This document shows, in pieces, positions 1 through 64,000 of a stretch of DNA of 64,000 nt. Origin of the DNA: Adineta vaga (taxonomy: Eukaryota; Animalia; Rotifera); the NCBI GenBank assembly GCA_021613535.1, contig CP075493.1:12276001-12340000 (forward strand), given 5' to 3'. The position numbers were made by a program, and so were the translations under genes. The notes beneath the pieces are model-generated. The model did no database searches and was not told the DNA's origin. It worked only from the letters and a program-made list of their open reading frames with translations. Position 1 is the first letter of the stretch; each line of letters starts with the position of its first letter.

Positions 1-1
1 T

Positions 2-943
2 GTTGCCTTTGCTACCGGTCAACCTCTCAATCATCTCGTCGGATTATTTACAGCTGGTATTCGAGCTAGTAGTGAATGCACTACGAAAGACATTTATTCA
101 CAATTGATGGACGGTAATCGAGCATTGGATCTTCGTGTATTCATATTTGAGAACGATATTTATATAGCACACGCACTACAAGGACCTTCCCTAGTTAATG
201 TTCTAACACAGATTTGGAAGTTTTTGCAAGGAACAAATGGTGAAATTGTATTTATAACCATGGGACATCCGTATGGATTCAATCAAACCTATATCGATCG
301 ACTTGCTTTCCTTCTGGAACCATTTCTTATCAGCAGAATTGCTATCACACCGGCTAGCTATCCAGGAGATCTATTGAGTTATACGTATGCACAACTCGTT
401 ACGAATCGTTCTTCACGTGCTATTTTCGTAATTGATAATAGCATCAATCCTGATGCCAATTCTTTCTTTTCCACTTCACTTTATTCACCACCGAATGGAG
501 GTAGTAATAAACTATATGGATTTTATACCAACAGTAATGATATTGCAGTTGTGATCAACAATCAGACTGCTAACTATGCTCGTTCTCGAGAAATTCTAGC
601 ACCAGCAGCTATCTATATGACGCTGACGCCGACATATAATGATGTGGTCAGTATAATCAATACTATCGTAGCAGATTTGCGTCCACTTATGAAATCGCTC
701 GCACTCGCTATCTTTCGAAGAGCATTGATGACCGAAAATATCGATGATCTCAATCTTACCTATACGTCACTTTATGATATCTACGTTCAACAGAATATGA
801 TTGCAAGACGTGCTAATATCGTGGCAAATATTCAGCCGCGAATACCATCTTCAACTAAGAATAGTATTTTTCTCATCTACACAGATTTTTACGAGAACAA
901 TAAAGACATGATCGATTTCGCTATTTCGTTCTCAACCAAATAA
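2..943 (+). CDS. PI-PLC X-domain (PLCXD/bacterial PI-PLC-like) phosphodiesterase, 5' truncated by window edge
   Basis: Frame is open from position 2. It contains TKDIYSQLMDGNRALDLRV...YIAH...FLQGTNGEIVFI, matching the QLxxGxRxxDLR..H..FL....EIV signature, and a C-terminal IYTDF strand. Confidence 0.7.
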   Translation, partial: VAFATGQPLNHLVGLFTAGIRASSECTTKDIYSQLMDGNRALDLRVFIFENDIYIAHALQGPSLVNVLTQIWKFLQGTNGEIVFITMGHPYGFNQTYIDRLAFLLEPFLISRIAITPASYPGDLLSYTYAQLVTNRSSRAIFVIDNSINPDANSFFSTSLYSPPNGGSNKLYGFYTNSNDIAVVINNQTANYARSREILAPAAIYMTLTPTYNDVVSIINTIVADLRPLMKSLALAIFRRALMTENIDDLNLTYTSLYDIYVQQNMIARRANIVANIQPRIPSSTKNSIFLIYTDFYENNKDMIDFAISFSTK

Positions 944-1665
944 GAATACCCACTTTGACAACGAGTGAAAGATCGAACTTACTATCAGTCATTACTATTT
1001 GGACATATTACTTCAAAAAAAGTTTTTTTTAAGTTCCTTTGAATATAAACTATTATTTTCATTTTGCGCTGACACTCGCTAATCAAACAGCCAAGTATTA
1101 TCAAAATATAGAAAGGCTTCTTTTTCCAACTGAAAAGAAGCCTTTTTATGAAAGAAGTAATGCTTTGTTGGAAACAAATGAATTTCACTTCCTACTACTG
1201 CTGTATATTTATCAATTATTTTTCTTTAGAACAGCAACATGTATTTATTCATAAAAATCAAATCTGTAATCATATTTTAGTATCTATCGACCTATTAGAG
1301 TATGAGATATATCAGTTATCAACAAATACGTCACAAAAAAAAGAAAAATAGTGGAGTATTTATAGTTACATAATTTTATCGAATAATGATCACAAGTTAT
1401 ATAAAGAGAACAAGATATGTACACATTTTCTCTTTCTTTATTCCACTTATTGATCTAATGTTTACTTTATTTTTATCATCAAACGAGAGTGCTTCACATA
1501 CTTACTATCTTTCTCTTTCCTTCTTCATATATTTCAATACCCATTTAAAACACATTACCATTCTATTTCTTTTCTCAATCGTTATCTTCTCACATCGTGT
1601 CAAACGATAGATCGTTTCTGATCCAGTATAACACTATATACACACATAAATTTGAAATTATCATC

Positions 1666-2517
1666 ATGGTTGGTACCATCACTGGCGATATAAATTATCT
1701 TGATTCTACAATAGATGGACGTCCTCCTTGGTCAATACAACTTTCAATACCAACAACAATGCGAACAAATTTTGCACACTCACCTATTTATGTTCCCATT
1801 CATGACTTACGAGGCAAAGAAAATAGTGTTAATCTCGACACAAATGCTCTCGAAATCGTCAATTACAATGGTTCTATACAAAAAGAATTCGGAGATGGTA
1901 GTGAAGAACAAAAGGCGTATTATAAAGAAATTGAAGAATTTCTTAAGAAGCATCTAGGCGCTACCCATGTGATTATCTATCATCATAGTATTCGTTCTCG
2001 TAGTACACCCAAAGTTGATGAAGAATGTGATGATACACATAGAAATCCTGTTTTTTATCCTCATGTTGATCTCGATCCTGCTCAAGCTGACAAATTAATA
2101 AAAACTGAACTTGTCAAACTTGGCAAAGATGTTAATGAAAAGGAAAAAATAAAACGATTTCAAATAATTAATACATGGCGTCCATTAGGATCTTATCCAA
2201 TCATAGATAAACCATTAACTATCTGTGATTACCGCTCAATAAATATCAATAAAGATGTTCATACACTTATAATTCATGGCAAAACTGAAAATACAACAGC
2301 TTATACAATATCTCGTAATACTCAAAATAGCCATTTATGGTATTATTTAAGTCAAATGCGTTCGGATGAAATGTTTATGTTTAAAATTTACGATTCTAAA
2401 CCTGATGTTGCTCAATATGCTTTTCATACTGCTTTTCACAATGGCAATGGATCTTTAGCCAAGGAAGGACAGAAAAGTATAGAAGTTCGTTGTTTGGTCT
2501 TATATTACGATAAGTGA
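1666..2517 (+). CDS. CmcJ/NvfI/AsaB-like 2OG-Fe(II) hydroxylase/desaturase, intronless
   Basis: Motifs PHVD, IINTWRPL, PLTICDYRS, WYYLSQM, HTAF and SIEVR are typical of this fungal/bacterial family. ATG at 1666 is in frame with the ORF track. Confidence 0.85.
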   Translation: MVGTITGDINYLDSTIDGRPPWSIQLSIPTTMRTNFAHSPIYVPIHDLRGKENSVNLDTNALEIVNYNGSIQKEFGDGSEEQKAYYKEIEEFLKKHLGATHVIIYHHSIRSRSTPKVDEECDDTHRNPVFYPHVDLDPAQADKLIKTELVKLGKDVNEKEKIKRFQIINTWRPLGSYPIIDKPLTICDYRSININKDVHTLIIHGKTENTTAYTISRNTQNSHLWYYLSQMRSDEMFMFKIYDSKPDVAQYAFHTAFHNGNGSLAKEGQKSIEVRCLVLYYDK

Positions 2518-3497
2518 CAATAATAAAAACAAAAGAACATTTTTGAATAAAAAAAAATTATGATTGTATAGATAGAAAAACAATATTAGTGAGCGTAATC
2601 AGTTAATAAATAAAATAATACATAAAATCGATCAAGATTGTAAATACAGTTAATTTATCGTATAGGAGAATAATATATCTTCATTCGCTTTATTTCTATC
2701 ATTTATCACAAAAATTTAATAAAGGAATAAACTTAATTTTAGTTTGAGTTGAAAGATGAAACTAAAATAGTTTAAGAACGTTTTTCCAGAAAATACACCT
2801 TACAAATAGAGACAATTAGATCTATAAGATTCAATCATTTGACTATCATGAATATCAACTTCACCAATCGTTTCTCTATGTTGTACATTGATCTACTTTG
2901 AATTGTTTTATTGAAAGTGAATACAATATTTAGCATATTGAACATACAACTGACAGGGTTTGGTATCGGTTTAGTTTCTTCTCATTAATACAAACATAAA
3001 TCCAGAAATTACGGTTATAGTGACTTTAATAGATCATTGACCATCGGAGAGCTAGATCTCACCTATATGTTTAGTATTTTATTCTATGCAAGCATCCTTG
3101 TTCGAAATTGGATGTAGTTATTTTTAGAAGAAGGGAATGATCTTTCATCAATAAATACGTCATGCGAAAAAAGAAGAGGAGTGTAATAGAGTACAGAAAT
3201 ACTTATAGTTACATTTCATGTCATGTCTTTAGGGCAAGTCGAAAATTGCACTGAAGAAGATACTAAATGATATATCTGTTTTTTCGCCTTTCATCCTCAT
3301 TTTCTGACATTTTTCTGCAATATCAGTTCATTTTATCTTCATTGCTTCGATTTATTACTATCGTTGATTAAGGAGTGTTACACGTGTTTACTCTTATGTT
3401 TCTCGTTCTCTTTTTATACGTTCATAGATACTTCTTCTCAACACAATAGCATCACATTAAGATTCCATTCTTTTCTCAAATCCTATAATATTACAAG

Positions 3498-4105
3498 ATG
3501 GTCGCTGACGTATTCGATACCTACTGCACAAGTGCCTGTAAATATTCTCATTCATGATTTACGAGGCAAAGAAAATAGTGTCAATCTATAGATGCAAATG
3601 CTCTTGAAATTGTTAAATACAATGGTTGTATACAAACAGAATTTGAAAAAGATAGCGAAGAACATAAAACATGTTATAAAGATAGATGAGAGACATTCTC
3701 AAGAAACATTTAGGAGCTTCTCGTGTGATTGTCTGTCATCATTGTTTTCGTTCTCGAGGTACATCACATCCAGAAGAAGAATTATATGATACACATAGAA
3801 ATCCTGAGTTTTATCCTCATACTGATATTGATACTGACGGTACCAAACAATTAGTGAAACGATTACTCGTGGAAAACGGTGGTGATAAAGAGTAGAAGGT
3901 TAATTGAGCATAAATAATGAACGTTTTCCGTCTATTATGTTCCAATCCATCTACAAGTAAGCCATTAGCAATTTGTGATTATCGCTCACTGGACATGGAT
4001 AAAGATGTTCATTCACTCGCAATTTGAGGATATTTGCAATATGAAGAACGTTCTACAGGTCTTATTTTATCTCGTAATGCTAGCGCACCTATATCAAATG
4101 CAGAT
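3498..4105 (+). pseudogene. Degraded tandem paralog of the 1666-2517 oxygenase
   Basis: Shared segments IHDLRGKENSVNL, KKHLGA, DTHRNPxFYPHxD and KPLAICDYRS are split across frames with stops and deletions. Confidence 0.85.
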
Positions 4106-4304
4106 AAAAAAGTGTAGAATTCCGCTGTTTAATCTTATATTACGACGAATAATAATAAACATCTTTGGTACAAATAAAGTCTTAAATTTAGAAAAATGGC
4201 TGAGTCACCAATTATCGACAAAGTATTCTAATCATTTCAGTTAGATTCAAAGTTTGACCAATGATTTGTGTTATTTGATATCAGATAAAAGAATGTTTCT
4301 TGAA

Positions 4305-5261
4305 TTAGCGTGCAATATAAATTGCAGGTATCACTTTTTGACTTTGTCGTCGTATGTAACTTTTCAATTTTTTAACGACCTCTGGTAGACAACCAAGACA
4401 AATAAATGGTAAAAGTAATGTTAATAACCAAAAGAAATAATAGAAATAGTTAATATGCATTTCAATAGACCATTCTGGTAAATTCACGAATAATTGAAGC
4501 ATAACCATAAGAGCAAAAGGAATTTGTAATAATAAATAGATACCTGTGAGAAGGAATAGATTAACAATCATTTTACAATTTTTACGCCACTGTGCAACAG
4601 TTTGTTGTTGTTGAAGACCAATCCGTTTTCGGCAGAATACTCGAATGACCAGTGAAATATCATTTAATATATCTAAGAAAAGAGGACAAAAACTATGTGC
4701 AACAAGATCATATAATGAAATAAGACGATGAGTTGTATAACATGGAAAACCACAAAGTGATTTCGTAAAATCAAATTCATAGGTACATGGATAAATAAAA
4801 ATAGCTATAGTATAGAAGAGAATGAGATAAACAATGATACTTATATATGGTAAATAATGAAAAATGAAACGATACTTGACCGTATTGTAAAGATTTATAT
4901 GAAATATTAATAAATGACGTTCAATTGATATCCAAAGCATTATCATATTAATTGTGCTAAACAGTAAATAATCACACCATTGCCATATTAAACAATTAAT
5001 ATTCGTTTGTGGTATAACTAAACCAACATGTAAATAATGAATAATACGTGGTAATTCAATAAGATTTGTTAATAGAGTAAGGAGAAGTAATACTAAAATA
5101 CCATGATAATGAAGTGTTTGACGAAGAATTCGATTGGTGAGAAGAGAATAGACAAGAATAAAGTTACATATTAATGCGGGTGGTTCAAGAATAACGAAAA
5201 GACCAAATTTAATATTTCGAGTCCATTGAGAGTTTGTCGAATTATTTTCTGAAATATTCAT
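4305..5261 (-). CDS. Rhodopsin-like 7TM GPCR, intronless
   Basis: Seven hydrophobic segments, TM3 Cys and a WISIERH motif. Confidence 0.85.
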
Positions 5262-6354
5262 AATATATAGTTGCTTAATATAGTTGAATCGTTTTTCGTA
5301 TATTTTCTAATGCAAAAAAAATCTATTAATGCTTATTGAGAATAAATATGTATCTTTTTATATTTCATGTACTTTGATAAGAAAGAAGTTTGAAGTGAAT
5401 GCGAAGGAAATGAATTGTTCAGCTTTCATTCTCTCAATATCCGTTGATTAGTTGAGATTGAATGGAAGAATGCGTGAGTGGTTCTAAAAGTCTCTAAAAC
5501 TAAACGTTCGTATTTCTGCTTGAATTAATTTAACAGATACTTTTGTGACAAACTTTATAAGATCGGAATTGACATCACTCTATATTCATACCTACAGTTT
5601 AAATGAGAAAAACTATCGATGCGTCTCATGTTTTAATTTTTCTTCGATCGCCTACACAATATTCTTTTTCTAGACACGGATGTGTTTCATCTTAATCTAA
5701 ATCTAACGACTCGAATTCCCGCTCATGAAAAATTAATTTGTGAACGTTTATGCATTTATTTCTGTCATTTTAACTTGATTTTACATGATGATTATTAATA
5801 CAATGATTTCTTACAAATCGTGATGAGCTACATCATGCGAAAGAGAGAGTATATCGTACTTTTCATTCTTTTCGCACATGCGCATTAAGAGTTTAATCTT
5901 TTGCACACAGAACAACATTTTGATAGAGACGAAAAAGAAAAACTATAACATACATATGTTTGCATGCAAGTAAAATTCTTATTTACTCACGCATTTCTTT
6001 GTTGCACACTATAAAAATTAGTACACATAAAAGGTAAAACTTGTTGCTCTGTACGGCTTTTGTAATTTTCTTTTTGTTTCTTTACATAAAATCTAGTACT
6101 AATTTGCACAGAACAATTCAGAGATTAATTTAAAACGTATCGTCCATTTTCTTGCTCAAATAAATCAAGGATCATCGATGAAATTTTCAGTATATCAGAT
6201 ACAATCAATATTGCTGGTGACACTCATCATCATCAAGAATCAGTGTCTTTAGAATCACTAAAATCATTGTATGTTTGACAGTACCGAAATCAAGTATGTC
6301 GCTTAGTATTCAAACCAATCATCAATAATACTGATGTTAAACATCATTCGTATC

Positions 6355-6699
6355 TACGTTATCTTGTTGTTGTTAATTCTGGTAGAGATAATATTCATGT
6401 CTTTCTTGGATATAATAATTCCACTGGAGATTTTTCTAAACCAATTGCAATGTCCTTATGTGATTTTAATCTAAACTATCAAATCGTTATAAATGTAGCA
6501 AATTTCGGTATGAATAATATATGTCTGTATTTGTGAATATGGTAATGGAAGTTTTACTAAATAAACTTAGTATGAATTGGAATTTTAGGCTCAACCGACT
6601 TCAGTTATTTTCGAAGATTTAAACAACCATGGTTGGAAAGATGTTGATATTTCGACTTATGGGACTAATAGTTTTAAAATTCTTTGGATTACTTGTTGA
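6355..6699 (+). pseudogene. FG-GAP/VCBS repeat protein relic
   Basis: Manual translation gives YLVVVNSGRDNIHVFLGY..DFNLN..INVANFGMNNI, then after a frameshift EYGNGSFTK*T*YELEF*AQPTSVIFEDLNNHGWKDVDISTYGTNSFKILW, with several stops. Confidence 0.7.
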
Positions 6700-6824
6700 A
6701 ATATTTCAATTTCGATTGAATTTTCGAAAATAGAAAGTGCGACAAAAATATATTTGAATTGCGAGTTTATTTATTTAAAACTAATCAGAAAAAAGTGTAT
6801 GTTTTCAATAATAGAATATTTTAT

Positions 6825-7595
6825 TCATTTCTTTGGCTCTTTTTCCGGTGGTCGTTGATAATCATCATTTGAAAGTAAATAAATTACAATCAAACAAAAT
6901 AAACTTGTGAATACACCAAAAAAATTCATAATCAAACGTCGGATGCGTTGACTATCATTTGCTGTAAAGAATGATGAAGTCATTCCATGTTCAGATAAAC
7001 CTGTTAAAATTGATACCACTGCTGACATGAAGATTATTTTACCCCAAAGTCGATGACTAAAATACCGAAACTGATTTTATAATGAGAAAAGTAAAAGATA
7101 AAGAAAATATCGAACCTTGGCATATATGCTCGACGAATATCCAAACTCAATTGTGGAACTAAGAAGCAAACGAAACCACAAATCCATTGTAAGATAAATA
7201 AAAACCAATGTTGCTAAACCAAGCCATGAATGAAAGGTCATGAAGTGTGGTCGTTGACCAAGTTGTTTACTTCGAAAGATGGCAGTAAATCCAACAGCAC
7301 CACACGCAAATGAGATTAAAAGAAAAAGTGCATGACAAATTTTTACAATTAACTTTGGTGATTTTCGAAATGTTCGATATAAAAGAATAGCATTTCCATA
7401 GCAAAACATCAAACCAAGAGTCATCATTAATGGATGATAACTAAATGGATTTTTTTGCCAATTATATGTATTGGCAGATACATTTTCATTAAATAAAAAA
7501 CCAACGGCAATAACACTTAATAAACCAAATATTTCACCAAAAAGTAATAGTTTGGGATAATGTGTTTCAGGATTTCTTCCTACTAGAGCATACAT
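6825..7595 (-). CDS. Cytochrome b561 / transmembrane ascorbate-dependent reductase (2 exons, one frameshift)
   Basis: Heme-ligand motifs SYHPLMM, KICHA, HFMTFHSWLG and HRLWG. Intron 7057-7115 (GT-AG). Removing one base from the homopolymer at 7200-7204 restores LFILQWICGFVCFLVP. Confidence 0.85.
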
Positions 7596-8881
7596 ATTCG
7601 GTATCCAGCTAAAAAGCGTATGCCTTCTGCTTTGATGAAATAAATATGTTACACGTCGCATGATAGAAAGAGAAGGAAAGAAAAGAAAAACATTCTTTAC
7701 AAGACCATGTGCTTCTTCTTAACGATACATATGGCATACTAAAATTATTCTTATTCTTTTTCTCTATACGATTATTCGTTGACTGAATGATATTCTTTAA
7801 CATAGACTATTCATCGGAATAAATAAATTAACATACAAATCGTTATGTGGTCAGTAGTCAATGTGTGTGACTCGAAATCAAAGGGTTTTACTGAATAATT
7901 ATGTAGACTATTAAAATCTACAAGTCTATACTGTTGGGTGTTCATCCGATAATCGAAATTAGAATTCACGATGTATATTAGATATCACACAAGTATCTGG
8001 CGTTGTCGAATACATTGCACGGAATGAAATATGACTGCACTGAATATTTTGCAAATTTATGATTTACCTTGAGACCAAAAAGTACTAAACTATTATTAGA
8101 TATTTATGATTTTCCCTTTCTTTCCTTAAATAAACCAAAAATAGTCCCATCAAAGTCTCAAGAAGACGACTTTTTTCGTGAAAGAGGATCCTTTTCTTTA
8201 TGTACGATGAAAAGATTCCACAAATGTGTCACACATTCACTTATCTCAATGATGTGACTCTACCTCTTTCAACTGGAAAACTATTTGCAATCTGATACTG
8301 TTCATTAAGAGAGATTGAAATTTAACTCAATAATATAATACTTTTTATCGACTCTATCGAAACTTTCATCCTGTTTTAGTTGCGCAAATGTATATAGCAG
8401 TGTTATTTATTAGGCAAAAAAGTGACACTACAACACTATATTTTTGTTCGTAAATCCGATAGTGTTTCTCTGTACTACAACAGATGTGGATGTTTATCCG
8501 GCAGTTTCTGTTGAGCTATACCAAAGGGCGTTGACCGTGTTCATACACAACTTGATATTGTTTCATTTCTAGGTACGTTTTCGCCAAATTATGCTGTGTT
8601 TTTACTAAATCAGGGCGAGTTAGAGGAAGAGATTTTTCACAAATTTTCTCTGCTTTCACGTAATGCTAACGCTATTGTATATTGTTTTATCACACGAAAC
8701 ATTTCTTCCATATAACTATATGCCCATGCCGGAGAAGCAGGATCACAAACAACTTTTTCCTGGCTTTCCAGAACTTTTTCTAGGAACGAGTGAGGACTTT
8801 TTGCATTACCAATCCTTAATTAATTCACCGGACAATTTCTTTTATTGTCTATTTTAAATATACTATATATAAAGAATATTT

Positions 8882-10028
8882 TCAACGTATATGACTTGTT
8901 CTTTGATTAATTTGATTATTTCTGACTTGTTTTGTTTGGATATTTAAAGGAATAATCATGCGTTGTCGATTGTGCATCCAAAGAAGATTTTTTAATCTTT
9001 TTCCAATTTTGGGTGTTGCTGCACAACAAATAAAAGGAAAAAAGAAGATTAATTGGATGGAGAAAAATACAAGAAAAACAATTAATGTGATGATTAATGT
9101 CACTGGCGTTCCACTCGCTAAGAGGATTTGTACTATCGATCGAGGCAAATTGAAGGAAAAATAAAGAACTGAAATAAATAATAATTGAACGGTCATTTTT
9201 CGTTGTTGTCGCCATTGCATCAATCGATTCAGACGACGTTTTTGCCATAGAACTCGAAAGAGTAGAGCACTGCTAAAGCTAATAATAATAAATGTCGGTA
9301 GAATTTGATGAGCTATAGTATCCCATTTTCCCCAAAATGATTCAGAGATCATGCATGGAACAGGAACTCCATTGACTGGTTGCATAAAAATGTCATTTGG
9401 ACAATATGGAAAGAAAATGATTAAAAAATAAAAAAGTAAAACAATAGATCAGTATTAATACAATGGGAAGATAATGAATAAACAGGCGTTTATGTCTTGT
9501 TGCAATCCATTGCTGATGAAATATAAGAATATGTCATTCCATTGTTGCCCAAGCAAAACCAAGTAATTGTGTTGCATAGGTTGTGTAATCAATGAATGTC
9601 CAACCCGATAGAAATGAAGCATGAATGGAACCGTTGTTAATTCATAAATCAATCCAGCAAAAAGTAAAACAATAATGATATGATTATTGCGAGCTTGGCG
9701 AAGTGTTCGATCAAACAAAAGTTGATATAGAACGAAAATAGAACATAATATTGAAAGAATATTCAGAATGAGAAAGCATGAATGGAACCGTTGTTAATTC
9801 ATAAATCAATCCAGCAAATAGTAAAACAATAATGATATGATTATTGCGTGCTTGACGAAGTGTTCGATCAAACAAAAGTTGATATAGAACGAAAATAGAA
9901 CATAATATTGAAAGAATATTCAGAATGAGATAATACCAAAATCGAAAAGATATAGGAATAATAGAATTAAATATTTCGAATGGATCAATAATAGATTTAA
10001 TGATAGTTATATTACTTGAATTGGCCAT
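8882..10028 (-). pseudogene. Rhodopsin-like GPCR pseudogene
   Basis: Internal 157-bp tandem duplication (about 9619-9775 / 9776-9930), a deletion before WTFIDY, and an in-frame TGA at 9534-9536 replacing R of ERH. Confidence 0.85.
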
Positions 10029-10828
10029 AACAAGAAATTTTATGAGTAGACTGTTTCAATTTAAACTTATTTTCAAGAAAAAACGAGAAAGAACTAGAAA
10101 ATAATTATCTATCATGAATAAAAATAATGAAAGAGATAGACATGCTCATTTTTTATTAAAATTAGTAACAACAAGAGAACCGTTGATGGCAAGCCTCAAT
10201 TAAAATGAAATACGTTCAAGAAGAATAGTGAGCTGTTAGATGATTAATATATTCACATTCTGATACACGTTGATCGTGAAATAATCAGCTCTAGAACACA
10301 TAACGCGATACTTGAGAAAAAAATTATAAAATGAATGCATCCGTATATTCAGTTTATTACAATATGTTGAAAGAATTGTGTTTCGTACGATTTCTTTTTA
10401 TTCATGAAAATATTCTTGTGATATGTTTCATTTTTCTAATATTCTTCTTCTCATTTTAGTTTTATGTTACTATTTCCGATTGACTGATGTCTATAATGCA
10501 CACAATGAAATAAATCAAAAGTATCTTTGTGTATTGTTCTTTGCCAGCTTGTATTTCGATATGAAGTGTATAATTTTTGAGGGAAGTCAAATATATTTTT
10601 TGTACGTTTCATTTACCATCAATTAATAAAGTATTGATTATATTCTTTTGATCATTGGGATGAGTGAATTATTTGCATATTAAAAATGAAGTATAAAAAC
10701 ATAAAAAAAGGAAAGTACTCAAGATATAATCGTATTGACCTGATAGAGTGTTATAAATAGTCAAAAACTTTCATTATGTCGTATGGAATTCGATTCAAAA
10801 GCAGTTATTTTTCTTACAAAACAAGCCA

Positions 10829-11233
10829 ATGTTAAAATTTGTAACAAAACTTATCGTGTTTCTAATTATTTTCGAAACATTGTGTGCTCATGTAATAAGA
10901 AATCTGTCACGAAAACCAACATTACGTGAAAGTATACTTCATGGAGATGTGCCAATATCATCACTAGGTCTTACTGGCAGAAATAATGCTGGTTGTGATA
11001 TGATAATTGATAGTTGTGGTCAAAACGGTGGTTGCTGTGATGTACATGATAATTGTTATGAAATAAACAAATGTACAGCTTTGAGTTGGATACCTGGTGT
11101 TCAAGGTATGAATTGTTGGGGTTGTAATTGGAATGTGATGAAATGTGTTGCTATGCAAAATCCAGGAATGAGCTCATGTTGTTTGGCTGGCAACTGTGGA
11201 CAAGAGGAAACAGTTTTAGAAGCGGCGGCATAA
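10829..11233 (+). CDS. Secreted Cys-rich phospholipase A2-like protein
   Basis: Hydrophobic N-terminal signal, CCDVHDNCY matching the sPLA2 CCxxHDxCY catalytic motif, and a downstream CxxCxxxxxxC helix. Confidence 0.7.
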   Translation: MLKFVTKLIVFLIIFETLCAHVIRNLSRKPTLRESILHGDVPISSLGLTGRNNAGCDMIIDSCGQNGGCCDVHDNCYEINKCTALSWIPGVQGMNCWGCNWNVMKCVAMQNPGMSSCCLAGNCGQEETVLEAAA

Positions 11234-11824
11234 AACAAATCAAAATGAGACTGACAATTTTCACAATGAATCACAAGATTGATCGCTTATGAATAAAATG
11301 ATATACAGTATATAATAGGACGGATATCAATCGGTCGGTGAAGTGAATAATTAGATTTATCCTTTCACTAAAATCGATGCTTACTGATGTCGCTTGCAAT
11401 TGAATAGTTAATCATTTCATTTAACCGAATGAAAACTATATGGCAAAGATTTAGTCTCATATCTTTTTAGTCATGAAAAAACGGATTGTTTTCGTATTCA
11501 TAGTTAACTGCGAAGATGAAATTCGAAAGTTCTTGTTTATACCTAATGTAACATTCATTCACATCGTTTCTAACGATACGATTTATAAATGTTTTGTAAT
11601 CAAACATGACGATGCAATTTTCGATTCAAATAAAAATATGCTTTGCCATCAAACGACATTCAATCGTCCCTGTCAAATATTTGTTTAAGAATGACAAAGC
11701 AAAAAATAAATGAAATAATGTGCATGTTAGGAATTCTTTTCTTACTATATAAATTTAGTTGTATATGTGAGTGACTTTCATTTCTCTTACTTTAACAATC
11801 TCATAACTACACATACACGTAATC

Positions 11825-12442
11825 ATGGCATCATACAAACTTTACTATTTTAATGCTCGTGGTCGTGCTGAAGTTTCTCGTTTACTTTTTGCTGCTGCTG
11901 GTCAACGATTTGAAGATATTCGTATAGAGCAAAGTACATGGCCAACATTTAAATCACAAACGCCTTTAGGTCAAATGCCTATTCTAGAATTTAATGGGAC
12001 ACAATTAGTTCAATCCTTAACAATTGCACGTTTTCTTGCTAGACAATTTCGATTAGGTGGTAAAGATGGTTTCGAATTAGCTAAAGTCGAAGCGGTCGTT
12101 GATACGGTGAATGATTTAGTATCAGGAATTGGACCACTTCGGCGCGAACCAGATGAAAGAAAAAAACATGATATGTTACAGAAATTCTTTGCAGAAGATT
12201 TATCAAAACATTTACAAAATCTAGAAATTTTAGGTCGGTTATATGGTTATGGTGGTGCATATTTTGTTGGGAATAGTTTGTCATTAGCAGATTTAGCATT
12301 CTATGATGCTAGTCAAACACTACTTGAATTGGATAGAAATTGTTTAAATAACCATCCATGGTTAAAACAAAACCGTCTTGAAGTTGAAAGACATCCAAGA
12401 ATTGCAGAATATCTTAGAAATCGACCTCCTACAGCATTTTAA
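11825..12442 (+). CDS. gst: Glutathione S-transferase, sigma class
   Basis: [43 protein letters not shown] and a C-terminal RPPTAF; 205 aa. Confidence 0.95.
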
Positions 12443-12730
12443 AAAATAATGATAGAACTATATATCGAAATACAGTTTTATATATCGAATACGAATTATA
12501 CGTGAGTGTGTTAAGAAATAAAATACTTTCGTGCCGTTCTATTGTATAAACCTCTATCATGTAGTAAAGATTTGTCCTTCGTCAAAATGCTTTCTAAATA
12601 CTGTTTTCATTCGATTTGAATGGGCTTTGGTAATATATCGATTTGATATTGCAGTTGATATATGTCAAATTTCGAATTCATTTCTTCGAGTTTGTATATT
12701 CCAAATACACAAAATAGAGCTTGTAATATA

Positions 12731-13014
12731 CAGTAAAACCTTTGTTAGTGAACATTGCCTTATTCTGAACACTCTCAAGTCCGACTTAGCGAATTTCGCT
12801 GCAAATGCACCTCTATATTGTGAACACATGTACATATTTTTTCTCGCTCGTCCAATTATCTCTCTCTTATGTATACTTTGTGTTTTTCCAATAAACGCTG
12901 TCAACTATTCATTAAAAATGCCATCATGACTTTCTCAGTAGAATGTGCAACACCTCTCTATAGTGAACACTTTTGAAAAGTCCGAATGGTGTTCATATTA
13001 GAGAGGTTTTACTG
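12731..13014. mobile_element. pogo/Tigger-type (Tc1/mariner superfamily) MITE, 284 bp
   Basis: Termini CAGTAAAACCT...AGGTTTTACTG are flanked by TA on both sides (12729-30, 13015-16). Internal subrepeats ACCTCTmTAkwGTGAACA. Confidence 0.8.
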
Positions 13015-14119
13015 TATGTGCATTTAATCTACGTAATGAAAGATTATATACAAGCGATGGTTTTCGAGATCTCATATTCGCTAGAACGACTGTGGAGGAT
13101 AATCTCAAGTTTCTCAAATAACTTCAAATAACTCTTTATAATGAAAAATCAAATAGAAGTAGTAAATGTGAAGAAGGCGTTTGTTATGCAACTGGAGAAG
13201 AACATGATATTCAAATAGCGGAATATCAACATATCAACATATTTGTTGAATAAAAATTCTACTTATGATAACCTTATAACTATGACTACAACAATACTTA
13301 CTGAAACGAATACTTTCATGACTGTACGAATATTCCCTCTATAACAATATCTAATTTAGCAAATCAAACTAAGAAAATGCATACGCTTTGCCTTCTTCTG
13401 ATGTTGATTTACATATATTTTCTGACAATTCTTCATGAGTAAAATATTTCAATGCGCGAAACGTTTTCTCTTCATCCATCGCTATAACAAAGTACTGATA
13501 TTCATTGGTCTTTTATTGCCAATAGTCGTTCGTCTTCTTACAAATCATCATCAACATCTTCAACTGTTATTCTTTTTTGTCCTTCAATTTATTTATTGAT
13601 TCAATTCTTTTAATATAATTTAATTGTTTCAGTCTATTTTTTCACAATCGAAACAATTTCATCTATTATTCACCCTTGTCCTTCAATTTTTTTTTCTTCT
13701 TCTTTAGCTGCTTTCAAGCTTTTTATGGTCGTTTGACGTGTGTTGCTTCATTTAGAATCGTTTTTTCTTCCACTGTATGTTTACATCGATCGATAGGAAT
13801 ACGTTCTTAACTTTCGTGTGTCATTACATTACCTTGACAAAATTAGTATAAACACCATTTCTCAACAATCGATATATTCACCTTCTAGTTTAAGAAATAG
13901 TAGTCAACACGAAGAGCAAGCAAGTTTTAAGATACATTCTTGACATTTTCGTAATGAAGACTTTTTGTTCCAAAAGGTAGTTTTTTAGATCCTATGTCTA
14001 TATATTCGTATCAAAAACATCACAATACTTTGTATGTACCATCTGTTCAAGGTAAAATGAAATCATTGATTGGTGACATTAAGTAAGACTACTATACACG
14101 ATATTATTACGTATAATGA

Positions 14120-15175
14120 TTGATTTTTATTCTTACTTTAAGTACGTATTCTATTCATCTAGAGGATGAAAGTGTTGAAGAACCGTTGCATGAAAATGTG
14201 CGAAAATTGCTTGTTATGGGCTTGGAAGGAAGTGGTAAAACATCATTAATTAACAATTTATGTGGAACATCGTATACTACGGGAACACATCGCTATGGTT
14301 ATAGAATAACTGATAATCAAAGAGGTTCTTTTAAAACAATATCTCCTGCTTGTGAATTTGTTCTCTATGATACGAATGGTTTGAAAATTGATGAACCTGG
14401 TAAATGGCATGAACATCTCAAGAGTACACTTGAAATTAATGGAGTGATTTTTTTTATTGATGGACATGATAAACGATGTAGTTTACATGGTGATTTACCA
14501 CGGTTAATTGAATACTGTCGAAATTTAGAATTACCAATACTCTATCTGTTCAGATCAGACGTTGTCGATTGGTTGGATGAAGAATGTAGTTTGGATAATT
14601 TAGTAAATGTGAAAAAAATCGAAAAGAAGGAGAATGAGAATGATATTGCGTACTACTCTCAAAAAGATAAAAATCGTTTGAAACAAGTTATTACTAATCG
14701 ATTTGCTTCTGCAACAATGACGAAAGCTCTAATTGATCCAGTTCAATTGGCTGTAAAAATACGAGAGATAGAAAAGCGTCATCAACAGGAGATCAAAACA
14801 ATAAAAGATGAACATCAACAGTCAATTAATGAAAAAGATTTATTTTATAATAATCTCGAAAAACTCTATGAAAACGAAAAGAAACATTCAGAATATCTAA
14901 AACAGAATTTAAGTGATGCCCAAAAACTTTATGAAGATTTTAAGAACAAATACGAAAATATATCCACCGCTAAAAGAAAACTACAGCATGAAATAGAAGA
15001 GTTAAAACGAAGAAAACAAAATAGTTTACAAACAGTTAAAATAACAATGAATTATTTACGTACAAATATCAATGAAGTCGCATACCAAACATTCGTGATG
15101 ATGGAAAATTACGTGTTCGAAGCAAAAAACATCAATGCAAGAAACATAAAGCCTGGTTACCTTTTATGGGTCTAG
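14120..15175 (+). CDS. P-loop GTPase-like protein with C-terminal coiled coil (true start probably spliced)
   Basis: G1 motif LLVMGLEGSGKTSLINNL, G3 motif YDTNG, and a long E/K-rich heptad region. Confidence 0.7.
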   Translation: MIFILTLSTYSIHLEDESVEEPLHENVRKLLVMGLEGSGKTSLINNLCGTSYTTGTHRYGYRITDNQRGSFKTISPACEFVLYDTNGLKIDEPGKWHEHLKSTLEINGVIFFIDGHDKRCSLHGDLPRLIEYCRNLELPILYLFRSDVVDWLDEECSLDNLVNVKKIEKKENENDIAYYSQKDKNRLKQVITNRFASATMTKALIDPVQLAVKIREIEKRHQQEIKTIKDEHQQSINEKDLFYNNLEKLYENEKKHSEYLKQNLSDAQKLYEDFKNKYENISTAKRKLQHEIEELKRRKQNSLQTVKITMNYLRTNINEVAYQTFVMMENYVFEAKNINARNIKPGYLLWV

Positions 15176-15325
15176 TTATTTCCAATGATTATGATAATCT
15201 TTGTGATAGAATTGCTGAACTTCTTAACGAAACTGTTAGTAAGTTAGAAGACGTAGATGATACATAATATAGGGTGTGAGTGTCAATGTTCTTTTCATGT
15301 ATTCATACTAAAACACGTTCTTATA

Positions 15326-18300
15326 TTAGTCATTGATTGGATTGACTCTTTGAGTTAAGCATAATAAATTTTTAACTATGATTATAGCAAATAATCGACA
15401 AATAATTACTAGACCGCCATAAAGACTAATCAAAGTTGTGATTCCTTCAAGAATATTATTCTTATCGATATATGAATAAGTACATGAGAGTGGTGCACAT
15501 TGATCAAAATACAATTGATAAGATGTATTATTTTGAAATTCTTCAACCATTAATTGATTAACAATCGTTTCAATAGATGTATTCATCGGAAAACGACTTG
15601 TTGGTAATGAAGAACTATTCATAGCTTTGAACATATTGTTTAAATCGATACATTGCTCATCATAGAGACATTCAAGTGATGACTGTAAAAGTGCTTCGAG
15701 TGGATAACAACCCGTAGGCATACGACGAGATGGCGATACACATTTTGCTGATAGTTTACAATTACATGCATTATAAGTGAGTGGTATAGTTGGCAGAATC
15801 AATTCATTCGTTATATTAGATGAAATAGAAATTATCCAATTGGTTGATAATCCACTGAATAACATATTTGCTCCTGTTGTTTCACGAATTAATGAAAGAA
15901 TATTGACAAATAATTTCGGCATGGTGAATTGAAAATCATCAAATTTAGTCTGAATATGATCAATTAATTCTTGTGGTGATAAAAGTTGAGTATTGACAAA
16001 ATCGTGTGGGCACCTAATTGAACAAGTACATTGTTGATAGTTTCTTGTGATAATTGACAAAAAGAAGCAAGTAATTGAAATTGTCCACTAGCTGAATACA
16101 GAAAATCAATGCGAGAATAGACGTACAAAGGATGAATGGTACCATAAATATATGAAATCCATTGGTCAGAAACGAAATCACTTGAACATACTTGATGAAA
16201 ACGTGATGTAATGTTCAAAACTGATTTGTATTTGATTGAAATTTGTGAACAAGAACATTGTAATGAATCATAGGATTGTGCAACCAGATTTTTATACGTT
16301 AATAATGAAGGTTCGTCAATTTTGACGGTTATGACTTGTGGATCAAAGGCAGAAAAAATATAAAGAATATTTAGAATTGCAATAACTAAAATAAAATGTA
16401 TCCGATGAATCATTTGATATTCATTATGACATGTAAATATATGTTTAATTACATTGATTAATGTTAAATAGGAAAAATTATTCATTAATATTTTATCAAT
16501 AAATTGAAGTCCAACCATAAAAATAAGTTTTAATCCCACGGATAATCCACCAAATACACCAACAATCATTGTAAAAATCGAAATGAAACTTGCATGTTGT
16601 TCATACGGAAATGTACATGATGATGGTGCACATTGATCATAATATGAACTGTAAGAAACATTCGATGACCATGTATCAACCATCATATTATTGGCAATAG
16701 TTTCAATTATGTCCTTCGGCGAATTAAGATGTAAATCGAGAGCAGAGAAATTAAATGGTTGTGCTGAAAATACATATTGATCAATTTCTAGCATACAGGT
16801 AAGATTATAAAAACATTCTAATGAAGATGCAAATAGAGCTTCAATTAGAAAACAACCGACATAAAAATTTGGCATTGAATAAGTTTCTACAAATCGATAT
16901 GAATATTGATCATATTCTAAAATGCCCATTGGAACACGACATAATGCACTTATAGCACAATTACAATCAGAAAAGTAACTGGATGTAAGTTTTATTGTTC
17001 TTGAAATAACATCTATCACAGGTAAAATATTGTCAACATTAATCAATCGATTACCTTGATTAGTCGAACGAACTAATTGAATAGTACGTTTAAATGTATT
17101 CACAGTTGTTGATATCCAATCTTGAATAACTGAATTCCATTGAATATCAAATGTTTGTTGAGGAACAACTTGTGAATTGACAAATTGTGTTTGAAGAAAT
17201 AATTGAGGAGCATCATTAATCGTTTGATGAGCTTGTTGACAAAACATTGCCAGTAATTGAAAATGAATAGGTGCATTGATTCGATATTCCGCAAATTTAC
17301 AAAAAGGTGTACATGAACGACTTTGTCGTAAATAGAGAATCCATTGTTCAGAAATTAAATCACTCGAGCATAATTGATGATAATTAGGTTGAATAGTAAG
17401 AAAAGTTGAATAGGACATGGATATTGAATTGCATAGACATGAAAGAGTATATGAATAATCTTGTTGAAGTTGTTGATATTGAAATTCAGTTGGTTGAAAG
17501 ATAGTTTTAGATTGAAGTGTTGTTTTATATAAATTAGATACGGTTAAGAGTCCAATTGAATTGAAAATTAAAAACATATAAAGTCGAGTCGCATAACGTT
17601 GATAACATATTTGTTGATCAGTACTTGGATAATGTTCGAAAAGATTGAGTTCAATCAGTTTTTCTCGAATCAATCCTTTCAAATGATGTAAACGGGTGCA
17701 TACTAATATGAATTATATTTATGCTCAACTAACTATTACAATTATTGTGACTTACTTGAAACGTGTGGTCTTGGAATAGGACTTCGTAACCGTTGAATAA
17801 ATCGAGTTAGACTCGGAATGATCAGTCGAAGTGTTAATATTAAACTACTGAGAATACCGATGAGTTTTGTTAAGATATAAACACTACTATGATGTGAAGT
17901 ATTCATATAAGTACAAGACGATGGAGTACATTCAGAATAATATTTCTCATATGAAATATTTTCAAGCCAATCTTCAATCATGAGATTATCAATCATTGTT
18001 TGTATTGTTGCATTTTGATCAAAATGACTTTGTTCATTGTAAATCATCGCGGTGAATATACGAGTTTCGTTGTTGGAAATGGTAAAATATGAGAGTAGTT
18101 TGTCTACACTTGTTTGATTATAAAAACATTCGAGTGTAGAAATAAGAATAGAAATTACTGGGAGACAACTTGCGGAAATTCCTGGTATATACCAAAAGTC
18201 TGTTGACCAAGAACTATAAATGAAACTCGTTGCAAACTTAGTACAAACATCTACATTACAACGACAGAAAGAACCATCGACTGATGTATAAGTTACTGCA

Positions 18301-19013
18301 CGTATTGTCATTTGGACGATATCGGGAAATATATAAGATACTAGATTGAAATTTGTCTGTAAGCCAGAGACTAATTGATTGTTCATAGTCATTTCATTGA
18401 TTAATCTTAATTGAGTTTTAAATGTATTCGGTGCTGTTAATCGAAATTGAGTAATTATTGAAAGAGTTTGTGAATGTAGAACATTTCTAGATACAATTTC
18501 TGGACTTAATAATGTACTTTGATAGAAAACATCAAGACTCTGTTCAATATTTGCTTTAGATAAACGACAAAAACCAGCAAGGGCTTGAAAGTGAGTACTA
18601 CCATAGTTTCGAAAGTTGTTTTTGATAAAAAATGTAATCGTGTTCGTTTGACTATGGATTGCATTAAACCATCGATCAGTGATAAAATCACTTGAACAAA
18701 CTTGATGAAATATTGTTTGTATTGAAGTAAATTTACCATACGGAATAGAAATATGTGAACATGAACAATGAGTATTCGAAGGAAGATTTTCAAATTGCTG
18801 TATTGTTGGATATTCAATAGTAATTAATGTCTCTTGTTTAGTTATGAATAATAGAAAACCAGTCTCACAAAGTGAAAGGATGAGAACTATAATAAAGACT
18901 CGTGTAGCGATGATATTTGATTTTTCTCGTTGATCATCTTGTTGTTCATTTTCGTTAGAATTATTTTTTTCGAATATGTTAAGAGTAAGAAGATATCTTT
19001 TTAACGAAGACAT
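15326..19013 (-). CDS. Large membrane protein with three tandem TM-Cys-rich ectodomain-TM modules (1 intron, 1 frameshift)
   Basis: Three copies of CxCxxISxxY..HQxCSSD..W and YxxYxxxCxPxSCT, each flanked by hydrophobic helices. Intron at about 17703-17755; frameshift near 16005. Confidence 0.8.
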
Positions 19014-19284
19014 TTTTTTTAAATGGAAAGAAACAAATTTTCAGCAACGTGTAAATTAACAGTGTGTAAACTATGATTTTTTTTCCTGTAAAAGTTTTCT
19101 TTCAAGCAAATTAACATGTCAACAAGAAAAAAATGTAATTATCGAAGTAAACTTATAATGAATAAGAGAAAGAAAAAGATACATGATTTTCACTACTATT
19201 GTTAAATGTCTACAAAAAAGATCTTGAAATTAGTTTGAATGTTAGTTCAGTTCACAATTCTTTCGTTTCAATCTGGTTAATACT

Positions 19285-19845
19285 TTATCCTGTAACTTCT
19301 ATTTGCTCTTCTTCTGATCTGTACGAATATGTTGGCTGTATTAATGCTAATTCATCGTTAGTAAATCCATACGAATGCATCCATTGCTCTAAATTCTTAT
19401 TTTTAATTTCTTCAATATAGGAATATTCGTTCTTGTTATTAATTTCTTTTGGTAATTGTTCAAAACCAGTTGATGTCAATACTAAATATCCAACTGCACA
19501 ATAAACATTCCGATGATCAATAAAACGTGGATTTCGAGTACCGCTTATATTATGAGTTTTGTCATGTTGGGGAAATTCACCTTGTTTCCAATAATAATTT
19601 AAACGATCTAATGCATCGAGTTTTTTCGAATAATTATTTTCAGGTTGAATTTGATGACGAATGAAGGCTTCAGCATATTCTAAATGTGCTTGTACACGTT
19701 GAATTTCTGAAGATGTTTGCAGAGGAACAGTATCATATTTTTCTTCGAAACTCAGATCAGCGATAATTTTATTCACAGAAAACGAATGACTTGTTAATCC
19801 TGGTAATAATATGAGAAATATCGATACGGCAAAGACGAAGACCAT
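19285..19845 (-). CDS. Secreted protein with a bacterial-type uncharacterised domain
   Basis: Signal peptide followed by RVQAHLEY..E, YWKQGEFP, RNPRFID..CAVGYL and ELALIQPTY; intronless. Confidence 0.7.
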   Translation of the reverse strand: MVFVFAVSIFLILLPGLTSHSFSVNKIIADLSFEEKYDTVPLQTSSEIQRVQAHLEYAEAFIRHQIQPENNYSKKLDALDRLNYYWKQGEFPQHDKTHNISGTRNPRFIDHRNVYCAVGYLVLTSTGFEQLPKEINNKNEYSYIEEIKNKNLEQWMHSYGFTNDELALIQPTYSYRSEEEQIEVTG

Positions 19846-20052
19846 TTTTTTATATATACGCGATGTGAAATGAGTACTTTTCAAAGCGATCGTATATAAA
19901 TCAACAGTATTTCACAACGATAAGAAAATTATAACTTCCGACCCTGATTTTTCGATATTAAGAAAAAGAAAAAAAACATCATACCTAGGAAGTTTCTAAT
20001 CACGTTGTGTTTTTCGTAAAAAAATGAAAAAAAATTTCGTTAGGATATTCCT

Positions 20053-21745
20053 TTAATAATATAATTTATTACCAAATGTTTCTTTAACTCCTTCAATTTC
20101 TATCTCATCAAAAAATGAACAATTTCTATTCCATATTTCGACCACAAATCCTCGATCAGGTGTGATATGAAAATGTTTTGGTGCTAATGGATTATAACTT
20201 GGCCATAGACGTAATGGTCTTCCTGTTGTTGCGATATTAATCCAATGTGAAATAATTTCATTTGAAAATGATCGTGTCGATTGATCCCAAGTACAATTGA
20301 ATGAATCTTCGGAATGAAAATCACTAATAGTTCCGAAGACAAATGGAAGTTCAGCTGAATGTCTACAGATTCCTTCTTCAGGAACAATCGGACATTTAGG
20401 ATAACAATTCAAATGATATGAAAATAATTTATTTTGTTCATATTCTGGACCATATTTTGCATAGAAAGCATCAAAGATTCGACGCATATCACAATCAAAT
20501 AATTTATCTGTTGCTATAATATTGAGAATATTACAGCAACGACTAACATTTGCTGTTCGATTTGCTGAACAACTAGCTAAATGATAATATTCGACAATGG
20601 ATGGAATCCATTTAGGATGAACAGATTGACTGATTAATGCTACAGCTAGTGTATAATTCATATCAGGATATTGAAGACATACTGATAGATCATAATCATT
20701 ATTTCCCATAATAAGACTAATATTATTGTATTGCCCGCGTTGAATTGCCAAAGGAGGATAGAATGGAAAAAAATAGTTGTCAATAATTGGTCTTGTATAA
20801 TAATCACCATAGATTTCAAATAGATCTTCAATAGGAGAATTACGTATACATAGAAGAACTTTTTGTTGATCTTCATTTGTACAATTCAATTTTTTAACAA
20901 TAAAATTTGAAGTATTAAGTGCAGCAGTAGTATTATAATAAGATAAATAAGTTCCAGGTGAATCTAAACCTGATTGACTTATTGCCGTTCGATAAAGACC
21001 AGTTGATCCTTTCAATGCACCAAGATCAACGACAGATAATCCACCAGCACTTTGACCAAATAATGAAACATTACTTGAATCACCACCATAATCCCGAATA
21101 TTTGTCTTTATCCAACGTAATGCGGATAACATATCTAAATACATATAATTACCTGCTGTCGGCCATTCCGGATCTTCTTCAATCAATTCGTTTAAAAACA
21201 TATCAGCTAATGCACCTAATCGATAATTGATTGTCACAATAATCACCGGTTGATCTGATGGTGAATGAGCAATCATGTTCGTACCATTATAGATCAATGG
21301 AATACTTTGAGATGAACATCCTATTTTATGAGCACCACCATGAATCCAAACGAATACAGGCAATAAGGAATGATTTGATGGAATCATTGGTTTGTAGATA
21401 TTTAAATAGAGACATTGTTCATTTTGTTCAGGAATATAAGTATTCGTTTTTGGTTGTGGACAACAAGCACCGAAAGATGTCGCTTGAAATGAATTATTTG
21501 GAAAGCGTTCGAATGCAAGATCAATTGGTGGTTTCCATCTGATAACTTTGGCATATTGAATTCTAATGAACAAAGAAACATTTATTCAAATAAGCAAATC
21601 TATGATCATACCCAAGATATTCAATTGAACTTTGAGTTTGTCGTCCATAGATAATACCTTGTCGAGTTCGAAGTCCAATATTTTCAGAATTGATACTTAT
21701 TACACTCAAAAATAGTAGCAAATTTAAAATCCAACACATGGTCAT
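20053..21745 (-). CDS. Secreted type-B carboxylesterase (2 exons)
   Basis: EQCLYLNIY, PVFVWIHGG, INYRLG, nucleophile motif FGQSAG and HSAELPFVFG. Intron 21563-21611 joins LG|IQYA. Confidence 0.9.
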
Positions 21746-22353
21746 CAAATATGTAGTTTTATGGATATGTGTGTCTTATCAAATAGAACCTCAAAATATT
21801 TTATCTGACATCGTTTTTTCTTTCGTTATATTTACATTATTTGTGTCGGTTAACAATGACTCAATAGTAAAGCATCTTTCATTTCATTCCTATATAAGAA
21901 TGCATCGTCATATGCATAACATGATGACATCTTCAATTCAAATCTCTTTGTCATTATTGTTTTAAAATTTACATTCATATATCTAATAGAGAGAAAAAGT
22001 ATAGTTTTGTTAAGAAAAAGAGACATGTGATACAGATATAGATGCGATATTTACACCCATCGCTCTTGTTTCATGATTATTGATTTCTTTTATTACAGGT
22101 AACGTTAAATTATGGAGTATAGTACGTAATAAAAACTCAGTCACCTATAACGAACCAAAGAATGAATAACATCGGTTTAATTATTAGAAACTTATGACAT
22201 TTCCTAATGGAATCTATGAAACGAACATAATCATGTCAAACAAAAAGAATTTTCTATAAACTTTCATATTAAATAAAATTTATCTTTCATTGAAATGATA
22301 TTTTATTCAAAAATCTAAAAAACAACAACAACAACAACAACAATAACAACAAA

Positions 22354-23996
22354 CTATCGTAGAATACGACGATCAATACCAGTCATATGTAAGATGCTAT
22401 CATATAATAAGATACCATCAATCATACATAATTGTGGTCCTTGTGATGAATTACGTCCTAATCCACAATAGGCAACTAAAATATCACCAGGTCGTAAATG
22501 AATAACCCAAGGAAATAATGTTTGTCGTGGTTGTGGATTTTCACGAAATGCTTTTACTTGTGCATCTTCATTCGTAGATTCTGTTTTATTGTGATAGGAT
22601 AAGAGAGAAATGACAACATTAACACGATCTGTATTTGATGAATTTTGGTTTCTATTCTTTCGTTCAACTGTTGAATCATAGGCAGCAATAGCTTGAAGAT
22701 GTCGTTGATATTCAACACATGTCCACATACGATCAGAAGATTTTAATTTCATAGGAAATGTATCGATTGATGCATTTGTTTGTTCTTGAACAGATTCGGA
22801 TTTCGATGGTAGATGATCAATCAATGATCGTAAAATCATTTCAAGTTGTTCAGGTGGTAGAATACAAGTATTCAATTCATAGAAAATTGTATGTTTACAT
22901 CGTCGTACAGCTCCAATTGTTCCAACAAGTAAAACAGGTTTTTGAAACCATGATGTTGACGTTGCCGTACATGAGTCCATCAGTGAAGATATTTCTTTTG
23001 GTGACCAAGTTGTTGATGACCATGGCCACGTATCCAATTCAACTAATATAGAAAAGAATTCAATCTTTCATTTAGTTAAATATATATATAAATAATATTC
23101 ATACTTGACGATTGATTGATATCATTCGTATCGAATGCTTTAATACCATTGGAAAAAATGTGTGGCCACAGATCAATTGCTCGTTGTTTGACACCGTCAC
23201 GAGTTGATAAGATATTTTCCATAAATTTTCTATCTAAACCCCATATATTATGTTCAGGCATTACGAGTTTAATTGTTGCATTTGATGTAATCGATGATTT
23301 TGTATAACAACCTTGTGGAAAACACCAAATATTCATTTGATTCTTTGTACTTAATAAACTTAAATCCATATATTGTTGATGAGGTGTTTGTCCAAGCCAT
23401 TCTTGTTGAAAAGGTGCCCATTTACAACATGGACATGTAACAATACCAACGATACCTTCAGATGCATCGATGGCTTCTATTGCATCTTCAAGAGTAACAT
23501 GAGCATGCATTAAAACAACAATTGCTTGTCGACATTGAATAGATATGGCTTGAATTTTAGCGCGTGCCATTCGTAAACCTTCAGTTGTTTTCCATTCATT
23601 ACAATTGTCTTTTGTTGTTAAACTTCGTCGATTAAGAAATGTCATATCAGTATAAGTGTCATATTGAAGTATTGGATCGATACTAAAACATTGCCATAAA
23701 CCTTTTGTTAAATAGGCACATAGACCAGCTGTACGTGGTGTCATACCATCACCAACAACAATAATTGCATTACGACGATCAGTCGTAGAAGATGGAGATG
23801 ATGATGATGGTAGTTGTGGTAGAATATGTCGTCGTATAGCTGCCCAAACTGCGAATGATTCCGTAATTTCTTTCGCATTTGGAAATAAACCCATCGAAAT
23901 TAAATCTGGAGCACATCTTAATCGTAAAAATTCATCCAAATAATCCAAATGATATTGATGAGATGATTCGTTATGTGAATTTTCGTTTTCTGACAT
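22354..23996 (-). CDS. Uncharacterised methyltransferase-like protein with putative C-terminal OB-fold (2 exons)
   Basis: N-terminal LFPNAKEITES..VVGDGMTPRTA..SIDP; C-terminal VLLVGTI..LRPGDILVA..GR. Intron 23043-23104 joins the two ORFs in frame. Confidence 0.6.
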
Positions 23997-24327
23997 CGTA
24001 CGTAAATCGAGATTGATTTGATAGAAATAAATGTGTTCGACGGCACTTTAAATAGAAAAGAAAAGAAAAATCTTTTTTTTTTCTTTTTATATATGCTCGT
24101 TCTTCTACATGTTTTGTTATTATATCTTCGTCGGCGTGCGTTTAACCACATGGTAGTATATATATATATATATATGAAGACTACTTTTCCGTATTAAGTA
24201 GAAACTTGTTTGATCATGTTATAGTTATTTTCTATATAAATCACGTATGACAATATAGTAAAAAAGAGATATAAATTGAATGTGTTAGTTGAGTAAAACT
24301 AAGCATTGTCTATCTTCAACGTCAATA

Positions 24328-27300
24328 ATGTTATTATTATATCTATTCACTTTCTTCGAACTGAGATCAATGACTGTATCTCAATTCAATTTCTATTATA
24401 CACAAAATGATTCCGATCGATATTGTTTGTTATTATTTGACGATAATATGAGAAATCTTCAACAACCTATAGGCGAAACGTCCATTTCTATACATCATAT
24501 TTTACCGTATTGTCTTCGATTAAAAGAAGAAGAAGATTATATCACAGTATTTGGTGACCTACAGAATGTTACTGTACCTAGTTTTACCTTTATTGAATTG
24601 AAAGAGAGAAATATTACGAGTGAAATGTTACTTTCTTGGTCGTCTACCATTGATCTAGCAGAGGAATACGAAATATTTTTAATGAATGAATCATCATCAT
24701 TATTAAATATTAAAACGTTCTACAATTGCACGTCATTTTGGTTTGGACCATTTTGTCGTTTCAAGTTCGATTATAGTACCAGTCAATCATTCTATAATGT
24801 TGTCAGAATCAGTTTTAGGACAAAACGTGTAATAAGTAATAAACTGTCGAAAGTACCATGTTATGTACATTTATCTTGTAAAACATATTTATCATGCTTG
24901 GATTGGCGAGAAATTTGTGATGGAAATAGCGACTGTATGGACGGAGAAGATGAACAGAACTGTTGGCAATTAGAAGTTAACCAATGCACCTATGAAGAAT
25001 ACCGGTGCCATAATGGACAATGTATTCCAATGGAATTTGTTCGTGATGCTATAGGATATTCAGATTGTTTCGATCAAACAGATGAACCAGTAAAATTAAT
25101 TAAACCTGAGTGTTATTTATCACCTAGTTTTTTGTGCGAAAAACGTACGTATCGATCGATCGCCCTCGATTTTTCTTGTACTGATGGTGAATATACGGAT
25201 GGATTGACGACGTGTAACAATGGTTACTCGAGCTTTTTGACAGATGATTTTTGTTCCGAAGCTATGCGTTGTCTTATGGATCTCGGTTATGTGCCAGGTT
25301 CGTTCTGTATTCGTTGTAAACATAGCAATTGTATAAAAAAGAATTGCCCTATTTTATTTGAATTTCGTGCTATTCCTCCTATTTTCGGACACATTCGTCT
25401 ATTGTTTTCGAATACGATATCATGGTATGATACTAATCCTCTTCCTCTTTATTTATGCTATGATGATAAACTATGCGAAAATATTTTTCCAGATATAGAA
25501 TATATCGATAATTTTACTTGTCATCGGTTAAATCTGTCAGAACTGGGAGAAACAAGATCATATATAACTTTTAGAGGTCTAGTATACCTTATTAAAAATC
25601 GATTTCGTAGCTGTTTACTCATACAAAATGAATATCACTACTGTAATTATTCATCAATGTATCAGTGTAAAAATTCAAGAAAGTGTATTGCAAACCAACG
25701 ATTGATGGATGGTTTTCGAGATTGCCGAGAAAATGATGATGAAGAATATAAACAAAGTTGTTTACTTGCCGATGTTCAACACCGTTTTCGATGCTCAGAT
25801 GATGAAAGCAAGTGTTTTTCATCAATAGTCGTTAACGATGGATTGCACAATTGCGAATTTATTGATGATGATGAACATACATCATTAGAACGATACAACT
25901 TGAAACATATTGATTTTTTAAACATTTGCGATGGCAAAACTAATTTATTTCCTATAAAATTTGAAGACCACTATGAAACTGATGAAACAAATTGTGAATA
26001 TTGGCCGTGTAACAATATTTACACACGATGTAATAAAATATGGAATTGTCCTAATGCAATCGATGAAATGTATTGCTTCCATTCTTTAATTTCTACGTTT
26101 GAAAATAGCTGCTTATTCCCCAATATTATACAAAACGAAATTTGTCCTTCAGTCAATCAAACTGATAAACAATACATTCATCAGACGTATTCAAATGATG
26201 GAAATTTTGGGTACAATCACTGTTGGAATGATACGACATATATGCCCTACATTACGTTTTGCGACAGGAGTTCACCATCTTCTGTTTATTGAATGGTAGC
26301 ACTGAACGGTGTACTGATAATCTATATTCACTTTACACCTATCATGTAAATATACGTTGAATATTGGTGAAAAGTCACAATATATCTTCTGTGTTTATCG
26401 TGATCTATACAAATCAGAACCACGGATGTACTTTAAGTTGAGTAATATGTCAAATGATCAATTACAGTTAACAAATCTAAACACTTTCAATCGACAAACG
26501 ATTACAAGAAGAATTCGTTCGATCGATAAAACTCCTATTATTTATTATTCATCGGATGATGCTTGGCGATGTAATCGAGGTATTTCTATACGTATTCAAA
26601 CAGATGTTAATAGAAGTCGTTTATATTGTCTTTGTCCTCCAAGTTATTATGGCGATGAATGTCAATATCAAAATCAACGCGTTAGTATAACTGTTCAAAT
26701 TCGAGTTTCATCAAATTGGAGAAATCTTTACGTGTTTCTTTTAACTTTAATCGATCACGAAAGAAATATTGAATCTTACGATTATATTGAATATTTACCT
26801 ATTCGTGATTGTGATACGAGATATAATACTTACTTACTTTATTCTTCTCGACCAAAAAATTTTTCAAAAACTTATTCCGTTCAAATTACTGCGTATGATC
26901 AAACAAAATTAACGCATCGAACAAGTTGGATTTTTCCGTTACAGTTTAGTTTTCTTCCTGTTTATAGTTTGCCTGTTTTCTTGAAAATGTCTACATTGCT
27001 AATCGAATCTGCAAACAAACAATGTTCACCTTCATGTATTCATGGTCAATGTCTTTCGTACATCAACAATCAAAGTTTAACATACTGTCATTGTGAATCT
27101 AGTTGGTCTGGTATTCAATGTAACGTAAAACATAAATGCAATTGTGCATTAGGCTCGTTGTGCATAAGCGATACGATATGCTTATGTTCATCGGGTCGTT
27201 TTGGTCGTCGATGTTATTTAGTTCAAATGACATGCCAAACTCAACCATGTTTGAATGGTGGACAATGCATTGTAGAAGATGTACGTTATAACGATGCGAA

Positions 27301-28915
27301 TCAAAATCGATCGATATGTATTTGTCTTGAAGGTTATACAGGAGATCGTTGTCAATATCAACAGAACCAAACTGAAATTCAGTTATTATTCGATAACTTG
27401 AAAACTATACCATCGTTTGCGTTCGTTCATCTGATTTTGGTTCGAAAAGATGCTACACCCAAACGAATAACATTAATGAAAAAAATTCGATTTGATGAGT
27501 ATTCAATAAAACTGACAACTTCAATTCCATTTCATATAGCATTTGTACAAATCTTTGTCGACGAGTATTATTTAATTATTGTTCGTGAGAATGTAATTAT
27601 ATCCGAACAAATCTCAACAAAATTCCTTTCCTCTTCTCGATGTCGATCAATTACTGAATTATTTGATGAGAAGTTTTCAAAACAGCATTTAATCAAACGA
27701 ATCAAATATTATCATATTCCATGTCGAGAGATTATCGAATTAAATTGTTTTTATGATGAGGTTCATCTCTGTTTGTGTACTAATGATAGACAAGCAAATT
27801 GTTTCGAATTTGATTATAATAAGACATATGATTGTGATGGGACAAACATTTGTGAACATAGTGGAAAGTGTTTTCTTGATGATGATCATTGTCCAACCTC
27901 ATCGGTTTGTACTTGTCCAAATTGTTTTTTTGGATCGAAATGTCAATATTCAACACAAGGATCAACACTTTCCTTGGATATTATTCTAGGTTATCATATT
28001 CGTCCAAATCTTCTATTTTATCAACAACGAATCATTGTCAAAATTGCGCTTATATTAATGTCATTCATATTTGTTTTTGGTGTAATCAATAGTTTTCTTT
28101 CGTTTCAAACGTTTCGACAAGAACAAGTTCAAAATGTTGGCTGTGGTCTTTATCTCTATACATCATCAATTATATCTATGATGATAATTTTATTCTTAAC
28201 ATTGAAATTTTCCTTTCTATTAATTATACAAATGAATTTCGTTTCGAATCGTACGTTCTATTACATTCAATGTTTATCGATTGACTTTATACTTCGATCT
28301 CTTGTATGTACTACAGATTGGCTCAGTGCATTCGTTGCTTTAGAACGAGCCATAAATGCAATGATGGGAGTTACATTTAATAAAATGAAAAGTAAACAAA
28401 TGGCTAAAAGAATTATATGGTTGATCCTAATTTTCTCTAGTATTTCGTTTATGTATGATCCACTTCATCGTGATTTGAGTACTGATGAAGAAGAAGAACA
28501 TACATGGTGTGTTACGAAATATTCATCAACGATGCGAATAATTGATCGAATTATGAATATTTTTCATTTTTCCATACCGTTTCTAATCAATTTACTTTCT
28601 GCAATAGTGATTATCTTTACTGTCGCTCGTACACGTTCACAATCTCAAAAAACGAAATCATACGAAGAACATTTATGTTCACAAATTCAATATCATAAAC
28701 ATTTACTCATTTCACCATTTCTTCTTATTCTATTAGCTATTCCTCGTTTAATTATATCATTCGTATCTAGCTGCATGCAATCTGCTCGTAATGCATGGTT
28801 TTATCTTTTTGGATATTTTATTTCATTTATTCCATCGATGTTAGCATTTGAAATATTCGTTTTACCATCTGAGATGTATAGAAAAGAATTCAAAAAGTGG
28901 ACTAGCCGTCGATAA
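24328..28915 (+). CDS. LDLa- and EGF-repeat-containing 7TM receptor (frame break at about 26270-26357)
   Basis: LDLa repeats (CDGNSDCMDGEDE etc.), several EGF repeats, and a C-terminal rhodopsin-type 7TM with VALERA. Confidence 0.85.
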
Positions 28916-29030
28916 TACGCATATAATATGCGGATAAGATTGTACGCTTCTCTTTCATCAAATGACATTTAGAGACATCAGTCTTACTCTATCAATACAT
29001 ATCTAAGAAAAGATGAAAATTTTCATTCCT

Positions 29031-29086
29031 AGGGTGGGTGTGGGTGTGGGTGTGGGGATGAGGGTGAGGGATGGATGTGTGTGTGT
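29031..29086 (+). repeat. Interstitial telomere-like repeats (TGTGGG/TGAGGG) grading into (GT)n
   Basis: Sequence reads agggtgggtgtgggtgtgggtgtggggatgagggtgaggg. Confidence 0.75.
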
Positions 29087-29784
29087 CACTGTTGAGTCCG
29101 AAAGTGGGAGATTTATAAATCGATTTATTTATATTGATTTATAAATCATAAATTTTTCAATCAAAAATTTATAATAGTTATAAATATTTTTGGTATTTAT
29201 AAATTGGGTCTATTTATAAATCTATTTTTAGTTTATAAACGTTTAAATCATTTATAAACATTCGATTGGTTTATAAATCCGGTCCGTTTATAAATCTATT
29301 TGTGGTTTATAAATATATGAACGATTTATAAATCTATTTATATTTATAAATGTATCTTTAGTTTATAAATATCTGAATGATTTATAAATATTTCTTCGAT
29401 TTATAAATCTCGATCCGATTTATAAACATTTTAAATTTTTGCAATTTTTGACAAAATAGTTTCGGACTCAACGGTGATGAAATTTAATAAGAGTACGAAA
29501 CAAATCGATCTAATAGGCGAATAAAAGAAAAAACAAATGAATTAAGATATAGTGAATAAGTTATGTTTACCGTTTTCGATATAAACATATCAGAAAAAAA
29601 TATATAGATGCATACGTGTAAACATCCTCATGATAGAATATGATTTTATCACATTTAAAAGTACTATTTTCGCCAGTTCATACTAGACTTTTAAAAGACT
29701 TTGAATCTCGACCCAATTTATAAATCTCGACCCGGTTTATAAACATTTTAAATTTTTGACAAAATAATTTCGGACTCAACAGTG
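29087..29784. mobile_element. Non-autonomous TIR element with CACTG termini (CMC/CACTA-like), duplicated right end
   Basis: 17-bp TIR CACTGTTGAGTCCGAAA at 29087-29103 has a perfect inverse at 29768-29784 and a 1-mismatch inverse at 29460-29476. Inserted in a (GT)n tract; internal TTTATAAA array. Confidence 0.8.
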
Positions 29785-29925
29785 GTGTGTGTAGGTGTGG
29801 ATCAGTGAAGACGAGGTTGAGGGTGTCAGTAATTAATTGATACAATAATCTCACTCTTGCCCATACCCAAACCCACACATCCTCAAGATGTATGCGAGGA
29901 TCGAGGGATGTGATAGAAAGACGAA

Positions 29926-30185
29926 TACTGATAAAAATACCATAATTTACTGAACAAAGAAAATTTTATACTGATATCTTAATTATTTTACTGATCAAAT
30001 GATTAAATTGCCGATCAAAAAATATATATCTACTGATCAGAATTAAATAATATACTGATCATATTTTGATATGTTTACTGGTATTTCGAATAATTTACTG
30101 ATCAAAAAACATATTTTTACTGATCAAAAACTACTGATCATTTGATGAAAAAAATACTGATCATTCACAATAAAATACTGATCAT
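29926..30185 (+). repeat. Array of about 13 TACTGATCA-like motifs with variable AT-rich spacers
   Basis: Repeated tttactgatca/atactgatca and close variants at roughly 15-30 bp spacing. Confidence 0.75.
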
Positions 30186-30371
30186 TTAAATACAAACCTG
30201 TATATATGACTAGCGGAGGTACCTGATGGATAGAAAATGTGCTTGAAATTTTGTATCTTCTACATGATTTTATGATATTTGAAAATTTACAATAAATTTT
30301 ATTTTCACTCCTTTTTCGAACATAATAAATATAGTTAAACTATGACGTTTTATATCTTATTCATTTGCATC

Positions 30372-30925
30372 TTAGTATTTGTTTTCGATCGCTTGTCGAT
30401 ATGTTGGTAGTATGTCTGCTCTTGGATCAGCAAACGTACGTTGGACTAAGAGTTTCTAATTGTTGTAAAGTCGGCTGCAATTCATTCTGCATAATCATTT
30501 GAGATGATAGATAATACTGATTATGTTGTTGTTGTTGTTGACGTCGTCGTCGACGATAGTAACAACACATAGTTAACCCCAAAGAAGCAATGAACGTCAC
30601 ACAACTCCGATCACGATATAAATTGTCATGTTAGTAGCACTCTTTTTTCCATATGGGGAATCCTTGCAAAACCCATATTTTTCTCCACATATTTTTCCTC
30701 CTAAATATACAATAGTTTATTAGTGGTTATATTATAGTTATCTACCTGAACATGTCCACGTTTTAGAACCCAAAGTACATTTCCAATCTATTTCAAACAA
30801 AAGATCAGATTTTTATTCAGAAATATTAAAGCATCTTACAGGAATTTGTGAGAGCGTTTGCATGTTTATTCAATTGCAAGGAATATAGAAGAACTAAACA
30901 ATGAATAAATCGACCAGACAATCAT
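30372..30925 (-). pseudogene. Small type-I membrane protein with Cys-containing ectodomain and LPTY motif (3 exons, frame-disrupted)
   Basis: Spliced reading gives a signal-like RFIHCLVLLYSL, WKCTLGSKTWTCSGGKICGEKYGFC, a TM segment, CCYYRRRRRQQQQ and ILPTYRQAIENKY*. Several frameshifts are needed. Confidence 0.5.
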
Positions 30926-31312
30926 GAACAATTCTTTGAAGAAGAATAACAAGATCTAAGATTTGCTTTTCTATTCTTTAAAAAATCATGCAAATCTTGT
31001 TCATGATAACAATATTGATTAAATACGTGCATATGCAATCCGTCATAATATTTATAGTCGTATTATTAAATATAATGCTGAGAATTTTGTCTTAGTAATT
31101 TTGTTTAAATCATGCCAAACTATAGACAATATTTCTCGTCAAAAACTCCTAATAGAATAAGTTAATAGGAACAAAAATTAGTTCATTAATCAATATATTA
31201 CTAATGCAGTAAGTGTAATTACACAATATTATGTATGCATTTTCTTTTCTGTCTCCATGTGTCATCATTCATTTTCTTTTACAATCTCACACACCTGCAC
31301 TATAGCTACATA

Positions 31313-32053
31313 ATGACGACTTTTGGTGGAAAAATTATCAAACGTGACGTACGTCTACCAAATTCTACTGATGAAGATAAATTAGCTTTTATTATATTTA
31401 ATATCTTTACTCCTGATGAATGTCAACGATGGATTGAATTGAGTGAACAACGTGATTATAGTTCAGCTACAGTAAATGTGGGTAATAATAAGTTGGTATT
31501 GATGCAAGATTTTCGAAATAGTGATCGTTGTATTATTGATGATGTGACAATGGCAAATATTCTTTTTCAACGAATCGAACCATTTCTTCCTAAAACATGG
31601 AAAAATTATCAATTAGTTGGACTTAATGAACGTCTACGATTTCTTCGGTATGAACCGGGACAATTTTTTGAAGCTCATATGGGTAATTGAATTCATTAGA
31701 AAACAAATTCGATTGATTAGTTCTTTTCGTCTGTTTGATAGATGGTGAATATCATCGTGATGATGGATCGGGCGAACAAAGTTTCATTGTATGTATTCAA
31801 AATTCGAAAAGAGCAACTTAATCTTTTTCTTTTTTCTTAATAGACTGTTCAACTCTATTTAAATGAAGGTTATAAAGGTGGTGAAACAACTTTTATTCAT
31901 TATTCAGATCCGACTAGAAATGTTCCATGTGTACCACGTACAGGAATGGTACTTGTATTTGAACATCGTCTTCTACATGAAGGTTCAAAATTGATCGAAG
32001 GTCGTAAATATACTGTCCGTACAGATGTTATGTATCGACCAAAAATACGATAG
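31313..32053 (+). CDS. Prolyl-4-hydroxylase-like 2OG-Fe(II) oxygenase (3 exons)
   Basis: LNERLRFLRY, HMD, LYLNEGYKGGET, LHEG and GRKYTVRTDVMY. Introns 31683-31741 and 31789-31843. Confidence 0.9.
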
Positions 32054-32493
32054 ATTTTATATATATACATGATTCATTCTATTTTATACACGAAATACAT
32101 AAGCAAGTTATTTCATCATGATGATGATTTTGTTGAAATCTTTTTTTTTCCTTTCGCTTTCTCTAAAACAAAGTAAAAGCAATCATATACAGACACGTGT
32201 TATAAAACTATTGAATTTGACACTCTGTCACTAGTTATTGTTTTTCAAGTTCGATTGCATCATAATTGTTTAATGGAATAATGAAAACATTAACACCTTG
32301 AATATCATTAGATAATTAGTTCTCCTTTCATCGAACATAAACATTCTCATCATCTGTTGTCATCTATTTGTCACACCAATAAACATATGTAACACATGTT
32401 GTATATATAAATATGCACAACGACAAGAACGATCATTCTATCGTTTGGACATTCTCTCTACACACTTAACAATTGTTCAATTTTCGACGTGAA

Positions 32494-32801
32494 ATGAAAA
32501 TGTTTGGCATCAATCGTACTCTTGTTGTATTTTGTCTTGTTTTGATCATTTGTCTCGGTAATTATTGTAGTTTTTCATACTTCAAATTCTGATAATCTAT
32601 CCTTTCTTATTTACAGCTACAACGACAAATGGAGTAAACAGTTATGATGGCAATCAAGGAGGACAAGGTCGAAATGCTGGAAGGAAAAATATCAAAATGA
32701 ACAGAGGTGAACGCTGCATTCCTATCGACTGTGGTTTAGATTGTACTAAAAAAGGTTTTACTGGCAGTCGATGTAATGGAAATCGTTGTATTTGTCTTTA
32801 A
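32494..32801 (+). CDS. CS-alpha-beta defensin-like precursor, 82 aa (2 exons)
   Basis: Signal exon 32494-32557, phase-1 intron 32558-32616, C-terminal CIPIDCGLDCTKKGFTGSRCNGNRCICL* (C-x4-C-x3-C-x9-C-x4-C-x-C). Confidence 0.85.
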
Positions 32802-32994
32802 TCAATCAGAAATCAAACTAACTTGATATATAATCTAGCAATTATTCTTTATCTTAATGTTCTTTTGACTTTATACTGATAAAGAAGTATTCTTTTCGAA
32901 ATAATCTCGTATTGAGATGGTTATATCGTATGATATGAGAAATGTAAAAGAGTTAGTATTTATCAGATTCAAGAAGAAAACCCTTTTCCGGGAA

Positions 32995-34844
32995 TTAATC
33001 ATTCCACCATAAATAAAAGTTTCTATCGATAACTTTGATAGAATAATCATTGAAAACTTCGTGTGCTTCAATTTGCTCCTTCCAATATTTAATCCAATAT
33101 TCAGTTGCTCTTCGAATACATAATGAAAATAGATGACGAGTTGCTTGATTAATTTCGGATAGAAGATAGTGAACTGTCGCGTCAAGCGATCGATTAGAAT
33201 AACCAAGTGAAATATATTGAATGCGAGGACAAAGATGAACTAAAACTTCCATCATTTTCTTCGTATAATCATGTTGAAGAATTATCGTTTTCACTTGATT
33301 CCGTGTCGATACTAATTGGTAATCTTTAGTTTTTTGTAACGTGAGCAAGTTTCTTGGAGCATGTTTGATCGATATCCATGTGACTGTATGCACATTTGGT
33401 GTAACTTTGAGTAGCTTGATGAATATACCAAATTGGTGGGAAATATCATACATAGTTAACTTGGTCAATTGCACCAGAGGAAGTATACGTTGAAGATTTG
33501 AGACTAGGTATGAATCTCTTTCCATACTATTGCTAGCCGAAAGAGTTAGTTTAGTTGTGTTTGGAAAATATTTCAAACAAGAAAGAAGAATAGTTGCATT
33601 GGGAATTATAACATGTTTCATGTAATAAGGATCAGGTGCTGCATGACATTGAAATTTGGTTTCATCAATGTGTGCAGTCAATGTGAAGCTTTTGTTTCTG
33701 AAATTTAGATAAAATACTATTGACATTTATTTGTCAATATAAGTTGTTACCTTTGAGGGTGAATAGAGCAGAATATGTTATGTAAATATTCCTTTGTCAT
33801 TGGCTCGTGTGTAAAGAATCGTTGACAACTATGCGATGCTATCGAATGTGAAGAATCATAAAGATATTGATAGATTTCCGTAGTAAAACTACAGCATTTT
33901 GATGTGGTCTGATTGGTATCGAAAGCATTATAATATGGTAAATATGATAGAATAGATTTTTCCCATGTCGAATTAAAAGAATCGGATGATACAAGTAATA
34001 CGTTTATACGATGAGAATGTTTTTTGATATATTCTTCAATATTTTCAGATGTCATACGGTCTCCTGTGACTGAAAGGTGTGTTGAATCATTGAATATAAT
34101 CAGACATATCGGTATACTTCGTGTAAAGTATCGACATTGAGATCGAACTGATAAATGGCGTAATTTTGGAACATATGATAGAAGAGTATCAATGTCATTA
34201 AGATCATAATTATCTAAGATAGTAAGACGTCTGATAAGACTCGATGGATTCGTGCATATTGGTAGTGATTTCAATGAACTAAGATAACTGAAATTGATAC
34301 GACAATTTTTTAATACAGGTAATTGAAATACTAAATTATAAATTATCGTTTTGTCTGAACCATCACCAGCATAAATATGTAATGATGAGAGTTTAGGCAA
34401 AGATTTCAAAGTAGTAAGAAGACTTTCGAGACATTCCGGCTCGATCGTATTCAAAACGAGTGTTTGAAGTTGAGAACATTGTGAAATATCTGTTGTAAAG
34501 AAATCAATTATGAGTGGATTGAATAGATAAAGCGATTGAATTCGATGTTTATTTGGTGAAATAAAATCATCGTAATAATGTTGGAATGCTGTTTTTGATA
34601 ATGATGACATTTTTACTTCAATGGAAAGATTTGTATGTGAACAAAGAGATTGAAATCGTGCGTTGAGATGAAGAAAACTTTGATAAATTTGAGAAGCATC
34701 AAGATAAACGAAAATTTCATATATAATTTCATTTGCTAAATCTTCGAAATGAGTAATGGAATGTTTTGCAGAAGAAATAGATCGGAATCTTTTGCTTTCA
34801 CTAACATTGATAGTTGACTGACAGTCTCGCTTGTTTTTATTCAT
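32995..34844 (-). CDS. F-box-like / LRR-like protein (2 exons)
   Basis: F-box-like start FEDLANEIIYEIFVYLD followed by LxxLxL repeats. Intron 33698-33750. Confidence 0.8.
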
Positions 34845-35324
34845 CGTTAAAAATAAGAGATCAACTCCACTATTGACAGCATATTTTTATATAACGAAAC
34901 AACAGGAAAACAAAATTTCACCAAGTGGTGCAATAACATTCCGTACACAAAAAAACATACTTTGACAAGCACATGGTTGAAACAAAGATTAGAAAATAAT
35001 TAGTTTTCCAACAGAATACCAAAAAAAAACGGATATTACAATATGTACAAGATCGTGTAAGAGAGAAGTAGTCGATGTAGTACTTTCAGTTAAGATAACA
35101 TAGTCTTTTAATTTGATATGACTATATCTACATTATCGTGAAAAAATTCCTTTCAAGTTTCGTTCATGGAGAAAGGAAACTTTTTACCTTTTTTTGCTTC
35201 GTCATCACTCGTATACACGAGCAACTTTTTTCTGCTTCGTCATCCATTGTTTAAAACACACGATCAACAAGAGAACGTGCTTGTACTTAACAACATTATT
35301 TTTCTTTAAGATAAAAAGACGCAA

Positions 35325-36413
35325 ATGGTAAAAGTGCCAACACGTCAGTTAGGAAAAAATGGTCCTCAAGTTTCAGCAATTGGTTTTGGAGCAATGGGTT
35401 TGTCGGCATTCTATGGAACTCCTGCTGATGATGAAGAACGATTCAAGGTCATCGATCGTGCTATCGAACTTGGTTGTACTTATATTGATACTGCTGACAT
35501 ATATGGAGATAATGAAGATCTTCTTGGAAAATATTTCAAAAAATATCCAGAGCAGCGCAAAAAAGTCTGTGAAAGAAAATGAAGATTATGTGAATAAAAA
35601 ATATAATTTGAATCATTTGTGTTTTAGGTATTTCTTGCAACGAAATTTGCTGGTAATTTTGCTGATGGAAAATTTTCAGTCCGTGGTGATGCCCAATATG
35701 TTCGTGAAGCAAGTGATAGAAGTTTTAAACGTCTGGGTCTAGATTTTATCGACCTTTATTATGTACATCGTATTGATACAACTGTACCAATCGAAGAAAC
35801 AATGGGTGTTTTAAAAGAACTTGTTAATGAGGGTAAAGTCAAACATATCGGTTTGTCTGAATGTTCAAGTGAAACACTTCGACGAGCTTATGCAGTTCAT
35901 CCAATTGCTTGTGTACAAATTGAATATTCACCATTTAGTTTAGATATTGAAAAAGAAGAAATCGGACTTTTAAAAACATGTCGAGAACTTGGTGTGGGAA
36001 TTGTTTGCTATTCACCATTAGGTCGAGGAATGCTTACAGGACAAATCAAGAGTCCAGATGATTTTGAAGAAAATGATTTTCGAAGACAAGCTCCACGATT
36101 TTCAAAGGAAAATTTTCCAAAAAATCTTCGATTGGTTGATCAATTGACTGAAATAGCAAAGAAAAAGAACTGCACTTCGGGTCAATTAACATTGGCATGG
36201 ATTCTTGCTCAAGGTGAAGATTTTTTTGTCATACCAGGTACAAGTAAAATAAAAAATTTAGAAGAAAATGCAGCAGCTACTCAAATTGAATTGAACAAAG
36301 AAGATGTAGAAGAAATTCGGCAAGCTTGTGAAAAAGCTGATGTTGTAGGTGCTCGCTATCCTGATGGACGAGGTGGTGTTCTATTTGCTGATTCCGCTCC
36401 AAAGAAGCAGTAG
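35325..36413 (+). CDS. Aldo-keto reductase (YakC/AKR13-like), 2 exons
   Basis: GFGAMGLS, DTADIYG, FLATKF, IDLYYVHR, GLSE, YSPLGRG and IPGT. Intron 35565-35627. Confidence 0.93.
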
Positions 36414-36525
36414 ATTTAATCTCAATCTAAAACCTTTTTTCATTTTAAATAGCTAGTAGTGTTAGTCTTTATTGAATTTTGGAATTTTTTACTGATGGAA
36501 TAAATCGTTTTTAAAAACAAAATAG

Positions 36526-37938
36526 CACACCCTCAAGATTTAGATAAGTGTTGAGAAAAATGATTTCATCATCATTTTTAATCACGAAAAAAAGTTTTAT
36601 TCCAGAGTATCATTAAAACAATCAATGTAAAAGTTGATATAGTTTCATCTTTTTAAGTGGCGAAAAAGTTATGTCTACATGGTGATGAATCATTCTCGAA
36701 CCTGTGGTACACATCGATAATACACTGAACCTGTTGATGGAATTTTCTTTGGATCCGTATAAATGTAGATTGTATCCTTAGCCATAAATTCATGTTTTTC
36801 ATCAAAATTCGATGATAGAAAATCGTCGATGGTACCTTTCGTTGGTACATATGCATAAGATGAATATCGAAGAAGAACATACACTCTATCGATTGTTAAA
36901 TTACGTATAGTAACAATTCCATCCATCTCAATAGGTTGTTCATTATAAGCAGGATGTGTATTTGGTTCATTACTTGCAGATACAGATAAACGTACAGGTA
37001 ATGTGACATGATCTTCATCTAAAATACCTGTAAAAGCAATTCCATAATCAATCTAAATAGTCCTTCAGAAAATCAAACGTTACTAAGAAAGCAAATATTG
37101 TCTTACATCCAGTGGTATACATCCACCTTCACCACAATGTTTTTGACATGTTTTTCTTGTTGCTCCTAAATCTTGTTCATTCATTTTTCGTTCAATTAAT
37201 CTTTCATGATAAAGATTACAGTAAGTCAATACATCAGTAGGATCATAGTTGTTTTCATCTCGAAATCGAATACCAAATGCTGGCATTACATGATCATAAT
37301 CTTTTTGATGAAAATATCGTAAATAAACAACAAACATCACAGGATAACCTTGTATGATAGATTTTTTCATCCAACAGCAATAATCACGAAATTGTGGTTG
37401 AGAGGAATTCTTCCAATCCCATACATTATAAGTAAAACCAAGAATAGATAGAGTATTGTAGGGAGTTCGACAATCATCCATCGATGTTTTTTCTAAAAGA
37501 TATTCTCCTTGATTAATATCACGAACAAGTTTTTGAGAAATCCATGCACCATAGTATAAACCTACAAAAGGAAACATAATAAATTTTTTATGATGGTTGT
37601 TGCCTGAAATACATACCAAATGATTGTATAGTTACTTCACCACAAAAGCCATTGCCATTTTCCCATTGTAATCGAGGAGGAATATCCAGTAGAATTGTAC
37701 GTTGATCGAGCACCTCAGAGTCTATGTCTTTTTCACTTATATGTGTCATAATTTAATCGTTAAATTTGATTGAAATGTTTTCTTCGACGAGCTGTTTTAT
37801 AAGTCATGATTTATAAGTAATGATGAAATTCAATATTGTGCAATTCTGTTTTTTTCCTTTTACGGCAATGATCCTGTCTGGAAGATAACCTAATACATGA
37901 GATAAGGTGTCATAAGACTTTTCATATATACATGACGT
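36526..37938. repeat. Segmental duplication copy 1 (direct repeat of 42734-44146)
   Basis: Near-identical sequence at an offset of about 6208 bp. Confidence 0.95.
36690..37749 (-). CDS. Papain/C39-like putative cysteine hydrolase, copy 1 (3 exons)
   Basis: IPPRLQWENGNGFCGEVTIQ (Q..C), WISQ, GYPV and DYDHVMP (H). Introns at about 37562-37616 and 37052-37106. Confidence 0.65.
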
Positions 37939-37993
37939 GAGGTTGAGGGTGTGGGTTAGGGTAATACTCTTTTCTTCACCCTCACCTACAACC
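37938..37993 (+). repeat. Telomere-armed mini-element copy A
   Basis: G-arm tgaggttgagggtgtgggttagggt, core aatactcttttcttcaccc, C-arm tcacctacaacc. Confidence 0.7.
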
Positions 37994-38462
37994 TATGAAC
38001 TATTTACAAGTTTTCTAAGGAAATGGAAAGAATAAAATTTGTGAATGAATATAGACTCATTGATAAAAGTTGAATTGAGTTTAGAATATCTTTTAAGTTT
38101 CAATTGAAACAGATAATCCGTTTCTAGAATACTGCTTGTTCGGGAACCGCTTATGAGCCCTAGTAAAAGTAGAAAAAAGCTGGTTAAATTTTAAAATGAG
38201 CATTTCTAAAAAGAATTAATCATTCTAATTGATATTTTCAAGATATGTCAAAATTCATCCACTCTATTTTATAAACAAAATGTCACGAGATGCTAATGAA
38301 GACAAAATTAAGACAAGATTTTTCGCTCTCTTCATCTCTTAACGGAATTAAAAGATATGCTCTCTCAAGCTATTTCTCTTTTATTTTAATGAAATTCTTT
38401 TGTATAAAACTGTCATAGATTTATTCTTCATTCAAAGAAAAACATTACTCCACTTTTGAAAA

Positions 38463-39428
38463 ATGGTGACAGCTGCAGAATTAAACAATATAACAAATAA
38501 TTTCACACTTTATGCCAATTCCGTGTGTTTATTGGTGGGTATAATTGGTCTTAGTTTGAATTGTGTCCTTTTTACAAGAAGAACGTTTCAAAATAATCCA
38601 TGTGCGCTTTATTTTCTCGCATCAACATTCGCAAATTTAGTTATTATTCTCATCAATAATCCAATTCTTATCATAAGATATAAACTTGATATTGATATTC
38701 AAGCTATTCATATACTTTTATGTAAAATTTTACGTTACATATTTTGGACATCTCGAGCAATTTCAGTTTGGCTTATTGTTTTAGCAAGTTTTGATCGATA
38801 TTTACTTAGTTCACCAAAAGTCCATATACGTTTATTAAGTTCAATAAAAAATGCTAAACGACTTATCTTCATCACGACTATTTCACTAGCAATCATCTAT
38901 ACTCATATGTTAATTTTCTATACACTTGAGGCAGAGAATAATACAACATCAGAATGTACTCCTCAACAAGGATTTTATGCTGTTTTTACTTCATTTTTAC
39001 ATTTAATTCTTTACAGTTGTTTACCAATTCTATTGATGTTTACTTTTGGTTTATTAACTTTACGTCATATACATAAGCAATATCGATTAATACAACCGAT
39101 GATTAGAATAAATCAACCCTATAGACAATCAATAAAATTAAATAATCAACTATTAAAAATGTTATTTCTTCAAATATTAATTATTACTTTAACAACTGTT
39201 CCATTATGTATTCAAAGAATCTATGATTCATTAACATCATATATAATTAAAAGTAATCAACGAGCAGCTGAAGAAAGATTATTTCAACAAGTTACACAAG
39301 GCTTTTCATATTTAGCGCATTCATCTAGTTTTTACTGTTTTACTCTTGCTGGAAGTACTTTTCGTAAAGAATTGAAACAATTATTTAAAATCTTAAAGAA
39401 TATTTGTCAGAGAACTAAGCATTCCTAG
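38463..39428 (+). CDS. Rhodopsin-like 7TM GPCR, intronless
   Basis: NPCALYF, CK, ASFDRY and FYCFTLAGSTFRKEL. Confidence 0.9.
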   Translation: MVTAAELNNITNNFTLYANSVCLLVGIIGLSLNCVLFTRRTFQNNPCALYFLASTFANLVIILINNPILIIRYKLDIDIQAIHILLCKILRYIFWTSRAISVWLIVLASFDRYLLSSPKVHIRLLSSIKNAKRLIFITTISLAIIYTHMLIFYTLEAENNTTSECTPQQGFYAVFTSFLHLILYSCLPILLMFTFGLLTLRHIHKQYRLIQPMIRINQPYRQSIKLNNQLLKMLFLQILIITLTTVPLCIQRIYDSLTSYIIKSNQRAAEERLFQQVTQGFSYLAHSSSFYCFTLAGSTFRKELKQLFKILKNICQRTKHS

Positions 39429-39715
39429 TTCTGTAAATTGGTTAATGATATATATACAATATTCATTCGTTTGCATGTTACTTCTTTTTTTTCTTTTTTT
39501 CATTCTGTTGCATATATATGTTCCGCATCTGCTCAGCATTGATGAATACATGTCGCTTCTAAGTGATACACTTGAATGCTTTTTTTTTTAATACGAAAGA
39601 AAGAAACGTATCGATATTGTGTTAAAAAATAGAAGAAGAAAATGAATATATCTATATTCATGAAACATTCTTGTGATCAAATTTTACAATAAAACGTGTA
39701 TAGTACTGTGTGAAA

Positions 39716-40744
39716 ATGCTAATCAGACAACAACCGAGATATTCCAACAAATTCAAATGCTTATTGATTCTTACAACGATGATTTGTTTCATTTTTCTGA
39801 TCTATTATATCATCGAAACCTATATTGGTATTTATTTGGTATTGAAAATAATTAAAACGGTCATTCATGCTGTTATATCTTCAATTACAAACTGTCGTCC
39901 ATATATAGCAGCGGATCAACGATCGTTTTATGAACGTGATTATCCTCAAGAAAATCTTCCTCAACGATTATCAAATTCATCGTATGAAAATGTTCTTCGT
40001 CAATTAGGTTCACTTCGATTAGTTGTTCTATCATGTGGTCGTAATGTGGAACACGATATTAACAGATTTCGACGTCATGTTGAATCGATTCTTGATCTTT
40101 TCCATTCATCATCTTCTGTTCATGTTTTTGAAAGTGATTCAAATGATAAAACTGTTGAAAAACTTCGTCAGTGGTCTCGTGCACAGGTTTATGCATATGG
40201 AAACTTGGTATCAACATATCCAGAGCGTACAGAACGTCTTGCTTATTGTCGAAATACGCTATTAGAAAAAGCACATGCCCTTAAAGCTGATTATATTCTT
40301 ATGGCTGATTTGGATCGATTTTCAACGACTATTTCCTCGTTTCTAACAAATTTTCATTATGATACAAATGATTGGTCAGTAATGACAGCAACGACATCTG
40401 ATTCATATTTTGATATTTGGGCATTACGTAGTTTATCAAATACAGTTGTAAATTATGATGTATGGCATCGAGGATGGGATTTAGAAATATCTTGGAAAAA
40501 TTATTGTCGTGAATCCGTTTTTGATCAAATCATTGGAATTCATAAAAAACCAATTCCTATTCAACGTGGTTTAATTGAAGTACGTTCAGCCTTTGGTGGT
40601 GCTGGATTATACAAAGCAAATGCTACATACAAATGTCAATATAATGGTGCAAGAACAACTTGTGAACATGTACCATTTAATTTATGTATACGAAAAATGT
40701 ATCAAGGAAGAATATTTATTAATCCAGCTTTTCAAGTTTCTTGA
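39716..40744 (+). CDS. Type-II membrane GT-A glycosyltransferase (CAP59/GT2-like), intronless
   Basis: N-terminal TM, then ESDSNDKT, RLAYCRN, DxD motif ADLD, DIWALR, VRSAFGG and CEHV. Confidence 0.8.
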   Translation: MLIRQQPRYSNKFKCLLILTTMICFIFLIYYIIETYIGIYLVLKIIKTVIHAVISSITNCRPYIAADQRSFYERDYPQENLPQRLSNSSYENVLRQLGSLRLVVLSCGRNVEHDINRFRRHVESILDLFHSSSSVHVFESDSNDKTVEKLRQWSRAQVYAYGNLVSTYPERTERLAYCRNTLLEKAHALKADYILMADLDRFSTTISSFLTNFHYDTNDWSVMTATTSDSYFDIWALRSLSNTVVNYDVWHRGWDLEISWKNYCRESVFDQIIGIHKKPIPIQRGLIEVRSAFGGAGLYKANATYKCQYNGARTTCEHVPFNLCIRKMYQGRIFINPAFQVS

Positions 40745-41165
40745 ACAATGAGCGTGTGGCAATATTAACAAATAGATTCAAGAATAAACTATATACGTAT
40801 GAAACGACAAGAATGAGCTTATTGTTTGTTATTTCGAAACACATTCACGTTTTTACCCCCAACTTGATACTGTATTTTTATGATTGATCGGATGATTTTT
40901 CTTCTTTATTATATCATTTGTTTTTCTAATTTAACGTTACTTGTCATTCATTAATGCGGTATCTGCTTGAAAGAAAATATACCTTCTGGTGTAGGTGTGA
41001 TTCCGCTGAGAAATTCTGGATATATATTGGTAATTCTGAGAATCGATCAAGATCGAGTATATATGTTACTGAGTAACTGGATTTTTGGAACTGGTTTCGT
41101 AATGTTTAACATCTTGCACAATAAACTGCTAGGAATGAGTAATAACTAGACATTATTTTAAACAT

Positions 41166-42005
41166 TCATCTCACAATAAAAGAATACAGATGAAAAGAGA
41201 ACATTAATATTTCAGCAGTCACAGCGAATGTTACAGAAATAACACCCATTGTATAAAAGAATTCAAAATTTGTCACTAAGAATAATATATAAGGAACTCT
41301 ACCAAGAAAATAAATACTAAATGATATCGTTATATTTCGAAAGATTTCTAAATCACGAATTTTTCTTCTTCTTCGACTTATCATTGCAGCATGATTACCA
41401 CTCGAATGAATTCGAACATTAATAAATGTATAAATTCCAAAAATTAATATCATTGGTATGGAAAAATAAGCAATAGTTATATAAATCGTATGTAATATTG
41501 CTTTCTTTGGTATCCAACAAAGAAAACCTTCACGAAAATAGATATCATTAGTTAGAATTGCTGGTAATGGTAGAACTAAAATAATAATCCATCCAATAAC
41601 AATCGAATACGAATGTATTTTCAATGAAGTTAACCATCGATATTTAGTTGATAGAACAATAAAAAAGAATCGTGATAAAACTTGTAAAATATACGAATAA
41701 ACACAAGCAATCATAGCTAGATATCCAAAATAACCACGCCATCGACATGATTGATCACTTTTTTCCCATCTTACAAATAAAAGATAAGTATAATTATTAC
41801 ATTGAACAATACAATATAATATTGATGCTAGACATATATTACAAGTTAATAAACGAGTAACTGTATGTAATTGTTTTGTTAAGGAGATAAGGACTAGGAT
41901 TAAAATTGAAATTATTACAGCAATTATACTGAAAAAGACTGATATCGGGGCGACGATATTATAATTTTGCGCGCTTTGTAGTGTTGGATATGTTAAAGAA
42001 TTCAT
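41166..42005 (-). CDS. Rhodopsin-like GPCR, C-terminus apparently truncated after TM7
   Basis: Close paralog of the 63370 gene (LHTVTRLLTCN, CRWRGYFGYLAM). Ends without an evident helix 8. Confidence 0.75.
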   Translation of the reverse strand: MNSLTYPTLQSAQNYNIVAPISVFFSIIAVIISILILVLISLTKQLHTVTRLLTCNICLASILYCIVQCNNYTYLLFVRWEKSDQSCRWRGYFGYLAMIACVYSYILQVLSRFFFIVLSTKYRWLTSLKIHSYSIVIGWIIILVLPLPAILTNDIYFREGFLCWIPKKAILHTIYITIAYFSIPMILIFGIYTFINVRIHSSGNHAAMISRRRRKIRDLEIFRNITISFSIYFLGRVPYILFLVTNFEFFYTMGVISVTFAVTAEILMFSFHLYSFIVR

Positions 42006-42239
42006 TTTGAATGAATAAAGAATAGTTTTAGACGCGAGCTGCATACCTTTCTTTTGTTTATCATCTAAAGAATGTCTATAGAAAAAATAGAAGAAGCTTT
42101 TTACATTACTCAATAGACAAAGATATATAAATAGATAAATCTAATTGAATTGTCACTTATCTCTTATGTTCTGAAGTAAATACATAGGAATTTTTGATGA
42201 ATTTTCTCAAAATTTTTTACATACTAATTTAATCATTTA

Positions 42240-42600
42240 TTTTCGACATGTATAGATAGAAAACGGATACTTGAATCCTCCACAATTTTATTACATTAAC
42301 ACTCTTTAAAGCGGATCAAAGATCACATATAATTGGGGATCTTGATATTAAATGAATGATAAACAATACATTTTCGCCACTCGACGACTTTTAATGTAGA
42401 AATCGATGCTAACCATCGAAGTATCATTTCTAAAACATTTTTATAGTCTTCAATCATGCCATTGATCAAGGTCATTCCACGATAAACAGTGAGTGGGTAA
42501 ATATGTTCAGTAAAACATGTATGGAGATGCAATAGAAAACAATACGCTCCAAAAACTTCAAGCGTATGCAGACGCACAAAACATTTTAAAACAAATCATC
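42240..42600 (-). pseudogene. NAD:arginine ADP-ribosyltransferase (ART) domain relic
   Basis: FGAYCFLL..LTVYRGMTL..IEDYK..RWLASISTLK resembles the R-S-E VYRG..W.xFxSTS motif; frame breaks follow. Confidence 0.65.
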
Positions 42601-42702
42601 GTGTGGTAGAACAACTACAAAGTTGATTCAACATTTGTTTTCCTTTTTGTGAAATACCTGAAAAAATTCATATAAATCACATTTCATTTTTGATAGCTGT
42701 TA

Positions 42703-42745
42703 TGAGGGTGTGGACAATACTTTTCTCTTCACCCACACCCTCAAG
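42703..42745 (+). repeat. Telomere-armed mini-element copy B
   Basis: Perfect 11-bp inverted arms tgagggtgtgg / ccacaccctca around core aatacttttctcttcaccc. Confidence 0.75.
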
Positions 42746-44146
42746 ATTTAGATAAGTGTTGAGAAAAACGATTTCATCATCATTTTTAATCACGAAAAAA
42801 AGTTTTATTCCAGAGTATCATTAAAACAATCAATGTAAAAGTTGATATAGTTTCATTCTTTTAAGTGACGAAAAAGTTATGTCTATATAGTGATGAATCA
42901 TTCTCGAACCTGTGGTACACATCGATAATACACTGAACCTGTTGATGGAATTTTCTTTGGATCGGTATAAATGTAGATTGTATCCTTAGCCATAAATTCA
43001 TGTTTTTCATCAAAATTCGATGATAGAAAATCGTTGATGGTACCTTTCGTTGGTACATATGCATAAGATGAATATCGAAGAAGAACATACACTCTATCGA
43101 TTGTTAAATTACGTATAGTAACAATTCCATCCATCTCAATAGGTTGTTCATTATAAGCAGGATGTGTATTTGGTTCATTACTTGCAGATACAGATAAACG
43201 TACAGGTAATGTGACATGATCTTCATCTAAAATACCTGTAAAAGCAATTCCATAATCAATCTAAATAGTCCTTCAGAAAATCAAACGTTACTAAGAAAGC
43301 AAATATTGTCTTACATCCAGTGGTATACATCCACCTTCACCACAATGTTTTTGACATGTTTTTCTTGTTGCTCCTAAATCTTGTTCATTCATTTTTCGTT
43401 CAATTAATCTTTCATGATAAAGATTACAGTAAGTCAATACATCAGTAGGATCATAGTTGTTTTCATCTCGAAATCGAATACCAAATGCTGGCATTACATG
43501 ATCATAATCTTTTTGATGAAAATATCGTAAATAAACAACAAACATCACAGGATAACCTTGTATGATAGATTTTTTCATCCAAGAGCAATAGTCACGAAAT
43601 TGTGGTTGGGAGGAATTCTTCCAATCCCATACATTATAAGTAAAACCAAGAATAGATAGAGTGTTGTAGGGAGTTCGACAATCATCAATTGATGTTTTTT
43701 CTAAAGCATATTCTCCTTGATTAATATCACGAACAAGTTTTTGAGAAATCCATGCACCATAGTATAAACCTACAAAAGGAAACATAATAAATTTTTTATG
43801 ATGGTTGTTGCCTGAAATTCATACCAAATGATTGTATAGTTACTTCACCACAAAAGCCATTGCCATTTTCCCATTGTAATCGAGGAGGAATATCAAGTAG
43901 AATTGTACGTTGATCGAGCACCTCGGAGTCTATGTCTTTTTCACTTGTATGTGTCATAATTTAATCGTTAAATTTGATTGAAATGTTTTCTTCGACGAGC
44001 TGTTTTATAAGTCATGATTTATAAGTATTGATGAAATTCAATATTGTGCAATACTGGTTTTTTCTTTTCGTTGCAATGATTCTGTTTGAAAGATAAGCTA
44101 ATACATTAGATAAGGTGTCACGAGACTTTCCATTCATACATAACGT
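42734..44146. repeat. Segmental duplication copy 2
   Basis: Direct repeat of 36526-37938. Confidence 0.95.
42898..43957 (-). CDS. Papain/C39-like putative cysteine hydrolase, copy 2 (3 exons)
   Basis: Same exon structure as copy 1 with a few substitutions (EYALEK, DYCSW, TINDF). Confidence 0.65.
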
Positions 44147-44170
44147 CATGTGCTATGTTCTTCTTTCTAA

Positions 44171-44226
44171 TGAGTGTGTGTGTGGATGTGGGTGAAGAGA
44201 AGAGTATCACCCACATCAACCCTCCA
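44171..44226 (-). repeat. Telomere-armed mini-element copy C (inverted)
   Basis: Minus strand reads ggagggttgatgtgggt-gatactcttctcttcaccc-acatccacacacacactca. Confidence 0.7.
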
Positions 44227-44626
44227 GTGCTGAGTAGTAAATAGAAAGACATTCTATTCAATACAGACTCATGTGGTAACGCAGTTTTTTGAAAATTCTT
44301 GATAATTTCACGAAAAACGTCGGAGCAGTGTCGACGTTTCGTTGATAATTCCGTGAAAATTTGCACATTTTGCAAAAATCTATTTATATTTGGAAAGAGA
44401 AAGCTTCGGTGCATCTTTCTATGTAAAGCTGAGTTTTTCTAAGAGGGGAGGGGGCAGCCCCGTTAAAGGAAAATGTAAGAGTGTATTAGACTATCTCAGG
44501 ATAGATGCGCGTGAGTGTCATTCTTTTATACAATATTGTTTAGTTACAGATTCCTTTATTGTTGACTATAGAACTTCTATTCGAAAATAGGTTTTCTTGT
44601 TCTTTCTCTACTGTGTAAGCTTATCT

Positions 44627-46429
44627 TTATTTCGAATACCAAATAACATCATTGTTAGAATTATAAACTTGTAAATATGGAGAAACTGTGTTGAACAAGA
44701 ACTTTGTTCCTGAAGGATTTGTACCTGTTGCCCATACAGCTCCTTGATCACCATAAATAACAATATTTCCATCTCCTTGAAATGAAAGAGAACAACTATT
44801 GTCGCAAGTTTTGCCACTGAGAGAAGCACTCCATAATAGTTTTCCTGTATTAATAGTATCAAGATAGATAGCAAGATTTGCATTGTTCAATAATGTAAGA
44901 TAAATAAAAGTGTTGTTTATTATTTGACGAACGAAACTGCCATTAGTAAGATGAAACGAAGGATAAAAATCATAAGAAGAAGCCCATATAACACTATTGT
45001 TTCCATCAATAAAAGTGAAATAAGCACTTGTATTCGATATACGGATGGAACTATCTCCCAAGATGCCAGTATAAGCAGGCGGCCATAGAGTTAATATTTC
45101 TGCCCGTTTGTACAGTACCAGTTGACCTATATTATTAAACGTCAGTCTGCATTGTTGATTCGTACAGTCTGTACAACAAGTATTCGAGGACCATTTAACA
45201 GAACCATCTGATTGATAAAGAACTAAATTACCATCATTCTGAAGAATAAACGTAGCATTCAATAACTTAATTTGTTGATTGGAATATAAATTTAACTGGT
45301 CTGATTGATAGGTATAAGTACCAGAGAGACCTGGTTCTATACAAATGACATATTGAGCTCTTCCATGAAGAAAATTTGTTTGAAAATTACCATTAGCTCT
45401 CATACTTTTTAAAAAGGCCATCGGTGGTGCATTATTTGGTGTATAACAATTTGAAGTAAAAGCACCACTATATTGCGCAGTATAATTATTATTTATAACA
45501 GTAAAATTATGTGCACCAGAAATAATAATACCATAACCCATATGATCACCCTTGATGGTATTGTTATGAACGACACCATTACGATTGTAATTTATTTTAT
45601 CTCCGCCCCATACAGCAGGCCCAATAGCTATGCCTGTTTTTATAAATGCTGATTGTGCCCAAACAGTATTTTGCATGATTGTAGCACCAGTATAATCTCC
45701 TTCGTAGGGTTCATAATCAACCATATTAATGGCACCGAGAAGTGTACGAGATTTAGCAATGATAGTATTATTTCTAACTGTTGTAAAAGGAGCACCAAAG
45801 ATCACAATTGCACCATCTGTAACATCTGTAATTATATTGTTTGCAACCGAACTTTCAGTGCATGCCATAGATATACCATCTGCATATTGACCATCAGGAT
45901 GACCTGCAGGGCCTATATCATTGTTAGTAATAGTTGCATTTCGACAACCATTCAGTCCACTTTCAGCAATATGTAAACAAGACCATCCTCGAGGTTCATA
46001 TGAATGTACATAATCAACAACTTGATTGTTTGTAGGACCTCCAATTTCAATATTTGCACTTCCTTTTAATAAGCCCAGAACTGGTCTATTACCATTAACT
46101 TGAATGTTTCGGAGTCTCAAACTGGAACATTGTTTGCAATTACCTATAATTGCAGCTGTTTGATTGACACCAGTTACAATAAGAGTTGCACGTGTCGAGT
46201 CTCTCGGATATCCATCTGTTGATAATTCTTGATTATATGCCGTAAAAATAATTGGATTTTTTAGGATGAATATAGAATTAGCACAGAGTGATGCTACAGT
46301 ATTTGGACCTCCGCTAATTAACAAATTATTAATAGTCGTTTCATCACCACTTGAAATGCATGCTGTATGAGCAATTGCAATAGTAAGAAGTAATTCAAGA
46401 AAAAAAACACGAAAAATTAGGTAAATCAT
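44627..46429 (-). CDS. Secreted right-handed beta-helix protein with two C-terminal bulb-type (B-type) lectin domains, intronless
   Basis: Signal peptide, N/I-ladder beta-helix repeats (ITNNDIGPAG, NNIITD, NNTII), and mannose-binding motifs QNDGNLVLY and QGDGNIVIY. Confidence 0.85.
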   Translation of the reverse strand: MIYLIFRVFFLELLLTIAIAHTACISSGDETTINNLLISGGPNTVASLCANSIFILKNPIIFTAYNQELSTDGYPRDSTRATLIVTGVNQTAAIIGNCKQCSSLRLRNIQVNGNRPVLGLLKGSANIEIGGPTNNQVVDYVHSYEPRGWSCLHIAESGLNGCRNATITNNDIGPAGHPDGQYADGISMACTESSVANNIITDVTDGAIVIFGAPFTTVRNNTIIAKSRTLLGAINMVDYEPYEGDYTGATIMQNTVWAQSAFIKTGIAIGPAVWGGDKINYNRNGVVHNNTIKGDHMGYGIIISGAHNFTVINNNYTAQYSGAFTSNCYTPNNAPPMAFLKSMRANGNFQTNFLHGRAQYVICIEPGLSGTYTYQSDQLNLYSNQQIKLLNATFILQNDGNLVLYQSDGSVKWSSNTCCTDCTNQQCRLTFNNIGQLVLYKRAEILTLWPPAYTGILGDSSIRISNTSAYFTFIDGNNSVIWASSYDFYPSFHLTNGSFVRQIINNTFIYLTLLNNANLAIYLDTINTGKLLWSASLSGKTCDNSCSLSFQGDGNIVIYGDQGAVWATGTNPSGTKFLFNTVSPYLQVYNSNNDVIWYSK

Positions 46430-48547
46430 ACTTCGAAAGATGTAAATGTTAGTCTGCCAGGTATGTTATTTATAGCGAGTCGCACGTTTCGAGAGAAAGC
46501 AAAAGGCAAACAAATTAAATATAAGATTATTATACAGTGTTTTCATTCTTATCATGATGTGTAAAAAAAGATTTTACATCCTCTATGTTCTTTTTTTGAT
46601 TTATAAAAAAAAAACTCAAAACATCACCGAATCAGTAATTTAACAAATACGAACAAGTTCAAGCTTATAAACTATTACAAAAATATTAAATTTTAACACA
46701 ATAAAGTTGAGTTCTACATAATTTCCACTACTCCAATAAAATATGTTTTTTTTCGTACAAACCTATATCTCTTCTCTGGTGAACCAACTTTGTGTTTGAA
46801 AATTTAGACTGATACTCGTCTGTTTAATATTAAGCACTTTTGTATTACGAAAAATTCAAAATTATCCAACACTTGCTGGAATTCTCAATCTTATTGGATC
46901 TCTTCTTGATCAAGATAGAATCAACGATCAAGATCTCATTATTACCTGATCAATGCATTCGATGAAATTCATTGTCCTGATGATGCAAACCTTTTGAAAG
47001 GTAAATTCATTATTCATTTTTGATCTATAGTCTTACTCGATTACTATGTTTAGAGTATCGAAATCGTGTAAATCCATCGATACATATCTTATCAGAAACG
47101 GAATCGTTCAAAATCGTGTAAGTTATTAGCAAAGTCGTCCAAGATTTTGATTTCATATTAACTTTTACATAGTTTCTTCTTTACTATTCGTTCTATTATC
47201 TATGATTATAAACGTAGAATTATCCTTTTTCTCTCTTTGGAATCATATAGAATTTCGTCAATTGAAAAATAAGAATCTTAAATTTATAGACACAATAAAA
47301 GAAATCAAAACAAGCCAACATGCGAGTACTGTGAGCTTGAATCAATCTGAAGACAAATTGACAAGAATCGAAAATAAACGTACGCGTTTCAACTTCTCTT
47401 TATCAATACATATCAGAATTGTTCTTCTTATGCATCATACTCGCTCACTCGTTCCTTGAGATTTGAAAATGAATTGTGAATCTGAATTTGACATATACGC
47501 TCTTTCTAAAATAACATGCCAACATAGTTCACAAGTTTTTGTTAAATATAATTGTATTTTGGTGCTAATCTCAACATACTTTTTTACAGGAAATTTCATA
47601 AATAGTAGATTACGATCAATTGCAATCCGTTTACTAAAAACTATTGATTCTGTTTCATATTCAATAAAACTGATAACAACTTTAATGTTGAATGATGATT
47701 TTCGAGAGAAAAGACTGATTTCGGTCAATGCTATAAAACTTACTAACTTCCATTAGAAATCTAATCATCGTAGAATTTTTCATGACAAATCTCATCCCAT
47801 TTTTCTCATTCTTTTGTAAACAAATCAATCGAAATATAGATTATCAGCGTAATAAATCTGTTCTGATTAACTTGAACTAGAAATAAAATCTGAAACTAGT
47901 GTGCTGAAATAATGTTTTACTAAAGTGTAACTATAGCCAAGTGTAGCATTGTTTCTCACTCTTTTTCAATTACATCTAAAATATAAAGGTCGAACTTAAT
48001 TTATAAATACTACGCATTATTTGAAATAAAACATCTGTCGTATTTGTATTCACTCGATAAATCATTATCAATTCAATCTTTCATTTGAATATTCTATGAA
48101 AAAGAACTGAATGGATCGCTCTTTTAAACTGACGATCTTTAAAATATCATTTCTGATAAAGAAATATATCAAAGAATAGTCATAAAAGTAACTTGCCGTT
48201 AATTTTTACTACTAAATTATTGAACTGAATTGAATTTCTCATCAATCTTTCATATGATTAGTAACCTCTCCAATCCTTCTCTCTTCAGCCTGAAGACAAG
48301 CAGACTGAAAAATTAATTTAAATTTACAAATTCAAACTCGTTGTCACCAGAAGATATAGGGGTCGACATAGCACACATGATTTTTTTTGCACGCCTCGTA
48401 AAAGTTCAAAAATATTATTTTATTGATGCTCACGCAATACATAGAACAGTATATACATCTAACAGATCAATAGAAACGTGTTTTTCCATCTGCTAGATGA
48501 ACGCAATTAACAAATCAATAAAAAATACGACAGACAAGCTGTTGCTA

Positions 48548-48759
48548 CTTCATTTATTATGCGAGTACTTCATTTATGATGCGATTACTTCATTTATGAT
48601 GCGATTACTTCATTATCTTCATGTTCTCGGATATTATTTTTCACTATCTTGATTTAATAAATGAACAGAAAACCATTTATGATGCGATTACTTCATTATC
48701 TTCATGTTCTCGGATATTATTTTTCACTATCTTGATTTAATAAATGAACAGAAAACCAT
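48548..48759. repeat. Nested tandem repeats: three 20-bp units plus two 83-bp units
   Basis: cttcatttatgatgcgatta x3 (first copy has 2 mismatches); 48591-48673 is repeated at 48674-48756. Confidence 0.9.
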
Positions 48760-49659
48760 CTATGTTATGTAAACCTGCATTCTGTCTTTATAAAACTGTA
48801 CTTCAATTCAAAATTTGGAAATTGTATTCTCATGCAGCTATCAAAGATTATAAGATTTCTTTTATAAAAAGAGCTTTCATCAACAAAAAAATATATTCTC
48901 TCAAACATGTAATGACAATCTCTTAGCTTAATTAGAAATTCTACAAAATATATTATTAGATCTGATCAAACATCATGCGGGTGTGTAAACGACAAAACTA
49001 TCACAAAGTAAACACTGTTTATAACAGTTTTACATATTGGTTATCTGATTTCAAAAAAAATATAGATTCACATATCTAAAGCGTAAATTAATATCTAACG
49101 TAGATTTATTTTGCTGATAAAACAATATTCTTGAGTATTCATGGAATGCTTAAAAAAGACGAGTTCTTATCAACCAACTGTTGCCATATTTGCTTGTTAT
49201 ATATTCTTGTTGTTGTTAGTATAGTGATTGTACAAGTATTTAGTTCAAGAGATCATTTTCCTTCCTAAAAAACATTCTTAGAAGCACTTCACTACACTCA
49301 CAATTATATTTCTATTCTTTCATTGTATTGGATTGTCGTTAACTGAAGAGGAAGAAAAAGAATACTAATAAGTCAACAGAAAACACACATATATTTATTC
49401 AAAGTGCAACGTTTCTAAACTCCAACTATCTGTATCTCAAAAAATGTTCCTATGAAATATAAATTAAATTATCATAGACTTGTGATGGTGCCTTAAGTTT
49501 TGTCGCTGATTTGACAGTTGCATCCATCCATATATTTAATTTCAAAAGTACATCGGTATTAGAGCAGATTATAAGCTAACAAAAAGTCAGATTATTCTTA
49601 TTCAAACTTTTTGAAATATTTTTCCTTGAAAAACAGTATGTGCTCATTTAGTGTAAAAA

Positions 49660-50655
49660 ATGTCTACATCAACATCGAATGCAAATCTTATCGACTTATT
49701 AAATCAGATTTCCATTCAACTCAATCGTTATTTGGCGATGGGTATTTTTCTTTTCGGAATGATTGGTAATATTCTAAATACACTTGTCCTTTCACAACGT
49801 CAACTTCGTTTAAATCCTTGTTCATGGCTATTTCTTGTTTCGTCAATTTTTTGTTTGATTAGTTTATGCTCTAGTCTCATTCCTCGTGTTTTGTCTACTT
49901 GGAATGCTGATATAACAAATACAAATGATATTCTTTGTAAACTTCGTGTTTTTATCTATTACAATTCAATGACTATTGCCTTTTGGCTCATCGCACTAGT
50001 AACTATTGATCGATGGCTTTCATCAAGTATGAATGTCAATTATCGACATAAAAGTACATTGAAAAATGCAAAACGTGGTATGCTTGCTATTATAATTATT
50101 TCAACGATGATTCAAACACAACAAATCTTCTGTTACAAAGCTAATCTAATTCATACTCCACTGAAATGTTATACAAAAGCAGCAACATGTGGTATTCTAT
50201 CGGACTTAACTTTCGCCTTGATTACTATCGTCATTCCCTTGGTATTGATGTTCATCTTTGGACTAAAGATTATTTCAAATGTACGTCAAACACAAGCTCG
50301 TTTACGACCAATAGCTGCACCAATCGTAGATAAAAATGCAAATCGGAATCCCGCACTAATCACTGTCGTCGAACGGCCAAATCAACAACGAAAAACAGAT
50401 CATCACTTGTTGATCATGCTTCTCGTTCAAGTTCTCGTTATTCTTGTATGCACTGTTCCATTTGCTCTATCCAAATTCTATTTAACATTTACACGAGATA
50501 CGCCCAGATCATTATTACAGAATACAATTGAAGACTTTATTTTTAATTTATTTCTTCTTTTCTTGAATGTTGCTTGTGGAATGCCATTTTATATCTATAC
50601 ATTGACTGGAGGAACCCTTTTTCGAAAAGCTCTCTTCAAACTTTTCCACAGATAA
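49660..50655 (+). CDS. Rhodopsin-like 7TM GPCR, intronless
   Basis: GNILN, NPCSWLF, CKLR, TIDRW and PFYIYTLTGGTLFRKAL. Confidence 0.9.
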   Translation: MSTSTSNANLIDLLNQISIQLNRYLAMGIFLFGMIGNILNTLVLSQRQLRLNPCSWLFLVSSIFCLISLCSSLIPRVLSTWNADITNTNDILCKLRVFIYYNSMTIAFWLIALVTIDRWLSSSMNVNYRHKSTLKNAKRGMLAIIIISTMIQTQQIFCYKANLIHTPLKCYTKAATCGILSDLTFALITIVIPLVLMFIFGLKIISNVRQTQARLRPIAAPIVDKNANRNPALITVVERPNQQRKTDHHLLIMLLVQVLVILVCTVPFALSKFYLTFTRDTPRSLLQNTIEDFIFNLFLLFLNVACGMPFYIYTLTGGTLFRKALFKLFHR

Positions 50656-51109
50656 GATGTTCAATTTCACTAAAAACTGAAATAAAAGTAGCGAACTTCA
50701 TTTTATTCAAGTTATACTCAATCTGTTTAGCTATCAATTACGCTGTGAAAAACATCGCTTTTTCTCTTCGATGAGAATAGTTAATTTCATTCAAACTTGA
50801 ACAAATACCATTGACAATTAGTATATCCATGTGAAGATTCATTCTTCCTCTTATTCATATTTACATTCGATTTTCGATTTTCGATTTTCAGCACATATAA
50901 TATGTGCTTTTCTATTCAAATATTCTGTTCAATAAAATACTTATGCAAGAATACATAATTATAAGAAATGCGATTCAAGTCACATACAATTACAAATGAC
51001 AAAAGCTAAAATAAAAATCATTAATACATCTTGTTATTCATAGATTACATCGTCAGTTGAATTTCTCAAATCTAAAATGAATCAAAATAATGATCAGGGA
51101 AAGAAATCT

Positions 51110-54100
51110 TTATTTTATACCTTTCCATTGAAAAATTTGATTAATTATGAAAAAATAAACAAGAATTCCAATGCAAAAATAAATGATCATTCGTAAATTA
51201 ATCATTGACCAATATCTATTTTGTTTCAACATCAAATAAATTATCAAACTAATCACAAGAATTGATAATTGTTTAATAAATCCTTCACTAAATAAATGTT
51301 CAGTCATGAGAATAATCAAAGTCGACAATGAAATATTTCTCGTTTCTTTTTCATCATCATTGATGGATACATCGTTCCAATGTGTTGATTGAGATAAAAC
51401 ATGAAATCCACTTGCAAATGTTGTCAAATGTCGAGAAAAACATTGTGTTTGATAATGATTTGTTAATGAACCAACAATTAATCCATCAGATTTCCATTCA
51501 TTCATTTCATCAAGATAATAACAACCTGATGTATAAACTCGCATTTCATAATTTGAACTAAAATTATATCGTTCATTTATAAGTGGTAATTTACTTTTCA
51601 ATGATGAATTCAAACATTCAACATCAGAATTTATTTCTCGTAAACCAATTACTAATGATGAATGACCTAAACTTTGTTGATTATTAACAAAATATCGATA
51701 AATACTTTCATTCGTCAAGTCAAAAGAACAAAGAAGTGTCCATCCATCGATTTCATTCAGTGAACTATTTAATCGTGGAATTCCATCAAATTTATAAATA
51801 AATAAATATGAAATATTCACATTCAATGGATGAATCTCGAAATGAACTGAAATTGGAAGTGTTGTTGTGATATTAATATAATGTAAAGAAAAGAAGTGTT
51901 GATAATAATCAGTTGAATTGTTCGATGTCACATTGTATATGATCATTGATGGAATGACAACATTTGGATCTCGTGGAATAATAATTTCAATCGAATGATT
52001 TTCATCCGTTCTAATTCCAATTTCTTGACCATTTTCATCAAGAATTGTTAATGAAACTGATCTTGACAGATTTGTATGAGATTGTGAATTTCCATATGAT
52101 GCTAATGGTTCTATCATTGACTATAAAATAAACTCGAGAGAAATGAATGAATTTGTTCAATGAAAAGTTTACTCGAATTGAAATTGTTTGATTTGTATTG
52201 AATTCTGTTTGAATTGTTGATGGAAGATTGATTTGTGCATTTCCAATTTGTTTATTCGCTAATGATTCAAATGATGTTCTTTCTAATGACATCAACACTT
52301 CTGATGTATTCAAAACTAAACTTTGTTCACGATTCAAATGAACATTCAACGATAATGTCATCAATGAAATCATTTCTTTTGTTTTCGAAACAATTTCATT
52401 GGCTAATTGTTTTTGATAATACACATTTCGATTCTTTTCAATTGTTGACCATGAAAAATCATTTCCATCACCAAATAAATCTGAATAAAACAAAAAGAAA
52501 GATTTGAGAAATGAAAGAAGAGATGATCTTACTTAGATTTGACCATGATGATTCTAAATCAGTATCATAATCTTGAGGAAATGATGTTGCACGAATGAAA
52601 TCAACATCTAACACATTCATTCTTTCTTGTAATGGACCATTCACACCCTTAATTCATCATCATTTATTAGATAAAAGATAATGGAACATCTCTCTTACTG
52701 TGACAAGATTTGTTGTACATTCACCTAATTGACTTGCAATGATTTGTGTATCTTCAGATGATATTTGTGTTGACATCAAATACAAACGTTTACTCAATTC
52801 ATAACATCGATTCAATGCAATTGTCTATGACAAACAGATTCAATCTAATCATATGTGAAAAGAAACAGAGATCTTTTACCAGAGTATTTCTTGTTAATTG
52901 ATTTGTTGCTTTGGTCAATTGAACTAATGCTGATGATTGTAATTTCAGACTATTCGATGTTGTTATGGCGAGATTGGAGATGAATTGTATGAGATATTCT
53001 CGAACTTGTGCATGACAATTCACTTCTTTCTCATATTCATCCAATGCTGACATGTTCAATGCTGTTGTTGATATCTGTGAGAGAGAGAAAGAGAGAAAGA
53101 GAGAAAGAGAGATTAACAAGTAAAATAAACAAACAAAAATGAAGTTACTACTACTTGTGAAGATGAACTTTGTAATGATGAAACTGAAATACTTGTCCAT
53201 GGAATTCCATCTAAATTATCAATAAACACGTGTAAATGTCTCAATCATTATCAAACTTTTACTCGATATCGCTTTATCAATATTTTGTTGATTGAATTGA
53301 TTGAGTTGATTTGAAAATAAACTAATCACTTGACTAACAACATTCTGATTTTGACTTGCAAGTAGTTGAACATAGGGATTGTTGATGATTTCATTTGATG
53401 TATTTTGAATATCATTAATAAACTTGTTCATTTCATTCAAATCTGCTCGAACAGAAATCGATGATGTGAAATTATATTCTGTCAAACAATCAAATTCATC
53501 ACGAATCTTCATTATCAAATGAATTGCATAAGTTGGATCATCGCTACATGGAAATCGAACTTGAAATGTTGATAATGATGAATATGCTATGATTGTTTGT
53601 TTTGATTGATCTATTGTCCAAACTATAAAGAGACAAAGAGGTATACACGTACGTATATCGAATAGTTCAATCATGAACTTACTGTAAAGTGAATAATCTT
53701 TGATTCCATCATTATCAAACCAATTCAAACAGTTCAAATCAAATAAAGTACTTGTTGTACCATTGAGAGGAGAAATCGAACATGAACCATTTGTAGGTGG
53801 TTGATTAATGAGAAAACTTAATGAACTTGAACTTGTTTCTGATTGAAAATGATAAACAACTTCAAATCTCCAAAGTAACCATTGGCGATAGGATGAAAAT
53901 AAGTCATTGGTTGATGTCAAATTTGTTGTGTTCAGTCCAAAAAACCAAATATTTGCATAAATATTTGTTTTATTGAATAAAATCCATTCTGTGACATTTG
54001 ATGATGCATTTCTTTGTCCATAATAGATTCTCCATTGAATATTCTGAACGGTTGAACAATTCTCAATACAAAATGAATACAAAGCAACTTGAGTTGTTGG

Positions 54101-57100
54101 ATTAACAAGTTGATATTCGACATTTGAAATACACATGGTAGAAATGACACAACTAGAGATTCAATAGGAAATACTTTTCGTATCAATCAGACGAAAAGAA
54201 AGGTTTTACCCAATGGCAATGATTGATGAATGCATATCTTGAACTTTGACAAGAACAGAACCACTGATTTGTTTCGATGGATTATGAAGATATTTCAGCT
54301 GAACCAGAAATTCATATGTTTGATTTGATGGAAGTGAATGAGAAAGAATTGTCAATGATGAATTGATCGAATTGCCATATTTCCATCTTGTTTGATTTGA
54401 TAAACATGAAGGATTCGATGGATCAATGGTTGAATCATCGATTGGAATCAATGATCCATTCACATTTGGATACATTGACAAACCATAGATTCGACAATAA
54501 TATTTATATTTCCATTCCTGTATGCATAAAACGATCGAATCAAATCAGCATATCAACAATGAAATCACTTACACTAGCATTGAATGCAAATCCATCTAAA
54601 TCAACAGAAAATGCTCCTGGATTGAGAAGAAGATCTTGTTCATGTCCATTGGTGATTATTGGTGTTCCAAGTTGAATCAGATTGACAACAATATCTGATG
54701 AAATGATTTCAATCAAAATCGAAGATGATGTTGATAAATTGAGAAGTGACACTGTCAGAGTGAATTGATAGATTCCATATGAAAGTGTTTTTGCTGGAAT
54801 GTATAATTCACTTGATTTTGTATTGATGGTTGAATCGAATGAAATGGAGATGGAACATGGAGTGATGGAACAATTTCGTATGATCCATTGTGTTGTTAAT
54901 GTGAATGATTGATTGCAATGAAATTCAATCAAAGACACAATTGAAATATCTTGATTTCGACGAAATTGTATTGGTGATGTGTTGGGAATAAGTGTGAGAT
55001 TGGGTGAATAACAACCTTGAACAAAGTTATTTTATGAGTGTATCTTTTGTGTGATGAAAATAGTTACTTTGATTTGATATGATTTGTTTGAGAGTTGTCA
55101 TTGGATGTGTACTGATTGCTGTGCTTGATACTTGTGTACTAGTCATCGATGGTGAATTTGTTTCTGCAGCGATGTTTGTCTCTATGATTGTGGTTACTAT
55201 TGTTGATGTAAGTTGTTCTAGAAAAAAAAGATCGTGAAGGCAAATTATGTAAAAGTATTTTGATTAAACAAACCTTGTGTTGTTGTTATTGGAACAGTTG
55301 CAGTTGTTGTTTCTAGAAAACAAAGTAATATATCAGACATTTTGTTTTTTATAATTATAATGCTCTAACGAATCTATTCTATTCTTGCTACATTTATTGT
55401 TGGAGGAAAAGAATAAAATTAGCGGGAAAAGTAACATAATTTCTTATACTCGTATATTCTCGAATTGAAAATATGAATCATATTTGATTGTTAGATATTC
55501 TTGGACTTACCGGATGAATTGGTTAACAATGCAAATTTTTGAACACGACCATTTTTAGTATCAAGAACAAACATATTTCCATAACTATCAAAAACCATAC
55601 TTTCCGGATGAAGTAACTGGTTTGATGCTGAACCATTTGTACCAGAACATCCAGCTACACATCGGAAACCATATGGGCCTTGGCCAACAATTTTATTAGC
55701 GTCAGAATCCACAATAAATAAATAATTGTCAGCATCTAGTACAACACCAGTAGGACCATACTCTGATTGTGACATTCGATGAAGAGCTTCCTGCAACTGT
55801 TATTCCATTTGATTGTCCTAATCGGAAGAGTTGGATTCTATCATTAAAATAATCAGCCACATATAAATCAAAATTAGTATCAACAAAGATTCCACATGGA
55901 CCCCTAAGTTGATTTGAGGCAGAGCCACTGGAAACATTTCCAGCAACAATTGTTATGTTTGTTGTGTTATCGCCTAACCATTTTTTAACAACTGTATGAT
56001 TACCATAGATGGAACAATATATCATATCATTGATATCGATAAAAATACCTAGACATGATGTATAAACATACATGACAGGAGTACTGATATTTGCATTTAC
56101 TGTCCATTTATCAACACGTCGTATGGAACTAGGATTATCAACATAGACATCACCATTATTTGCAACAAACAAAGAATTGGGAGTAGTTAAATCGCCAGAT
56201 AAGGTACGTGTTGGATTGACAACAGTTTCATTGAACCAAATTTGAACTCGATAATTCTGTCGATCGGCAACATAAATTGAGTTGTTGGTGTCGATAAAGA
56301 TACCGTAGGGATTGTCACCAATAGTGGTATTTGTAGCGAAAGTAATTGCATTCGGATTCCAAGTTGCATTTGGTGGTAACTGTGGTTGATTATAAGATTT
56401 AACTAAAATGAAACAAATCAGAACGTTAAGTTTTAAAAGTATCGCAATGCAATATGATTAAAATTCGAATTAGTCTGTTTCTAATATTTGATTCTTTGCA
56501 ATGACACTTACCGGTAGTGTTATGTAGTAGGACATATTTTAAGATGCGACTAGTACTCCATTCGTTAACATATAAATTTCCATGACTATCAAAAGCTAAA
56601 TTCCATGGATACAATAGTTGATTAGTTGCAGAACCACTCACACCAGAACATCCAACTATACATCGAAAACCATTTGGTCCCTGACCAATGACTCGATGAT
56701 TGCCACCATCTGTTATAAATAAATAACCATCACCATCCAATATTGCTGCGTTGGGATTCATTAGTGTAATTGTTGGAGTTCAATGATGAGCTTCCTGCAA
56801 CTGTGGTTCCATTTTGTTGTCCAAATTGAAAGAGTTGAATTCGACTATTCCCATAATCAGCTACGTACATACATCAAAGTCAACAGTAACGAAGATTCCA
56901 CATGGACCATTAAGTTGGTTTGGGGAAGAACCAGGGGAACCATTTCCAGCAACAATGATCACTGCCGAGACATTATCATCCAACTGTTTCTTGACAACTC
57001 GATGCTCATTATATAATGAACAGTATAGAGTATTATTCATATCAACAAAGAGACCGAGGCATGATGAACTAAAATACATAACAGGAGTACTAATGCTTGC

Positions 57101-57635
57101 ATTCAATGACCATTTATCAACTCGGTTATTTGCATTATAATCACTGACATACATATCATCATTATCTGTAACGAAGATACACATTGGATTAGGCATACTG
57201 CCGTATATTGTTGTTGTTGGATTCACGGTGTTATTCAACCAAATGTGAGTTTGATTATTTACTTGATCAGTAACATAGATTGAGTTGTTCTTATTGATAA
57301 AAAGACCACGAGGGTTGGCACCAACTGTACTATTATTAGCAAAAATAATTGCATTGGGATTCCAAATTGCATATGGATCTAATTTTGGTCGATTGTATGA
57401 CACACCTAAATAGCATATATCTCGTTATGATTGGAAGAACTAAAATACTTTATATCTTTAGCAATAGATATGTATTCTTCATCTCGAACTGTTACGGATG
57501 AATATCACTAAGGACTTTATAGTGTTATATTCATGCCTAAATACTTGTATCATATAATTGCCATCATTAGTTCTTACCTGATGCTTGCGCAACAATCAAA
57601 AAAATTAGCCATAAATAAAAACTGTCCACTGACAT
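51110..57635 (-). CDS. Multi-exon NHL-repeat + Thr-rich + REJ + GPS protein (polycystin-1-like ectodomain), with frameshifts in NHL exons
   Basis: Signal exon MSVDSFYLWLIFLIVAQAS, two NHL propeller units, REJ-like region (NQPPTNGSCSISP, WFDNDGIKDY), and GPS motif CYYLD..W...G..TQCFSRHLTTFASG. Confidence 0.8.
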
Positions 57636-58445
57636 CTTTGACGTCAACTGAAAATCTTGATGTTGCCAAAGAATCTTTTTTTTCAATACTTCACCTGTTT
57701 GTAGGTAATAAAATGTAAAGTAAAATGAGAATTCTCTCTGTCTTTATCTTTCTCGATTGTATTCTAGCGTCCATTTTTAAGTAAGCATTTCTTAGGAAAA
57801 TACATTCCCAAGAGTAATTAACTTACATGATAAGAAATGCTAAACAATAACATAATAGTTTTTGCAAAAACACCTATCACGACTTATTTATTTTCTCGGT
57901 CATATTGAAAGAGATAGTCCTCTGAATCAAGTGTCGATACATTTCCGAATCATAGTAAAGTTACTTGTGTAAATATGAATATATTCTGTTCATTCTTCTC
58001 CTCCCGATTACAGACTGAATTGTCATACATTCTTTCTACTTATTTATATTACAAATTTTTCCAATGAAAATTCAAATATTAAAGAATAAATGAACACTAT
58101 AGATCCATATTCGATATTTGTCCTAAGCAATCTCTTTTTTTCTCTGATCGTTGAATTACTCATTCAAAAACTGTTTTCATAGAACGCAATTTGCATATAC
58201 GGATGACTAACTATTTGTAGGTGACGAAGACGATCGCATATGACTCAATACTTTACAGTTGGCGTTTTTTTATTGGTTCTGTTCGCCAAGTCTTTTATAA
58301 AATTTGTCGGATTGAAAATTTGTGCTTTCTTCCTCTTATCACCACTAAACAGTCTGTGTTGGCTGTTCATGTTTCTTTCTTCAACGAATTCAGAACGATA
58401 TTGCACATTTTGTTGTAGAGAATCGTATTGTCTTTGAATAAAGCA

Positions 58446-60972
58446 ATGATGAGTAAAAATAAACTTCCAAAAGTAGTTGATGCTGAATGTGAAAATGAAT
58501 ATGGTTATGTCTATGGAGTTTCAGGTCCAGGTATGAAGATGTATATGTATTTTTATTTTGATGAAAGATTCGAATGATTATATAGTTGTTGTTGCTAATC
58601 AAATGGCTGGTTCATCAATTAACGAATTAGTAAGACTGAAATGATTTTCAATGTGATCTTTGTTTTTATTGTTTTATATAGGTTCGAGTTGGTCATGAAG
58701 AATTAGTTGGAGAAGTCATTCGTTTGGAAAATGATTTAGCGACTATTCAAGTTTATGAAGAAACATGTATGAAATCGGTTTTATCAAAGATAAACATGTA
58801 ATTTAGAATTTATTTTCTTCAGCGGGTGTTACGGTTGGTGATCCCGTTTTAAGAACAGGTAAACCATTGTCTGTTGAACTTGGTCCTGGTATTATGACAA
58901 GTATTTTCGATGGTTAGAAAGTTTGTTTTGTTTACTATGAATGGTATTTTTATTTTTCTTCTCACCTATAGGTATCCAACGACCTCTAAAAACTATTTAT
59001 GATCTTACTAAGAATATTTACATTCCACGCGGTATTAATGTACCTGCATTGAATCGTTCAACATCATGGCATTTTAATCCAAATAAATCTCTTCGAGTAA
59101 TGTCTTATTTATTTTTCAGAATTCAATTTCATTGATTCTTTTTTTATTAGGTTGGTAGTCATATAACCGGTGGTGATATATTTGGTACAGTACCAGAAAA
59201 TAACATAATTGAACATCGAATAATGCTTCATCCAAAATCAAAAGGTACAATCACGTATATTGCACCAGACGGGAATTATACACTCGATGTAAGTTGAATC
59301 GATGTATTTCTTTTGATTATAATGTCGAATAGGATGTTGTTCTTGAAACGGAATTTGATGGCGAAATAAGTAAACATACAATGCTTCAATTATGGCCTGT
59401 TCGACGAATGCGACCAGTAGCTGAATATCTTCCTCCTAATTATCCATTATTGACAGGTCAACGTGTATTAGATTCCTTATTTCCGTAAGAATGTGAAAGT
59501 ATTCATTAGAAAAATAAATAAAGAATTCGTTTTGATATATGATAGATGTGTACAAGGTAGTACAACAGCTATTCCTGGTGCTTTTGGTTGTGGAAAAACC
59601 GTTATTTCTCAATCACTTTCAAAATTTTCGAACAGTGATGTGATTGTTTATGTGGGTTGCGGTGAACGTGGAAATGAAATGGCTGAAGTATTACGTGATT
59701 TTTCTAAAGTAAAAAAGATCAGTTGCATGTAAAGATTTCTGTTTTGTTTTTTAAATGTCAAGTTAAAAATAGAAATTGAAGGAGAAGAAGTATCAATTAT
59801 GGAACGAACAACTCTAGTCGCAAATACATCAAATATGCCTGTTGCAGCTCGTGAAGCTTCGATTTATACAGGTATAACATTATCGGAATATTTTCGTGAT
59901 ATGGGTTATAATGTGGCTATGATGGCTGATTCAACATCGCGTTGGGCTGAAGCTTTACGGGAAATATCTGGTCGTTTGGCTGAAATGCCTGCTGGTTGAT
60001 TAATTGAACAAAACGAAAATTAAAATTCTACTTTTTTTTCTTTTCTTAATAGATCAAGGTTTTCCAGCTTATTTAGGTACTCGTTTAGCTTCATTCTATG
60101 AACGTGCTGGTCGTGTTCAATGTTTGGGTAATCCAGTTCGTGAAGGTTCTGTCAGTATTATTGGAGCGTAAATATTCAATAATGATTAAAATAAACAGTT
60201 TGGTGACATTGTTTTCTTCTCCTTATAGTGTGTCTCCTCCTGGTGGTGATTTCTCCGATCCGGTTACAGTACAAACTATAAATATTGTTCAAATCTTTTG
60301 GGGTTTAGAAAGAAGATTAGCACAACGGAAACATTTTCCATCAGTCAATTGGCTTACGTCATATAGTAAATGTGCATCTGTACTAAATGATTATTATGAG
60401 AGTAATTTCCCAGAATTTATATCAATACGTGCTAAAGTAAAAGATTTTCTTTTCACGAAAAGGAAAAAAACAGAAAACTTGTCTTTTTTTCTATTTAGTG
60501 TAAACAAATCTTACAAGAGGAAGAAGATCTTTCGGATATCGTACAACTTGTTGGTAAAGGTTCATTAGCTGAGACGGATAAAATAATCCTTGAAGTAGCT
60601 CGAATGATAAAAGATGATTTTTTACAACAAGACAGTTGTTCATCTCATGATAAGTATTGTCCATTTTATAAATGTGTTGCAATGCTCCGTAATATAGTCA
60701 CCTTTTATGATTTGACTCGACATGCTGTTGAAATCACAGCTCAATCAGAAAAGAGAATAACATTCAATGATATTAAAACGAACTTTAGTGATATTATTCG
60801 TCAATTAGCAACTATGAAATTCAAGGTAGACTTTCATTATTTTATAAAATATGTGCTAATTTTAAATTCTATCCAGAATCCAACTATCGATAGTGAAGAA
60901 AAGATTCAACGTGAACTCGATCAACTTCATGAAGATATACAAACAGCATTTAGAGATATGGAAGAAAACTAA
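58446..60972 (+). CDS. ATP6V1A: V-type H+-ATPase catalytic subunit A (13 exons), divergent
   Basis: Walker [54 protein letters not shown] and [11 protein letters not shown]. Twelve GT-AG introns of 45-62 bp. Confidence 0.95.
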
Positions 60973-60991
60973 TCCATTTAAGATTTTCCTT

Positions 60992-62885
60992 TTAATCACG
61001 ACTTATTGTTATTGAAATATTAAAGCCAATAGATAATGTTTTATCAGAATGATTATAACCGAATCCTGATTTTGAATATTTAAGATCAGTATTTCGAAGA
61101 AACCAACGAAGAATACTGTTATCATCGAGTATATCATCAATTTGATTGGAAAACATTTTTATGGACACATGCTTTAATTTCTTCCAAAGACGACGATGTT
61201 TATAAATATTTTCATCGGCACTAAATAGTGTTTGAAAACAACAAAAATATAAGGATCTATTCAATGGAAAACATAAGGTTAAATATTCAACATTTGGAAA
61301 TTGTCGAGCAAATATTAAAATATCTTTGTCGTCAGTTAAACGATGTTCAACTGTTAAACTACGAACAAAAGGCTGAATAATATCATATGTTGAAGTGATA
61401 TCTGAAAGAAATTAAATCAAAATCGAGTTTTATACGAGATAAAATCTATACTTACGAATTTGTTTCGAAATAATTACTTTCGATATTCTTAATGGTAATT
61501 CAATATTAATTGGTAAATAAGTTCGTATTTGACGAATACGATGAAATTGTATCTTCAGTTCAGTCCATTGATGGTCATTTGTAATCATAAGATCTGTTAG
61601 ACATTCATTAGGTCCAGTACCTGATTGCACTACTCTATTCAATGTATCTTTTATTATCGGTAATTCACGGCGATCATGTTTATCGAATGGCCATGGTAAT
61701 GAATAGATATGCATCCAACAATGATTAAAATGTTCATAGTAAATAGTATTCATTAACCATTGAATGAAATTTGCAGTTAATGTTTGATCAGTAATTCGAT
61801 GTGTCATTGTATAATTAAATTGACAAAGATTTGGTAAGTATTCATTTAATATGGATTCAAATTGTGGACCTTGACAAAATAGTATGTCATATGTATCACG
61901 AATACTTAATGTTAATTTCATGACAAAAGGAATAAATGTAAGAATAGATTTCAAATCGGTCATAAGAAAATTAATACCCGATTCTAATAATGCAAATTGC
62001 GTTAATTGTTAACATAACGAAAGATTCGACGGACGAAAATCAGCTGCAAAACAAAAAGAAAATCTTTAATTTTAAAGTATATTTTGAACTTTCTTACAAA
62101 GTATTCGTGATCGATGTAGTTGAATAATCATGATTTTTACATTTGGTGTCAGTCCACTAAGTAATATATACAAATCATCAATCGTTTCAAGAACTAAATC
62201 GACGTAAGTAATCGATTGATTGGGTACTAATACTTGATGTAATACAAATCCATCAGGTATATCAATAATAACTTTTTGTAATGAAGATTTTTGTCGATTG
62301 ACTAATGGTTGGATCATATCTTTCTCTATGATGTGATGCTAAAAACAGAATAAAGAACATACACTAGAAAACGTTCTGGTTTGTGCTTTACGAATAGGAA
62401 CATCATTATTATCATTGTGATTCATTCGACAAAAACTAAATTGATTGTAGGTAAAGATAAATAATCGAAGAAACTCTGTGTCAAATGATGAATATATTCA
62501 TTATTTAATACTAATGAATCAGGCTGAAGAGGATGTTTTGTATTTGATAATAAATTTGACAGATAAATAAATTCTGCATTACTCATTTTATCTATTTCGA
62601 TTTTTTTTGTAGTAGTCTTGAATAATATGATGAAAACGAAAATATGAGTGTTCAGGTGTATAAAATGAATAAAGAACATGACTCGGTGTTAAATAACGAC
62701 ATATGAGAAGAAATATCTCAGTAGGTAAATCAGTTGCACGAGTTATATTCGAACGAAGACGTTTGCATGAAGATGAATCAGTTTCTAAAACATGAAATCA
62801 TCAAAGATATAAGTATAAGTGCATTGAACAATAAGAAATATAACAAACCATCTTCATCTAAAGAACGTTTTACGTCTGTTTCCAT
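60992..62885 (-). CDS. F-box-like protein (multi-exon, frameshift in A8 run at 62601-62608)
   Basis: METDVKRSLDED|ETDSSSCKRLRS..DLPTEIFLLICRYL, followed by LRR-like repeats and HIYSLPWPF. Confidence 0.7.
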
Positions 62886-63088
62886 TTTTCTACACTTTCA
62901 ATTGATTGTCTTCTTTTCACAATATATTTATAAGTAATGGAAATAAAGACTTGTTCGTCCAGATGAATATATCAGATGACCGGAATCATAGGTCATAATC
63001 GATTGAGATCAAATATTCACTAGACAATTTGGATGCTTATGATAATAATCATTTCCGAGAAAATCTTCGATTTTATATCTAATTGTAT

Positions 63089-63110
63089 ACCCACACTCTC
63101 ACCCTCAAGT
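63089..63110 (+). repeat. C-strand telomere-like repeat ending CCCTCAAG
   Basis: acccacactctcaccctcaag has the same end as the arms at 36526 and 42734. Confidence 0.55.
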
Positions 63111-63369
63111 TTCTAATCCTTAGAGAATCTAAGTGATAGCATAAACTAATATCTTTAGTCATATTATGCTTGATGTTGTCATTAATTCAACTGGAAATGC
63201 AGTGTCAATTTTGTTGAATAAGATGAAAAAAAGAAATCTTTATCAAAGCGTGAATAATCATTTAAAAAGATTTTTTCTCATTTATTTTATTTATATAATT
63301 TGAAGAAGACAGATATATTTTCTGTGAGATCAAAACAGGTAAGAAACTAATCTGTTGATACTTTTGGCA

Positions 63370-64000
63370 ATGAATTCTTCAATAAATGAATTCAGAAATA
63401 ATAGAACAGATTACACTGTAACTGCTCCTGTATCAATGATTTTCGCTGTAACTTCTGTTATTATTACTTCATTTATTTTGATAATTGTTTTATTTACAAA
63501 ACCATTACATACAGTTACTCGTTTATTAACTTGTAATACATGTTTAACATCAATATTATATTGTGTTGTTCAATTTAATAATTATATTTATCTCTTAGTA
63601 TTGACATGGGATAGAAACGATCAATCATGTCGATGGCGTGGTTATTTTGGATATCTAGCAATGGTTGCTTTTATTTATTCGTATGTTTTACAAGTTTTAT
63701 CACGATTCTTTTTTATTGTTTTATCAACTAAATATCGATGGTTAACTTCATTTCGAACACATTTTTATTTGATTTTCATTGGATGGATCATTATTTTAAT
63801 TATTCCGTTACCAGCAATTCTAACGAATGATATCTATTTTCGTGAAGGTGAACTCTGTTGGGTAACAAAAGAATATGAATTGCATTCGTATTATATTACC
63901 ATTGCATATTATGTCATACCAATTCTCTCGATTATTGTTATTAATGTGATGATATCTATTCGAATTTATCTGTATAGAAAAAATAGCCGAATACAGCGTC
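63370..64000 (+). CDS. Rhodopsin-like GPCR, 3' truncated by window edge; paralog of 41166-42005
   Basis: Open frame from ATG 63370: MNSSINEF..TAPVSMIF..LHTVTRLLTCN..CRWRGYFGYLAM. Confidence 0.88.
   Translation, partial: MNSSINEFRNNRTDYTVTAPVSMIFAVTSVIITSFILIIVLFTKPLHTVTRLLTCNTCLTSILYCVVQFNNYIYLLVLTWDRNDQSCRWRGYFGYLAMVAFIYSYVLQVLSRFFFIVLSTKYRWLTSFRTHFYLIFIGWIIILIIPLPAILTNDIYFREGELCWVTKEYELHSYYITIAYYVIPILSIIVINVMISIRIYLYRKNSRIQR

Follow-up and report, generated by a model that had tools for sequence, protein, structure and literature searches.

The window analysed here, a 64,000-nt stretch of contig CP075493.1 of Adineta vaga, carries on its minus strand (positions 15326-19013) a gene with three modules and six transmembrane helices (TMs), which would encode about 1210 aa if read through and which is frameshifted in the haplotype represented by the window. 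The gene starts with an ATG at 19013 and consists of exon 1 (19013-17756) and exon 2 (17702-15326), separated by a 53-nt, phase 1 intron of the GT-AG type (17703-17755, minus strand). This intron was recognised from the sequence and from the continuity of the reading frame, which it preserves between the two exons, and the same junction is found in the A. vaga protein P0001. Module 1, composed of TM1, an ectodomain with 12 cysteines and TM2, as seen in the sequence and in the AlphaFold model, corresponds to exon 1 (17756-19013) and is 100% identical to P0001. Module 2 (16456-17702) and module 3 (15326-16455), both on the minus strand, each retain all 12 cysteines; the former is 27.6% identical to module 1 (E 2e-40), and the latter, broken by the frameshift, is 30-31% identical to modules 1 and 2. 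An earlier note on this DNA had recognised module 1 correctly but placed its end too early: the module extends to 17756, and the intron lies exactly at the module 1/2 boundary.

The same note had described three 2TM modules of about 400 aa, obtained after splicing and the repair of one frameshift, and this was borne out by pairwise BLASTP comparisons of the modules, which gave 27.6-30.8% identity over 370-417 aa with E values of 1e-40 to 1e-45, far beyond chance. The conserved Cys-rich ectodomain motif that it had reported is also present, as HQxCSS, LECxY and Y[YF]..CxPxSC occur three times apiece in the protein and CxC six times, and all three quoted TM2 starts (LTKLIGILSSL in module 1) were found. 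The assignment of a TM1 to every module held in part: five of the six TMs of the window copy exceed the hydropathy cut-off of 1.5, but TM1 of module 2 falls below it, despite occupying a column that is a TM across the family. The window copy keeps 35 of the 36 family-conserved cysteines and is 47-53% identical to intact homologues over its full length.

The sole frame break of the gene lies in module 3, where a dinucleotide run (16003-16008, minus strand) carries a 2-nt insertion. It is considered allelic, because the 2 nt (at 16004) are missing in the contigs of two of the four DNA runs (X2 and X3) and because homologues show a shorter spacing at this site. A pure assembly error was ruled out, as the contigs of X1 and X5 have the insertion too. 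In the public gene model P0001 the break is spanned by leaving out 38 residues. Further indels, +1 at 16678 and +2 at 17080, were found in other contigs. The listed coding SNPs number 39, beyond which 43 more differences exist; 31 of the 39 are nonsynonymous and 8 synonymous, giving an allelic pN/pS of 1.05 among the listed SNPs. One allele of the locus is decaying, and with an allelic pN/pS of about 1 the window locus itself may be decaying. Whether it is a decaying pseudogene that lacks an intact allele, with its function carried by paralogues, is a question of this locus only, and we consider this nearly as probable as the opposite. The window frameshift and the two additional indels, the pN/pS ratio, the weak TM1 of module 2 and the loss of one cysteine agree with it. 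However, none of the 39 listed SNPs is a nonsense mutation, and should the assembly mix two haplotypes, one allele may carry all three indels while the other is intact, a matter on which the contigs, which cannot phase these variants, are silent. Four presumed RNA runs yielded short pieces only, one of them crossing the unspliced intron, and were uninformative on expression.

Several other genes surround the locus. Just upstream of the three-module gene and co-oriented with it lies an intronless ORF (19285-19845, minus strand) with a hydrophobic N-terminus, about 186 aa in length and without a significant Pfam or NCBIfam match, which we take to resemble bacterial hypothetical proteins and which is possibly a foreign gene. 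A gene on the plus strand (14120-15175), encoding a small GTPase-like domain and a coiled coil, converges on the 3' end of the three-module gene, and carboxylesterase (20053-21775, minus strand) and glutathione S-transferase (11807-12442, plus strand) genes lie further out. Judged by eye, a large gene (24289-28915, plus strand) is receptor-like, combining repeats of the LDL-receptor-A-like and EGF-like types with a multi-TM end, and NHL-repeat and REJ/GPS-like (polycystin-like) exons lie at 51110-57424 (minus strand); several short 7TM-like ORFs are present elsewhere in the window. Two near-identical ORFs about 6 kb apart (37083-37631 and 43291-43818, minus strand), with no NCBIfam match, represent a recent local duplication. 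Finally, a 612-aa ORF (44627-46465, minus strand) has a C-terminal part similar to lectin-like bacteriocin/bulb-lectin repeats (NF033557, E 4e-15, below the cut-off) and an N-terminal part that appears beta-helix-like by eye, and is possibly a horizontally acquired gene.

The three-module gene belongs to a very large family. A profile search retrieved 4072 clusters (50% identity; 150 listed), and the homologues collected comprised 87 long, 113 module-length and 27 further sequences, with 14 A. vaga gene models among the matches. All named matches are bdelloid (Adineta, Rotaria, Didymodactylos and Philodina), and the Atlas neighbours found by language-model features are Rotifera clusters devoid of Pfam domains. 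Pfam gave no informative match for the window ORFs, 100 module sequences or 80 TM2-region segments, NCBIfam gave no match to the family, and no PDB sequence matched whole modules or the TM2 region. In scans with only one or two conserved peptide patterns, 19 matches in GTDB genomes and 101 in viral contigs were obtained, none of which was confirmed as a relative. The nearest named clusters by language-model features are ciliate transmembrane proteins of about 400 aa, with an Atlas score of 0.76-0.77, which, being below 0.9, is a lead only. These proteins have the length of one module, and 43-45% of the cluster members carry PF27811 (Y80K_N); however, they could not be aligned to the family, and PF27811 is not listed in the Pfam scans of the family.

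The earlier note knew of no functional description for this family, and our literature search, with subscription papers and supplements outside its reach, likewise found none. A Philodina roseola member, P0209, with three modules and near-identical scaffold segments, has been deposited as a ‘telomere-associated protein’. We rejected this label as an identity, as the accessible passages of PMC5408684 do not describe the family. Those of PMC3846280 that deal with expanded A. vaga families do not describe the three-module family either.

A regular feature of the family is its module number. Among 209 proteins of at least 735 aa, three modules were present in 172 and two in 37, with a maximum of 2.97 module-equivalents, and all 28 proteins of at least 1400 aa still have three. 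In the full set of 392 proteins, 194 have three modules, 62 two and 136 one. Homologues with four or five modules, which the earlier note had regarded as evidence against a trimeric unit, were found neither among these 392 proteins nor at any of 75 DNA loci, where no locus exceeded three modules. Exactly three modules are present at each of the 24 loci (16 distinct) flanked by 1 kb or more of sequence on each side; these loci were chosen by hand. The other 51 of the 75 are truncated at a contig end, and a further module could lie more than 1 kb away behind a longer intron. Locus L013 is an intronless ORF of 1176 aa with three modules. In addition, a profile search without a length limit was headed by no four-module protein, although such proteins would head the list because it is ranked by summed score.

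Introns are often situated at module boundaries (L006, L013, L023, L055 and other loci), while certain loci lack introns and others are split into 6-9 exons, and this variety of intron layouts explains many fragmentary database entries. We examined whether single-module homologues represent a true one-module form and rejected this, as 54 of 99 end as in splice-donor read-through, compared with 22 of 100 three-module proteins, and the inspected loci carry splice sites at module edges. Similarly, P0076 (two modules) and P0370 (one module) were rejected as short forms, since both map to three-module loci. Most of the entries with one or two modules have the appearance of exon fragments. The two-module models P0270, P0276 and P0278 and the 421-aa P0195 and P0196, which are without DNA context, are not explained away. 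The proposal that genes have either one or three modules is thus to be modified: the ceiling of three stands, but no gene could be assigned a single module with certainty and a few two-module models persist. Three modules per chain, with a ceiling of three, is a family-wide rule supported by these observations, and the ceiling equals the protomer count per assembly in trimeric 2TM channels.

The history of the modules was followed in a FastTree phylogeny. After 99 three-module proteins had been reduced to 77 by de-duplication at 60% identity, their 231 modules were placed in the tree, where modules 1, 2 and 3 do not sort into three global clades. A gene's three modules group exclusively with one another in 7 of the 77 genes (support 0.98-1.0), and the modules of one six-protein subfamily likewise form a clade (support 0.97). 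In the seven self-clade genes, within-gene identity is higher than between-gene identity throughout the scaffold (0.64-0.80 versus 0.31-0.59 in columns 281-380), while in columns 121-140 and 221-240, the two hypervariable segments of the ectodomain, it does not exceed the between-gene identity. As the modules of these seven genes are each other's closest relatives, the data fit a triplet that has been re-made or homogenised repeatedly, either by recurrent triplication or by intragenic conversion sparing the two variable segments. Modules that are readily copied, yet never reach four, suggest a structural limit of three.

AlphaFold prediction for an intact homologue gave a pLDDT of 87 and a pTM of 0.79 for the whole chain, and a model of module 1 of the window gene alone has a pLDDT of 91.6 and the same pTM of 0.79. 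A whole-chain pTM of this value implies that the modules are packed together, so that they are predicted to be held in fixed mutual packing. We consider it very probable that the protein forms a single-chain pseudo-trimer. Three tandem domains without a symmetric unit, be it beads on a string or a 6-TM transporter-like fold, with the number three as an accident of one ancient triplication, seem very improbable. Threefold symmetry was not directly observed and two-module models exist, which would suit such an arrangement, but a single ancient triplication is difficult to reconcile with the lack of three global clades and with a triplet regenerated or homogenised at least seven times and never above three, and loosely strung domains with the whole-chain pTM.

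In the single-module model, two helices of 32 and 36 residues form the core of the ectodomain. In a covariation analysis, the top 70 pairs included six between cysteines, which together account for all 12 conserved cysteines of the module; six disulfides per module are predicted, two of which would tie together the strands that follow TM1 and precede TM2. The structure comparison with ASIC1, P2X, PAC/TMEM206 and Erv41/46 proposed in the earlier note gave a divided result, in which the TM hairpin aligns to known structures and the ectodomain is left without a match. PAC and ASIC5 are present in the fold lists, and neither P2X nor Erv41/46 is among the structures listed. The predicted fold is, as far as the model goes, confident yet without a match.

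DEG/ENaC/ASIC, P2X and PAC channels are trimers of 2TM subunits with large ectodomains. The DEG/ENaC/ASIC channels have a Gly-rich TM2 and are often heteromeric and lineage-expanded, P2X receptors combine two TMs with a disulfide-rich ectodomain and a TM2-lined pore, and Erv41/Erv46 (ERGIC2/3) proteins have two TMs and a luminal domain. The family shares with DEG/ENaC/ASIC the two TMs flanking a large Cys-rich ectodomain. The DEG/ENaC/ASIC profile matched none of the 100 module sequences or 80 TM2-region segments in Pfam, nor were matches found among PDB sequences. P2X gave no sequence match in Pfam or PDB, and Erv41/Erv46 (ERGIC2/3) none with whole modules or the 80 TM2-region segments. The TM2 of the family presumably looks like the Gly-Gly TM2 of Erv41/Erv46 (ERGIC2/3) and like that of ENaC, a resemblance that was not confirmed by sequence searches. 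In PAC/TMEM206 three identical but separate chains with beta-rich ectodomains assemble, whereas here three unequal modules with helix-rich, 12-Cys ectodomains are joined in one chain; the PAC/TMEM206 sequence profile matched no modules or TM2-region segments in Pfam, and no ectodomain fold match was detectable.

It is improbable, in our opinion, that the family belongs to the DEG/ENaC-PAC (or P2X, or Erv41/46) superfamily as a far-diverged branch that triplicated in bdelloids. The antiparallel hairpin topology, in which TM1 leads into a strand and a strand leads into TM2, is shared, PAC and ASIC5 appear in the structure lists, and the Gly-to-Lys spacing of TM2 is as in PAC. On the other hand, the 12-stranded beta core which, according to the accessible part of PMC7904269, is common to PAC and ENaC/ASIC, appears unmatched in the predicted ectodomain, which is built on long helices, and neither Pfam nor PDB sequences matched whole modules or the TM2 region. 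The family is a demonstrated member of no known family. By analogy, its function is likely to be like that of ENaC, P2X or PAC, with no sequence membership of any of them.

TM2 is the candidate pore helix. In the window it lies at 17796-17885 in module 1, at 16498-16590 in module 2 and at 15362-15454 in module 3 (all minus strand), with GG motifs in the latter two and with Arg, Lys and Arg, respectively, at family column 384. Small residues occupy columns 374, 377 and 378 in 95-97% of modules, column 377 is G in 81% and column 384 is R or K in 64%. Residues T370/T371, G/S374, G377, G378, R/K384 and P388 fall on one face of the helix, with a hydrophobic moment of 0.9-1.05 at about 100 degrees (p 0.0002-0.004), whereas TM1 (moment 0.31, p 0.41) is uniformly hydrophobic and has no such face. 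Column 384 is basic in all three modules of 21 of the 77 proteins, in two modules of 31, in one of 18 and in none of 7, so that 52 proteins have at least two basic residues there. The accessible text of PMC7904269 describes the PAC TM2 helices as crossing at the pore-facing G313, with K320 as the presumed anion filter and TM1 as the outer helix. The pattern of a Gly crossing followed by a basic filter residue near the cytoplasmic end recurs here, and the G313/K320 spacing of +7 equals that of columns 377 and 384, which is a likeness of pattern and not homology. The small/polar face of TM2 is supported by sequence as pore-like, and the analogy suggests a TM2-lined, possibly anion-favouring pore.

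Additional domains are found in the longest proteins. FG-GAP or NHL repeats are present in 23 of the 28 proteins of at least 1400 aa, usually behind a seventh TM (TM7), which was found in frame at 5 of the 17 loci examined. In P0242 several tandem extracellular repeats of about 120 aa (residues about 1385-2244), with no Pfam match at E 1e-5, follow the seventh TM, while P0032 carries a TM and an FG-GAP propeller at its N-terminus instead.

Based on these observations, we suggest that the chain would fold as one pseudo-threefold assembly and likely act as an extracellularly gated ion channel. The three TM2 helices would line a central pore, with the G/S-x-x-G-G face as their crossing point; seven positions below the first Gly, the basic residues would make up a ring that favours anions, like K320 in PAC, and TM1 would face the lipid. 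The variable segments may create a three-sided, asymmetric ligand-binding surface, and in one subfamily the propeller tethered by the seventh TM, either FG-GAP or NHL, would serve as an accessory ligand or adhesion domain that is part of the chain itself. With the modules fused, a heteromeric stoichiometry would be set by a single gene, and paralogues could diversify without mis-assembly. The earlier note had inferred a pseudo-threefold channel or receptor made from one chain; three fused 2TM modules as a family rule, a packed model and a pore-like TM2 face speak for this, but no homology to DEG/ENaC, P2X, PAC or Erv41/46 was found.

That the bdelloid family is a single-chain pseudo-threefold of three TM1-ectodomain-TM2 modules which acts as a gated ion channel is, by analogy, a reading for which we see the chances as evenly balanced. 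Its main rival, which appears clearly less probable, is a single-chain pseudo-trimer that does not conduct and whose TM2 glycines only pack helices. Such a protein would be a diversified surface or secretory-pathway receptor serving recognition, adhesion, immunity or Erv41/46-like cargo sorting. The size and fast divergence of the family, with its thousands of clusters and multiple A. vaga models, the hypervariable tips, the FG-GAP/NHL fusions and the allele decay, or birth-and-death, at the window locus would suit a receptor. In the accessible passages of PMC3846280, moreover, NHL and FG-GAP proteins are named among the A. vaga families that have expanded, with presumed roles in defence and signalling. 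However, no conserved cytoplasmic signalling domain is present, as the inter-module linkers have a median of 61-63 aa (from P388 to the next R32) and the tails are short, and the continuous polar stripe and basic residue of TM2 exceed the needs of packing.

Oligomer subunits fused in one pseudo-symmetric chain are known from Nav/Cav channels (four) and two-pore channels (two). These are four-fold P-loop channels, which share with the family the principle of single-chain fusion. We know of no natural single-chain counterpart of the three-fold 2TM channels, and no natural concatenated trimeric channel was found in the literature searched, which excluded subscription papers and supplements. We put forward, tentatively, a further structural class of trimeric 2TM channels, the first natural single-chain one, consisting of bdelloid-specific, probably anion-favouring chemo- or stress-sensors. 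Each gene would be a complete heterotrimer, with a scaffold kept uniform by intragenic conversion and three variable tips diverging, some members having a tethered beta-propeller accessory subunit. If true, a natural concatenated trimer with an unmatched ectodomain would mean that the ENaC/P2X/PAC design was reached independently, and would offer a ready-made template for asymmetric trimeric sensors. Even if the proteins are non-conducting, a strict three-module rule, several times regenerated, on a confident unmatched fold makes the family a good structural target, and, should the channel reading be true, it would give a testable role to a very large unannotated family of bdelloids.
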